This document shows positions 1-64,000 of a stretch of DNA of 64,000 nucleotides, one piece after another. The notes beneath the pieces are model-generated. The model was not told where the DNA came from. It saw only the letters and a program-made list of their open reading frames with translations, and made no database searches. Position 1 is the stretch's first letter. Every line of letters starts with the position of its first letter. Both the position numbers and the translations under genes were made by a program. Source of the stretch: Perkinsela sp. CCAP 1560/9 (lineage: Eukaryota > Protista > Euglenozoa: Kinetoplastea); contig CBFFSA010000015.1 of the NCBI GenBank assembly GCA_965644495.1, positions 1-64,000 on the forward strand, read 5' to 3'.

Positions 1-119
1 AGTGGTGATTACAGCTTTGGGCGTTGTCGGAATCGACTTCGGTATTTCCTTGTGGTTTTGTACTTTCATTATGCCCTACGGTTTCCCCATGTTGAGCAGG
101 CGCTATATCGGGTAATTCT

Positions 120-1107
120 TCATTTGGAGATTGTTGACTGTTTTCGGCATGTCCAGGGTTGTTGCTCCGATTTGTTGTGGCTGATGTCTGGTTCTGTTTC
201 AGTCTGGCTCTGGGGTCGTAAATGTCGCTTGCAACAAGAGTGGAGACACTCTGTTTTGTTATGACATTTATGTCCGCATTCACCTTGCTGTGTTATGGGT
301 GGTGGGGGAAGGGGGTACAGTTCCTGCGCTGCACGATATGTGGCCAATGCCAGAACTTACCGCGGATGAGAGGGATCTTCGCCGGGGCGTGTTGACAGGG
401 TCCTGGCTGTGTCCTGTTCGGCTGGCCAGCCGTCGAGGGGGCATATTACCCAATGATTCACTTTCTGTCCGTTCAAATTGGGTCGAGGACGTTGTCTGGA
501 AGGGTCTCTTACAGCACACGTGGGCGCACAGCAGTTTGTCTTTACATACGTGTTTGCATGGGGCAGGCGTTAGCTCCAGTGGAACTGGGAGAGGGGGTGG
601 TAGCGAAGGAGGCACCGTGGGACTGCCCGTTTCCTGTGCAACGGGGTTCGGGTGTGATGTGGTCGTGGGCAGATGGCGTTTGCAGCAAGGATGTAAACAA
701 TGAAGTTCATCTTTACAGGCGTGCCTGCACTCTTGTGTGAGAGGGTTCTGATTTGTGGTAGAGGAAGCTATGTCCGGAGGGTTAGAGCGTGGCCCAGGAG
801 AGGAGCGTGACCGTGCAAGTGGGGGGGAAGCGGTGCGTAGTTTCCGACTTGCGTTGGGAGAAGTCTCAATCCGTGTTGGTTCGCTATCCAGAGGCTGCAA
901 GTGCCGTTTGCAGCAGTCGTGGGCGCAATTACGTTTATCCCTACATATGTGTCCGCATTCCTGGCGGGGGTTTGAATCTAGCGTTTGTTGGGCTTCATTT
1001 GTGGCGTTGGACTCACCATATCCTGGGACATCGGTTCCGAGTTGTTGTACTTCGAACTCGTGCAGAGTGGCTCTTCCTGCGCTATCCCAACGTGCAGAAA
1101 GCGCGCG
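120..1107 (-). pseudogene. Pro/Ser/Thr-rich frame with four CxHxCx(D/N)xxxCxHxCCKR Cys/His motifs (Mer3/HFM1-like zinc-finger pattern), frameshifted; probably TE-derived
   Basis: Motifs ECGHICRDKRNCAHDCCKRH (901-960, in frame upstream of ORF 280..900), ECRHACKDELHCLHPCCKRH, PCKHVCKDKLLCAHVCCKRP, and ECGHKCHNKTECLHSCCKRH in a second frame (ORF 120..347). Confidence 0.5.
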
Positions 1108-1189
1108 TTATAGGGTGTACGGGCGGGCATAAGTGGGGGCAAACAGGAGTTCGTGCATGTCGGCCGTGGTCTGTGGGGGTCGGCCGTGG

Positions 1190-1680
1190 GGGGAGGTGGC
1201 GGAGGGTGGAGGTGGCGGAGTGGCAAGGGCGGACGTGGAGGAGTGGCAAGAAATCAAAGTTTGAAGCACAGCGGGAGCGAGCGTAGTTGGTAGACGGTGG
1301 GCCTTACAACCTGCAGGTTGTTGGTTCGATTCCCGCTATCGACAAAACTGGCAACCTGGCGGCCTCACTTCAAAGGGAAAGCGATCAGGAGTGCCTTCAA
1401 GGCCCACACCCAACCCCGCTCCACTGGAGGACCGACCCGGGACCGCCGAGCTGAACCAGGCTCCAGCGCAGCCGCTAATTTGCGTGCTGCTTACGCAAAG
1501 GAGGCTTGAGACACAGCCCACACGATGCAACGGGGTTGGACGCCCGAACTGGTAGCTACGGTTGGGTAGCCGTGCTCGGGCCGCAAGTCGTCGAGTGCCG
1601 TCTGGGAAGGGGGTAGCAAGACAATGAAGGTCGGTGACCTGAGACTCTACCCTAACGGTTGGGGCCCTCCGTGTTCTTCT

Positions 1681-1712
<32 letters not shown>

Positions 1713-2084
1713 TTCTTCTTCTTCTTCTTCTTCTTCTTCTTCTTCTTCTTGAAGCACATGGTGCTCAGACGGCGAGTTCAAACCCGCTCATCGCAATATT
1801 CCTGGCGGCCTCACTCTAAGAGGCTGGGCTGATAACCGACTAGGCCCAGTACTCGGAGGACCGTCCCGGACCCTCCCGTCAGGGAACCAGCTCCCTTACC
1901 CGGCTTACGCCTCTTGGGTAAGCCGTGTTGACGTACAGTTCGTCGACGAAGCGTGTTGGCAACATCACGTTGGTGCCGCCTTGGGCAAGCGGAAACTGGT
2001 AGAGGACGTCGGCCTCGGAACTTCCAAATCTGTCTGTGAAGGGTCTGGCTTGCCAGTGACCATCCGGAGAAATCCGGAATGATT
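1190..2084 (+). mobile_element. SINE-B (tRNA-like head GGCGGAGGTGGCGGAGTGG), interrupted by a SINE-A insertion
   Basis: A-box-like TGGCGGAGTGG and B-box-like GAGTTCAAACC; same sequence at 9160-9541(-), 22826-23225(+) and 50183-50390(+). Confidence 0.75.
1271..1750 (+). mobile_element. SINE-A, tRNA-Val(TAC)-like head with (TTC)n tail
   Basis: A box TAGTTGGTAGA, anticodon loop CTTACAA, B box GGTTCGATTCC; long (TTC)n tail ~1675-1750; flanked by 10-bp TSD TTGAAGCACA (1261-1270 / 1749-1758). Confidence 0.85.
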
Positions 2085-2371
2085 ATAATATATATATATT
2101 ATAATAATATATATATTGAGGGAGATACGGAGTATCTAACTCGCTTACTAAGGTTAATTCCAAAACTTGAAAATGCCCCTCAAAGAAGCGAGAGATCCAG
2201 TTTTTTCAAAATTTTAAAACGTAGCAGTAGCTCACTAGATGAACTCTTTAATACTCGAAAAATCATCTACAACGACCTCATTTCCCAAATTGTAGAACAC
2301 TTTTGGTAAAAAAAAGTGCGTCTGCAAAGGTCTGCGATACGACAAACTGGTTGACTAAGGAGAGTCCTTTG

Positions 2372-2440
2372 AGTACTCCAGTTGGTAAAGAGGTTCCATT
2401 TTGACGCTGGATGTCCGCGGTTCGGTTCCCAGCATCGACA
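2372..2440 (+). other. Degenerate tRNA-like (Pol III A/B box) segment inside element H
   Basis: CTCCAGTTGGTAAAGAG D-arm/A box, TCCA-TTTTGACGC-TGGA anticodon arm, GGTTCGGTTCCC B box; ends ATCGACA like the SINE-A head; no good acceptor stem. Confidence 0.45.
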
Positions 2441-2604
2441 TTTTAGAACAAAAAAATTTATATGCTCAAAATCGCGAAAAAAACAAATTCGGAACGATTT
2501 TTTTTTTCAGATTTTTTTTTCTTGAAAAAAGTGGCCAGCTGGCCACCAAAAACACGGTTTGCATTTTGTATATATATAGAGAGAAAAATAATGTGCAGGT
2601 CCGA

Positions 2605-3300
2605 GTGGTACAGTGTAGCTACAGTGGACCTTGAGAGAGTGAGAGCAGTGCCATGTGAGGCAGTGATTGCACAGTGATGCAGTGCAGCTGCAGTGGCACG
2701 TGCCAGAGTAAGTGCACTGCCATGTGAGGCAGTGACTGCAGTGATGCAGTGTAGCTGCAGTAGCACGTGAGAGAGTGAGAGTACTGCCACGTGAGGCAGT
2801 GACTGCATCGGCACTGTACCTACAGTGGCACGTGATAGAGTGAGAGCAGTGCCCCGTGAGGCAGTGATGCAGTGTAGCTGCAGTGGCACGTGCCAGAGTA
2901 AGAGTAGTGCCACGTGAGGCAGTGACTGCAGTGTAGCTGCAGTAGCACGTGAGAGAGTGAGAGTACTGCCACGTAAGGTAGTGACTGCATCGGCACTGTA
3001 CCTACAGTGGCACGTAAGAGAGTGAGAGCAGTGCCCCGTGAGGCAGTGATGCAGTGTAGCTGCAGTGGCACGTGCGAGAGTAAGAGTAGTGCCACGTGAG
3101 GCAGTGACTGCAGTGTAGCTGCAGTAGCACGTGAGAGAGTGAGAGGCAATGCCACGTGAGGCAGTGACTACAGTGATGCAGTGCAGCTGCAGTAGCACGT
3201 GAGAGAGTGAGAGTACTGCCACGTAAGGTAGTGACTGCATCGGCACTGTACTTACAGTGGCACGTAAGAGAGTCAGAGCACTGCCACGTGGGGCAGTGAC
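2605..3300. repeat. Complex minisatellite of CAGTG/CACGTG/GAGAGT subunits (~55-65 bp units)
   Basis: Repeated GCAGTGTAGCTGCAGTRGCACGTG...GAGAGTGAGAG; the overlapping ORFs are repetitive translations. Confidence 0.9.
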
Positions 3301-3344
3301 TCACGTTGAGTGAGTCCACTGAGTGAGTCCCACGGGGGTGGGAG

Positions 3345-3566
3345 AGTGTTGTGGAAGAGTGGCCAGCTGGCCATGTTGTGGGAGTGACCATGTTTTGGAA
3401 GTGGCCATGTTGTGGAAGTGACCATGTTTTGGAAGTGGCCAATTTGTGGAAGGGTGGCCAGCTGGCCATGTTGTGGAAGGGTGGCCAGCTGGCCATGTTG
3501 TGGAAGGGTGGCCAGCTGGCCACCAAAAACACGGTTTGTGCTTCGTCGAAAAGTGGCCAGCTGGCC
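3345..3566. repeat. Tandem 18-27 bp repeats containing the palindrome TGGCCAGCTGGCCA
   Basis: GTGGCCAGCTGGCCATGTTGTGGAAGG repeated; 31-bp GTGGCCAGCTGGCCACCAAAAACACGGTTTG at both 2531-2561 and 3508-3538. Confidence 0.9.
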
Positions 3567-3574
3567 TTTCTGTT

Positions 3575-4852
3575 CCTGGGAAACCCGTGATGTGCCTAGT
3601 CAACCTATGCCCGCAGAGGCGACTAGTGAATGGTACGCTAATGATTGAAGATGAAATCATTGTAAAGAACGAGAAGACCAAAGAAGAATTAAGCTCATAC
3701 ATTAAAGAAAATGGAAGGCCTGGTAAAATTTTGGATTGCACAGCCTTCTCAATAGCTGGCATCTCGTCCTCAACAGTAGACGGAAATCTTTCGGCTGAAT
3801 TTCGAAAAAGTGATATTGATGATGAGCTTGAAATTGGGTGCGGCTTCTCTTACACCATTCACAAAGTACAGGGAGCTACTCTTACAGAAAATGTCTGCAT
3901 AGACTTGAACCGCAGACCAACATGCTATCACAGCAAGATGTTATGTCATGCCTCGGTGTACGTGGCCCTCTCAAGAGTAAAAAGTGTGAGTCAACTTTGG
4001 TTACTCCCTGAAAGAAGTGATGGAGGCTTTAGCTACTTGGAAAACTTGCGACCCAACGCCGACGTTTCGAAATTCGTGAAACGTATGACGCAGAAGGAAG
4101 GCAATGAAAAATACGTACCTGAAAAAACTCTGTACCGTTGCCCTCCGCCATCTAAGAAAAAGAAACTGCAAAGAAAGGGGGAATACCCTATGTCGCGCGA
4201 AAGTGAAACTTACACGCGACCCCAGTTAAAAGATCGGACGCAAGACAATCAGTGGACACAACCTGGACAATTTATACCGGACACAGTTATAAACACTTTA
4301 GGTTCAGTACTTTCAAGCCCGTCTGAAAGATATCAAGTATTGGATAGTTCTGTGGCAACTACGATTTTTAAGAGATATGCCACATCAGTAGGGGATTTAC
4401 CGGCAGAAATAAGAACAAGAATTTTCTTGGCTGACCGCACTGCCGTTCCATTCTTTTTCAATCAACACTTCGCTCTATGTGTTATCGTACCGCATGAAAA
4501 TAAAGAAGGCGGAAAGTTACTTTGGTTCGATTCCCTGCCTAACCACAATCCGAGGAGAAGAACTGAAGTGCTCTTAGATGTGCAAACTGTTGCGCAAAAT
4601 ATCTTTCACGGAGCACATGGCTGGGAGATTATACAGGGCTCAACCTTGGTGCAAGATGATGGCACCAATGACTGTGCTTTATTCGTTTGCCGTTGGATGA
4701 TTCAGTGCGCAACTCCAGGTCTCGAAACACCTCCTGAACTGTCTCGTACGGAACTTGCTCAGATCGTCAGCCGGGAATCGGTAGAAGCGGTATGGGCAAA
4801 AGAGCGAAGAACAAGAAATACAGTGGAACAAGAAATGTACAGTGGAAAATAG
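3575..4852 (+). pseudogene. 5'-truncated PIF1-like SF1B helicase C-terminus fused to a Ulp1/C48-like cysteine protease (RepHel remnant)
   Basis: PVMCLVNL..LVNGT, FSYTIHKVQGATL and VYVALSRVKS helicase motifs; QHFALCVI, LWFDSL and QDDGTNDCALFVC give the His-Asp-Gln-Cys pattern of C48; ORF N-terminus is just the tandem repeat. Confidence 0.8.
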
Positions 4853-4922
4853 AAAAGAAATTAGAGTAAATTGATACGAAAATCACATTCATTTTGAATA
4901 CCTTCTTCGTGAGAAGAGGGTC

Positions 4923-4992
4923 CTCAGACAATTATCTCTCGCCTTGACGTGGCGTCTGAGCTTAATGCCTGTTGGCTAACCAAGCAGAGATA
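4923..4992 (+). ncRNA. Candidate HDV-like self-cleaving ribozyme
   Basis: P1 CTCAGAC(4923-29)/GTCTGAG(4954-60); P2 TATCTCTC(4933-40)/GcAGAGATA(4984-92); P3 GCC/GGC; L3 TTGACGT; P1.1 G4946-C4961; P4 with GCC-TGTT-GGC; J4/2 ACCAA. Confidence 0.65.
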
Positions 4993-5201
4993 CATAAAGA
5001 ACTGTCAACGAACGAAATGTTCCGTATGCACGGCCTGGTGTAAGTGTTGGGGGAACCTCGGTTCCGTCTCACTGAGCCAGTGGACGTGCCTATAGGTGCA
5101 CTTTTGCATTATTAAAGTACAACATAAAGGGCTCAATGCTTAACATAAACAAGACGTAAGTAGAATCGAACATAGACCTCCCAGAGGCAAAATGTTAGCC
5201 G

Positions 5202-5421
5202 GGCGGGCCCCTCAAAAAAAAGATTTCAGAAGCTTGCTTTCTTCAAGATTACCTGCCACGAGGTAAAGCACTCCCCGCGCCAGCGGGTCTGCACCGCCTC
5301 GAAGGGCCCTCCCGGCGGGCCCTTCAAAAAAAAGATTTCAGAAGCTTGTTTCCTTCAAGATTACTTGTCACGAGGTAAAGCACCACCCGCGCCAGCGGGT
5401 CTGCGCCTCGAACGGCCCGCC
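5202..5421. repeat. Two tandem ~112-bp copies of a structured GC-clamped module
   Basis: GGCGGGCCC(C/T)TCAAAAAAAAGATTTCAGAAGCTTG... at 5202 and 5314; each copy closed by GGGCC/GGCCC inverted ends. Confidence 0.85.
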
Positions 5422-5424
5422 GTA

Positions 5425-5631
5425 TAACCCAGATTGAAAGGGGCGAGGGAGATACGAAGCAACAGGCGTGGCAGATTCCCACTGAAAAGAAATGGTATCT
5501 CCCGCACGAAGTTTGCCTCCGAGCTAGAAAGCACAAAGGCTTTTCTCGTGCGGGGAGATACCATTTCTTTTCAGTGGGAATCTGCCACGCCTGTTGCTTC
5601 GTATCTCCCTCGCCCCTTTCAATCTGGGTTA
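5425..5631. repeat. Long near-perfect palindrome (~85-bp arms, 36-nt loop), 3' terminus of element H
   Basis: 5425-5509 is the reverse complement of 5546-5631 with one extra G. Confidence 0.95.
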
Positions 5632-5651
5632 ATATAATAGAACTCTTGACT

Positions 5652-6420
5652 CCGCGCACCACCACAGACCCGCTGTCTTCGCAGCCGACCGACTTCATGA
5701 CAGACAGAGCGCCAGAGCATGGGTCCGCCGATACACCGAAAAGGAGCTGATAGCTGAGTATCGCCGCCGCGCTCCCGTCGCCGCTAAATGGTTTAGTGAG
5801 GAGACAGATGCTGAGTTAGCTGAGGATTTTGCGCGAGCTCTGCACAATATACATGGAAAAGAACTCTCTCGGTTTACTTCGATCTTCGTCAGCTAACTCA
5901 CGTGCATGGTGGAATGTGCATGGGGAAATATTGTGTCGGTATGTGTAACGGCCTCTTACAAGGCCGTTATACACACCGACACAATATGATTCTGAAGGTC
6001 CTACTAGACACGCTTCGAAGTTGTGGCCACATACGAGAAATGTATTTTGATCTACCTGGCAACCCCTCCGAGGAGCACCCACCATCATGGCTAGCAAACT
6101 TTAGCACGCTACGACCAGATGGGTGGATTCTCATAGAACATGGCTCAGAAAACATCATTGAACTCACCTCCCCGTGGGAAGAAAATTTTGATAAAGCCCG
6201 CGAACGAAAGTGCGCAAAGTACGAGGAAATTTTGCGCTACCGACAGGCAACAAACGTACGCACGAGCCTCATAACATTTGAGGTCGGAGCTCGGGGCAAA
6301 CTTAGCGATAGTACGCTCGGTCTTTCCTGGGTATTCCCGAAAGATCATAAATACCACGTTCGCTTTTGTCATCGTAGAGGTGATGAAGAATACCAGTGAC
6401 GCCGAATGAGGATCGAATAC
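5652..6420 (+). mobile_element. 5'-truncated RLE-type (HERO/NeSL/R2-like) non-LTR retrotransposon fragment
   Basis: YTHRHNMIL, LRPD, IIELTSPWEEN, KYEEI and FEVGARG restriction-like endonuclease motifs; flanked by 10-bp direct repeat ACTCTTGACT (5642-5651, 6421-6430). Confidence 0.8.
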
Positions 6421-6464
6421 ACTCTTGACTTAGCGTACTGAAGGCCTGGGGCAAGAATCCATAC

Positions 6465-7655
6465 TTATTGGCTCGAAGAACTGGTATAGAAGATTTTGTT
6501 TGATGCCTCCAAAACGCTATCCGTTATTGAATATATCATTTGAATCCAATTGCGCCATGCAGTAGTGCTGTGCTTTTTTATGTTTGCAATTATGTACTGA
6601 TCACAAGGTTGGAACACATGAGTCATTTTCGCCGGGATATCTACGACACTGCAATTGTGATCTTGAAGAAGTTTTCGTACATCTCCATGTTGTTTGGCTT
6701 GGTCAATAATCAAAAGAGCTGTGGCGTGGATTTCCCCAATCTCCATTCGGATCTCCTTAAGATTACCTTGAAACCATTGAACCCATTTCTCAAAGGTCGT
6801 TGCGTCTTGAAAATGAGAAGAAGTCCGATGATCTTGCAAAATACGGTTGTCAAGCTCAGGAACTTTGGCGTGGACTGCATTGGTTGCACCTTTCCAGATA
6901 AATTGAGCACCATGAATTTTTCCATCACCAGAAACCAGGACGCTGCACGTGAACCCAAGACGTGAGGACCCTATTTGAATAGGCTTTCCTTTTTTTGCAC
7001 GTATCCATGTCCATCGATGGTTCTTCTCATCTAGATGACAAAAAAATTCATCCATATTGAACAGCTCGGGTTTCACAGTGCAGTGCTTTTGAAGATCATC
7101 TAAGAAGTTTTTTCCAGCATTTTTTTCCTCGGATGCTGTCACGCGTCGGTGCGACGTTGCAGCTCGAAAATTGAAACCATTAGAACGCAGAAACGAACTA
7201 GCCCACGAATCACTTACAATGAAAGGGCCACCATTCTCAGGCAAAACACTGGGGCGCATTTTGTCAATAAGACCGCGTGCAATGGAGGACACAAACGGAG
7301 CGTCTATAGCCTTGCTTTGGCCATTATAGCAAGTAATAGCTGTCAAAAGCTCCTCCTTCTCAGAGTCTGTAAGTAGAAACGGTCTTCCACGCTGTACGGT
7401 GGGATCTCGGTCCCGAAGAGAAAACACGGTGGTCATGGTCATTCGTTTCTCATGGGTTGAATTCCAGATGCGCACAGCATCTGATACTGTAGAATATTTG
7501 CAAAGAGAGTGAAACTTTTCCAATTCTTCCTTGCTCCACACCTTGCGACGCTTTAGATTGCCTTCTTTTCTTTCGCCATAGTCGTCCAACGCACGTTTGG
7601 GGGCACCGCTTACTGTGGTAGTCTCCAAGGACAACTGGTCGTATTCTCGAGACAT
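6465..7655 (-). pseudogene. pogo/Tigger-like transposase (CENP-B-type HTH plus DDE_1), C-terminally disrupted
   Basis: SDSWASSFLRSNGF HTH region; FNMDE, LLIIDQAKQH and THVFQPCD catalytic motifs. Confidence 0.85.
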
Positions 7656-7682
7656 CTTCTAGAAATTTACAAAAAGAAATTA

Positions 7683-9040
7683 TTGAGGGAGATACTACTC
7701 CCTCGCTACCGTAGGTTAATTCGTCGTGCCCGATTTGTGGACCGATTTGTGGCCCGATTTCGTGCCCGATATCGTGCCCGATATCGTTTCAGGTGATTTT
7801 TCGAAAAAATTATTTACAAAGACGTATGAATCGAATTTAGTGACAAGATTACTAGTTTTTCAACAATTCCGATGGGTACCCCCTGCCCCCCCTCCCACCA
7901 TGGTGATCATATCAATTTTTGAAATTTTGCAAAACAAAACTAAAAATTTGTGGGTGAAAGTGAAAAAATATATTTTTCCCAAATCAACTCTTAGACCGTT
8001 TTTTGAGAGTTTGGGGCCTGATATACGTGTATACGCTTTGGTTTCATTCGATATTTCTCCACCCTGTTCTGGTAATATACCTACAAAGTCCAAAATTTAC
8101 CTGGAAGTGTGTGACACGCAAGTCTGTAGAGGAAGGAGGAGGCGCAAGGCAAAACGGAAGAAGGCGGAGCCTTCTGTCTCTTTGCCGCGGCGACGACGAC
8201 TTCCTCGCGTGGGAAGCTGTAAGGGATCTTAGGGAGCATGTTCCGATAGCTATGTAATCCAGGGTAAAGTGGACGAGGGAGATACTAAAGGCACCTTTGG
8301 AAAACCACCTCGAAACTGGAACGGTATCCCCCGGTTTGTAGGGCATTCTGATGGTGGAGCATTATGATGATGTAGAGATTTCGTGCCCGATATCGTGCCC
8401 GATATCGTTTCAGGTGAGCTTTCGAAAAAAACGTTTATAAAGACGTATGAATCGAATTCAGTGACAATATTACTAGTTTTTCAAGAATTCAGATGGTTAC
8501 CCCCTGCCCCAACCACGTCCCCACCAGGGTGATCATAGCAATTTTTGAAATTTTCCAAAATAAAAAACTAAAAATTTGTGGGTGAAAGCGATTTTGTTTT
8601 TCCCAAATCAACTCCTAGACCGTTTTTTGAGAGTTTGGGGCCTGATATACCTGTATACGCTTTGGTTTCATTCGATATTTCTCCACCCTGTTCTGGTAAT
8701 ATACCTACAAAGTCCAAAATTTACCTGGAAGTGTGTGACACGCAAGTCTGTAGAGGAAGGAGGAGGCGCAAGGCAAAACGGAAGAAGGCGGAGCCTTCTG
8801 TCTCTTTGCCGCGGCGACGACGACTTCCTCGCGTGGGAAGCTGTAAGGGGTCTTAGGGAGCATGTTCCGATAGCTATGTAATCTAGGGTAAAGTGGACGA
8901 GGAAGATACTAAAGGCACCTTTGGAAAACCACCTCGAAACTGGAACGGTATCCCCCGGTTTGTAGACAATTCTGATGGTGTAAAAGTCAAAAAACATATT
9001 TTTCCCAAATCAACTCCTAGATCGTTTTTTGAGAGTTTAG
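7683..9040 (+). mobile_element. Non-autonomous family F 5' portion with 12-bp subterminal repeats and an internal ~620-bp tandem duplication
   Basis: A^TTGAGGGAGATACTACTCCCTC hairpin start; GTGCCCGATWTC/GTGGCCCGATTT repeats; ~7760-8375 repeated at ~8380-8980. Confidence 0.75.
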
Positions 9041-9541
9041 CCTCCGCATGGCCTCTTAGAGTGAGGCCGCCAGGAATATTTGGATGAGCGGGTTTGAACT
9101 CGCCGTCTGAGCACCATGTGCTTCAAACTTTGAATTCTTGCCATTCCGCCACCTCCGCCCCAAATCCAATCCAAATCATTCCGGATTGCTCCGGATGGTC
9201 ACTGGCAAGCCAGACCCTTCACAGACAGATTTGGAGGTTCCGAGGCCGACGTCCTCTACCAGTTTCCGCTTGCCCAAGGCGGCACCAACGCGCTGTTACC
9301 AACACGCTGCGTCGACGAACTGTACGTCAACACGGCTTACCCAAGAGGCGTAAGCCGGGTAAGGGAGCTGGTTCCCTGACGGGAGGGTCCGGGACGGTCC
9401 TCCGAGTACTGGGCCTAGTCGGTTATCAGCCCAGCCTCTTAGAGTGAGGCCGCCAGGAATATTGCGATGAGCGGGTTTGAACTCGCCGTCTGAGCACCAT
9501 GTGCTTCAAACTTTGAATTCTTGCCACTCCGCCACCTCCAC
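9040..9541 (-). mobile_element. SINE-B full copy (9160-9541) in tandem with a 3'-truncated copy (9040-9159)
   Basis: Reverse-complement match to 1749-2084; (TTGGA)n tail at 9160-9178. Confidence 0.85.
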
Positions 9542-9544
9542 CTC

Positions 9545-10490
9545 ATGGGGACACTGGAAGATGCTCCAATGTTATACGTGTTCGTCATGGAATACGTCGC
9601 TTCACCCTTGTTGTAAGGCATGCTTCGTGCTGTATTAGAGTCTTCTGAGGTACCCTGAAGAGTCTCAGCTACCTTTACGGATGCGCGGCGAGTGGAATCT
9701 ATGTACTCTTGGGCGGTCTTAGAGATCTGCCATTTAAAGAATTCCTGTATCTCACTTACGGTTCGACCACCTTCAGTAAGATGGCAAGCCGTTGTGCGTC
9801 GCAGCGCATGTCCTGTGAAGCTTTCCGCGTCATCCAGGTTAAGATGCGCAGCCATGAACTTCGGTATTCCTCTCATAGATTGTACCCCCATGGGCGCATT
9901 CTTGAATCCATTGGAGATACCAGATTTTTTATTCAACCACATTACGTTACGAAACAGAGGCATAAACTTTTTGTCGATCGTGGTTCTAGATAGATACTTT
10001 CGTAACGCGTCTCCCGGAACAAGAAACTTTGACTGCGTCGTGGAAGATCTGTGCTTTCCTCTAAAGAGACTCACCCACAATCTCTTTATTTCCCCTGAGT
10101 CTGCTTCTGAAATGCACTTCGTTGTTGGAGTTCGTGCTTCACCCATGCGGAGGCCTCCATAGTATCCACTGCAACGAGGGCAATGTTGCGAACGCACTCA
10201 TCATCTTCTCGATTTTCTGAGAAGAGGATTTCCATGTGATGGGCGGTGAATGTTTCAGTTTTTTTGATCGGATCTACATTCTTTTCACCAGCCCTCGAGC
10301 TGGTCGACCACCCTCGGCCAATCTTTTAGAGGTCTGATATCAAACTTAGCGCTGATAACTTTACCTATCATGGAGCATACGCTCCACATAGTTTTGGGTG
10401 CATAGCTGCGCTCTTCCTTCAGATGCTTTATATACAGACACAGGTCGCCCTCCGTCGGTTGAGGGTCAGCAGATCTAACCAACCAAATAT
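9545..10490 (-). pseudogene. Crypton-like tyrosine recombinase, frameshifted
   Basis: FTGHALRRT (HxxR) and FKWQISKTAQEYID (W...Y nucleophile); N-terminal LCLYIKHLKEERSYAPKTMWS in a separate frame; no linked RT in the same element. Confidence 0.75.
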
Positions 10491-11179
10491 GTCCCAGTTG
10501 AAAGCTTCACAAATTTCTCCTACCCATAAAACACTTTGGCGGTGTCCACAAAACTAACATATTCACCAGAAGCTTTTCAAAAACATCTTGCAACAACTTC
10601 CATGTATCCTAATCATTCGAGGTGAATGACGTTCCAGTACTTAGTCAAAGAATTGTGATATGAAATCGACTTTTCATTTTCAGCACAAACGGTTTACCTA
10701 ATAAAAAATATTTTCACGAGAAACAACAGCATATCACCTTATCACACTATCCCTCACAGAAAATGCGATCAAGGGGGGTATGAGGGGGGTATCATTTCTT
10801 TGGTGTTCGTAATACGTTCTTAGTGCGCGATCTATCGTCTTTCCCCTGACGCTTTTCTGTCTTTTTGACGCAGTTCTCTCTTTTACTGAGTGTTTTTTGA
10901 CGTGACCCCTTTGTGTCCAGACTTTCATGGCTTGGCTCATCATTCTCCTGGTATAACTGATTACTCCTCTTTCTTTGCGGAGCTCTAAATTTAACCCGAT
11001 CACTCATAACAATACGTGCTACATGAGGCAACTGTTGCTTTGACTCAATGCCTTTTAGCCTTTTTGTGTTGTTGGACTGTACGCGTTCTTGTGATCTTGT
11101 GCGTTTCGTTTCCGTTTCTATCTCTGTACGTTAGCAAACGCCTTTGCTAACTGTCCTACTTTTTGGCAATATTTTTACG

Positions 11180-11870
11180 TGCTCACCATGGGTGCATATT
11201 TGGCTCAGAATTATCACTCACAATAACAGCTGCGGAACTTTATGCTGTCTATGAGGCTCTGCAGATGTCAATGAAGCATGAGAAGGATATTATCATTCAC
11301 ACAGACTCTGCGTATGTATGGGAATTTTTCCATGTGATTCGGAACAGGTTTTCTCTATTCGGGTTTCACCAATTTGAAAATTCGGACCTCTTATCAAAGA
11401 TACATCGTGTCTGCTTTCAATTAGAAGCTGACCGACGCGTGTTCATCATCAAGGTTAGGGGGCATGAAGGGAACCCACATAATGACACATCGGGCTGGCT
11501 TGCGAAAAGAGCTTCTCAACAGTCTGACGAAAACGCCTCCTTTTGTTTCCGTGGTTTGGAAGAAAAATCCTGCTCCAAAAGACGAAACATGACCCCACTG
11601 AACACAGACAAAAAGATCAAATCGTTACAAAAACGGACTTTGCCAGTTTTTGCGTTTACACAGGTGAGGGCTGAAGAGGAAACACCCCATCCCCCCAAAT
11701 CTGAGGCTCTTTCTCAAAATGAAGTTGTTAGTAGAACCCCTTCATCAAAAACATTGAAACGCATCCGTTCGAAAGGAAAATCGACCAAAACCAATGAAAA
11801 AGTTGGTACAAAACTGCGCAAGAGTGCAGAAGACACATGCGTCAAGAATGAGATCCCAGTTTGCATATGA
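11180..11870 (+). pseudogene. LINE-derived RNase H fragment with basic low-complexity tail
   Basis: AAELYAVYEAL, IHTDSAYVWEFF and KVRGHEGNPHN; homologous to 12300-13012 and 21975-22260. Confidence 0.8.
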
Positions 11871-12299
11871 GTACTTACGGGAAGAACCCCTCAGAGGAAA
11901 CGCTCGCTTAGAGAGGATGAAAGCAAGATGCAAAAATCTACAAGGAGATCTCATTGAGCAAATGAGGAAAGCAAAACCATGCTAATGGAAGTCGTTAAAT
12001 ACACTATGCCATTAGTATTAATATACGTTTTATGAAGAAGAGAGATAGGATATTGATTTTGTCAATAAGATTTGGATTTATTAAGCTGTTTCGCTCTTTG
12101 CCCTAGGCAAAAACAGGAATATAGAGCCAACAGATAAGGAAGTCAAATGGTTATGAAAGCAAAGCGCCGGAAGCCGCATTCGCACCTAACGGGTTATTTA
12201 CCAAAGAAAGTAATGAGGAAGTCATGGTCGTAGAAGATGCTTCTACGCGTAAAAGCCAAGTGAGCTTGTACGTAGGTGGGTTCTATTTTATGGTGTAAA

Positions 12300-15150
12300 T
12301 TACAGACCCTTTAACTGATATTCAAATATCAGTGTCTTTGTAGTTGTTGTTGTTGTTGTTGTTGTGCGTATTTGGCTAGAGGTTACCGATTTAAGTTTGC
12401 GCTGCATTTTGCTGCCATTAGAATCACCATTGGTATGGTTTTTGCGCTTGTCTTCTGCATGAGGAATCTCGCCGTAGAATCTCAAAGCCTTTTCTCCCTT
12501 GCTTATTTTACTAGCCACCCAGTCTGCCATATAATTATGTGGATTCTCGTTATGCGCTTTAACTTTTACGCAGTAGAAGCGCTTTGTCCATCTTAGCGAA
12601 ATATATGTTTCTTGCAATTTCTGAAGTATAGCGCCTCCCTCAAATGATTTAAATCCTATGAATCTGAACCTATGGATAGCTCCATGAAAGAAATCCCAAA
12701 CATACTCAGAATCCGTGTGCAAAATGACATCTCCGTCGTAGGACAATGCGATGAGAAGAGCCTCGTGCGCGGCAAAGGATTCTATTTCCTGAATAGATTG
12801 AGAGAATTCATGAGGAGGTTTTAACCCAAGAGATATAGAGGGCCCGCGGCGGGGCAGACTACCCCACAACCTGTGTGAGTTTCATCCTTTTTAACGATTC
12901 GTGCTCCATCTGTATAAATGTGTGTTTCATTTGGCCCCATTGGAAATGGTTGCCGCCCTTCTTCAATGTATTGTAGGGTTTCGTAGCACCCCTTGTTTAC
13001 CCCCTTTACCAAAAGATTTTCCCATAGTTTTGAAGTTGTTTTAGTGTACGAGTGCCTGGGTTCAAGCTGATTTTGAAGATTTTCAAGTTTCTTGCACCAT
13101 TAAGACCGATTTTGACCAAGTTTTAGAATCTCAGATACGTCAGAATGTAACTCTTTTGCACATCTTTCTGATAGCGATGGCTTGGAACTCTCATCATTCG
13201 TTCTCCATAGTACGGCAGTTACGAATGGAGTAGGGTGACGAATAAGGTGGCCTACTAGCGAGGCACGTTGCAATTGTATCACAGTATTGGGCTTTAGGTC
13301 AGTGGGGTAAAGAGAGTCTACTCTGCAATGCGCCTCTTTCGAGCACTTGACTCCCAACATGACCCTCCTCATTCTGTTCATTTGGACTTCCACTTCATGT
13401 AGCTCTATCTTATTTAAATTCCAAGTCCCTGGATTATAATAGACCACTGATTGAACGAGAGACTTAAAGATGTGTAATTTGCTTTTTGGTGATATAGTAG
13501 AACTCCATATGGCTTTGAGTTTGTGCATTATTGCCCAACCTAATCGTACACTTTCTTGTGAGTTTGAGCTGCGATCCTCCTCGTTCTGAGTGCTACCCAA
13601 GTAGCGATAATATGTAACTTTTGGTATTTTTTTTTGTTTGACTTTTGGTATATCGCCGAGTGTCACTACTTGCAAAGGTCTTCCATCATCCTTAACTTTA
13701 CCTAGTGTCATCCGTGCCGTTTTGTTTGGTCCGACATTTATTTTCAAATTAGCTTTTTCTGCGGAAGTTTTAAGTTTGTGCAACATTGTGCTTAGCTCCT
13801 CCTTGGATTCGGAGAAGAAAACTATATCATCAGCATAATTTATATCAGATACACGCAGTTCCTTTAGGCCTCTGCTCCTAGTTTCTGAGCTATGTGTCAC
13901 AAGCCCTAAGCGATTTATGTCGATAGATTCAACTAAAATACGATCAAGAACCATAATAAGCAGGTATGGGGCCAGAACGTCACCTTGAAGAGTCCCCTGT
14001 AAAAGTGGAAATGAGTCTGTATTACCGTATGGTGTTTTCACGTGCGATTTGAGATTTTGATAAATACACATGACCGTAGAACTGAGATTTTCGGGAATAT
14101 CGAAAGCACGTAATGTCTCTTTTATCGCAGCGAATGATAATGAAGGAAAGGCTTGTTGAAAGTCGACAAAACAGACGAACACCCCAGCCCCTCGGCGTGA
14201 TTTTTCCATTATTTCTAAAAACGTTGCCTGAGCGCCAGCTGTTGAGCGGTTTGGTCGAAAGCCGAATTGATTCCCGCGAAGCAAACTTTCCACTGCTGGT
14301 TGTATTCTGTCTAAAATGATTTGATTCAAAATCTTCACTACATGATTCACAAGACAGATTGGTCTCCAATTTGTGAGTGAGCGCAAGTTACCTTTCTTTG
14401 GCAATGGGACCTGCAATATCGATTCCCAAGATTCATCCGCTTTTCCGGTTTTTCGTACTTCATTCATTATATCCAGGAGAGCATTATGCAAGTCTTGATC
14501 AGCTGAAATAGCACGTAGAGCTTCAACAGGGATATGATCATCGCCTGTAGCTTTTCCTGACTTAATCTTTACCATCGCAGCAGTTAGTTCCTCCACTCCA
14601 AATTCACCATCATCAATTTTTGCCAGTCGTTTTGGTGCAGCAGGTAAACTTATTGCTTCATGACCTTTGTAAGCACTACCCCCTACCATGCTGAAATGAT
14701 TCTTCACTATATTAAGGCTGCTGTTTACCGTAGTTGAAACTAGCGGAAAATCTTGCTTCTTGTCCCCTACAATTTTTCGAATTGTGCTGTACGCGGATTT
14801 TGGAGTTGATTTAAGCTCTTTTTCCATGGCGTCGCACTCATTTATAATAGAGGAGTCTAGCTTTTCAGAGAATTCTTTCCATGCAGTAGCAAACATAGTT
14901 TTATTGCCCACGATCTTCAGCAGAGACTTCATGTCAAATCCGGATAGATCTGTTTCAGCATCAATGCGAATTTCTTTTGCATTACTAGTTTTCTTGGGCA
15001 GACTAGATGCGGTCACTCTAACAGCAGAAGAGAGTTTTGTCCAAGATATTTCGCTGGCCTTATCTATTTCCATTTTTGGCGCGTTTTCGGACTTCTGATC
15101 CTCCGACCGAATTCTTTTTGGCACAATGTTTCTGCAACAGCTAACACATC
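12300..15150 (-). mobile_element. 5'-truncated RTE-like LINE: reverse transcriptase plus RNase H, with stops and frameshifts
   Basis: GKATGDDHIP, PLPKKGN..NWRPICL, QFGFRPNRS, FVDFQQAF, GTLQGDVLAPYL, YADD, YRYLGS; then IYTDGA, LHTDSEYVW and KVKAHNENPHN. Confidence 0.9.
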
Positions 15151-15175
15151 TATCAAAGGTACCTTTGATCAAAAT

Positions 15176-18100
15176 TTGTTCGATGTCTGGTATGATGATA
15201 AAAGCCCTGTGAAAATCATTTGCGGAGATTTAAATGCACCTCTTCTTACAGTACGAGGCTGGAAATGCCGCACTAAGCGGACTAAGGCGCTACGCAGTTT
15301 GTTGCATTCAATGGGCGCCCAGTCTGCACATGAAGGATGCTGTGCGCGGCGCAAGTGGACATATCGCTTTCCAAAGTCCAAAAAATATCCAGAAGGTTTG
15401 ACGAAACAACTAGATCATATAATCGTAAATCGTCGATTTTTCTCGTCGATACGTAAACAAAAGGTTTGCATCCCCCCTATTCCAACCAGACACTGCGTAC
15501 TATCTTCAAACTTTAATTTTCGTTGGAAAGAACAAGAAAAGAAACTACAGCCGCCCTTCTGGTCGGCTGTTGTTTGGTCCCTTCGGCTGTAGTTTGGACC
15601 GTTCTGGTCGGCTTAATGATGACATTAAGAGCAATTTTGCAACCGGAGTTAAGAAAGCCCTGAAACATGCTCCGAAAAGAATACGTTCAACAAACGAAAC
15701 TGAAACTGCAACTACTCCTCATCTTGAAGTCGAAAACATCAAAGTAAGTTGGGAAAAACTAGCCGAAGCAATCCATTCCACCTCAAATACTCTTCCAAAA
15801 AGGCTTCCAAAAAATGCGGACAATGCGGCTATTCGGGAAATTGACCCAGATGTGTTGAACTTAGAATGTTATGAAAGAAGTTGCCAGCAAAAGTGAATTT
15901 AAACATGCGACTAAGATATTTTCTGATCGAATTGAGACATCTATTTTAACTGAGTGTGAAATTTTGGAAAAGGAACTAAAATCGGCGCCTAAATCAGCGT
16001 ATAGAACCATACGAAATATTGTTGGGGATAATAGAAGTGAATTTGCAATATTTGGGAGAACTGCCAAAGAAAGTCTCGAAGCAGTTAGAAATCATTTTTC
16101 GAAAGTCGGACACGAGACAGTGGCTGAAAAAGGCACCATTCGATTTCCAACGGCACCGAAACGATTAGAACAGATTGACGACGGAAAATTTCGCCAATCT
16201 TGGAAGTCCATATTACAGGTACCGCTGCCAAAAAAGGGAAACTTGCAATCACTGGGAAATTGGAGACCAGTATGCCTTGTTAACCATGTGGTTAAAGTGT
16301 TGAACAGAATGATCCTAAACCGCATCCAACCGGCAGTAGAGAAGTCTCTCCGTGGGAACCAATTTGGTTTCCGCCCGAATCGATCTACAGCAGGCGCGCA
16401 GGCAACATTTATGGAGATTGCAAGCAAATCGCACAAAGGAACAGGCGCGTACGCATGTTTCGTAGACTTCAAGCAAGTCTTTCCATCAATATCGTTCGAC
16501 TCCATAAAAGAGGCTCTCCGAGCTTTTGATATACCTCCAAAGCTGAGTGCAGCTGTGATGTCAATTTACAAAAATCTTCGATCTCATGTACGGACCCCTT
16601 ACGGAACAACGGAAGATTTTCCTATTGTAAGCGGCACTCTTCAAGGAGATGTTCTAGCTCCTTACTTATTTGCTATGGTTCTGGACCGAATTTTGGTAGA
16701 GGCTATTGACATGAACAAGCTCGGGCTGGTAACGCACACATCCGGGACAAAAAGTCGAGGACTCAAAGAACTGAGAATTTCTGACATTGATTACGCTGAT
16801 GATATTGTATTGTTTGCTTCAACGAAACCTGAATTAAAAATCATGCTTACCAATTTATGTGCTTCAGCAGAAAAGGCAAACCTTAAAATCAATGTTGGTG
16901 CACAGAAAACGGCTTGGATGACACTTGGAAAGGTAAAGGATGATAATACCGCCCTAGAAATAGACGGATTAGGGGAAATTCCTAGAGTAAAAAAGTACAG
17001 ATATCTTGGCAGCACACAGAACACCGAGGATACCTGTACGTCCCCCAAGGAAAGACTGCGACTAGGATGGGGTGTAATGCACAAGCTTCGCGCCATATGG
17101 AAGTCCTCTATCTCCTCTCATTGCAAATTTCAAATTTTCAAAACACTCGTTCAATCCGTCGTGTACTACAACCCTGGCACATGGAATGTCAATCAGGCAG
17201 AACTTCACGATATTCAAGTTCAAGTAAATAGAATGCGCAGAATTGTATTTGGCGTAAAAAATGCTTGTGACTCTCGTCTCAGAACGGAATCGCTTTATCC
17301 TACTGACTTAAAACCTGAAACAGTAATTAAGACACAGAGAGATTCCTTAATAGGGCATCTTGTGCGCCATCCTACACCGTTTACTACAGCAGTACTATGG
17401 AGAATAAATGATGAGGCCTCTAAACCAACATTGTCCGAACGGTGTGCCCACGAACTACACTCTGATGTTACTGAAATCCTACAACTTGGACAAGATCGCC
17501 CCACATGGCGGAAGAAACTGGAAAAACTACAGGTGGAGCTGGAACCACAACCTTCTTACACAAAGTCTTGTTCTCCTGCTTGGGAAAAAAGTATTAAAAA
17601 GATATTGGAAAACAAGGACTATCAAACTCTACAGTACGTGGAAGAAAGTAGCAGGTGCATCGGTATCGGCTCATTGGGTTCCACTCATTCAAAGGGTGCG
17701 AAGCAATGCGATCCCTTCAAAACGCTTACTACAGTACAAAACATACTAAAAAATTCTACTGTATCAAGGTCAAACCACACAATGAAAATATGTACAACGA
17801 TACCGCAGATTATTGCGGTGGTTGTAAAACTACCGCTCTACACTCGATTATTGAAAAAAAAGTGAACACAAACAGTGAAAATATAAAGAGGAACACAGTA
17901 ATATAATAGAAGAAAAAAATATAAAAGGGGGCTCCGGTGGTCCAAAACTGAAAAAAAATTTTGAAAAAAATGGGGGGCCCATGGGGGGGGTCCAGGGGGG
18001 AGGTCCAGGGGGGGGGCATGAGCGGAGGGGGCGGAGTAATCCGTGGCGTACGCTACGTAGAATTTGCCGTTTGTACAGGGAAACTCTTTGCATCCAGACC

Positions 18101-19410
18101 TCGTCGACAAGGGAAACTCTTAACATTGTTAAAGATTTCTTTGGGGGGGGCATGGTCGAGCAAATTTTTTCGAAAAAATTAGTTTTCGAAAAAAAACCGC
18201 AGAAAGGGTAGCCGGGGTCTTGGCGCGCATTTTCCACCCCCCTACCCGGGGGTGACCCCCCCGCGTATCCGCAGGACGGGTCCGCCAATTTCGGATTTTT
18301 CGGAAAAAATTTTTTGAAAAAAAATTCAACTTGGCGAAAAAAATGACAAAAAAAATATTTTTCCAAAATGGTTTCCCCTATTGTATTTTGATAGTTTGGG
18401 ACCTACACTAGCTTTCTCCGCAGTTGTTTTCGCAAGGTATCCCTTCTTCAAACTGTGGTGCGCCCCTCAAAATGACCCACTTTTGACTAAAAATGGTGAA
18501 AAAGTATTTTTCGGACCTAAAGGGGCATTTTTGTGTCGAAAGAATGGTATGGTTGGAGTCGTATTCTCTACCCAATACGTTCGGTAGGCTTTCATTCATG
18601 CCTGCGAGTGATTTCCCACGCGCAAATGTCGGATTTAGTGCTCTGAGAGCAAAAATATGCGAAAATGACCCCATTTTTACCCGAAATTCGGCTATTTTTG
18701 GCTATAATCTTTCCGTTTTCCAGGCTAAATTTTCTTTTTTAGGCTCTTCGTTAAACGCGGCGGTAGTTTTCAACGCGAAGCGCGCAGCATGAGTGACTTC
18801 TAAGTTGAAAACAACCACCGCGTTTAACGAAGAGCCTAAAAAAGAAAATTTAGCCAAAAAGGCGTGCAAGCTGGAAGGAAATGAACTAGCTATAAAATAC
18901 TACGGGGATATATTGCACGGCAATGCAAAGAGGAAATCAGAGCAAAATAATACCTCAATATGTCTTAAAACTCAGAGAACTAGAAAAGGCACAAACCAAA
19001 GAACAGTGCCTGTATCTACGGGGCCCCCTTTGTCGGAAAACTCACACGATTCACGTTCAACGAAACAACCCAAACGGAGCATTCGAATAAATGAAAAGAG
19101 GACGAAATCTCCCATACGCAAAGCTTCTTTACATAAGAAGACAAAGGGTATCAACTTAATTTCCAGCCCCCCACAGATAACCAATTCGAACGTAAGCATT
19201 TAGGTGAAACGAAATAAACCGCAAATGAAGCGTCTAAAAGATACAAGTTTGGACTTATCATCATCCCAGACAAAGAGTGAACCAGAAAACGAAAAGGAGT
19301 CACAAAAGCGAGTGAAAAGGACATCAAAGAAAAAACCTTGTTTTACAGCTAAAGGGAAAGACAAGAGTATAATTGATGTAAAAAAGCATGGAAATAAGCG
19401 GGAGAATTAG
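15176..19410 (+). mobile_element. Second RTE-like LINE copy (APE C-terminus, RT, deleted RNase H, basic tail), interrupted by element E
   Basis: ICGDLNA, WTY and QLDHI (APE); GTLQGDVLAPYLF and YADD (RT); RNase H end NDTADY|LAKKAC split by E at 17813-18848. Confidence 0.9.
17813..18848 (+). mobile_element. Non-autonomous Helitron2-like element E, complete, with a ~120-bp internal LINE fragment
   Basis: 5' TTGCGGTGGTTGTAAAACTACCGC hairpin; 3' ~120-bp palindrome containing ACAACCACCGC; removal restores the host LINE frame with no duplication. Confidence 0.8.
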
Positions 19411-19743
19411 CCTTACGACATTAACTTTCCGATTTGAGAGATGCTATTGGAGCCTATGCTTCTGTTATATTTAAGTTAATTGCCATCAGATTTGGTGAAT
19501 TAAAGAATTACGTTCGCTGACGTGATTGCAACGGTGAGTTGTCTTATAGTGTTCAAAAGCTAAGTACTAATGGTTCATAGAGATCGATTGATTAGGAGGC
19601 TTGAAATTGAAAGTCTGTTTTTTTTTTTTTAATTTTCTGTAAGTGTGTTCTGTGTTGATATTTTGAAGGTGGAAATTTTTAGGAGAAATTTTTGAATCCT
19701 TTAACTGAGATAACATCTCAGTGTTGGTTGGGATATCAAGCAC

Positions 19744-20095
19744 CAAACTCTTAAAAAACGGTCTAGGAGTTGATTTGGGTAAAACATATTTTTTCACTTT
19801 CACCGATAAATTTTCAGTTTTTTTTTGAAAAATTCAAAAATTGCTATGATCACCTTGGTGGGGGGGGCAGGGGGTATCCATCGGAATTGTTGAAAAACTA
19901 GTGATCTTGTCATACAATTCGATTCACACGTCTTTGTATACATTTTTTTCGAAACCTCACCTGAAACGATATCGGGCACGAAATCGGGCCACAAATCGGG
20001 CCACAAATCGGGCACGACGAATCAACCTACGGTAGCGAGGTAGTAGTATCTCCCTCAATTAACCTACGGTATCGAGGGAGTAGTATCTCCCTCAA
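19744..20095 (-). mobile_element. Family F 5' fragment with a tandemly duplicated 37-bp 5' terminus
   Basis: Reverse complement of 7683-8012; GTATCTCCCTCAA at 20046-20058 and 20083-20095. Confidence 0.8.
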
Positions 20096-20355
20096 TAAGA
20101 CCGACTTAAAGTCGGTTGAAAAACATAACACTTTCACCTTGAAAGTGAATACCTCAAGGTATTCCAAGTTTAGAAAGATGCAATTCCATCAATTCTTTCC
20201 TTACATGGACGGTTTCCTATTACGTCCAGTTCTCGCAACCTTACCTCGAAGCACACTCCATGCCTCAGCTTCGCGCTTGAATGCAGGAATGTCTCGCGCT
20301 AGATCATTTCCAAGGGATTTCCTTTTGAGTAAGGCATTTAAGGACCTTTTGCCAA

Positions 20356-20475
20356 TTTTTCTTTTTTAGGCTCTTCGTTAAACGCGGTGATAGTTTTCAA
20401 CGCGAAGCGCGCAGCATGAGTGACTTCTAAGTTGAAAACAACCACTACGTTTAACGAAGAGCCTAAAAAAGAAAA
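20356..20475 (+). repeat. Solo copy of the E terminal palindrome
   Basis: TTTTCTTTTTTAGGCTCTTCGTTAAACG...CGTTTAACGAAGAGCCTAAAAAAGAAAA with no adjoining E body. Confidence 0.9.
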
Positions 20476-20779
20476 TATTCCATTTATTTCCAATGTGTGC
20501 CCTTACTTTGCACAAGTGTATGGTATAAGAATTAAAGGTGAAAGTCAAACATTATTTCACAAATTTTTTTTTGTTGATGTTCTCATTTGACCATATTTTA
20601 CTTACAAAATGTTTTTTAGGATATTTTTCGCATATTTCTGCACTATTCTCGATGGATTGCCCGTTTTACCACAATTTCCAATGTACAGACAGTATTAGCT
20701 ATATGATATTGTCTAGTGGTTGAAAGGCCACAAATTTGTTTTCCAGAGCGTCATCTTTAGCAAGCGGCATGAAACTCTC

Positions 20780-21476
20780 ATTTGCGTGCGGAAAGGCGAT
20801 CACTGGGTCTGCCCCGATCGTTTGTGTCGGAGTCGTACATACCACATGGAGCCACTCTTAAGTTCCTTCGGTAGCCGAACACCAAGCCCAATTCTTCATG
20901 TTCTATATGGTATGGCGAACGGCAATTGTCGTGATCAATTGACTCTGGAAACACTTTAGTAGTCAAACTGTCACAGAATTGACAAAAAAGTTGGAACGTA
21001 TTGTTGCTTCCGTTCATGAAATGCGAACTTCGGCTGCACGAGGCACTGTTACTATCATGCAGAAGCACGAAACTTGCTTTTCTAAGGCAAAAAGGGGGGG
21101 TAATAACCGACCAGCCCGCATTCGACAGGGGGGATCAGCCTGGGCAAACTTCCTGACACAGACCTCTCGTTCTCGGAAAGATGAGCAGATATTTGTAAGC
21201 ACGCTGGAAGACCGCCGTAGTTCCTCGACTAATGACCCTGTGTTTGAACTGGCCGCAAGCGAACGTACCATTGTTCACACGGATGGATGGAGAGGAAGCA
21301 ATGCCTTGGACAACAGACTCAACCATGGAACAGTAAACCATCGCCGTCGCTGGGTTGATCCTGTCACCGGGGTGCACACTCAGACTGCTGACCGCATGAA
21401 CGGAATGTTGAAAAAAGAAGTCCGCATGCGTGGCAACGGCACACTTGGTAGTGGAGTACAAGCGCGATGCAAATAA
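20780..21476 (+). pseudogene. Degenerate Merlin/IS1595-family transposase
   Basis: IVHTDGWRG, TVNHRRRWVDPVTGVHTQTAD; first catalytic motif decayed (QKHET); homologous to 51911-52783. Confidence 0.8.
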
Positions 21477-21554
21477 TGCTTGACTTTGATCGAATTAAAT
21501 TTTAGGAATCGGAGCTGCAGATCCACATCAAGTCACCATTTTTTATTCCATTTG

Positions 21555-21973
21555 GAGCGGTGCGGGCGTAGTTATTAGACGGTGGTCCTTACAACCTGCA
21601 GGTTGTTGGTTCGATTCCCGCTATCGACAAAACTCGCAACCTGGCGGCCTCACTTCAAAGGGAGAGCGATCAGGAGTGCCTTCAATGCCCACACCCAACA
21701 CCGCTCCACTGGAGGACCGACCCGGGACCGCCGAGCTGAACCAGGCTCCAGCGCAGCCGCTAAAATGCGAGCTGACTATGCAAAGGAGGCTTGAGACACA
21801 GCCTACACGATGCAACGGGGTGGACGCCCGTACTGGTAGCTACGGTTGGGTAGCCGTGCTCGGGCCGCAAGGCGTCGAGTGCCGTCTGGGAAGGGGGTAG
21901 CAAGACAATGACCTGAGACTCTACCCTAACGGTTGGCGATGCAGAGCCCTCCGTGTCTTCTTCTTCTTCTTCT
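21555..21973 (+). mobile_element. SINE-A copy
   Basis: Matches 1271-1690 with a short (TTC)n tail. Confidence 0.85.
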
Positions 21974-21974
21974 T

Positions 21975-23752
21975 TATTCCATTGTATCCCACTACACGCC
22001 GTTTATGGCGCAAATTGTGAAAAAACTCCCAGACATAATTCGAATCAGTGTGAAATAAACAAACGCAAGATTTTTCAGGTAATTTACCCAGAGCCAAATA
22101 AAAAGATTGAAGTTCTGCTCTCTCAATTGTCGTAACTTCTAGCGGTATTGAGCATCTAATTGGTTCTTTTTTCGGAGGTATGATCACAATCCCTGCACCA
22201 CTGCGAATTTCTTGAGATTGTATCATACTCTTTATAGAACCGTCAGTATATATTTGCATAGCTTTTAAAGTGGGGAAGGTTTCTTCTGATTCTTCAATAA
22301 ATTGAAAATCATGTAGGTCCTTAAGCTTTTTCGCTTTCGAAAATGCTGTTTTCCATTTTGGTGTCCCAGATTTTACGTAACTTATAGATGGTTCCAAGTT
22401 TTCCAGAAGTTGCTCTGTAAGTTTAAACCAATGCTCGCGGTCCGTGGCATAGATTAACGCCTGCTCTATTGTAATGCCCATATCTTTAATGCAAGCCTCG
22501 CTTGGAGAAGGTAATCTCGCATTACTACGTGCTTTCCACTGAATTAATTCGCGGAAGTAGGAGGAATGACGAATCATATGCCCCATGAGTTTTGCCCGTT
22601 GTACCTTATGTGTTGTAGAAAACTTTGCAGTATTAATATTGAGGGAGGCGTTGGGATAACAAACACCATATTCATCAACTTTGTTCGAGCGGGAAATAAT
22701 TCTTCGCATCGTGTTCACCTCAATATCAATTTTACGAAGCAACTTTTGTGAAATATGAAGTGCCCCCATACCAAAATTCAAAACTGGGTAAACTAAGGCG
22801 TTGTAAAGGCGAAGCTAAGTAAGGGCGGAGGTGGCGGAGTGGGCGGAGGTGGCGGAGTGGCAAGAATTCAAAGTTTGAAGCACATGGTGCTCAGATGGCG
22901 AGTTCAAACCCGCTCATCGCAATATTCCTGGCGGCCTCACTCTAAGAGGCTGGGCTGAGAACCGACTAGGCCCAGTACTCGGAGGACCGTCCCGGACCCT
23001 CCCCTCAGGGAACCAGCTCCTTTACCCGGCTTACACCTCTTGGGCAAGCCGTGTTGACGTACAATTCGTCGACGCAGCGTGTTGGCAACATCACGTTGGT
23101 GCCGCCTTGGACAAGCGGAAACTGGTAGAGGACGTCGGCCTCGGAACCTCCAAATCTGTCTGTGAAGGGTCTGTCTTGCCAGTGACCATCCGGAGCAATC
23201 CGGAGTGATTTGGATTGGATTTGGAAAGACGAAGCTTCATTTCAGCAGTAAGGGGAGAAGACAATATTCCATTCAAACGATGAAGTGACCCCCATGCAAG
23301 TTTTAAGCGACCCTTTACTGTAGAAGAAAAATCTTGGTCTTGTCGTTGCCCTAGATACCTATATGAATGCACTTTCGGTACTTCCAAGTTGCCGTTAATG
23401 ATGGTGTTGTTGTCGGAACGCGTAACTTTACCAAAAGACATCCAAGCTGTTTTGGATTGACCAACCGCAAGTCGTAGATTAGCTTTCTCTGCTTCTCGAG
23501 AAATGCTGGTTATCATTTTTTGCAACCTTTCTCGCGAATCACTGAAGAGTGCTACGTCGTCGGCATAATCGATATCACTTAACCATTTTTCGTGGAGGCC
23601 TCTCTTTCTTGTCCCACTAGAGTTCAGAAGAACGCCGTCCGATCCGTCATCGAGAGCCTTGTTTAGAATCCTGTCCATCACCATAACAAATAAATAGGGA
23701 GCTAGAACATCCCCTTGTAGGATCCCTGTGGTAATTGTGCCCTTCAAATCTC
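21975..23752 (-). mobile_element. Third RTE-like LINE fragment (RT C-half plus RNase H N-half), interrupted by SINE-B
   Basis: GILQGDVLAPYLF, YADD, YRYLG; IYTDGS, ERAELQS, FHTDSNYVWEFF; frame AEMKLRL|YNALVYPV spans the SINE. Confidence 0.85.
22826..23225 (+). mobile_element. SINE-B full copy
   Basis: Duplicated head, (TTGGA)n tail, imperfect 12-bp TSD AAAGGCGAAGCT / AAAGACGAAGCT. Confidence 0.85.
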
Positions 23753-23754
23753 TA

Positions 23755-24658
23755 TTTTCTTTTTTAGGCTCTTCGTTAAACGCGGTGGTTGTTTTCAACT
23801 TAGAAGTCACTCATGCTGCGCGCTTCGCGTTGAAAACTACCGCCGCGTTTAACGAAGAGCCTAAAAAAGAAAATTTAGCCTGGAAAACGGAAAGATTATA
23901 GCCAAAAATTGCCGAATTTCGGGTAAAAATGGGGTAATTTTCGCGTATTTTTGCTCTCAGAGCACTAAATCCGACATTTGCGCGTGGGAAATCACTCGTA
24001 GGCATGAATGAAAGCCTACCGAACGTATTGGGTAGAGAATACGACTCCAACCATACCATTCTTTCGACACAAAAATGCCCCTTTAGGTCCGAAAAATACT
24101 TTTTCACCTTTTTTAGTCAAAAATGGGTCATTTTGGGGTGCGCACCACAGTTCGAAGAAGTGATACCTTGCGAAAACAACTGCGTAGAAAGCTAGTGTAG
24201 GCCCCAAACAATCAATATACAATAGGGGAAACGATTTTGGAATAATATTTTTTTTGTCATTTTTTTCGCCAAGTTGAAATTTTTTTCAAAAAAAATTTTC
24301 TGAAAAAATTCGAACTTGGCGGACCCGTCCTGCGGATACGCGGGGGGGTCACCCCCGGGTAGGGGGGTGGAAAATGCGCGCCAAGACCCCGGCTACCCTT
24401 TCTGCGGTTTTTTTTCGAAAACTAATTTTTTCGAAAAAATTTGCTCGACCATGCCCCCCCCCCTGGACCTCCCCCCTGGACCCCCCCCATGGACCCACCA
24501 TTTTTTTCAATTTTTTTTTTCAGTTTTGGACCACCGGAGCCCCCTTTTATATTTTTTTCTTCTATTATATTACTGTGTTCCCCTTTATATTTTCACTGTT
24601 TTTGTTCACTTTTTTTTCAATAATCGAGTGTAGAGCGGTAGTTTTACAACCACCGCAA
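23755..24658 (-). mobile_element. Element E, complete (second near-identical copy at 29082-29985)
   Basis: Both termini present; flanked by A and T on the element strand. Confidence 0.8.
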
Positions 24659-24661
24659 TCT

Positions 24662-25000
24662 ATCGCCTACTCGGAAAGCAGTTAGTCAGGCTTTTATGGC
24701 GGCGAAAGATACAGAGGGGAAAGATTTAGAGAAATCTACAAAGGCTACCGTAATTCCATCCTTTCGAAAAGCCTTGGTTTTAATCTCATTCATAATAATT
24801 TGGGCGCCAGCTGTACATCTGTTTGGCCGAAAACCATACTGATTACCACGTAAGAAACCTTCTACGCTTGGCCGAATGCGTGATAGAATCATGTAATTCA
24901 TCACCTTGACAACGCTGTTCACGACGCATATTGGCCTACAGTTCGAAATATCAGTGAGATTTCCTTTCTTGGGTATGGGTATCTTTAGTATCACTCTCCA
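24662..25000 (-). pseudogene. RTE-like RT N-half fragment (copy at 29989-30327)
   Basis: PIPKKGNLTDISNCRPIC, QYGFRPNR, FVDFSKSF. Confidence 0.85.
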
Positions 25001-25661
25001 AGTGACACATTTTTGGTTTGCACGCTGTGACAACGCTTTTAAAAGGTGTTTCGTGTCGTTGTGTAACACACCGCAGTCTGTCACGGCAATGCAACGAAAA
25101 GAGTCACTGTCCACGCCTTTCTCTGTCACGTGCTTCTTGAACTTTCTATCTTGGGCTTGTTGCAACAAATAACTGGTTGTTTGCTGTGCATAACTGCTGC
25201 AACAGTGTGAACTACAGTAAAATCATAGAGGACTTCTCCCATGTGAGGCCACATGATGGCGATGTCTGGGCCGGGTCGAATTCGTCTAGCTTTGCATAGA
25301 TGTTGGTCGGCAACCTCCGCAGAGATCAAGCACTTGCATTTCGTACAATAGAAAGAAGAATGTATACGGGGTTCGATAACACACCATAGTCCTGCTTTTG
25401 AGCACAAATCTGCGAGGTAACGAACGATGTTGGAGTGCTTAAAAGTGAAATTCATATAGGAGCATCTGGAGCATCCCTCGATGTGTGGAATAATGCTGAA
25501 TGAAGTTTCCTGACCACAGAATCCCGGGCATACTATGTTTAACGGCGCCATCGGCAGACTTACCCCCAGTCGCATCATCATCGTGTAGCGAAAAAGATAT
25601 GGATTGACGTAGTTATTTGTGCTTTCTAAGTGTACATTTGCCTCTTTGCTTCGATTAATAA
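25001..25661 (-). pseudogene. CRE/R2-like RLE retrotransposon C-terminal fragment: CCHC knuckle plus PD..D endonuclease (copy at 30328-30988)
   Basis: CPGFCG..HIEGC, KHSNIV, IEPR, PGPDIAI, YDFTVVH; frameshifted. Confidence 0.7.
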
Positions 25662-26359
25662 TTTTCTTTTTTAGGCTCTTCGTTAAACGCGGTGGTTGTT
25701 TTCAACTTAGAAGTCACTCATGCTGCGCGCTTCGCGTTGAAAACTACCGCCGCGTTTAACGAAGAGCCTAAAAAAGAAAATTTAGCCTGGAAAACGGAAA
25801 GATTATAGCCAAAAATTGCCGAATTTCGGGTAAAAATGGGGTAATTTTCGCGTATTTTTGCTCTCAGAGCACTAAATCCGACATTTGCGCGTGGGAAATC
25901 ACTCGTAGGCATGAATGAAAGCCTACCGAACGTATTGGGTAGAGAATACGACTCCAACCATACCATTCTTTCGACCCAAAAATGCCCCTTTAGGTCCGAA
26001 AAATACTTTTTCACCATTTTTAGTCAAAAGTGGGTCATTTTGAGGGGCGCACCACAGTTTGAAGAAGGGATACCTTGCGAAAACAACTGCGGAGAAAGCT
26101 AGTGTAGGTCCCAAACTATCAAAATACAATAGGGGAAACGATTTTGGAAAAATATTTTTTTTGTCATTTTTTTCGCCAAGTTGAAATTTTTTGCAAAATT
26201 TTTTTTCCGAAAAAATCCCAACTTGGCGGACCCGTTCTGCGGATACGCGGGGGGGTCACCCCCGGGTAGGGGGGTGGAAAATGCGCGCCAAGACCCCGGC
26301 TACCCTTTCTGCGGTTTTTTTTCGAAAACTAATTTTTTCGAAAAAAATTGCTCGACCAT

Positions 26360-28400
26360 GACCCCCCCAAAGAAATCTTTAACAATGTTAAGAGTTTCCC
26401 TTGTCGACGAGGTCTGGATGCAAAGAGTTTCCCTGTACAAACGGCAAATTCTACGTAGCGTACGCCACGGATTAGAACGGTTTCGCCGCAGACCTGCTTC
26501 AATTTCGGCGCTTTCTTGCCCAATCTGCGCCTCAATTTCTTCTCCGTGCTCTTTTAGCACTTCCTTGAAGTGGTCCGGTTTTCGACTCTGAAGAAATAAG
26601 TCGCGAAACCCTGAGATGCGCGGTGTTTCTGTACCCGGTGGTGCGGTTTCTGTCCCTGTAGGTGCGTTGGTCGTTTTTGGGGTTTGGTCCTTTTTTGAGA
26701 GTCTTTTCGCTGCGTGCACCATATTTTCCGATAAGTGTTCCCATGTGATCTCTTCCTCTTTCTTCGCCATTTCCCACACTGCTTGCTGGAAGGATGCCTT
26801 CTTCTCTTCATCTCCAAGTCTTGGGCAGGGTACCTTGCTTTGCCCCCCTGTACCTTTAGAACGCCACTTGATTTTCACATCAGCCATAACGACGCAGTGT
26901 ACTGTAGGCACTGGCGCCTTGAGTACTTTGTGCCTCCTAATGCTGGAGGCAAAGCGCTCACTAACCATGATGTGGTCAAGCTGTCTCCGCACCTTGTTGT
27001 CCCCACGCCTTTTGCTACCTCCCTTGTTGCCGATCTCTCCTTTTACATGTATGTACTCGCAGGCCTTGTCCCCATTTTCCTCACCTTCCCTGCCCCTCTT
27101 CACAATACCGTTGTTATCCGTCCCCTCTGGCTCTGATCCTTTCCTTCCCATTTCCACCTTTCCTTCTTCCCCCTTCTGCCCCAACTTCTCTGTTCCTACG
27201 TTGCGACGGTCCTTTGTCTCCGCCCCCCTGCCCGGCAACTCACATGTCCATTTCCTCTTGCTCGGGCAGAGGGTGTGTGCTTACTTGCAGCTAATGGAGC
27301 ACAAGAGGCCTTTCAGCTGAGAGACCGCTGGGGGATCCATGCTCGGATTTGTCACGAGCGTTATCGGTGCATTGAAATCCCCCATGAACAATAAAGGTCT
27401 GCGTTTCCGTTCAGCCTTGACCTCACGACACGCCTTGTCAAAGTCACCCATAAATGCCGCATGAACGGCTTCTGAGGAGTCCCTTATGGGGGCATAGGCA
27501 TTGAACAAAGTGCCAGTACCCTCCTCCAGGGGATACTCAGCTCCCATCACCCTGTTGCTCACCATCCAAACCTTCCGAAACGCATGCCGGCTCACTATGG
27601 CCATGCCATTATATGAATCGCGTGCGGCGGCCGACTGCAAATACAGGTGAAACCTATCCCCTAGGTTTTCAACCTGCCTGTAGAGGATTCCATCCTCATG
27701 TTCTTCCTTCGAGAAATTATATTTTGCCTCCTTTAGGCACATAACAACAACCCACCTTACCTGCATGAAAGCAAGCACCTCGTTCAAACGGGTGCATCTT
27801 CGAAGAGAGAATTCATCTTCCCCCTCGAGTTTTAACGTCGTAACGTTAAGCGTTGCAAAGGTTGTGTTCTCCTTCACAGCGGAACCTTTGAGGTTCTCCG
27901 AATCTCGTTGGGCGTGTGTGCCACGCGACGCCCAGTGTGACCGAGGGCGGTGACGGGAGCTCCTTCGTTTTGCCTTTTCCGGGTTACTCACCTGCACCGC
28001 GCAGAGCACGACACCTGTATTCGGTAAGGAGGGAAAGGGGAGAGTCGTGTGCGGCCTCTCCACGTACGGAACACGAAATGTACCGGCCAAAGGTTCCTCG
28101 AGTTACCGAGGATCCCCCCTGAGTATGCCAGCCTACGCTTTTAAGATAAGACGGCCCCTCACACACGACCTCGCCCTCCCAAACAAACAGAGTCTCGCAA
28201 CAGTTGTAGTGTCTCCACGCGACGCGAAGATGAGCCCCAACGCGGACAAACTTACAGAGCGCTCGCACCGCCCTCTGGCGGAGTTTAGCTGGCCCCTCTC
28301 GCTCGGGTGAACGAAAGATGACCCCCCGACTACGCTTGGTGCGTGTAAGGGTTTCAAAAGCCTCTGTCCCCTTACACGTGCCGGAAGCATCCGCCATGTT
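26360..28400 (-). pseudogene. 5' part of a LINE: structured leader plus disrupted APE endonuclease and linker; present in all six B units (also ~31687-33727, 35107-37147, 38527-40567, 41947-43987, 45367-47407)
   Basis: FATLNVTTL, MCLKEAK, FNAYAP, FMGDFNA, QLDHIMV, PTVH; split over ORFs 27281..28090 and 26300..27238. Confidence 0.85.
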
Positions 28401-28412
28401 TTTATAATTAGA

Positions 28413-28510
28413 TTACAAAAAACGATGGTCTTACAAAAAACGATGGTCTTACAAAAAACGATGGTCTTACAAAAGACGATGGTCTTACAAAAAACGAGGG
28501 TCTTACAAAA
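28413..28510. repeat. Five tandem 18-bp repeats TTACAAAAAACGATGGTC (in every B unit)
   Basis: Direct reading; no spacers between repeats. Confidence 0.95.
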
Positions 28511-28924
28511 GAAGAAGAAGAAGACACGGAGGGCTCTGCAGCGCCAACCGTTAGAGTCTCAGGTCACCGACCTTCATCGTCTTGCTTCCCCCTTCCCAGA
28601 CGGCACTCGACGCCTTGCGGCCCGAGCACGGCTACCCAACCGTAGCTACCAGTACGGGCGTCCACCCCGTTGCATCGTGTAGGCTGTGTCTCAAGCCTTC
28701 TTTGCGTAAGCGGCTCGCAATTTAGCGGCTGCGCTGGAGCCTGGTTCAGCTCGGCAGTTCTGGGTCGGGTACTCCAGGGGAGCGGGGTTGGGTGTGGGCC
28801 TTGAAGGCACTCCTGATCGCTTTCCCTTGTAGTGAGGCCGCCAGGTTGCGAGTTTTGTCGATAGCGGGAATCGAACCAACAACCTGCAGGTTGTAAGGCC
28901 CACCGTCTACCAACCACGCCCGCA
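28510..28924 (-). mobile_element. SINE-A in B unit (also 33837-34251, 37257-37671, 40677-41091, 44097-44511, 47517-47931)
   Basis: Reverse complement of SINE-A with (GAA)n on the plus strand. Confidence 0.9.
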
Positions 28925-31900
28925 GTTTCCTGACCACAGAATCCCGGGCATACTATGTTTAACGGCGCCATCGGCAGACTTACCCCCAGTCGCATCATCA
29001 TCGTGTAGCGAAAAAGATATGGATTGACGTAGTTATTTGTGCTTTCTAAGTGTACATTTGCCTCTTTGCTTCGATTAATAATTTTCTTTTTTAGGCTCTT
29101 CGTTAAACGCGGTGGTTGTTTTCAACTTAGAAGTCACTCATGCTGCGCGCTTCGCGTTGAAAACTACCGCCGCGTTTAACGAAGAGCCTAAAAAAGAAAA
29201 TTTAGCCTGGAAAACGGAAAGATTATAGCCAAAAATTGCCGAATTTCGGGTAAAAATGGGGTAATTTTCGCGTATTTTTGCTCTCAGAGCACTAAATCCG
29301 ACATTTGCGCGTGGGAAATCACTCGTAGGCATGAATGAAAGCCTACCGAACGTATTGGGTAGAGAATACGACTCCAACCATACCATTCTTTCGACACAAA
29401 AATGCCCCTTTAGGTCCGAAAAATACTTTTTCACCTTTTTTAGTCAAAAATGGGTCATTTTGGGGTGCGCACCACAGTTCGAAGAAGTGATACCTTGCGA
29501 AAACAACTGCGTAGAAAGCTAGTGTAGGTCCCAAACTATCAAAATACAATAGGGGAAACGATTTTGGAAAAATATTTTTTTTGTCATTTTTTTCGCCAAG
29601 TTGAAATTTTTTTCAAAAAAAATTTTCTGAAAAAATTCGAACTTGGCGGACCCGTCCTGCGGATACGCGGGGGGGTCACCCCCGGGTAGGGGGGTGGAAA
29701 ATGCGCGCCAAGACCCCGGCTACCCTTTCTGCGGTTTTTTTTCGAAAACTAATTTTTTCGAAAAAATTTGCTCGACCATGCCCCCCCCCCTGGACCTCCC
29801 CCCTGGACCCCCCCCATGGACCCACCATTTTTTTCAATTTTTTTTTTCAGTTTTGGACCACCGGAGCCCCCTTTTATATTTTTTTCTTCTATTATATTAC
29901 TGTGTTCCCCTTTATATTTTCACTGTTTTTGTTCACTTTTTTTTCAATAATCGAGTGTAGAGCGGTAGTTTTACAACCACCGCAATCTATCGCCTACTCG
30001 GAAAGCAGTTAGTCAGGCTTTTATGGCGGCGAAAGATACAGAGGGGAAAGATTTAGAGAAATCTACAAAGGCTACCGTAATTCCATCCTTTCGAAAAGCC
30101 TTGGTTTTAATCTCATTCATAATAATTTGGGCGCCAGCTGTACATCTGTTTGGCCGAAAACCATACTGATTACCACGTAAGAAACCTTCTACGCTTGGCC
30201 GAATGCGTGATAGAATCATGTAATTCATCACCTTGACAACGCTGTTCACGACGCATATTGGCCTACAGTTCGAAATATCAGTGAGATTTCCTTTCTTGGG
30301 TATGGGTATCTTTAGTATCACTCTCCAAGTGACACATTTTTGGTTTGCACGCTGTGACAACGCTTTTAAAAGGTGTTTCGTGTCGTTGTGTAACACACCG
30401 CAGTCTGTCACGGCAATGCAACGAAAAGAGTCACTGTCCACGCCTTTCTCTGTCACGTGCTTCTTGAACTTTCTATCTTGGGCTTGTTGCAACAAATAAC
30501 TGGTTGTTTGCTGTGCATAACTGCTGCAACAGTGTGAACTACAGTAAAATCATAGAGGACTTCTCCCATGTGAGGCCACATGATGGCGATGTCTGGGCCG
30601 GGTCGAATTCGTCTAGCTTTGCATAGATGTTGGTCGGCAACCTCCGCAGAGATCAAGCACTTGCATTTCGTACAATAGAAAGAAGAATGTATACGGGGTT
30701 CGATAACACACCATAGTCCTGCTTTTGAGCACAAATCTGCGAGGTAACGAACGATGTTGGAGTGCTTAAAAGTGAAATTCATATAGGAGCATCTGGAGCA
30801 TCCCTCGATGTGTGGAATAATGCTGAATGAAGTTTCCTGACCACAGAATCCCGGGCATACTATGTTTAACGGCGCCATCGGCAGACTTACCCCCAGTCGC
30901 ATCATCATCGTGTAGCGAAAAAGATATGGATTGACGTAGTTATTTGTGCTTTCTAAGTGTACATTTGCCTCTTTGCTTCGATTAATAATTTTCTTTTTTA
31001 GGCTCTTCGTTAAACGCGGTGGTTGTTTTCAACTTAGAAGTCACTCATGCTGCGCGCTTCGCGTTGAAAACTACCGCCGCGTTTAACGAAGAGCCTAAAA
31101 AAGAAAATTTAGCCTGGAAAACGGAAAGATTATAGCCAAAAATTGCCGAATTTCGGGTAAAAATGGGGTAATTTTCGCGTATTTTTGCTCTCAGAGCACT
31201 AAATCCGACATTTGCGCGTGGGAAATCACTCGTAGGCATGAATGAAAGCCTACCGAACGTATTGGGTAGAGAATACGACTCCAACCATACCATTCTTTCG
31301 ACCCAAAAATGCCCCTTTAGGTCCGAAAAATACTTTTTCACCATTTTTAGTCAAAAGTGGGTCATTTTGAGGGGCGCACCACAGTTTGAAGAAGGGATAC
31401 CTTGCGAAAACAACTGCGGAGAAAGCTAGTGTAGGTCCCAAACTATCAAAATACAATAGGGGAAACGATTTTGGAAAAATATTTTTTTTGTCATTTTTTT
31501 CGCCAAGTTGAAATTTTTTGCAAAATTTTTTTTCCGAAAAAATCCCAACTTGGCGGACCCGTTCTGCGGATACGCGGGGGGGTCACCCCCGGGTAGGGGG
31601 GTGGAAAATGCGCGCCAAGACCCCGGCTACCCTTTCTGCGGTTTTTTTTCGAAAACTAATTTTTTCGAAAAAAATTGCTCGACCATGACCCCCCCAAAGA
31701 AATCTTTAACAATGTTAAGAGTTTCCCTTGTCGACGAGGTCTGGATGCAAAGAGTTTCCCTGTACAAACGGCAAATTCTACGTAGCGTACGCCACGGATT
31801 AGAACGGTTTCGCCGCAGACCTGCTTCAATTTCGGCGCTTTCTTGCCCAATCTGCGCCTCAATTTCTTCTCCGTGCTCTTTTAGCACTTCCTTGAAGTGG

Positions 31901-34900
31901 TCCGGTTTTCGACTCTGAAGAAATAAGTCGCGAAACCCTGAGATGCGCGGTGTTTCTGTACCCGGTGGTGCGGTTTCTGTCCCTGTAGGTGCGTTGGTCG
32001 TTTTTGGGGTTTGGTCCTTTTTTGAGAGTCTTTTCGCTGCGTGCACCATATTTTCCGATAAGTGTTCCCATGTGATCTCTTCCTCTTTCTTCGCCATTTC
32101 CCACACTGCTTGCTGGAAGGATGCCTTCTTCTCTTCATCTCCAAGTCTTGGGCAGGGTACCTTGCTTTGCCCCCCTGTACCTTTAGAACGCCACTTGATT
32201 TTCACATCCGCCATAACGACGCAGTGTACTGTAGGCACTGGCGCCTTGAGTACTTTGTTCCTCCTAATGCTGGAGGCAAAGCGCTCACTAACCATGATGT
32301 GGTCAAGCTGTCTCCGCACCTTGTTGTCCCCACGCCTTTTGCTACCTCCCTTGTTGCCGATCTCTCCTTTTACATGTATGTACCCGCAGGCCTTGTCCCC
32401 ATTTTCCTCACCTTCCCTGCCCCTCTTCACAATACCGTTGTTATCCGTCCCCTCTGGCTCTGATCCTTTCCTTCCCATTTCCACCTTTCCTTCTTCCCCC
32501 TTCTGCCCCAACTTCTCTGTTCCTACGTTGCGACGGTCCTTTGTCTCCGCCCCCCTGCCCGGCAACTCACATGTCCATTTCCTCTTGCTCGGGCAGAGGG
32601 TGTGTGCTTACTTGCAGCTAATGGAGCACAAGAGGCCTTTCAGCTGAGAGACCGCTGGGGGATCCATGCTCGGATTTGTCACGAGCGTTATCGGTGCATT
32701 GAAATCCCCCATGAACAATAAAGGTCTGCGTTTCCGTTCAGCCTTGACCTCACGACACGCCTTGTCAAAGTCACCCATAAATGCCGCATGAACGGCTTCT
32801 GAGGAGTCCCTTATGGGGGCATAGGCATTGAACAAAGTGCCAGTACCCTCCTCCAGGGGATACTCAGCTCCCATCACCCTGTTGCTCACCATCCAAACCT
32901 TCCGAAACGCATGCCGGCTCACTATGGCCATGCCATTATATGAATCGCGTGCGGCGGCCGACTGCAAATACAGGTGAAACCTATCCCCTAGGTTTTCAAC
33001 CTGCCTGTAGAGGATTCCATCCTCATGTTCTTCCTTCGAGAAATTATATCTTGCCTCCTTTAGGCACATGACAACAACCCACCTTACCTGCATGAAAGCA
33101 AGCACCTCGTTCAAACGGGTGCATCTTCGAATAGAGAATTCATCTTCCCCCTCGAGTTTTAACGTCGTAACGTTAAGCGTTGCAAAGGTTGTGTTCTCCT
33201 TCACAGCGGAACCTTTGAGGTTCTCCGAATCTCGTTGGGCGTGTGTGCCACGCGACGCCCAGTGTGACCGAGGGCGGTGACGGGAGCTCCTTCGTTTTGC
33301 CTTTTCCGGGTTACTCACCTGCACCGCGCAGAGCACGACACCTGTATTCGGTAAGGAGGGAAAGGGGAGAGTCGTGTGCGGCCTCTCCACGTACGGAACA
33401 CGAAATGTACCGGCCAAAGGTTCCTCGAGTTACCGAGGATCCCCCCTGAGTATGCCAGCCTACGCTTTTAAGATAAGACGGCCCCTCACACACGACCTCG
33501 CCCTCCCAAACAAACAGAGTCTCGCAACAGTTGTAGTGTCTCCACGCGACGCGAAGATGAGCCCCAACGCGGACAAACTTACAGAGCGCTCGCACCGCCC
33601 TCTGGCGGAGTTTAGCTGGCCCCTCTCGCTCGGGTGAACGAAAGATGACCCCCAGACTACGCTTGGTGCGCGTAAGGGTTTCAAAAGCCTCTGTCCCCTT
33701 ACACGTGCCGGAAGCATCCGCCATGTTTTTATAATTAGATTACAAAAAACGATGGTCTTACAAAAAACGATGGTCTTACAAAAAACGATGGTCTTACAAA
33801 AGACGATGGTCTTACAAAAAACGAGGGTCTTACAAAAGAAGAAGAAGAAGATACGGAGGGCTCTGCAGCGCCAACCGTTAGAGTCTCAGGTCACCGACCT
33901 TCATCGTCTTGCTTCCCCCTTCCCAGACGGCACTCGACGCCTTGCGGCCCGAGCACGGCTACCCAACCGTAGCTACCAGTACGGGCGTCCACCCCGTTGC
34001 ATCGTGTAGGCTGTGTCTCAAGCCTTCTTTGCGTAAGCGGCTCGCAATTTAGCGGCTGCGCTGGAGCCTGGTTCAGCTCGGCAGTTCTGGGTCGGGTACT
34101 CCAGGGGAGCGGGGTTGGGTGTGGGCCTTGAAGGCACTCCTGATCGCTTTCCCTTGTAGTGAGGCCGCCAGGTTGCGAGTTTTGTCGATAGCGGGAATCG
34201 AACCAACAACCTGCAGGTTGTAAGGCCCACCGTCTACCAACCACGCCCGCAGTTTCCTGACCACAGAATCCCGGGCATACTATGTTTAACGGCGCCATCG
34301 GCAGACTTACCCCCAGTCGCATCATCATCGTGTAGCGAAAAAGATATGGATTGACGTAGTTATTTGTGCTTTCTAAGTGTACATTTGCCTCTTTGCTTCG
34401 ATTAATAATTTTCTTTTTTAGGCTCTTCGTTAAACGAGGTGGTTGTTTTCAACTTAGAATTCACTCATGCTGCGCGCTTCGCGTTGAAAACTACAGCCGC
34501 GTTTAACGAAGAGCCTAAAAAAGAAAATTTAGCCTGGAAAACGGAAAGATTATAGCCAAAAATTGCCGAATTTCGGGTAAAAATGGGGTGATTTTCGCAT
34601 ATTTTTGCTCTCAGAGCACTAAATCCGACATTTGCGCGTGGGAAATCACTCGTAGGCATGAATGAAAGCCTACCGAACGTATTGGGTAGAGAATACGACT
34701 CCAACCATACCATTCTTTCGACCCAAAAATGCCCCTTTAGGTCCGAAAAATACTTTTTCACCATTTTTAGTCAAAAGTGGGTCATTTTGAGGGGCGCACC
34801 ACAGTTTGAAGAAGGGATACCTTGCGAAAACAACTGCGGAGAAAGCTAGTGTAGGTCCCAAACTATCAAAATACAATAGGGGAAACGATTTTGGAAAAAT

Positions 34901-37900
34901 ATTTTTTTTGTCATTTTTTTCGCCAAGTTGAAATTTTTTGCAAAATTTTTTTTCCGAAAAAATCCCAACTTGGCGGACCCGTTCTGCGGATACGCGGGGG
35001 GGTCACCCCCGGGTAGGGGGGTGGAAAATGCGCGCCAAGACCCCGGCTACCCTTTCTGCGGTTTTTTTTCGAAAACTAATTTTTTCGAAAAAAATTGCTC
35101 GACCATGACCCCCCCAAAGAAATCTTTAACAATGTTAAGAGTTTCCCTTGTCGACGAGGTCTGGATGCAAAGAGTTTCCCTGTACAAACGGCAAATTCTA
35201 CGTAGCGTACGCCACGGATTAGAACGGTTTCGCCGCAGACCTGCTTCAATTTCGGCGCTTTCTTGCCCAATCTGCGCCTCAATTTCTTCTCCGTTCTCTT
35301 TTAGCACTTCCTTGAAGTGGTCCGGTTTTCGACTCTGAAGAAATAAGTCGCGAAACCCTGAGATGCGCGGTGTTTCTGTACCCGGTGGTGCGGTTTCTGT
35401 CCCTGTAGGTGCGTTGGTCGTTTTTGGGGTTTGGTCCTTTTTTGAGAGTCTTTTCGCTGCGTGCACCATATTTTCCGATAAGTGTTCCCATGTGATCTCT
35501 TCCTCTTTCTTCGCCATTTCCCACACTGCTTGCTGGAAGGATGCCTTCTTCTCTTCATCTCCAAGTCTTGGGCAGGGTACCTTGCTTTGCCCCCCTGTAC
35601 CTTTAGAACGCCACTTGATTTTCACATCAGCCATAACGACGCAGTGTACTGTAGGCACTGGCGCCTTGAGTACTTTGTGCCTCCTAATGCTGGAGGCAAA
35701 GCGCTCACTAACCATGATGTGGTCAAGCTGTCTCCGCACCTTGTTGTCCCCACGCCTTTTGCTACCTCCCTTGTTGCCGATCTCTCCTTTTACATGTATG
35801 TACTCGCAGGCCTTGTCCCCATTTTCCTCACCTTCCCTGCCCCTCTTCACAATACCGTTGTTATCCGTCCCCTCTGGCTCTGATCCTTTCCTTCCCATTT
35901 CCACCTTTCCTTCTTCCCCCTTCTGCCCCAACTTCTCTGTTCCTACGTTGCGACGGTCCTTTGTCTCCGCCCCCCTGCCCGGCAACTCAAATGTCCATTT
36001 CCTCTTGCTCGGGCAGAGGGTGTGTGCTTACTTGCAGCTAATGGAGCACAAGAGGCCTTTCAGCTGAGAGACCGCTGGGGGATCCATGCTCGGATTTGTC
36101 ACGAGCGTTATCGGTGCATTGAAATCCCCCATGAACAATAAAGGTCTGCGTTTCCGTTCAGCCTTGACCTCACGACACGCCTTGTCAAAGTCACCCATAA
36201 ATGCCGCATGAACGGCTTCTGAGGAGTCCCTTATGGGGGCATAGGCATTGAACAAAGTGCCAGTACCCTCCTCCAGGGGATACTCAGCTCCCATCACCCT
36301 GTTGCTCACCATCCAAACCTTCCGAAACGCATGCCGGCTCACTATGGCCATGCCATTATATGAATCGCGTGCGGCGGCCGACTGCAAATACAGGTGAAAC
36401 CTATCCCCTAGGTTTTCAACCTGCCTGTAGAGGATTCCATCCTCATGTTCTTCCTTCGAGAAATTATATTTTGCCTCCTTTAGGCACATGACAACAACCC
36501 ACCTTACCTGCATGAAAGCGAGCACCTCGTTCAAACGGGTGCATCTTCGAAGAGAGAATTCATCTTCCCCCTCGAGTTTTAACGTCGTAACGTTAAGCGT
36601 TGCAAAGGTTGTGTTCTCCTTCACAGCGGAACCTTTGAGGTTCTCCGAATCTCGTTGGGCGTGTGTGCCACGCGACGCCCAGTGTGACCGAGGGCGGTGA
36701 CGGGAGCTCCTTCGTTTTGCCTTTTCCGGGTTACTCACCTGCACCGCGCAGAGCACGACACCTGTATTCGGTAAGGAGGGAAAGGGGAGAGTCGTGTGCG
36801 GCCTCTCCACGTACGGAACACGAAATGTACCGGCCAAAGGTTCCTCGAGTTACCGAGGATCCCCCCTGAGTATGCCAGCCTACGCTTTTAAGATAAGACG
36901 GCCCCTCACACACGACCTCGCCCTCCCAAACAAACAGAGTCTCGCAACAGTTGTAGTGTCTCCACGCGACGCGAAGATGAGCCCCAACGCGGACAAACTT
37001 ACAGAGCGCTCGCACCGCCCTCTGGCGGAGTTTAGCTGGCCCCTCTCGCTCGGGTGAACGAAAGATGACCCCCCGACTACGCTTGGTGCGTGTAAGGGTT
37101 TCAAAAGCCTCTGTCCCCTTACACGTGCCGGAAGCATCCGCCATGTTTTTATAATTAGATTACAAAAAACGATGGTCTTACAAAAAACGATGGTCTTACA
37201 AAAAACGATGGTCTTACAAAAGACGATGGTCTTACAAAAAACGATGGTCTTACAAAAGAAGAAGAAGAAGACACGGAGGGCTCTGCAGCGCCAACCGTTA
37301 GAGTCTCAGGTCACCGACCTTCATCGTCTTGCTTCCCCCTTCCCAGACGGCACTCGACGCCTTGCGGCCCGAGCACGGCTACCCAACCGTAGCTACCAGT
37401 ACGGGCGTCCACCCCGTTGCATCGTGTAGGCTGTGTCTCAAGCCTTCTTTGCGTAAGCGGCTCGCAATTTAGCGGCTGCGCTGGAGCCTGGTTCAGCTCG
37501 GCAGTTCTGGGTCGGGTACTCCAGGGGAGCGGGGTTGGGTGTGGGCCTTGAAGGCACTCCTGATCGCTTTCCCTTGTAGTGAGGCCGCCAGGTTGCGAGT
37601 TTTGTCGATAGCGGGAATCGAACCAACAACCTGCAGGTTGTAAGGCCCACCGTCTACCAACCACGCCCGCAGTTTCCTGACCACAGAATCCCGGGCATAC
37701 TATGTTTAACGGCGCCATCGGCAGACTTACCCCCAGTCGCATCATCATCGTGTAGCGAAAAAGATATGGATTGACGTAGTTATTTGTGCTTTCTAAGTGT
37801 ACATTTGCCTCTTTGCTTCGATTAATAATTTTCTTTTTTAGGCTCTTCGTTAAACGCGGTGGTTGTTTTCAACTTAGAAGTCACTCATGCTGCGCGCTTC

Positions 37901-40900
37901 GCGTTGAAAACTACCGCCGCGTTTAACGAAGAGCCTAAAAAAGAAAATTTAGCCTGGAAAACGGAAAGATTATAGCCAAAAATTGCCGAATTTCGGGTAA
38001 AAATGGGGTAATTTTCGCGTATTTTTGCTCTCAGAGCACTAAATCCGACATTTGCGCGTGGGAAATCACTCGTAGGCATGAATGAAAGCCTACCGAACGT
38101 ATTGGGTAGAGAATACGACTCCAACCATACCATTCTTTCGACACAAAAATGCCCCTTTAGGTCCGAAAAATACTTTTTCACCATTTTTAGTCAAAAGTGG
38201 GTCATTTTGAGGGGCGCACCACAGTTTGAAGAAGGGATACCTTGCGAAAACAACTGCGGAGAAAGCTAGTGTAGGTCCCAAACTATCAAAATACAATAGG
38301 GGAAACGATTTTGGAAAAATATTTTTTTTGTCATTTTTTTCGCCAAGTTGAAATTTTTTGCAAAATTTTTTTTCCGAAAAAATCCCAACTTGGCGGACCC
38401 GTTCTGCGGATACGCGGGGGGGTCACCCCCGGGTAGGGGGGTGGAAAATGCGCGCCAAGACCCCGGCTACCTTTTCTGCGGTTTTTTTTCGAAAACTAAT
38501 TTTTTCGAAAAAAATTGCTCGACCATGACCCCCCCAAAGAAATCTTTAACAATGTTAAGAGTTTCCCTTGTCGACGAGGTCTGGATGCAAAGAGTTTCCC
38601 TGTACAAACGGCAAATTCTACGTAGCGTACGCCACGGATTAGAACGGTTTCGCCGCAGACCTGCTTCAATTTCGGCGCTTTCTTGCCCAATCTGCGCCTC
38701 AATTTCTTCTCCGTGCTCTTTTAGCACTTCCTTGAAGTGGTCCGGTTTTCGACTCTGAAGAAATAAGTCGCGAAACCCTGAGATGCGCGGTGTTTCTGTA
38801 CCCGGTGGTGCGGTTTCTGTCCCTGTAGGTGCGTTGGTCGTTTTTGGGGTTTGGTCCTTTTTTGAGAGTCTTTTCGCTGCGTGCACCATATTTTCCGATA
38901 AGTGTTCCCATGTGATCTCTTCCTCTTTCTTCGCCATTTCCCACACTGCTTGCTGGAAGGATGCCTTCTTCTCTTCATCTCCAAGTCTTGGGCAGGGTAC
39001 CTTGCTTTGCCCCCCTGTACCTTTAGAACGCCACTTGATTTTCACATCAGCCATAACGACGCAGTGTACTGTAGGCACTGGCGCCTTGAGTACTTTGTGC
39101 CTCCTAATGCTGGAGGCAAAGCGCTCACTAACCATGATGTGGTCAAGCTGTCTCCGCACCTTGTTGTCCCCACGCCTTTTGCTACCTCCCTTGTTGCCGA
39201 TCTCTCCTTTTACATGTATGTACTCGCAGGCCTTGTCCCCATTTTCCTCACCTTCCCTGCCCCTCTTCACAATACCGTTGTTATCCGTCCCCTCTGGCTC
39301 TGATCCTTTCCTTCCCATTTCCACCTTTCCTTCTTCCCCCTTCTGCCCCAACTTCTCTGTTCCTACGTTGCGACGGTCCTTTGTCTCCGCCCCCCTGCCC
39401 GGCAACTCAAATGTCCATTTCCTCTTGCTCGGGCAGAGGGTGTGTGCTTACTTGCAGCTAATGGAGCACAAGAGGCCTTTCAGCTGAGAGACCGCTGGGG
39501 GATCCATGCTCGGATTTGTCACGAGCGTTATCGGTGCATTGAAATCCCCCATGAACAATAAAGGTCTGCGTTTCCGTTCAGCCTTGACCTCACGACACGC
39601 CTTGTCAAAGTCACCCATAAATGCCGCATGAACGGCTTCTGAGGAGTCCCTTATGGGGGCATAGGCATTGAACAAAGTGCCAGTACCCTCCTCCAGGGGA
39701 TACTCAGCTCCCATCACCCTGTTGCTCACCATCCAAACCTTCCGAAACGCATGCCGGCTCACTATGGCCATGCCATTATATGAATCGCGTGCGGCGGCCG
39801 ACTGCAAATACAGGTGAAACCTATCCCCTAGGTTTTCAACCTGCCTGTAGAGGATTCCATCCTCATGTTCTTCCTTCGAGAAATTATATTTTGCCTCCTT
39901 TAGGCACATGACAACAACCCACCTTACCTGCATGAAAGCGAGCACCTCGTTCAAACGGGTGCATCTTCGAAGAGAGAATTCATCTTCCCCCTCGAGTTTT
40001 AACGTCGTAACGTTAAGCGTTGCAAAGGTTGTGTTCTCCTTCACAGCGGAACCTTTGAGGTTCTCCGAATCTCGTTGGGCGTGTGTGCCACGCGACGCCC
40101 AGTGTGACCGAGGGCGGTGACGGGAGCTCCTTCGTTTTGCCTTTTCCGGGTTACTCACCTGCACCGCGCAGAGCACGACACCTGTATTCGGTAAGGAGGG
40201 AAAGGGGAGAGTCGTGTGCGGCCTCTCCACGTACGGAACACGAAATGTACCGGCCAAAGGTTCCTCGAGTTACCGAGGATCCCCCCTGAGTATGCCAGCC
40301 TACGCTTTTAAGATAAGACGGCCCCTCACACACGACCTCGCCCTCCCAAACAAACAGAGTCTCGCAACAGTTGTAGTGTCTCCACGCGACGCGAAGATGA
40401 GCCCCAACGCGGACAAACTTACAGAGCGCTCGCACCGCCCTCTGGCGGAGTTTAGCTGGCCCCTCTCGCTCGGGTGAACGAAAGATGACCCCCCGACTAC
40501 GCTTGGTGCGTGTAAGGGTTTCAAAAGCCTCTGTCCCCTTACACGTGCCGGAAGCATCCGCCATGTTTTTATAATTAGATTACAAAAAACGATGGTCTTA
40601 CAAAAAACGATGGTCTTACAAAAAACGATGGTCTTACAAAAGACGATGGTCTTACAAAAAACGAGGGTCTTACAAAAGAAGAAGAAGAAGACACGGAGGG
40701 CTCTGCAGCGCCAACCGTTAGAGTCTCAGGTCACCGACCTTCATCGTCTTGCTTCCCCCTTCCCAGACGGCACTCGACGCCTTGCGGCCCGAGCACGGCT
40801 ACCCAACCGTAGCTACCAGTACGGGCGTCCACCCCGTTGCATCGTGTAGGCTGTGTCTCAAGCCTTATTTGCGTAAGCGGCTCGCAATTTAGCGGCTGCG

Positions 40901-43900
40901 CTGGAGCCTGGTTCAGCTCGGCAGTTCTGGGTCGGGTACTCCAGGGGAGCGGGGTTGGGTGTGGGCCTTGAAGGCACTCCTGATCGCTTTCCCTTGTAGT
41001 GAGGCCGCCAGGTTGCGAGTTTTGTCGATAGCGGGAATCGAACCAACAACCTGCAGGTTGTAAGGCCCACCGTCTACCAACCACGCCCGCAGTTTCCTGA
41101 CCACAGAATCCCGGGCATACTATGTTTAACGGCGCCATCGGCAGACTTACCCCCAGTCGCATCATCATCGTGTAGCGAAAAAGATATGGATTGACGTAGT
41201 TATTTGTGCTTTCTAAGTGTACATTTGCCTCTTTGCTTCGATTAATAATTTTCTTTTTTAGGCTCTTCGTTAAACGCGGTGGTTGTTTTCAACTTAGAAG
41301 TCACTCATGCTGCGCGCTTCGCGTTGAAAACTACCGCCGCGTTTAACGAAGAGCCTAAAAAAGAAAATTTAGCCTGGAAAACGGAAAGATTATAGCCAAA
41401 AATTGCCGAATTTCGGGTAAAAATGGGGTAATTTTCGCGTATTTTTGCTCTCAGAGCACTAAATCCGACATTTGCGCGTGGGAAATCACTCGTAGGCATG
41501 AATGAAAGCCTACCGAACGTATTGGGTAGAGAATACGACTCCAACCATACCATTCTTTCGACACAAAAATGCCCCTTTAGGTCCGAAAAATACTTTTTCA
41601 CCATTTTTAGTCAAAAGTGGGTCATTTTGAGGGGCGCACCACAGTTTGAAGAAGGGATACCTTGCGAAAACAACTGCGGAGAAAGCTAGTGTAGGTCCCA
41701 AACTATCAAAATACAATAGGGGAAACGATTTTGGAAAAATATTTTTTTTGTCATTTTTTTCGCCAAGTTGAAATTTTTTGCAAAATTTTTTTTCCGAAAA
41801 AATCCCAACTTGGCGGACCCGTTCTGCGGATACGCGGGGGGGTCACCCCCGGGTAGGGGGGTGGAAAATGCGCGCCAAGACCCCGGCTACCTTTTCTGCG
41901 GTTTTTTTTCGAAAACTAATTTTTTCGAAAAAAATTGCTCGACCATGACCCCCCCAAAGAAATCTTTAACAATGTTAAGAGTTTCCCTTGTCGACGAGGT
42001 CTGGATGCAAAGAGTTTCCCTGTACAAACGGCAAATTCTACGTAGCGTACGCCACGGATTAGAACGGTTTCGCCGCAGACCTGCTTCAATTTCGGCGCTT
42101 TCTTGCCCAATCTGCGCCTCAATTTCTTCTCCGTGCTCTTTTAGCACTTCCTTGAAGTGGTCCGGTTTTCGACTCTGAAGAAATAAGTCGCGAAACCCTG
42201 AGATGCGCGGTGTTTCTGTACCCGGTGGTGCGGTTTCTGTCCCTGTAGGTGCGTTGGTCGTTTTTGGGGTTTGGTCCTTTTTTGAGAGTCTTTTCGCTGC
42301 GTGCACCATATTTTCCGATAAGTGTTCCCATGTGATCTCTTCCTCTTTCTTCGCCATTTCCCACACTGCTTGCTGGAAGGATGCCTTCTTCTCTTCATCT
42401 CCAAGTCTTGGGCAGGGTACCTTGCTTTGCCCCCCTGTACCTTTAGAACGCCACTTGATTTTCACATCAGCCATAACGACGCAGTGTACTGTAGGCACTG
42501 GCGCCTTGAGTACTTTGTGCCTCCTAATGCTGGAGGCAAAGCGCTCACTAACCATGATGTGGTCAAGCTGTCTCCGCACCTTGTTGTCCCCACGCCTTTT
42601 GCTACCTCCCTTGTTGCCGATCTCTCCTTTTACATGTATGTACTCGCAGGCCTTGTCCCCATTTTCCTCACCTTCCCTGCCCCTCTTCACAATACCGTTG
42701 TTATCCGTCCCCTCTGGCTCTGATCCTTTCCTTCCCATTTCCACCTTTCCTTCTTCCCCCTTCTGCCCCAACTTCTCTGTTCCTACGTTGCGACGGTCCT
42801 TTGTCTCCGCCCCCCTGCCCGGCAACTCAAATGTCCATTTCCTCTTGCTCGGGCAGAGGGTGTGTGCTTACTTGCAGCTAATGGAGCACAAGAGGCCTTT
42901 CAGCTGAGAGACCGCTGGGGGATCCATGCTCGGATTTGTCACGAGCGTTATCGGTGCATTGAAATCCCCCATGAACAATAAAGGTCTGCGTTTCCGTTCA
43001 GCCTTGACCTCACGACACGCCTTGTCAAAGTCACCCATAAATGCCGCATGAACGGCTTCTGAGGAGTCCCTTATGGGGGCATAGGCATTGAACAAAGTGC
43101 CAGTACCCTCCTCCAGGGGATACTCAGCTCCCATCACCCTGTTGCTCACCATCCAAACCTTCCGAAACGCATGCCGGCTCACTATGGCCATGCCATTATA
43201 TGAATCGCGTGCGGCGGCCGACTGCAAATACAGGTGAAACCTATCCCCTAGGTTTTCAACCTGCCTGTAGAGGATTCCATCCTCATGTTCTTCCTTCGAG
43301 AAATTATATTTTGCCTCCTTTAGGCACATAACAACAACCCACCTTACCTGCATGAAAGCAAGCACCTCGTTCAAACGGGTGCATCTTCGAAGAGAGAATT
43401 CATCTTCCCCCTCGAGTTTTAACGTCGTAACGTTAAGCGTTGCAAAGGTTGTGTTCTCCTTCACAGCGGAACCTTTGAGGTTCTCCGAATCTCGTTGGGC
43501 GTGTGTGCCACGCGACGCCCAGTGTGACCGAGGGCGGTGACGGGAGCTCCTTCGTTTTGCCTTTTCCGGGTTACTCACCTGCACCGCGCAGAGCACGACA
43601 CCTGTATTCGGTAAGGAGGGAAAGGGGAGAGTCGTGTGCGGCCTCTCCACGTACGGAACACGAAATGTACCGGCCAAAGGTTCCTCGAGTTACCGAGGAT
43701 CCCCCCTGAGTATGCCAGCCTACGCTTTTAAGATAAGACGGCCCCTCACACACGACCTCGCCCTCCCAAACAAACAGAGTCTCGCAACAGTTGTAGTGTC
43801 TCCACGCGACGCGAAGATGAGCCCCAACGCGGACAAACTTACAGAGCGCTCGCACCGCCCTCTGGCGGAGTTTAGCTGGCCCCTCTCGCTCGGGTGAACG

Positions 43901-46900
43901 AAAGATGACCCCCCGACTACGCTTGGTGCGTGTAAGGGTTTCAAAAGCCTCTGTCCCCTTACACGTGCCGGAAGCATCCGCCATGTTTTTATAATTAGAT
44001 TACAAAAAACGATGGTCTTACAAAAAACGATGGTCTTACAAAAAACGATGGTCTTACAAAAGACGATGGTCTTACAAAAAACGAGGGTCTTACAAAAGAA
44101 GAAGAAGAAGATACGGAGGGCTCTGCAGCGCCAACCGTTAGAGTCTCAGGTCACCGACCTTCATCGTCTTGCTTCCCCCTTCCCAGACGGCACTCGACGC
44201 CTTGCGGCCCGAGCACGGCTACCCAACCGTAGCTACCAGTACGGGCGTCCACCCCGTTGCATCGTGTAGGCTGTGTCTCAAGCCTTCTTTGCGTAAGCGG
44301 CTCGCAATTTAGCGGCTGCGCTGGAGCCTGGTTCAGCTCGGCAGTTCTGGGTCGGGTACTCCAGGGGAGCGGTGTTGGGTGTGGGCCTTGAAGGCACTCC
44401 TGATCGCTTTCCCTTGTAGTGAGGCCGCCAGGTTGCGAGTTTTGTCGATAGCGGGAATCGAACCAACAACCTGCAGGTTGTAAGGCCCACCGTCTACCAA
44501 CCACGCCCGCAGTTTCCTGACCACAGAATCCCGGGCATACTATGTTTAACGGCGCCATCGGCAGACTTACCCCCAGTCGCATCATCATCGTGTAGCGAAA
44601 AAGATATGGATTGACGTAGTTATTTGTGCTTTCTAAGTGTACATTTGCCTCTTTGCTTCGATTAATAATTTTCTTTTTTAGGCTCTTCGTTAAACGCGGT
44701 GGTTGTTTTCAACTTAGAAGTCACTCATGCTGCGCGCTTCGCGTTGAAAACTACCGCCGCGTTTAACGAAGAGCCTAAAAAAGAAAATTTAGCCTGGAAA
44801 ACGGAAAGATTATAGCCAAAAATTGCCGAATTTCGGGTAAAAATGGGGTAATTTTCGCGTATTTTTGCTCTCAGAGCACTAAATCCGACATTTGCGCGTG
44901 GGAAATCACTCGTAGGCATGAATGAAAGCCTACCGAACGTATTGGGTAGAGAATACGACTCCAACCATACCATTCTTTCGACACAAAAATGCCCCTTTAG
45001 GTCCGAAAAATACTTTTTCACCATTTTTAGTCAAAAGTGGGTCATTTTGAGGGGCGCACCACAGTTTGAAGAAGGGATACCTTGCGAAAACAACTGCGGA
45101 GAAAGCTAGTGTAGGTCCCAAACTATCAAAATACAATAGGGGAAACGATTTTGGAAAAATATTTTTTTTGTCATTTTTTTCGCCAAGTTGAAATTTTTTG
45201 CAAAATTTTTTTTCCGAAAAAATCCCAACTTGGCGGACCCGTTCTGCGGATACGCGGGGGGGTCACCCCCGGGTAGGGGGGTGGAAAATGCGCGCCAAGA
45301 CCCCGGCTACCTTTTCTGCGGTTTTTTTTCGAAAACTAATTTTTTCGAAAAAAATTGCTCGACCATGACCCCCCCAAAGAAATCTTTAACAATGTTAAGA
45401 GTTTCCCTTGTCGACGAGGTCTGGATGCAAAGAGTTTCCCTGTACAAACGGCAAATTCTACGTAGCGTACGCCACGGATTAGAACGGTTTCGCCGCAGAC
45501 ATGCTTCAATTTCGGCGCTTTCTTGCCCAATCTGCGCCTCAATTTCTTCTCCGTGCTCTTTTAGCACTTCCTTGAAGTGGTCCGGTTTTCGACTCTGAAG
45601 AAATAAGTCGCGAAACCCTGAGATGCGCGGTGTTTCTGTACCCGGTGGTGCGGTTTCTGTCCCTGTAGATGCGTTGGTCGTTTTTGGGGTTTGGTCCTTT
45701 TTTGAGAGTCTTTTCGCTGCGTGCACCATATTTTCCGATAAGTGTTCCCATGTGATCTCTTCCTCTTTCTTCGCCATTTCCCACACTGCTTGCTGGAAGG
45801 ATGCCTTCTTCTCTTCATCTCCAAGTCTTGGGCAGGGTACCTTGCTTTGCCCCCCTGTACCTTTAGAACGCCACTTGATTTTCACATCAGCCATAACGAC
45901 GCAGTGTACTGTAGGCACTGGCGCCTTGAGTACTTTGTGCCTCCTAATGCTGGAGGCAAAGCGCTCACTAACCATGATGTGGTCAAGCTGTCTCCGCACC
46001 TTGTTGTCCCCACGCCTTTTGCTACCTCCCTTGTTGCCGATCTCTCCTTTTACATGTATGTACTCGCAGGCCTTGTCCCCATTTTCCTCACCTTCCCTGC
46101 CCCTCTTCACAATACCGTTGTTATCCGTCCCCTCTGGCTCTGATCCTTTCCTTCCCATTTCCACCTTTCCTTCTTCCCCCTTCTGCCCCAACTTCTCTGT
46201 TCCTACGTTGCGACGGTCCTTTGTCTCCGCCCCCCTGCCCGGCAACTCAAATGTCCATTTCCTCTTGCTCGGGCAGAGGGTGTGTGCTTACTTGCAGCTA
46301 ATGGAGCACAAGAGGCCTTTCAGCTGAGAGACCGCTGGGGGATCCATGCTCGGATTTGTCACGAGCGTTATCGGTGCATTGAAATCCCCCATGAACAATA
46401 AAGGTCTGCGTTTCCGTTCAGCCTTGACCTCACGACACGCCTTGTCAAAGTCACCCATAAATGCCGCATGAACGGCTTCTGAGGAGTCCCTTATGGGGGA
46501 ATAGGCATTGAACAAAGTGCCAGTACCCTCCTCCAGGGGATACTCAGCTCCCATCACCCTGTTGCTCACCATCCAAACCTTCCGAAACGCATGCCGGCTC
46601 ACTATGGCCATGCCATTATATGAATCGCGTGCGGCGGCCGACTGCAAATACAGGTGAAACCTATCCCCTAGGTTTTCAACCTGCCTGTAGAGGATTCCAT
46701 CCTCATGTTCTTCCTTCGAGAAATTATATTTTGCCTCCTTTAGGCACATGACAACAACCCACCTTACCTGCATGAAAGCGAGCACCTCGTTCAAACGGGT
46801 GCATCTTCGAAGAGAGAATTCATCTTCCCCCTCGAGTTTTAACGTCGTAACGTTAAGCGTTGCAAAGGTTGTGTTCTCCTTCACAGCGGAACCTTTGAGG

Positions 46901-48088
46901 TTCTCCGAATCTCGTTGGGCGTGTGTGCCACGCGACGCCCAGTGTGACCGAGGGCGGTGACGGGAGCTCCTTCGTTTTGCCTTTTCCGGGTTACTCACCT
47001 GCACCGCGCAGAGCACGACACCTGTATTCGGTAAGGAGGGAAAGGGGAGAGTCGTGTGCGGCCTCTCCACGTACGGAACACGAAATGTACCGGCCAAAGG
47101 TTCCTCGAGTTACCGAGGATCCCCCCTGAGTATGCCAGCCTACGCTTTTAAGATAAGACGGCCCCTCACACACGACCTCGCCCTCCCAAACAAACAGAGT
47201 CTCGCAACAGTTGTAGTGTCTCCACGCGACGCGAAGATGAGCCCCAACGCGGACAAACTTACAGAGCGCTCGCACCGCCCTCTGGCGGAGTTTAGCTGGC
47301 CCCTCTCGCTCGGGTGAACGAAAGATGACCCCCCGACTACGCTTGGTGCGTGTAAGGGTTTCAAAAGCCTCTGTCCCCTTACACGTGCCGGAAGCATCCG
47401 CCATGTTTTTATAATTAGATTACAAAAAACGATGGTCTTACAAAAAACGATGGTCTTACAAAAAACGATGGTCTTACAAAAGACGATGGTCTTACAAAAA
47501 ACGATGGTCTTACAAAAGAAGAAGAAGAAGACACGGAGGGCTCTGCAGCGCCAACCGTTAGAGTCTCAGGTCACCGACCTTCATCGTCTTGCTTCCCCCT
47601 TCCCAGACGGCACTCGACGCCTTGCGGCCCGAGCACGGCTACCCAACCGTAGCTACCAGTACGGGCGTCCACCCCGTTGCATCGTGTAGGCTGTGTCTCA
47701 AGCCTTCTTTGCGTAAGCGGCTCGCAATTTAGCGGCTGCGCTGGAGCCTGGTTCAGCTCGGCAGTTCTGGGTCGGGTACTCCAGGGGAGCGGGGTTGGGT
47801 GTGGGCCTTGAAGGCACTCCTGATCGCTTTCCCTTGTAGTGAGGCCGCCAGGTTGCGAGTTTTGTCGATAGCGGGAATCGAACCAACAACCTGCAGGTTG
47901 TAAGGCCCACCGTCTACCAACCACGCCCGCAGTTTCCTGACCACAGAATCCCGGGCATACTATGTTTAACGGCGCCATCGGCAGACTTACCCCCAGTCGC
48001 ATCATCATCGTGTAGCGAAAAAGATATGGATTGACGTAGTTATTTGTGCTTTCTAAGTGTACATTTGCCTCTTTGCTTCGATTAATAA

Positions 48089-48785
48089 TTTTCTTTTTTA
48101 GGCTCTTCGTTAAACGCGGTGGTTGTTTTCAACTTAGAAGTCACTCATGCTGCGCGCTTCGCGTTGAAAACTACCGCCGCGTTTAACGAAGAGCCTAAAA
48201 AAGAAAATTTAGCTTGGAAAACGGAAAGATCTGCGGAAAGATTCTGCGTTTTTTTTTCGAAAACTAATTTGCTCGACCGTGACCCCCCCCCCTGGACCCC
48301 TGAGTCGTCGCCGCGGCAAAAAGACAGAAGGCTCCGCCTTCTTCCTTTTTGCCTTGCGCCCCCTCCTTCCTCTACGGCCTTGCGTGTCACACACTTCCAG
48401 GTAAATTTTGGCCTTTGTAGGTGTATTACCTGCACAGGGTGGAGAAGCATCGAATGAAATCAAAGCGTACATGGCTATATCAGGCCCCAAACTCTCAAAA
48501 AAAGGTCTAGGAGTTGATTTCGGAAAAATGTATTTTTTTGACTTTCACCCATAAATTTTCAGTTTTTCAAAATTTCAAAAATTGCTATGATCACCCTGGT
48601 AGGGAGGGGGGGGGGCATGGGGTACCCATCGGAATTGTTGAAAAACTAGTAATCTTGTAACTGAATTCGATTCACACGTCTTTGTAAACATTCTTTTCGA
48701 AAACGCACCTGAAACGAAATCGGGCCACAAATCGGGCACGAAATCGGGCCACAAATCGTTAGCGAGGGAATATTATCTCCCTCAA
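48089..48785 (-). mobile_element. Chimeric element: family F 5' end joined to the family E 3' palindrome
   Basis: TTGAGGGAGATAA start at 48785, F body to ~48300, then short E pieces and the E palindrome 48089-48210. Confidence 0.7.
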
Positions 48786-48882
48786 CTAGCTAAAGGTAAA
48801 ATGCGTAGCTACAGGTACAATAAAAATTCCGAAAAATAACGAAAATAGTGCAAAAAAGAATATGGCGCCGCTTCGCGGCGCT

Positions 48883-50596
48883 CTATGCAAAAAGGCATGA
48901 TTCGTGTTTGTGGCTGATGCTCGAAATGTGATCTCGAGTTTTCAAGATAGGACGTTGTCCTTGCATACCCGCAAAAAAGGAGCACGCTTCACATATGGTA
49001 TGGTCCCCGCGCCCATGTTCGAAAACATGTTTGCGCATGCAGTCGTACATAACCGTGTACGACGAAGGGTATAAATCCCGTGATTCTGCACATTTCGTGC
49101 ACCGAAAGCCTGCAGACATGGTACCTTGCACCTCAAGGTCCATCCACATGTCGTACAGCTCCTTCTCGGTCTTGTGATTCGCACTCGAGAGATGCTCTCG
49201 AGTACGTCTTTTTTTTTTTAGTTGCATAGAGAAATCTTTGCCATAGTCGCTCTGACCGCCACCCGGTGTCCGACCAGCAGGCTTTTCTTGGTCGGATGAA
49301 CCAGCCACCTTCCAGTGGCAAGATACGTGACTCGCATCACGTACCTCAGGGGAGACACCGCATTACAGGGTAGTGCTGGACTTGCTAGGTGTGGCTCTGT
49401 CAATTACGAGAAGTCCTATTCCTACCGCTCGCCCGCTAAAACTCTACGGCCCCGGAATGTTAGTCCGGGAAGGTCCTGGCTGGAGAAATGAAGGCTTTTA
49501 CACCTCCACTCCTCCGGAGATGGGGTGGGATAAAACCATAGCTAGCACCAATGCCGTTCCATCTCCACCAGGGGGGCAAGGTTAACGCGCCCTCTAGCGT
49601 CATGTATGCCTCGGCGACGGATCTTGCCACGCCGTCTTTGCCCCGGAACGCGGTTAACGACGCCGCGAACAAGGGGGAACAGGAATAAGAGTGGAAAGCT
49701 CCCTCCTGCTAGCTCGGGGTCCTTACTTCGGAAGGCTGGGGTCGCCACGCCCCATCACCGACAACGGTCCAATTCCGGGTTCCTGACCTTATCTTCCCCT
49801 CTTGAGATGTTCAGGGTTTTGCTCGACCTGTGTTGTGGCACATTTCGTGCACCGAAAGCCATTGACAATGTCACCTTCAATTTGAAGGTTTTTCCACGCG
49901 TCAAAAATCTCTTTTTCACGCTTGTGGTCCACGCACTAGCCGTGATACTGTACGCTCAATCCGGGAAGTTTTCCCATGAGCTCTTGAAAAAAGGGACAAG
50001 GTTCACAAATGGCGTGTAGTCCTTTCGAGTGTTCCATTATGTGCCGCTTCATCAGGGGAACTGTCAGTTCCACCCGAATATTCGCTTTTGCACACTCGTT
50101 GCAGGTGTATAATTCACCTTCTTCAGCAGCACAATGTTGCCATTGCTCGTAAATCTGAGCTTCGCGTTTGTGCTTCTTGCTAGGCGGAGGTGGCGGAGTG
50201 GCAAGAATTCAAAGTTTGAAGCACGTGGTGCTCAGACGGCGAGTTAAAACCCGCTCATCGCATTATTCCTGGCGGCCTCACTCTAAGAGGCTGGGCTGAG
50301 AACCGACTAGGCCCTGTACTTGGAGGGCCGTCCCGGACCCCCCTCATGGAACCAGCTCCCTTACCCGGTTCACACCTCTTGGCGTCAACACCATTGCAAT
50401 GGGGATGATCGCCGCGCCCATGTTCGAAATTTGAAGGTTTTTCCACGCGTCAAAAATCTCTTTTTCACGCTTGTGGTTCACGCACTGGTCGTGATACTGT
50501 ACTTTTTCACCACGCTTGTGGTTCACGCACTGGTCGTGATACTGTACGCTCAATACGGGAAGTTTTCCCATGAGCTCTTGAAAAAAGGAACAAGGT
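48883..50596 (-). pseudogene. Fragmented coding remnant with repeated CxxC..H..H zinc-finger-like modules
   Basis: GFRCTKC..MRKHVFEH..HTICEAC (48883-49220) and YTCNEC..MKRHIMEH..HAICEPC..GFRCTKC (49830-50180); partial duplicate at 50410-50596. Confidence 0.5.
50183..50390 (+). mobile_element. SINE-B 5' half, diverged
   Basis: Head and core match the other SINE-B copies. Confidence 0.8.
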
Positions 50597-50740
50597 AGTT
50601 TTACAAAACAAGGTAGTTCTACAACCACCGCAATAATCGAGGGTAGAGCGGTAGTTTTACAACCACCGCAATACGTATTAACATGATTGTACATGGCTGC
50701 ACCTTGTTGATCTGTATTTCGATTCTTTTAAGAAAAAGTA

Positions 50741-51247
50741 ATGGTACACACCCGCTCACAAACGCAGGCTCAATTAGAACGAAGTGGGGAATCGTCTGAA
50801 AGCGACAATGAACCTATATACAGCACTCCTTTTGGTGGAAACCGTCCACAGGACGAATCTCACATCACAAAAAGCCAAGCTCAACCAAATAGTATCATCG
50901 CGGATCAGGTAAGCTCTGTCGTGGATAAGTTAACGCACGCACTCGCAAAGCTCACCACTCAAGTGGATGCACTGGAACGGCGTGATAAACAGCGTGAAAG
51001 AGGTAATGCCATGCGTGCGTCACCACCGGAGCTATCCATTGAAGCTATTCCACCGAAGAATTCGCCGAAGAAAAGGTGTAGCGTGACTGAAGACCAAAAT
51101 AAAAAATATGCTTCTCAAAATGCCATGCTTCCGGAAGAAGTAGATCGCATTGTCGAAGAAATTAGCTCTGCCATGCAGAAAAATGAAATCGAAATTGAAG
51201 CGACATGGTTTCCCGTCGGTGGCAAACAGAACCTAGCGACGACATGA
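50741..51247 (+). CDS. Hypothetical gag-like / coiled-coil ORF fragment
   Basis: ATG start, MVHTRSQ N-terminus and heptad stretch VDKLTHALAKLTTQVDALE; no diagnostic domain. Confidence 0.3.
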   Translation: MVHTRSQTQAQLERSGESSESDNEPIYSTPFGGNRPQDESHITKSQAQPNSIIADQVSSVVDKLTHALAKLTTQVDALERRDKQRERGNAMRASPPELSIEAIPPKNSPKKRCSVTEDQNKKYASQNAMLPEEVDRIVEEISSAMQKNEIEIEATWFPVGGKQNLATT

Positions 51248-51910
51248 CGAGGCATCGCGGAGGACACAGGTGATCAAGAAAACCCTATCATTGTAAGCTA
51301 TCCGTGGGGTAAGTATCCGTTGCCAAACAACGTTCTTGTGCCGGTGACAATTACCGTCAAGGTACTTATTAACAATAATAATTAACGTAATTTTTTTTTG
51401 GGAGGAAATTATTCCGTTAATTATTATTCCAATGATTTTTACGAAATTCGTAACAAAATTTAAGCGTCAAGAGACAACATTAATGAGAAGGTTTTCAAAA
51501 AATCTTCAAAACATATTAAAAAATCCGATTACTTATGTTTACATGAGGGAAAAACAATGCCAACCTTAAGAATGAGCGGAAAAAACCTAAGTAAACATGA
51601 TATGAAAACATACTAAACGTTCTTAATGATATCAAAACCTTAGTCAATATCAGTAACGTGATTCGGTTGGATAAAACGGTGAAACTGAAGCAAAATTCGG
51701 CCTTTTTCAGCTTTTGTCTATCAAATTCTCTGATTGTAGAAAATACTTCTCCAGAGATCGTATTCATATTTTCTTGAGTTTTTCGCTATTCTGTTCGCCA
51801 TTTTCAGTTACTTGGTCTATCTTTCCATGCCTTGAACGGGGTGTGTTGGGTTTTCTTGTCGGCGAAAGCTGACAATAAATAAGATTGCAACTTGGACTGA
51901 AAAGCAGTGC

Positions 51911-52783
51911 GTGGAGTGGCTACAAGATCATAAGTTGGTGGCACAAAAGGTCATATGTTGCAAGCGAAATCACACGAGTGACCACACTATGGAAATAAAT
52001 GGTGAAAAATGGAAGTGCACGAAGTCTTGCAAAGGGATATACGAGAAGACGGGTCCACTGTTGCCGGGCAGGGCGCAGCGAAGCGCTAAACAAACACTGT
52101 ACATTGTAATTTACGTTCGGGGGAATAGACATGAGGTGTCTGTCGCAGAGACGGAGCTCAGTGAGAAAACAATTATATCACTACGTCAGTGGATTGATTC
52201 CATCATGGCAACTTGTCATGTGCGTCGACGCGCCCGACAAAGAGGGAGCGTCCACTCGATGCAGTGTGATGAAACTTTTTTCTCGGTTCGGAAACGTCAC
52301 CGAGGTAGTCACGGTTCGAGGCGCGTGCGCGCAGAGGGTAAGCAAGTAGCCCAAACGGTTGCGGTGACGACTCGAAACAAGTTATCCGAAATTTTAACGC
52401 AAGTCGTACCAGATCGCACTGCTGGTTCTCTTTTCCCCGGAATTACAGAACTAGCCGCAGGAGAACGTACCAGAATTTGGACAGACGGCGCTCGTCACAA
52501 TATTCGTCTCGGGCAGAACTACAAGTGGGAAAGCGTCAACCACCGTCGACAGTGGGTCACAGAGGAAGGTGTGCACACAAACACTGTGGAGTGTGCGAAC
52601 TCAATCGTCAAGAAGCGTTCAAAGCGTGAAGGTGGTGTGTTGGGCCGGAAAGCTGCCCGGAGAGATGATCGGGTGCAGGCCTACGCAGAGCAGGGAAGCG
52701 GAAGTTTGAAGTGTAATGGGGGGGATGCTTTGTTGCGCGTGCTTGAAAATTTAAAAGAGCATTGCGCTTGCGTATACGTATAG
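51911..52783 (+). CDS. Merlin/IS1595-family DDE transposase, near full length (start uncertain)
   Basis: N-terminal Cys cluster; QCDETFF, IWTDG and SVNH..GVHTNTVE give an intact D-D-E. Confidence 0.85.
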   Translation: MEWLQDHKLVAQKVICCKRNHTSDHTMEINGEKWKCTKSCKGIYEKTGPLLPGRAQRSAKQTLYIVIYVRGNRHEVSVAETELSEKTIISLRQWIDSIMATCHVRRRARQRGSVHSMQCDETFFSVRKRHRGSHGSRRVRAEGKQVAQTVAVTTRNKLSEILTQVVPDRTAGSLFPGITELAAGERTRIWTDGARHNIRLGQNYKWESVNHRRQWVTEEGVHTNTVECANSIVKKRSKREGGVLGRKAARRDDRVQAYAEQGSGSLKCNGGDALLRVLENLKEHCACVYV

Positions 52784-53050
52784 TGTCCGCTCTTTAATTC
52801 TAAAGTTGTGAGTTTAAGTTTTTCAACATTTTTTGAGCAATTTTTGAACAGATTTATGAAAAAAACGAAAAAATCGAATTTTGCTTCGATAGCCGATAAA
52901 ACCTTTCAATACATCTATCTTGTAACTTATGCGGATACATCGTAATCGATTCGTCCCTTCGCGGTGACGTCGTATTTTTTCTTCCGGAGAGAAATATTTG
53001 GAAATTTGTTGATGAACAGACCGACAACCGACTAAAATATTTGGGAAGAT

Positions 53051-55740
53051 TGCGGTGGTTGTAAAATTACCGCTCTACCCTCGATTGCGGTGGTTGTAAA
53101 ACTACCGCTATACACTCGATTATTGAAAAAAAAGTGAACAAAAACAGTGAAAATATAAAGAGGAACACAGTAATATAATAGAAGAAAAAAATATAAAAGT
53201 GGGCTCCGGTGGTCCAAACCTGAAAAAAAAAGTTGAAAAAAATGGGGGGTCCATGGGGGGGTCCAGGGGGGAACTTAGAAGTCACTCATGCTCAGCGCTT
53301 CGCGTTGAAAACTACCGCCGCGTTTAACGAAGAGCCTAAAAAAGAAAATTTAGCCTGGAAAACGGAAAGATCATAGCCAAAAATTGCCGAATTTAGGGTA
53401 AAAATGGGGTGATTTTCGCGTATTTTTGCTCTCAGAGCACTAAATCCGACATTTGCGCGTGGGAAATCACTCGTAGGCATGAATGGAAGCCTACCGAACG
53501 TATTGGGTAGAGAATGCGACTCCAACCATATCATTCTTTCGACCCAAAAATGCCCCTTTAGGTCCGAAAAATACTTTTTCACCATTTTTAGTCAAAAGTG
53601 GGTCATTTTGAGGGGCGCACCACAGTTTGAAGAAGGGATACCTTGCGAAAACAACTGCGGAGAAAGCTAGTGTAGGTCCCAAACTATCAAAATACAATAG
53701 GGGAAACGATTTTAGAAAAATATTTTTTTTGCCATTTTTTTCGCCAAGTAGAAATTTTTTTCAATTTTTTTTTTCCGAAAAAATCCCAACTTGGCGGACC
53801 CGTCCTGCGGATACGCGGGGGGGTCACCCCCGGGTAGGGGGGTGGAATATGCGCGCCAAGACCCCGGCTACCCTTTCTGCGGGTTTTTTTCGAAAAAATT
53901 TGCTCGAACCCCCCTGGACCCCCCCCTGGACCCCCCATTTTTTTCAATTTTTTTTTCAGTTTTGGACCACCGGAGCCCCCTTTTATATTTTTTTCTTCTA
54001 TTATATTACTGTGTTCCTCTTTATATTTTCACTGTTTTTGTTCACTTTTTTTTCAATAATCAAGTGCAGAGCGGTAGTTTTACAACCACCGCAATTTTTT
54101 TCTTCTATTATATTACTGTGTTCCCCTTTATATTTTCACTGTTTTTGTTCACTTTTTTTTTCAATAATCGAGTGTAGAGCGGTAGTTTTACAACCACCGC
54201 AATTGTTTATAATTCCCCCTCCCGGGGGGTGACCCCCCCCGCGTACCCGCAGGACGGGTCCGCCAAGTTGGGATTTTTTCGGAAAAAAAAAATTGAAAAA
54301 AATTTCAACTTGGCGAAAAAAATGGCAAAAAAAATATTTTTCCAAAATCGTTTCCCCTATTTTGATAGTTTGGGACCTACACTAGCTTTCTCCGAAGTTG
54401 TTTTCGCAAGGTATCCCTTCTTCGAACCTTGGTGCGCCCCTCAAAATGACCCATTTTTGACTAAAAATGGTGAAAAAGTATTTTTCGGACCTAAAGGGGC
54501 ATTTTTGCGTCGAAAGAATGATATGGTTGGAGTCGCATTCTCTACCCAATACGTTCGGTAGGCTTCCATTCATGCCTACGAGTGATTTCCCACGCGCAAA
54601 TGTCGGATTTAGTGCTCTGAGAGCAAAAATACGCGAAAATTACCCCATTTTTACCCGAAATTCGGCAATTTTTTGGCTATAATCTTTCCGTTTTCCAGGC
54701 TAAATTTTCTTTTTTAGGCTCTTCGTTAAACGCGGCGGTAGTTTTCAACGCGAAGCGCGCAGCATGAGTGACTTCTAAGTTGAAAACAACCACCGCGTTT
54801 AACGAAGAGCCTAAAAAAGAATTGCGGTGGTTGTAAAACTACCGCTCTACACTCGATTATTGAAAAAAAAGTGAACAAAAACAGTGAAAATATAAAGAGG
54901 AACACAGTAATATAATAGAAGAAAAAAATATAAAAGGGGGCTCCGGTGGTCCAAAACTGAAAATTTTTTTTGAAAAAAATGGGGGGTCCATGGGGGGGGT
55001 CCAGGGGGGGGGGTCCAGGGGGGGGGTCCAGGGGGGGGGGGCATGGTCGATCAAATTTTTTCGAAAAAATTAGTTTTCGAAAAAAAACCGCAGAAAGGGT
55101 AGCCGGGGTCTTGGCGCGCATTTTCCACCCCCCTACCCGGGGGTGACCCCCCCGCGTATCCGCAGGACGGGTCCGCCAAGTTCGGATTTTTTCGGAAAAA
55201 AAAATTTGAAAAAAATTTCAACTTGGCGAAACAAATGACAAAAAAAATATTTTTCCAAAATCGTTTCCCCTATTGTATTTTGATAGTTTGGGACCTACAC
55301 TAGCTTTCTACGCAGTTGTTTTCGCAAGGTATCACTTCTTCGAACTGTGGTGCGCCCCCCAAAATGACCCATTTTTGACTAAAAAAGGTGAAAAAGTATT
55401 TTTCGGACCTAAAGGGGCATTTTTGTGTCGAAAGAATGGTATGGTTGGAGTCGCATTCTCTACCCAATACGTTCGGTAGGCTTTCATTCATGCCTGCGAG
55501 TGATTTCCCACGCGCAAATGTCGGATTTAGTGCTCTGAGAGCAAAAATATGCGAAAATGACCCCATTTTTACCCGAAATTCGGCTATTTTTGGCTATAAT
55601 CTTTCCGTTTTCCAGGCTAAATTTTCTTTTTTAGGCTCTTCGTTAAACGCGGCGGGAGTTTTCAACGCGAAGCGCGCAGCATGAGTGACTTCTAAGTTGA
55701 AAACAACCACCGCGTTTAACGAAGAGCCTAAAAAAGAAAA
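53051..55740. mobile_element. Cluster of four E copies in both orientations, including a complete copy at 54822-55740 (+)
   Basis: 5' part + (53051-53271), minus copy (53272-54202), 3' part + (54213-54821), then a full copy head-to-tail. Confidence 0.85.
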
Positions 55741-56111
55741 TTTTATTAATGAGATTCGAAAAATGAATTTTTCTTATTATGGACTTCAAATTCTTGACTT
55801 TCGAGACAATTCATTCAACTTGGAAGAAGTTTTTAGTGCAAAGCATGTGGTACAGGTGTCTTTCTAGATAAAAAATAAAGAATTTGAGGTTAATGATTTT
55901 TGGAGGCTTGTAATTATTAATGAGAGGGGGAGTATTAAGCTGAGAATTTTGATATTAAAGAGACTTTGATAAACCGGGGTGCATATTTTTATCAAAGTGT
56001 GATAGGCTTATCACACGTTGATAGCGTTATCACACTGCGCTTTATTGGGGTGACCCCCGGTTTATCTGATTCACTTTTTAATCACCTTATCTTTTCAGCC
56101 TTCCTCCCTAT

Positions 56112-56456
56112 ATGCCTACTCTTCCGGAGAACGTCCCCACCGAAGAATGCGATATATCGCGGAAGATTAGTGATGTTAAGCGGAAGCGGGATGACTCGCA
56201 CGAATCAGAGATGAACTTGAGTTCAGCTCTGGGCGAGCGTGACGAGCGCTCGATCACTGTGGAGCAAATTCCGTCGGAAATAACAAAGAAAAACTTAAGT
56301 GAGTATTATGCATTCTTTGGTGACGTAAAGTTCGTCACAATAATTAAAAAGTTCAAACGTGCGTATGTTTGGTTTGCTACGACAGAACAAGCAAAACATG
56401 CATGCAGCACGCATCGCAAGAGAAAGGGAACCCGAAAGGATCAGCCAACAAAGTAA
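56112..56456 (+). CDS. Short RRM-domain ORF (possibly pseudogene)
   Basis: RSITVEQIP (RNP2-like), YAFFGDV, RAYVWFAT (RNP1-like). Confidence 0.6.
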   Translation: MPTLPENVPTEECDISRKISDVKRKRDDSHESEMNLSSALGERDERSITVEQIPSEITKKNLSEYYAFFGDVKFVTIIKKFKRAYVWFATTEQAKHACSTHRKRKGTRKDQPTK

Positions 56457-56747
56457 GCGAGGAACAAGAAGTTTTGAAAGGCAAAGATTTACTGACAAGG
56501 AAAAGTGATTACATGACAAAGAAAGTTTTTTTGCTTGTCGAAGTTAATTTCTAAAACGTAGTTTTCCGGTTTTTTTTCAGTGCACGTTTTCATGCTTTGT
56601 TTCTCCACTTTTTACCCTCTAAAAACCCATACTATTCTGTGGAGGGAGATACTACTCTCTAGCTATCCTATATTAATAAATTTGGCCCGAAAATTGGTCC
56701 GATTTTTATAAGAATATTTAAATATTTTAGATATTTCAAAATTGTAG

Positions 56748-57107
56748 ATGGCGTCCTCGGAGATCGTTTCAAATTCCAAGGCGAGCATCACCGAGCAGGA
56801 ACGAGATTCGAAACAAAAAAAGGATGCTTACCTTGAATCGCGCAAGGTATTGCGCTCAGCCCTTGAGGAATGCGACGAACGTTCCATCACGGTACAAAAC
56901 CTTCCCCCCGACATGAAAGAAGAAAGTCTTCGGAGCCAATACGCTTCGTATGATCCGATTGACTCCATCACGGTTGTTCAGCAAAAGGGGAATATGTACG
57001 CGCACGTTTGCTTCAGCACCGCTGATGTAGCAATGTCGGTGTCTGCAGAATGTAGGAACACTATACCTATGGATAATGCCATTGCGCAAAATATGACCCA
57101 GTTGTAA
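56748..57107 (+). CDS. Second paralogous RRM-domain ORF directly behind an F-type 5' terminus (56642)
   Basis: SALEECDERSITVQNLP versus SALGERDERSITVEQIP; YAHVCFST RNP1-like. Confidence 0.55.
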   Translation: MASSEIVSNSKASITEQERDSKQKKDAYLESRKVLRSALEECDERSITVQNLPPDMKEESLRSQYASYDPIDSITVVQQKGNMYAHVCFSTADVAMSVSAECRNTIPMDNAIAQNMTQL

Positions 57108-57171
57108 AAGATTGCGACGGGTATAGGGAAGGGGTGTTTGCGAATTGTAAAAAAAATTATAAAAAATTAGA

Positions 57172-57253
57172 TACTCCTCCTCTTATTAATTTCTATAAAT
57201 ATAAATTATAACGAAAAAGAAAATTTATATTAAATTTATAGAAATTAATGAGA
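57172..57253. repeat. AT-rich foldback / MITE-like remnant; related ends at 58379-58399 and ~55916-55935
   Basis: TCTTATTAATTTCTATAAAT...ATTTATAGAAATTAATGAGA; TACTCCTCCTCTTATTAAT versus ATTAATGAGAAGAGGAGTA. Confidence 0.55.
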
Positions 57254-57476
57254 ATGATTAGGCAAAAAGTCCTGATTAATGATCCTGCCTGATGGAAAAA
57301 CGCTATTTTTCTGCGATAAGCTATCGCAGAACGTGAGATCCAAGGCCCTTGTCGGAAGTGAGGGTCAATTTTTTCTGCGGTGTCCTCCCCTCTATCCTAG
57401 CTTTTCCTGTTTTTTTCTTCAAAAACATAGTTTTTTGAAAATCTATATTTTTTTTCTGAAAAATTAGGAATGGCGT

Positions 57477-58378
57477 TATAAAGCCCTCCGCATCAAAAAG
57501 ACACCCGCCCTTATTTTTTGCGCGAGGGGGGCTAGGGTTATCGCACCACTTTGTCGTGCAAAATTTTGAGATCTGTTCGTTCCCGTTGTCTTTAGGTCAT
57601 TTCGAAAAATAAAAAAAAGTTGAATTTTAATTTTTAAAAAAATCACTTTTCATGCCAAGAAATACGTATCGACTTCCCAGGGGTGGTCTTACAGAAAGTG
57701 GAAAAGTGTTATTGCGCATGAGGCTTGGCCAAGGGGTTGCGATAAGGCAAGTAGCCCGCGAGTTTAATGTCAATGTGAAACATATTCGAAAATATTTGAA
57801 AAACAATTCGCCTGAATAAAAAGACACCTTGTTGTTCTCCCACCCATCTCAATTACATGTGTTTCGTACATTAAAACATTAAAAAAAGTACCATTCCCCT
57901 CAAACTGTATTTTTCAACAAGATGGGGCAACACCTTAGGCTGCCAAGGAAACAAAAGCGTACCTTGAGGACGGCAACATGAAATTATTGAAAAATTGTCC
58001 GCTCAACTCCCACGATCTCTCACCAATAAAAAACGTGTGGAGCATGGTACAAAATCTTGTAGATGAATACAATCCTGCAACTAAAGAAGATCTCATAAAA
58101 AGCGTACGCAAAGCTTGGCGTAAATTGCCTCAAGAATATATTGATGATTCGGTTTAGAGCTTCGATGCTTGCCTCAAAGCTTGTGTGGCGAGTAACGGAG
58201 AAAAAGTGAGAAAATGGTAATCTCTACCTAAAATATACGTATTCGTTTCTTTTTGTCTCATTTCTTCACGCGCAAAGTCTTTGTGTTGAGATCTGCAAAA
58301 TGCAACAAAAATCAGCCCAAACGGACAATTGGCTGAAAAGTTAAGGGTGGGTGCCTTATTGGTGCGGAGGGGTTTATA
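57477..58378 (+). mobile_element. Internally deleted Tc1/IS630-like transposon
   Basis: Imperfect ~37-bp TIRs (57477-57513 / 58342-58378) at TA; HTH-like ORF from 57652; FQQDGA and CPLNSHDLSPIKNVW motifs at ~57905-58040. Confidence 0.8.
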
Positions 58379-58501
58379 AATTAATGAGAAGAGGAGTATT
58401 GCACAGACTAATGTCTCCCCTGTATTCGTTCTATCCCACCGCGAAAGGTGAATACTTTGTGATCATCAGAAAGGCCCTTTTGCCGACTCCACATTGTCAC
58501 A

Positions 58502-60394
58502 TCAATCCAATACACTTTTACACAAGGGACAGCGACCGTGTCTGCGCAGCCAAGGATCAACACAGTTTGTGTGGTAAATATGAAAACAGGGAAGAGTGCG
58601 AGTACCATCGCCGTTCTGAATGATATCCATACAGACCGTACAACATAGACGTTCAGGCATATTCTCCACTTTTACGTCTTTGTGAATGTTTGCATTCGAT
58701 AAAATCATTTTTTCGCTGTTTACGCCATAATTTAGAGTGTCCGGTTCGGTATTCTTAGAAAAAAAGATCCCTCGAACGGTGAGAGATTCGATCTGGTCCA
58801 TTTCTAGTCCATTCTCCGCATCTGTAGTATTTTCCTCTTCATCTGACGTTGAAACGTCTTGCAAATTGGAATCGAAAATTCCCTCTTCATCGCTATCAGA
58901 AAACTCTGAATTCCGAACGTCATACCCGTATGAACCTTCTTGATTACTATCATCATCTGACACGTTCATGACGTTTTCTGAAGCTAAGGACACCTGATCA
59001 ATAGATAGTTCATAAGAAGGTTCGGAGAACTCAGAGTTTGCTAAATCTTCTGCCGACATGGCGCCCGAATGTATCATTAAGGTTCGCTCCCAGGACGTGA
59101 GAGAGGGTTGAGAGCTGCGAACATGTGACACGGAGAGCTGACCAATATGGGATTCACGAGCGTTCATTCCACCTCTACCGTGACTCGTATGCATATTTCG
59201 GTTCGTGCGTGCGCTACGCTTCGATTGCACTTCACGAGGACTATCCGGTTGAGGAGAATTGTGTGCAGAGTTTGCGTTCCCTCGTGAAACTTTCGAGACC
59301 GTGGAGGCGGAGTTAAGTCTATTGTCCGAGCTCCGATGCAGGTTAATATTTTTCGTGCTCTCTTGCACTGACTTGTTTTTTAATTTCGAACGTGTACGAT
59401 GGGCGATACACTCTTCTCCCTCTTTTTCTATGTTCAGAGGTGCTTCCGAATTAGACTTTAGAGAATTACAAGGAACTGAAGAATGCGACAAATACTCCAA
59501 AATTGATTTCGGACGATGGTTCTTTTCGTTCTTCGCCGGGTTGCAAACACCGGACGAACTCGCACCTTTTCTTTCTTCCGTTTCTAGAATCAATGTATTC
59601 TCTCTTTCCTTCTCGCGTGCATTCATGAATCTATTAACCGGCGTTAGTGGCTCTGTTTCCGTGGGACCTTCAACCGCGGGGCGAGATCCTGTACCACGAA
59701 CATGCCGATTGCCCCCTCTTCCCCGACCTCTTTCGTAATTCCCCACCGCACTCCAATGACGCAACACGTCCCGTAACGAAATACGGTGGTCGTGTTCCTC
59801 CCTGGGGGAGGAGAGAGAAGAGGAGGTAAGAACCTCCGGGGTCTCGTACTCGTGCGCTCGGGTACGTCGTCCCGCGTATCGGGTACTCCCCCCACATGAG
59901 GGATTATCTAGCCGCATCATCCCGGCACGTACCAAAGCTTCCGTGGCAAAGTCCCCGATCGACGGGGAAGAGGCCGGGTGATGGGTGGGAGAACGCCCCC
60001 TGGAGTTGGCCACTCTCGAAGAGGGCTCGAGAACAGAAGGAGGGCTAGAATTTGCGAAAGATGAAGACGGAGGTAGGTGGGATGAGGATGTAGGGTTGTG
60101 TGAAGAATTTATTCGCTTTCGGGAACGTGGCGAGTTGTGGAGGGAATCCCTACGAATCTGCTCCGCCTCTAACACGCGAGGGTCGGGTCTTTCCAGGCGG
60201 GCGTAGTATGCAGTTATTTGTGTGATGAGCAACTCACGGGGACCGATGGAGGGGAGACCAAGAGATTTAGCTATGACTTGTAAATCCTCGTGGGAAATGG
60301 TTTCCAGATGAAAGAGGATGGAAGGCATGAAACAAGAAAGTATGTGTGTTCGTGTGTAGAACCGGAAGACAAGAAGCGTGAAATGAGTCAACAA
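58502..60394 (-). CDS. RING-H2 E3 ubiquitin ligase-like protein with an N-terminal SAP-like motif (likely ATG start near 60329)
   Basis: C-terminal CTVC..LPCFHIYHTNCVDPWL..CPLCK; LQVIAKSLGLPSIGPRELLI. Confidence 0.9.
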   Translation of the reverse strand: MLTHFTLLVFRFYTRTHILSCFMPSILFHLETISHEDLQVIAKSLGLPSIGPRELLITQITAYYARLERPDPRVLEAEQIRRDSLHNSPRSRKRINSSHNPTSSSHLPPSSSFANSSPPSVLEPSSRVANSRGRSPTHHPASSPSIGDFATEALVRAGMMRLDNPSCGGSTRYAGRRTRAHEYETPEVLTSSSLSSPREEHDHRISLRDVLRHWSAVGNYERGRGRGGNRHVRGTGSRPAVEGPTETEPLTPVNRFMNAREKERENTLILETEERKGASSSGVCNPAKNEKNHRPKSILEYLSHSSVPCNSLKSNSEAPLNIEKEGEECIAHRTRSKLKNKSVQESTKNINLHRSSDNRLNSASTVSKVSRGNANSAHNSPQPDSPREVQSKRSARTNRNMHTSHGRGGMNARESHIGQLSVSHVRSSQPSLTSWERTLMIHSGAMSAEDLANSEFSEPSYELSIDQVSLASENVMNVSDDDSNQEGSYGYDVRNSEFSDSDEEGIFDSNLQDVSTSDEEENTTDAENGLEMDQIESLTVRGIFFSKNTEPDTLNYGVNSEKMILSNANIHKDVKVENMPERLCCTVCMDIIQNGDGTRTLPCFHIYHTNCVDPWLRRHGRCPLCKSVLD

Positions 60395-60565
60395 AACGTA
60401 GATAATACCTGTTCTTTTAGAAGACGTACAATTCTACTACTTTTCTGAGTGTCACATATTAAAGCAAGTTCGCGACAGACTCAAGTCAAACAGCCGTTTC
60501 CTAGAATCCGAAAACACGTTTTGAGAAACACATGCCTAGACACCCCATCTCACCCCATCTCTCCT

Positions 60566-63046
60566 TTACCTTAACCCACACCCCGTCTCACGCAACCGAA
60601 ACGATCGAGACCCCTCCATCCCCGTCACCTCCCCCCCTCCCTCCTCCTTCCCCCCTCCCCACAACCTCCAAAACCGCAACGACTCATCACTTGATACCGC
60701 ACACACCGTTGTCCCATCCGGAGACAACCCCAACCCCAACACATCCACCCCCACCATCCCCCCGCCTCCTCGTCCATACTCCCTCCCCCCTCCCCCTCCC
60801 CCCACCGGTCGAACCCCCAACCCCGTTATCGCACACAACGACTGTACCCCCCAAAGGTACAATCCTCCACCACTGCACCCACCACCACCACCACCACCAC
60901 CCCCTCTCCCTTCCCCTCCACTCCCCCCGGTTCCTCCCCCCCCTGCCCCCCTCCCCCCATAGTGCCCCGTCAGCACCTCCCCCCCATACCCCGTCCCCTT
61001 GCTGTACCCCCTCGGGGCGACCACCACCGCGCTCAGGGGTCGCCCCGTGGACACCGTACGCAGGGGGACGGCAGCCGTGGCCGTAGTCGTCGCGACGTGG
61101 GTGTTCCAGGCCGCGAGCCTGCCGTGGGCGTCCCCGGTGAGCAGACGACTGGGGTGGGAGGGGAGCCAGCAGAGGGCGGTGACGGGGGAGGGGGTGGGAA
61201 GGGCGAGGAGGGCGTGGGGGGGAGTAGTGGTGGTAGTAGAGGTGCAATGCGAGTGAGCGTGGGAAGACAGAGCGGGAGGAGGAGTAGACGTAGTAGTAGT
61301 AGTAGAGGTGCAATGCGAGTGCGCGTGGGAAGACAGAGCGGGAGGAGGAGTAGACGTAGTGGTAGTAGAGGTGCAATGCGAGTGAGCGTGGGAAGACAGA
61401 GCGGGAGGAGGAGTAGGGGTGGTCGTGGTGGTGGTGGTAGCGGTGCGGGAAGAGGGAAGACGACGAAGGTCATAGAGGAGGGCACAGGGGGTGGGGGTTG
61501 TGTGTGGCGTAGGGGTAGGGAAGAGGCCTGTGTGGGGGTGGGGGTTACGGGGGGAGGGTAGGCCGTGGGGATGGGTGCTGTGGGGGGTACGGGAGGTAGA
61601 GGTAGGGGGAGGGAAAAGAGGGGTGGAGGGGGGGAGAGAGGGAGGGTGAGGGGTGGGGGAGAGGGGTGTGGGATGGATTCCGGTGGCAAGGTAGGGAGGG
61701 TCAGGTCCGGGGGAGTAGGCGAGGGAGAGGACAGGTCCACGGTAGGGTGTGGGGAGAGTGTGGATCCAGCGGTGACGGCGGGTGTCGAGGAGGTGGAGGG
61801 CGCCGGTGCTGCTGCCACAGGTGAGGACGTCGCTGTTGAAGGTGAGTTTGGAGAGGAAACAAGGATGAGTCGTGCCGGAGTCCATGTTCCCTGATTCGTG
61901 TGGGGTCCAGCCGGGGGCATGAAACTGTCGCACGACTTTTCCCTCCTCCACATTGACCAAAAATACCTCACCTTGTTTGGTGGAGAGTGCAAGCTGTGGA
62001 TGACCCCTGTACCAAGCGACAGAGTAAATATCATCCGTGTCATTGGGCAGAGAGAAGGCCGCACTTGAGCGCTTCGTGACCGGGTCCCACGTGTAGAGTG
62101 TGGAGCCGAGTGCAATAGCTAGAAGCGAGATCCCTCCCGCCCCGGACGCCCAGGAAAGTATGGAGGCATGGGGATCGGTTAGCACCCCTGGAGCATCCAG
62201 CATTCGGTCAGCGTTGTTTGGAATCTGTGCTATGCGCTCCTTGATGCGAAGAGAGGTTGTCGAAGACGAAGATGGAAAAGCAGAGGGTGTTGTGGGAAAG
62301 GGAGATCCGATAGGAGCATTTCTTTGAGGGGAAAACAGAGTTGAATGTGAAGTAGGATGTGTAGAATAGTGGGATCGAGATGTTTTATGGTCATGCGAGT
62401 TGACAGAAAAATGACTCGAAGTTCTCTTCCGAAGCTCGGGAGTGGTTTCATGAAAGTTTAGTACTTGAGAAACACCTCCATTAAGAAGCGTGCGACGCAG
62501 CATTGCAGCGTATGCATGGTCCCTTTCTCTCTTTTTGGCACTGTTGCTTAAGTGGTGACAACTCTCGTCGTCAGGAAAAGATTGAAGAACGTTTGTGGGC
62601 GAAAGAGGTGAATTTTCGTCATTCATGGTGTCAACGGAAACAGAATTCGGCGCAATGCCACTCCCATTTTCACCTTTTTGAAAAATTCTTGTTTTTTCGC
62701 ATTCTGAGGAGTCCACCTCTACGGTATGAGTTCGTGTGAGTGCCTTGGGAAAAGGAATTGGGCCCTTAACTTTATCAATGCGAAATTGGTTTTTTGATAC
62801 ACGACGATGTGAGTGCGGACGCTTCTGTAGCGTGTCTGATTCTATTCCACCGTTCTGAGAGTGTAGCTTCGTCTCCGCATGTAAGTAAAGGTCTTCCGAA
62901 CGTGAGACGTGAGAATGAAATGTTGGAGTAAAACGACTGAGACGAGTGGAGGGTGGACTTGCTGAATTAGGATCAATTTCGGTAATGTTGTCACGAGATG
63001 AGTGTAAGAATTGCTGGTTGTGAATATAGGAAGAAGGAATGGTCAT
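60566..63046 (-). CDS. CDC20: Divergent CDC20/Fizzy-family WD40 APC/C activator
   Basis: YAAMLRRTLL, DRMLDAPG, LAIALGSTLYTWD, LSPDGTTVCAVSSDESLRFW, C-terminal LR (IR-tail-like). Confidence 0.8.
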   Translation of the reverse strand: MTIPSSYIHNQQFLHSSRDNITEIDPNSASPPSTRLSRFTPTFHSHVSRSEDLYLHAETKLHSQNGGIESDTLQKRPHSHRRVSKNQFRIDKVKGPIPFPKALTRTHTVEVDSSECEKTRIFQKGENGSGIAPNSVSVDTMNDENSPLSPTNVLQSFPDDESCHHLSNSAKKRERDHAYAAMLRRTLLNGGVSQVLNFHETTPELRKRTSSHFSVNSHDHKTSRSHYSTHPTSHSTLFSPQRNAPIGSPFPTTPSAFPSSSSTTSLRIKERIAQIPNNADRMLDAPGVLTDPHASILSWASGAGGISLLAIALGSTLYTWDPVTKRSSAAFSLPNDTDDIYSVAWYRGHPQLALSTKQGEVFLVNVEEGKVVRQFHAPGWTPHESGNMDSGTTHPCFLSKLTFNSDVLTCGSSTGALHLLDTRRHRWIHTLPTPYRGPVLSLAYSPGPDPPYLATGIHPTPLSPTPHPPSLPPSTPLFPPPTSTSRTPHSTHPHGLPSPRNPHPHTGLFPTPTPHTTPTPCALLYDLRRLPSSRTATTTTTTTPTPPPALSSHAHSHCTSTTTTSTPPPALSSHAHSHCTSTTTTTSTPPPALSSHAHSHCTSTTTTTPPHALLALPTPSPVTALCWLPSHPSRLLTGDAHGRLAAWNTHVATTTATAAVPLRTVSTGRPLSAVVVAPRGYSKGTGYGGEVLTGHYGGRGAGGGGTGGSGGEGRGGGGGGGGGCSGGGLYLWGVQSLCAITGLGVRPVGGGGGGREYGRGGGGMVGVDVLGLGLSPDGTTVCAVSSDESLRFWRLWGGGKEEGGGEVTGMEGSRSFRLRETGCGLR
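61225..61420. repeat. Three in-frame ~60-63 bp tandem repeats (TPPPALSSHAHSHCTSTTTT) inside CDC20
   Basis: Direct reading of DNA and translation. Confidence 0.9.
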
Positions 63047-63335
63047 TGAGATTCTTCATAAAAACAAGTCTGAAGTTTGACTAAAAGAACATTAAGAACT
63101 TGAAACAGATTCGAATAATAAAAAGCAAGAACTTTTATTACCAAAACAAGAAAACAAAATTTTTATTCACGTTTTAAACACTTAAAGGTACACAAGATTT
63201 AATCGCGACTTATGTGCGGTCACGTGTATGTGAAGTCACTTGTATTTCACGAATTGTGTCAGCTGTTTCCTCACTGTAGATCCTGTGGTACAGTAACCTG
63301 TACCGGAGCACCCTTCCTCAAAAATTCTCTTCCCC

Positions 63336-64000
63336 CTACCCTTCCTGCCCAAACTTTTGGGTAAACTCCAAATGGCGGTGCACATCCGCCTCACACACAC
63401 TGGGACGTGCAGTGCGAAGCGACTGCACGAAATCCCCCCAACTCACTTTCGGGGGCACCACCTTCGTCGGGTCCGGAACCTCCGACAGGCGCATCGGAAC
63501 CCCCATCGCCTCCTCCCCCACACGACAGGGCGTGAGTAAATCCTCACACTGTAGTGTCGGAACCCGAGGATGAGGCCCAGACACCTTTTTAAAATGTGTT
63601 GCCTTCTGGGCATGGCGAATGGATTCCATCATAGCATTCCGTACCAACACGTTGATGTCGGAACCGCTGTAGAAACTGAGCCGAGTGGAGAGGTCGGTGA
63701 GTTCGGTCTCGTGTAAGGAGTGAGGGGTGGTGCCGAGATGGGTGCGTATCATTTGAGCCCGAGAGCTCGCATCCGGAAGGGGAATATACACCCGACGCTC
63801 GAACCGACGTCGCACGGCGTTGTCCAGAGCCCAGGGAAGGTTAGTGGCGGCAAGAACGAGAACATGAGGATGGCTGGTTTTCTCTTCATTTTCTTCGCCT
63901 TCTTGGTGGTTTGTTTCCCCCACACCCTGCATTTGGACCAGAAATTCTGTCTTCATACGACGTGTGGCTTCACTCTCCCCCTCCCCTCGTGCTCCACACA
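63336..64000 (-). CDS. VPS4: VPS4 AAA-ATPase, 3' part (continues beyond the window)
   Basis: KTEFLVQMQGVG, ATNLPWALD.A.RRRFERRVYIPLP, beta-domain LLTPC, C-terminal FTQKFGQEG. Confidence 0.95.
   Translation of the reverse strand, partial: CGARGEGESEATRRMKTEFLVQMQGVGETNHQEGEENEEKTSHPHVLVLAATNLPWALDNAVRRRFERRVYIPLPDASSRAQMIRTHLGTTPHSLHETELTDLSTRLSFYSGSDINVLVRNAMMESIRHAQKATHFKKVSGPHPRVPTLQCEDLLTPCRVGEEAMGVPMRLSEVPDPTKVVPPKVSWGDFVQSLRTARPSVCEADVHRHLEFTQKFGQEG

Follow-up and report, generated by a model that had tools for sequence, protein, structure and literature searches.

Helitron2-type elements with long 3' terminal palindromes and loops in both orientations in a kinetoplastid-like protist

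Judged by its sequence, the element H, at positions 2116-5632 of the 64,000-nucleotide stretch of DNA analyzed here (the window), is a rolling-circle transposon of the Helitron2 group (HLE2); it is a 3.5-kb version, with an internal deletion, of an 11.1-kb element found on contig C5. Three families, H, F, and E, carry 3' palindromes of ~130-207 bp with an 11-bp subterminal repeat on each arm, and the asymmetric loop of the palindrome is found in both orientations. We give a probability of roughly two in three to the reading that H is an HLE2 deletion derivative, that F and E are sister families, and that the palindrome is copied and occasionally rearranged. The features of the window are as follows.

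2116-2137, plus strand: 5' terminus of H, with TT at 2116, the GAGGGAGATAC repeat at 2118-2128, and a weak 6-bp hairpin at 2123-2137
2603-3538, plus strand: internal satellites of H, a ~65-bp unit repeated 10 times, then 17- and 27-bp units
3590-4852, plus strand: remnant of the RepHel open reading frame (ORF) in H, left by an internal deletion of ~7.5 kb
~3605-4140, plus strand: PIF1 helicase C terminus in H, 97% identical to the C5 copy
~4410-4715, plus strand: SENP/Ulp1 (C48)-like protease in H, with a weak E value and aligned catalytic residues
5199-5421, plus strand: two 112-bp repeats in H
5425-5631, no strand: 3' terminal palindrome of H, with perfect 79-bp arms (5425-5503 and 5553-5631) and a 49-nt asymmetric center
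5445-5455 (plus strand) and 5601-5611 (minus strand): repeats in the H palindrome, with partial inner copies near 5495-5505 and 5553-5561
7683-8980, plus strand: F copy with an internal duplication, H's 11-bp repeat, and a different palindrome
17813-18851, plus strand: E, a noncoding element, with TT at 17813 and the GCGGTGGTTGT repeat at 17815-17825 in a 9-bp hairpin
~18723-18855: 3' palindrome of E, with the repeat complement at 18811-18821, some 29 nt short of its end
20351-20476, no strand: stand-alone E palindrome, with neither an element body nor a target duplication
23754-24659, minus strand: E copy inside a reverse-transcriptase gene, with ~20 target codons apparently missing on the palindrome side
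54699-55743, plus strand: tandem E, in which one E 3' end abuts the 5' TT of the next at 54821/54822

The preliminary description had recognized a PIF1-type helicase C terminus in H, which we confirm, and the same ORF additionally encodes the SENP/C48-like protease. It had also proposed a Helitron2 identity, and a member that has both ends of H and carries Rep and DUF6570 does exist. H is assigned to HLE2 because this element on C5, which carries Rep, DUF6570, and PIF1, has H's ends. The full elements on C5, C1, and C8 were mapped via their coordinates, and the transposase-bearing copies with H and F ends are these.

C5, 11,095 bp, minus strand: full element, with the 5' motif at 676688-676700 and the palindrome at 665605-665810
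C5, minus strand, in coding order: DUF6570 at 672511-672915, Rep at 671454-672137, PIF1 at 668297-668800
C1, 2626.8-2632.7 kb: F-ended RepHel

Between its own H ends, the C5 copy carries Rep (Helitron_like_N) and the PIF1 helicase in an ORF that is in pieces. DUF6570, described as a marker of HLE2 (PMC11417382), is matched in C5 with an E value of 2e-16 and at C1:2632320 with an E value of 5e-20. In this assembly the RepHel ORFs of both the H and the F type are disrupted; intact RepHel ORFs are found on C8 (2975 aa) and C4 (2257 aa), with 27-38% identity to H, and no autonomous partner for E was found in this genome. The HUH/Y2 catalytic motifs are present in the three closest full-length relatives. 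In a helicase tree built without curated HLE1 or HLE2 references, H and F group with DUF6570-bearing RepHels, apart from cellular PIF1. A host PIF1 gene was rejected. When other species were searched for closer helicases of the H type, the only matches were near-identical proteins, probably from the same organism. The genome holds ~15 Rep loci and hundreds of young nonautonomous copies, on contigs shared with prokinetoplastid-like host genes. Logan short-read contigs (four runs, one study) confirm the H element and several deletion joints. The 112-bp repeats differ in copy number among elements, and related repeats are present in the C8/C4 RepHel family.

H has inverted repeats and terminates in TT-GAGG on one side and CTGGGT(T) on the other, and HLE1, which has 5' TC, 3' CTRR, and no inverted repeats, was rejected accordingly. 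The 5' end of H sits inside a TA-rich tract, and three other loci (L029, L032, and L039) begin at the identical start. The exact complement of GAGGGAGATAC lies at 5601-5611, 20 nt from the end of H, with an additional sense copy at 5445-5455; across the window the motif is matched 11 times, where 0.7 matches would be expected. The terminal layout previously described for H and E, a 5' motif with its complement near the end of a palindrome, was borne out by exact 11-bp matches, as was the claim that sequence-distinct families follow one rule; the 11-bp subterminal inverted repeats are exact in H, F, and E and fall within the 11-17-nt range of HLE2. H and F, which had been treated as one end type, do have the 11-bp repeat and the layout in common, but their palindromes differ in sequence. 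Likewise, the small 5' hairpin is significant in E (z = -4.0) but weak in H and F (z = -1.6), and the 85-bp arms attributed to H correspond to ~85 pairs in the folded form, the perfect arms being 79 bp. A correctly oriented exact 5' motif was found within 12 kb of 14 of the 22 palindromes checked, which supports the joint inheritance of motif and palindrome.

The folded H palindrome has a predicted energy of -120.8 kcal/mol (z = -26), and its loop in the window is in the "flip" orientation. The arms of the E palindrome are ~45-53 bp long with 3 mismatches (z = -13.6). The F copy at 7683-8980 is truncated within the loop, which is inverted; complete F palindromes are found at L021, L036, and L044. 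In all three families the left arm starts at the mirror image of the terminus, and each family's palindrome contains that family's own 5' repeat. The H body is attached at the same junction in 18 of 20 independent H palindromes among the loci examined. Stand-alone H palindromes occur in an array on C2, the flanks of which are confirmed in short-read contigs, and at L028. The joint between E copies at 54821/54822 is either a head-to-tail junction or a self-insertion.

Insertions lie in an AT-rich A-T-T context. Of 26 distinct flanks, 23 have an A before the 5' TT, and 16 of 17 H ends are followed by a T; none of 11 complete copies shows a target duplication. Empty sites were found neither for the loci examined nor, genome-wide, for the C2 stand-alone palindrome; a T^T boundary (AT^T) fits as well as an A^T boundary (A^TT). 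Among the joints listed in the Logan contigs, which lose rare forms, none is a 3'-to-5' circular joint.

In the single assembly from which the loop-orientation data come, H loops divide 11 to 7 (P = 0.48 against even), and both flip and flop forms are present within three deletion lineages, whereas E loops divide 212 to at most 9 (96% one way); the two families differ at P = 3e-5. Flop loci include C70:21351, C1:1377527, C11:645193, and C5:665605. Orientation in F follows body lineage (7/1 versus 0/8; P = 0.0014). Across the 11-copy C2 array, orientation is uniform. In E and F, then, the orientation of the loop is for the most part handed down, and for this reason an AAV-like inversion in every cycle is not supported, although H taken alone is compatible with rerandomization. 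Symmetric arm mutations were seen twice against 0.07 expected. The arm variant at position 56 remains on the terminal arm in one flip and one flop copy, while other arm variants move together with the loop; this pattern, with few sites and possible homoplasy, points to breakpoints that vary and not to one constant nick site. Fold-back products are rare (L036, L020, C7:520990/521070, and C1:2211917/2212148), and host replication can make them. Loops at hairpins are also known to invert where no transposase is involved (PMC12928735). These data are better accounted for if a large hairpin now and then provokes template switching or recombination.

Helraiser, whose 3' hairpin acts as a terminator (PMC4778049), is the model for the transposition steps that we propose. 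By analogy with its biochemistry, RepHel supplied in trans would bind the 11-bp repeat and nick the 5' end, and one strand would be displaced, end-joined, and reinserted. On the displaced single strand the 3' palindrome would fold into an oversized stop signal and might also offer the repeat as duplex. The terminator role given here to the H palindrome is borrowed from a Helitron1 element. The palindrome would be copied as part of the element, and, being so stable, it would from time to time cause templates to switch or recombination to occur, either at the host fork or in the course of transposition. Such events could invert the loop, equalize the arms, extend the fold-back into body or flank, or leave a palindrome alone. 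Both arms of H and F carry a perfect repeat, and inverted copies would therefore remain mobile; in E, a repeat with 2 mismatches becomes the terminal one upon inversion, which may explain why inverted copies are rare.

In a different mechanism, rolling-hairpin transposition, the displaced strand would fold at the 3' palindrome and self-prime, RepHel would nick the boundary between body and left arm, and, as with parvovirus Rep and the AAV ITR, the loop would invert during transposition and stand-alone palindromes would be released. The near-even division of H loops and their occurrence in both forms in three lineages speak for it, as do the mirror-image start of the left arm, the repeats on both arms, and the existence of body-palindrome-body fold-backs and stand-alone palindromes; FLIP/FLOP is a signature of AAV replication (PMC7671332). 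We nevertheless consider it unlikely, given the predominance of one orientation in E, the inheritance of orientation with lineage in F, the variable breakpoints suggested by the position-56 variant (few sites, possible homoplasy), and the ordinary short ends of the closest metagenomic relative with readable ends (L054-L057). If it were true of H and F, flip/flop ends and mobilizable palindrome-only mini-elements would follow, as would a mechanistic link between Helitrons and linear single-stranded DNA viruses.

Alternatively, the HLE2 elements may be genuine and the two loop orientations artifacts of assembly or polishing, as long palindromes sequence poorly and short-read contigs are unable to phase arms longer than k. 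This seems quite improbable, because random error would not make orientation track F lineage, differ by family, and stay uniform in the C2 array. A separate origin of the palindromes, either as foldback or MITE-like elements in their own right or as tail-to-tail fusions of two 3' ends, with later attachment to ordinary HLE2 bodies and movement or inversion by themselves, is very improbable. Stand-alone palindromes of H (C2 array, L028) and E (20351-20476) could be read in this way, but target duplication was found at none of them, most H palindromes sit on an H body at one junction, and the palindrome of each family holds that family's 5' repeat. A MITE or foldback element with terminal inverted repeats was rejected for the same reasons, and independent MITEs with target duplications of their own, the outcome that the preliminary description had set against itself, are not what the stand-alone copies represent, because they lack such duplications.

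What is new here is the loop in both orientations, the fold-back extensions, and the stand-alone palindromes, in what looks like a Helitron2-type element of a kinetoplastid-like protist. A single gene makes the host look prokinetoplastid, whereas searches with CDC20 and Vps4 gave no host assignment. By the account of two papers, Helitrons are absent from kinetoplastids or trypanosomatids; in a survey of 57 genomes, those of trypanosomatids were discounted as false positives (PMC12278014). We found no report of long 3' palindromes or flip/flop in Helitrons in a literature collection with few subscription papers or Repbase reports, and no biochemical tests of how HLE2 ends work. Detection tools assume short repeats and stem-loops, and such elements would therefore be filed as MITEs or foldback elements. 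An asymmetric loop within a long palindrome provides a built-in marker of whether a 3' end has been copied or hairpin resolved.

Like HLE2/Helitron2 elements (Bao and Jurka; Li et al. 2024, PMC11417382), H, F, and E have asymmetric inverted repeats of the 11-12-bp class, and the group as a whole shows the DUF6570-Rep-PIF1 transposase and nonautonomous deletion derivatives. The resemblance extends especially to FoHeli1/2 of Fusarium oxysporum (PMC5148889), with one hairpin-borne repeat at the 5' end and another 20-30 nt short of the 3' end, a T at each boundary, and an NAT^T-compatible target. Unlike in HLE2, the 3' hairpin arms are 45-85 bp long, reach the terminus, and contain two copies of the repeat, both orientations of the loop are found, and the host is apparently a kinetoplastid; a stem-loop that is itself a palindrome of ~130-207 bp enclosing the repeat departs from the usually tiny HLE2 end hairpin. 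Helentron, HINE, and DINE-1 elements (Thomas et al. 2014, PMC4067079) likewise have subterminal repeats, a nested 5' inverted repeat, central tandem repeats, which the internal satellites of H resemble in nonautonomous Helentrons, and T-rich ends. A common repeat of 11 bp or more defines a Helentron family, and H and F share one. However, the 3' palindrome of published Helentrons measures 5-10 bp and is placed downstream of the repeat, unlike in H, F, and E, and H has a C48-like protease instead of an AP endonuclease after the helicase. A search of that region for an endonuclease domain gave no match, the C48/SENP-like protease occupying it, and Helentron proper was rejected for H.

JGI metagenome contigs (L054-L057) and a locus of Diplonema papillatum (GCA_030068145.1; L058) belong to the same helicase clade as H. 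In the former, a 12-bp repeat sits 16 nt short of a TT end, and an 11-bp hairpin lies immediately upstream; in the latter, a hairpin with 34-bp arms comes after a 26-bp repeat. Unlike H, F, and E, neither has the repeat on both arms of a terminal palindrome. Giant palindromes were found in none of the metagenomic relatives L051-L064, whose short-read contigs can break at such structures. Ends like those of L054 are a plausible starting point for a single fold-back extension. Finally, H, F, and E share with the parvovirus/AAV ITR a predicted HUH nuclease and a helicase, a terminal palindrome of 130-200 nt, FLIP/FLOP isomers, and candidate binding sites inside the palindrome. The H-type helicase is PIF1 (SF1) and that of parvoviruses is SF3. 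Unlike AAV, these elements have a palindrome at one end only and no capsid, and in E and F the orientation of the loop is mostly inherited.

H, F and E make up a real, young, multi-family Helitron2-group (HLE2) rolling-circle transposon system whose 3' end is unusual and whose palindrome loop has inverted repeatedly. The 21-Mb genome (110 contigs) holds about 40 scored copies of the H palindrome and 113 occurrences of the exact H/F 5' motif, and the Rep-bearing member sought in the preliminary description lies on contig C5.

2116 to about 5631: window copy of H, with 5' TT plus the 11-mer GAGGGAGATAC and a 3' palindrome
C5, 676700 to 665605, minus strand: H-ended element of 11,095 bp, by match coordinates

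By these coordinates the C5 element runs from the 5' motif (676700) through DUF6570, Helitron_like_N, PIF1 and the helicase C terminus to the H palindrome (665605), and its helicase tail is 97% identical to that of the window copy. Since the C5 element combines H ends, Rep, PIF1 and this match, the window copy is an internal deletion derivative. It has kept its satellites, the tail of the helicase and a putative SENP/C48-like protease, which aligns with SENP1 at the His, Asp, Gln and Cys residues, with an E of only 0.09. An F-ended RepHel (Rep plus helicase transposase) on C1 is 49-63% identical to H, and a third RepHel family, whose ORFs are intact (2975 and 2257 aa), just 27-38%; these full-length elements, like that on C5, are mapped by match coordinates. 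The nearest full-length public relatives have DUF6570, Rep and PIF1, in many cases together with UCH, and show HUH and YxxKY motifs, and H and F cluster with DUF6570-bearing full-length relatives, apart from cellular PIF1. According to HELIANO, DUF6570 is specific to HLE2 (PMC11417382). Two metagenomic contigs of about 14.5 kb (L062 and L063; ENA ERZ27251832, ERZ27251494) each have a single 4537-aa PIF1/UCH ORF; because their ends overlap they look circular or tandem, possibly an HLE2-like replicon that is free or arrayed. Another family, starting TGGAGGGAGATAC (window 56640-57250; loci L048-L050), has an RRM-like ORF with about 68% similarity to that downstream of the intact C8/C4 RepHel, followed near 57185-57250 by an AT-rich palindrome with 16-bp arms.

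H and E share one end plan in distinct sequences, as had been described, each with an 11-mer at the 5' end and its complement near the palindrome end. In H, a 49-nt centre separates perfect 79-bp arms (folding gives about 85 pairs, z -26); the 11-mer recurs on the left arm at 5445, and the right arm bears its complement 20 nt before the end. E repeats this layout with a different 11-mer and a palindrome of about 130 bp with three arm mismatches. Motif matches in the window number 11 for H (0.7 expected by chance) and 23 for E (0.8 expected). The proposed 5' hairpin reaches significance in E but not in H/F, and the joining of H and F as one family holds for their common 11-mer but not for the palindrome, which in F is its own (complete in loci L021, L036 and L044, truncated in the window). 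A second E-like subfamily has the same arm and a different loop start (C1:1723886, C2:872475, C11:145936, C12:260967, C18:43980, C36:76673, C69:778; G000).

Motif and palindrome are co-inherited: 14 of the 22 dispersed H palindromes checked have an exact 5' motif in the correct orientation within 12 kb, against a chance level of about 0.07 per palindrome, a genome average above which repeat clustering lifts the true background. Target duplications were absent from every complete copy examined, and a search for an empty site found none. E runs on C2, C8 and C14 have a period near E's own length, and the window holds one head-to-tail E junction. Fold-back products and lone palindromes also occur.

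L036: E-type end, stem reaching about 25 bp into the body, arms equalised
L020: E palindrome, 37 bp of its flank present also as an inverted duplicate
C7:520990/521070 and C1:2211917/2212148: body-palindrome-body structures, deduced from coordinates
C2 array, L028 and window 20351-20476: body-less palindromes

The C2 array has a 2-kb period and palindromes without adjacent body, and its flanks are seen in independent short-read contigs. Independent MITEs had been envisaged, but none of these three sets of lone palindromes is flanked by a target duplication.

Because the palindrome loop is asymmetric, each copy can be scored for the way its loop faces with respect to the body; in this one assembly the 18 H copies with sequence divide 11 to 7. 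Both forms are found inside three distinct deletion lineages and alongside either allele of a loop SNP, a pattern that requires some four separate inversions among copies that are 95-99% alike. By pattern matches, F has both orientations, tracking body lineage (7/1 versus 0/8, p=0.0014), and E has 212 standard loops versus at most 9 inverted. Inversion is commonest in H, with the longest and most perfect arms, and rarest in E, with short, mismatched arms (H versus E, p=3e-5); selection may add to this difference, because inversion spoils the terminal repeat in E alone. Mutations mirrored on both palindrome arms number 2 versus 0.07 expected. Among arm substitutions in H palindromes (L013-L030), 12/34 are C>A and 4/34 G>T, an imbalance that may stem from oxidative damage in the folded state or from sequencing bias.

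The earlier suggestion of a self-priming palindrome, taken in its strong form, amounts to parvovirus-like terminal resolution, which yields FLIP/FLOP ends (PMC7671332); this is possible for H. Such resolution predicts loops re-randomised at every transposition, and the one-sided orientation in E and lineage-bound orientation in F contradict it in those families. Most likely, the elements follow the usual HLE2 cycle, except that their 3' hairpin is oversized; at so stable a hairpin, occasional template switching or recombination would give the inversions, fold-backs and lone palindromes. Plastid stem-loops show the same inversion process without any transposase (PMC12928735).

Other mobile sequences and repeats share the window.

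6465-7655, minus strand: DDE_1 (pogo-like) transposase
51911-52783, plus strand: Merlin/IS1595-like transposase
13100-15172, minus strand, and 15871-17865, plus strand: divergently oriented pair of RTE/ingi-like reverse transcriptases
21921-22781, minus strand: RNase H piece
6050-6330: putative restriction-like endonuclease fragment of a non-LTR retrotransposon, by motifs recognised by eye
5928-5987: hairpin with 27-bp arms
23754-48230: tandem array of about seven copies (>99% alike) of a 3420-bp unit, each with a truncated copy of E and a tRNA-like repeat, plus one larger duplication
1274-1693, 21559-21974 and inverted copies inside the array: dispersed repeat of about 420 bp, with tRNA-like start and TCT microsatellite end, possibly a SINE
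1749-2084, 9160-9545, 22842-23224 and 50182-50382: unclassified non-coding repeat, dispersed, about 380 bp long, its first units GGCGGA-rich, often tandem or nested

Among named relatives, the cellular PIF1 on C3, a contig that also bears H/F ends, finds its best matches in PhF-6, PhM-4 and Perkinsela, with trypanosomatids and Bodo next. The first two belong to the prokinetoplastids (PMC7859406), and this one gene suggests the same placement for the host. In the published view, Helitron transposases are missing from kinetoplastids. One paper judged trypanosomatid Helitrons to be false positives and names Merlin as the sole DNA transposon in kinetoplastids (PMC12278014). Within the open-access literature, the present system appears to be the first kinetoplastid Helitron.

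In Helraiser, circles are intermediates and the 3' hairpin is a terminator (PMC4778049), and by analogy both may play these parts here. FoHeli1/2 are reported to target NAT^T (PMC5148889); the flanks of the present elements fit NAT^T, and equally A^T. A relative on metagenome contigs L054-L057 has ordinary ends with an 11-bp hairpin immediately 5' of the 3' repeat, a layout that a single fold-back copy of the last 45-85 nt would convert into an H/E-type end. The relative in Diplonema papillatum has, downstream of the repeat, a hairpin with 34-bp arms, which suggests that long 3' stems recur within the clade.

Follow-up and report, generated by a model that had tools for sequence, protein, structure and literature searches.

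A candidate HDV-like ribozyme behind the Rep/helicase gene of a Helitron family and its possible role in forming an mRNA 3' end

Introduction

The self-cleaving ribozymes known in mobile DNA come from retroelements and release the RNA from which new DNA is copied. DNA transposons need no such RNA template, and a ribozyme that follows a transposase-like gene points to the making or insulating of an mRNA end. A locus in Perkinsela sp. raises exactly this question: what does a self-cleaving ribozyme do behind the gene of a rolling-circle transposon, if it is a ribozyme at all and if it belongs there? A full-text literature search returned no paper linking HDV-like, twister or any other self-cleaving ribozyme to Helitrons or other DNA transposons. 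Coordinates given without further label refer to the whole stretch of DNA analysed, 64,000 nt long, which is called the window in the following.

Results

Fold and position of the candidate ribozyme

Read directly from the sequence, positions 4923-4992 form a complete HDV-like nested double pseudoknot of 70 nt with P1, P2, P3, P1.1 and P4 in canonical order. A sequence-only reading of the window had listed these helices together with L3 and J4/2, and each element was found again at its place:

4923-4929 with 4954-4960, plus strand: P1, CUCAGAC/GUCUGAG, seven perfect base pairs, the first being C4923-G4960
4933-4940 with 4984 and 4986-4992, plus strand: P2, eight base pairs with C4985 bulged
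4941-4943 with 4951-4953, plus strand: P3, GCC/GGC, three base pairs
4944-4950, plus strand: L3, UUGACGU
G4946-C4961, plus strand: P1.1, a single pair between L3 and the nucleotide after P1
4967-4969 with 4974-4976, plus strand: P4, three base pairs only, loop UGUU
4977-4983, plus strand: J4/2, UAACCAA, with C4980 in a C-N-R-A context

By analogy with known ribozymes of this type the predicted scission site is 4922/4923 and C4980 is the putative catalytic cytosine. It stands within CCAA, after which G4984 of P2 follows directly; the C-N-R-A context is what is to be expected of an HDV-type catalytic cytosine in J4/2. An L3 of seven nucleotides, with U first and C-G at positions 5 and 6, is the family pattern known from HDV and CPEB3, and the UUGACGU of 4944-4950 fits it in all three respects.

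When both strands of the 64-kb window were searched with a generic HDV descriptor written by ourselves, 4923-4992 was the sole clean hit. Rfam gave no match at gathering level over the whole window, and all Rfam HDV models score the candidate below gathering. The only HDV-type model to match at a permissive threshold, and hence the best match, is RF02682 (HDV-F-prausnitzii), a family of bacterial hosts, which aligns end to end (4923-4997) with 19.6 bits, far below its gathering score of 44. Run on the whole genome, RF02682 returned three weak and unrelated hits only, few candidates being scored. The thermodynamic z-score of the 71-nt ribozyme stretch is only -1.0. To judge from its sequence, the candidate is structurally HDV-like but belongs to a new sequence family that is not in Rfam.

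The Helitron that carries the candidate

The element in which the candidate lies is laid out as follows:

3446-4852, plus strand: remnant of an ORF, coding for the C-terminal part of a Helitron Rep/PIF1-helicase protein whose tail is weakly Ulp1/C48-like; stop codon at 4850-4852
4853-4922, plus strand: post-stop leader with hairpin 1 (4861-4897) and a 9-bp GNRA-capped hairpin (4900-4921); C4922 lies just 5' of the predicted cut
4923-4992, plus strand: HDV-like ribozyme candidate, resting on the sequence read, the hit of model R1 (see below) and covariation
4993-5197, plus strand: spacer, found in the Helitron copies, in which about 5018-5100 forms an extended hairpin (-37 kcal/mol, z -2.2); it would join the 3' cleavage product
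5198-5422, plus strand: two tandem modules of about 112 bp (self-match of 5198-5312 and 5311-5422), whose copy number varies among element copies
5425-5631, no strand: terminal palindrome, arms 5425-5503 and 5553-5631 of 79 nt each, 100% complementary

A domain search with the ORF at 3446-4852 gave only weak hits to Pif1_2B, Peptidase_C48 and Ulp1. A near-complete copy on C5 (L071), 98.7% identical to the window at the nucleotide level over 3622-5127, carries on one strand and in this order Helitron_like_N (PF14214, E 8e-20), PIF1 (PF05970, E 1.9e-13), the ORF shared with the window and the ribozyme. Rep and then a PIF1 helicase thus stand in one gene, which is the arrangement by which a Helitron is recognised. 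Judged by this comparison, the window copy is a 5'-deleted derivative of a Rep/Hel Helitron that kept the C-terminal part only, and the earlier placing of the ribozyme inside a Helitron, after the helicase ORF, is borne out by the upstream domains of the C5 copy. A 3'-terminal palindrome, likewise a Helitron feature, is present at 5425-5631; the copies are homologous up to 5631 and no further, so that the palindrome marks where the Helitron-like element ends on its 3' side.

The end of the ORF and the cut site are 70 nt apart. This leader (4853-4922) folds with -17.1 kcal/mol (z -3.4). The GNRA-capped hairpin that the sequence-only reading had put at about 4902-4919, just upstream of the cut, has nine base pairs (4900-4908/4913-4921) and a GUGA loop; it folds with -12.7 kcal/mol (z -4.2) and ends 1 nt before the cut.

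A stretch of 151 nt around the site is present in at least 10 copies of 96-100% identity in the 21-Mb genome (type A); the genome search scores only part of its candidates, so that copy numbers are lower bounds here and below. All 10 copies found lie in an element of the same Helitron family, and all keep at least about 4855-5422, that is the last 68 nt of the leader, the ribozyme, the spacer and the 112-bp modules, of which L004 and L009 hold several copies. Nine also keep 4734-4854, and most retain the palindrome with its 79-nt arms. The ribozyme has a fixed place in this Helitron. The ribozyme is intact in four copies, and the others show a break in P3 (C31), P4 (C19) or P2 (C70), or C4980A (three copies). 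C4980A is limited to three derivatives without the ORF, on C1, C11 and C38. Their flanks differ and they represent independent insertions, which means that they transposed after loss of the catalytic C; the restriction of C4980A to non-coding derivatives fits a role tied to the coding copy.

Elsewhere in the window, just beyond the Helitron palindrome, a 396-aa ORF on the minus strand (6465-7655) encodes a DDE_1 transposase domain (E 9e-10). Between about 20000 and 55000 there are matches about 3420 bp apart (28.5-28.9, 33.8-34.3, 37.3-37.7, 40.7-41.1, 44.1-44.5 and 47.5-47.9 kb), a spacing that suggests long tandem repetition of a unit of about 3.4 kb.

Relatives and covariation

Being 96-100% alike, the type A copies are too similar for testing the structure. 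A pattern search for the P3-L3 core yielded a diverged sister group in the same genome, type B, with about nine good and three degenerate copies. Type B retains the core C-GCC-UUGNCGU-GGC-G, C-UUA after P1 and AACCAAG before P2; its P1 reads CCAGAGC/GCUCUGG, and P1, P2 and P4 all differ from type A. A covariance model (R1) was built from six type B sequences only, without the sequence of 4923-4992. It hits 4923-4992 exactly and in full length with 44.3 bits (E 2.3e-8 in the window, E 7.6e-6 in the whole genome), so that a covariance-model search, which had been proposed as a check, recovers what the Rfam models score below gathering. Over the genome R1 finds at least 22 members.

Scanning metagenomes with the conserved core added four environmental contigs, in which P1, P2 and P4 occur in two other versions. 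These relatives (L075-L078: Ga0063136_1065792, Ga0115013_10063306, _10210721 and _10232453) have longer P4 stems, and upstream of one of them, at a distance of about 320 nt and on the same strand, is an ADP-ribosyltransferase-like ORF. Besides those of this genome, the family counts members in metagenome contigs of marine type and in a phage contig described below, the latter with an identical P3-L3 core.

An alignment of 13 sequences (type A, type B and the four metagenome contigs) was fitted to P2, P3 and P4 and not to P1, which makes P1 an independent test. In this alignment 95.4% of the cells pair and 15 of the 23 pairs change on both sides, most of the covariation resting on four or five lineages. 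None of 500 shuffles matched any of the five measures, and when the partners were slid pairing reached at most 44%. P1, outside the fitted model, pairs at 100% with five of its seven pairs covarying, and P2 at 93.8% with six of eight. In a second alignment, fitted to P1 but not to P2, P2 is still 77% paired, and the shortfall arises because the bulge moves.

P3, L3 (UUGNCGU), P1.1 and J4/2 vary hardly at all among the aligned relatives, as would be expected of a catalytic core. The P1.1 pair G4946-C4961 is present in 11 of the 13 sequences. J4/2 is kept as AACCAA in nearly all type A, type B and metagenome members; the exceptions include a degenerate type B copy, L054 (CCAC), the degenerate copies L050-L052 and the three ORF-less type A copies with C4980A. 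Since P1 and P2 both covary around a nearly invariant core, we take the fold as real. The changes between type A and type B are fully compensated in P1, P2 and P4, which indicates that the fold has been under selection in its lineage. The reading as an HDV-like ribozyme, for which covariation among homologues had been named as a check, is thereby supported: in genomic as well as metagenomic relatives the core is conserved and P1, P2 and P4 have undergone compensatory substitution, the two crossing helices P1 and P2 included.

The P3-L3 pattern search by itself showed no enrichment over its control, and most hits with one mismatch are non-ribozymes. Two recurring motifs, "type C" near RT genes and "type D", were rejected for want of a P1 partner. 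A 24-nt motif identical to the P3-L3-P3' core, again without P1 partner, occurs at G000:C1:2401101, C8:791599, C20:5948, C49:29408 and C7:504786, and at four of these five places an RT domain follows about 800 nt downstream. The motif may be what is left of a decayed ribozyme within a retroelement, or a chance match.

Surroundings of the type B copies

In type B the ribozyme moves together with a 15-nt pyrimidine-rich leader as a cassette of about 87 nt, which is found between several unrelated non-Helitron flanks. These unrelated contexts make a capture by the Helitron plausible. The leader of about 15 nt (ACTTCTTG-N-CTCT) precedes the cut site, e.g. in L044 (1468-1483), L055 (1542-1560, minus strand) and L046 (1469-1483), and homology among the copies begins exactly at it. 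Some type B loci have inverted repeats nearby. In two cases an RT domain follows on the same strand after 3-4 kb, and no long ORF was found within 1.5 kb downstream of type B copies.

Three ideas about the upstream region were dropped. The upstream CUUCUUG is not a widespread transposon terminus, the exact 13-mer occurring only twice in the genome; a pairing of CUUCUUG with the 3' strand of P2 showed no covariation when read by eye; and the upstream hairpin is not a general trait of the ribozyme family, as type B does not have it.

Helitron relatives without the ribozyme

The closest relative of the Helitron, on C1, has 59% amino acid identity, with PIF1 upstream and Helitron_like_N further upstream. 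With models R1 and R2 no ribozyme was found after its ORF. Directly after the ORF it carries two long palindromes (L073 2566-2742 and 2795-2988; G000:C1:2626565-2626987), whose arms of 74-78 nt are 96-97% complementary and give spurious high-scoring matches to plant miRNA precursors in Rfam. Searches with R1 or R2 and filters off likewise revealed no ribozyme near the relatives on C1, C2, C10 and C19. The only homologue found outside this genome, an ENA contig with 45% amino acid identity, ends at about the stop codon.

A second Helitron family with a twister-type candidate

A second, distant Helitron family has Rep and PIF1 in one ORF and is about 27% identical to the first over the matched part of the helicase. 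Some 42-47 nt after its Rep/Hel stop lies a full-length match to twister-P1 (C8:161851-161921; L069 3852-3922, plus strand, beginning 42 nt after the stop codon) with 24.4 bits and E 0.01, below gathering; the same candidate is found in L068 (C4:1119137-1119207, minus strand). By hand P1, P2, P4, a P5 hairpin with UUCG loop and both pseudoknots can be recognised, and the T1 pseudoknot has CAC/GUG instead of CCC/GGG, a compensatory change. There are at least seven copies with equal scores, and for six of the seven a Helitron_like_N hit is located 2.6-4.4 kb upstream on the same strand.

In both families the post-stop leader consists of GAAATTAGA, then TTGAWACGA and then a CUUCUU-loop-GAAGA hairpin. 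A local alignment of the two leaders scores 28, against 13.1 +/- 2.5 for shuffles, none of 2000 shuffles scoring as high; judged by this similarity the leaders are homologous. The twister candidate thus shares with the HDV-like one the position after the stop codon, the leader and the CUUCUU/GAAGA hairpin upstream, whereas the ribozyme class is unrelated and the Helitron protein distant. The downstream region of the twister-bearing family, about 2 kb, is also quite unlike that of the first. Finding ribozymes of two unrelated classes after one leader, at one position, speaks for selection on self-cleavage at that site.

The genome as a whole contains over 50 full-length matches that resemble twister-P1 (18-39 bits, all below gathering; e.g. 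C7:523337-523404, C8:229834-229904 and C15:75560-75631). Most of them are not near Helitron Rep domains, and together they look like a large dispersed twister-like family. About 4 kb past the ORF of the twister-bearing Helitron, a cluster of five tRNA genes and a tRNA-Sec-like gene scores above the Rfam gathering level (L069 7845-8560; G000:C8:165844-166559).

Discussion

Comparison with known HDV-like ribozymes

The nearest parallel is the ribozyme of L1Tc/ingi retroposons (L1TcRz, Pr77), which likewise sits in a mobile element of a kinetoplastid-type host and folds as an HDV-like double pseudoknot; the likeness is one of structural features. Both have a C at +1 paired with G (PMC4035085 for C at +1), and both have a 3-bp P3 and a single-pair P1.1 (PMC3185411, PMC4035085), the P1.1 of L1Tc-type ribozymes being 1-2 bp (PMC3185411). 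The sequence-only reading had named the C-G start and the one-pair P1.1 of L1Tc, and the C at +1 and the single pair are confirmed by these sources (PMC4035085, PMC3185411). In both ribozymes the upstream sequence matters for folding. L1TcRz, however, makes up the 5'-terminal 77 nt of a non-LTR retroposon, whose 5' end it releases, and also serves as a promoter. In this the Helitron ribozyme does not match: it lies 70 nt after the stop codon of a rolling-circle transposon gene, and it was always found internal to the Helitron and never as the first 77 nt or so of a non-LTR retroposon.

SIDER2 of Leishmania offers a case of an HDV-like ribozyme-bearing sequence in the 3' UTR of kinetoplastid mRNAs that is linked to mRNA fate (PMC4035085). 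SIDER2 sequences are degenerate retroposons in host genes, whereas here the ribozyme belongs to the transposon's own gene unit. The R2 ribozyme cuts the RNA of a mobile element from a co-transcript, as proposed here, but at the 5' junction with 28S rRNA and not on the 3' side of the coding region of a DNA transposon.

HDV-like ribozymes of bacteria and phages, among them minimal and theta ribozymes, have been described (PMC10879173). A phage-like GC-rich contig (L085, IMG/VR UViG_3300009481_000027) contains five intergenic HDV-like ribozymes (146-226, 1403-1483, 5633-5715, 6881-6963 and 8421-8477) without P4 and with the same P3-L3 core, each having a GC hairpin 2-4 nt before the cut and AAGGAG plus ATG after it. 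They are probably "minimal" HDV-like ribozymes that would cut a polycistronic phage transcript between genes. The order of hairpin, cut site, HDV-like ribozyme and next gene, repeated five times, is the layout of the Helitron; in contrast to the Helitron, the phage lacks P4, has a Shine-Dalgarno sequence and start codon downstream and belongs to bacterial hosts. This recurrence points to a common principle, namely that the newly made 3' end is protected by the hairpin.

A possible 3'-end-forming module

We propose that 4923-4992 is a genuine HDV-like self-cleaving ribozyme which, as a fixed module of one Helitron family, cuts the Rep/Hel mRNA free, and we hold this complete reading to be about evenly poised between right and wrong. 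Cleavage itself, and its benefit to the element, are what we infer from the observed fold and covariation, the fixed place in the Helitron and the parallel twister case. The ribozyme would be transcribed on the same strand as the Rep/helicase gene. The 9-bp GNRA hairpin (4900-4921) would form first and keep upstream RNA out of the ribozyme, which would then fold into the nested double pseudoknot. C4980 in J4/2, by analogy with C75 of HDV, would catalyse scission between C4922 and C4923. The product would be an ORF RNA with a 70-nt 3' UTR, a stable terminal hairpin and a 2',3'-cyclic phosphate, and without poly(A). The cut would free this RNA from about 640 nt of terminal repeats and the perfect palindrome with 79-bp arms, which as RNA would be a long duplex.

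In kinetoplastid-type organisms the 3' end of an mRNA is normally set by the next downstream trans-splice site. Spliced-leader trans-splicing seems to operate in the host as well: at C12:255060-255080 and C21:14576-14596 the genome matches, with one mismatch, the 3' end of the kinetoplastid spliced-leader exon and a GT after it, and the control gave no match. Where host mRNAs are tied to the next splice site in this way, a transposon bringing its own ribozyme would make its 3' end independently of its landing place. The locus is present in four sequencing runs of one study, the contigs of which are DNA-like and span 4922/4923, and none of its sequence words turned up in a possible RNA run; neither result speaks to expression.

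The twister candidate at the same post-stop position lends weight to the proposed 3'-end role. On a wider view, Helitrons here may have recruited at least two unrelated ribozyme classes, HDV-like and twister, behind a shared leader as a portable 3'-end-forming module, giving a hairpin-capped mRNA that is independent of poly(A) signals and cut from the palindrome; we put this forward tentatively, and with less confidence than the reading of the HDV-like case.

Alternative explanations

The main rival accepts that the ribozyme is real and probably active, and sees in it a passenger, a captured or inserted cassette of leader and ribozyme that is of no use to the Helitron. Helitrons are known for the capture of foreign sequence, type B copies have only about 15 nt of leader and the ribozyme in common and differ in their flanks, the nearest Helitron relative (C1) does without a ribozyme, and copies decay regardless of structure, as seen in the breaks of P3 (C31), P4 (C19) and P2 (C70) and the three cases of C4980A. 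Two neutral captures at one place are unlikely, however, and the second family carries a different class at the same post-stop position behind a homologous leader; moreover, the compensated changes of P1, P2 and P4 between types A and B do not look neutral, and only the Helitron version has a strong hairpin directly next to the cut site. We consider the passenger explanation unlikely, though it deserves more weight than any other rival. Somewhat less probable still is that the ribozyme acts on what follows it, either by setting the 5'-OH end of a non-coding RNA composed of ribozyme, spacer, 112-bp modules and palindrome, or by lowering Rep/Hel expression through removal of the normal 3' end. 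HDV-like ribozymes normally remain on the 3' product and define 5' ends, as in R2 and L1Tc (PMC3185411), and PMC4035085 links Leishmania 3' UTR retroposon sequences with HDV-like ribozymes to lower mRNA levels. The structured region after the ribozyme is, furthermore, kept in all copies including those without the ORF. But no Rfam family matches this downstream region, the ORF-less derivatives that keep it have lost the catalytic C and still transposed, and the corresponding 2 kb or so of the twister-bearing family are quite different.

Far less probable than either is the alternative already raised by the sequence-only reading, a retroposon 5' remnant of the L1Tc/ingi or SIDER kind inserted in the Helitron. 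The C at +1, the 3-bp P3 and the single-pair P1.1 are as in trypanosomatid retroposon ribozymes (PMC3185411, PMC4035085); the genome is very rich in reverse transcriptases, and two type B copies have an RT domain 3-4 kb downstream. Yet neither RT nor poly(A) tail nor target-site duplication was found after 4992, the genome search never met the type A sequence outside the Helitron, type B copies have no long ORF within 1.5 kb, and conservation among them extends 15 nt beyond the cut on its upstream side, into sequence that would be missing from a retroposed RNA. This alternative found no support and is unlikely. A chance fold without catalytic activity could be argued from scores below every Rfam gathering threshold, the z of only -1.0 for the 71-nt stretch and the very short P4. 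The hit of the independent model R1 (E 2.3e-8) and the compensation in both crossing helices across at least four lineages, around an invariant catalytic core, make it very unlikely.

Significance

What is new is the Helitron position after the ORF, the shared leader and the pairing of HDV-like and twister ribozymes. Two unrelated classes at the same place in two Helitron families strengthen the reading that an mRNA end is formed here. If confirmed, this would be a new biological role for HDV-like and twister ribozymes, and it would show how a transposon can express itself within a polycistronically transcribed genome; it would also provide compact natural 3'-end cassettes for trypanosomatid genetics. 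If the portable module of two classes holds true, it would be the first case described of a DNA transposon using ribozymes as a device for gene expression.
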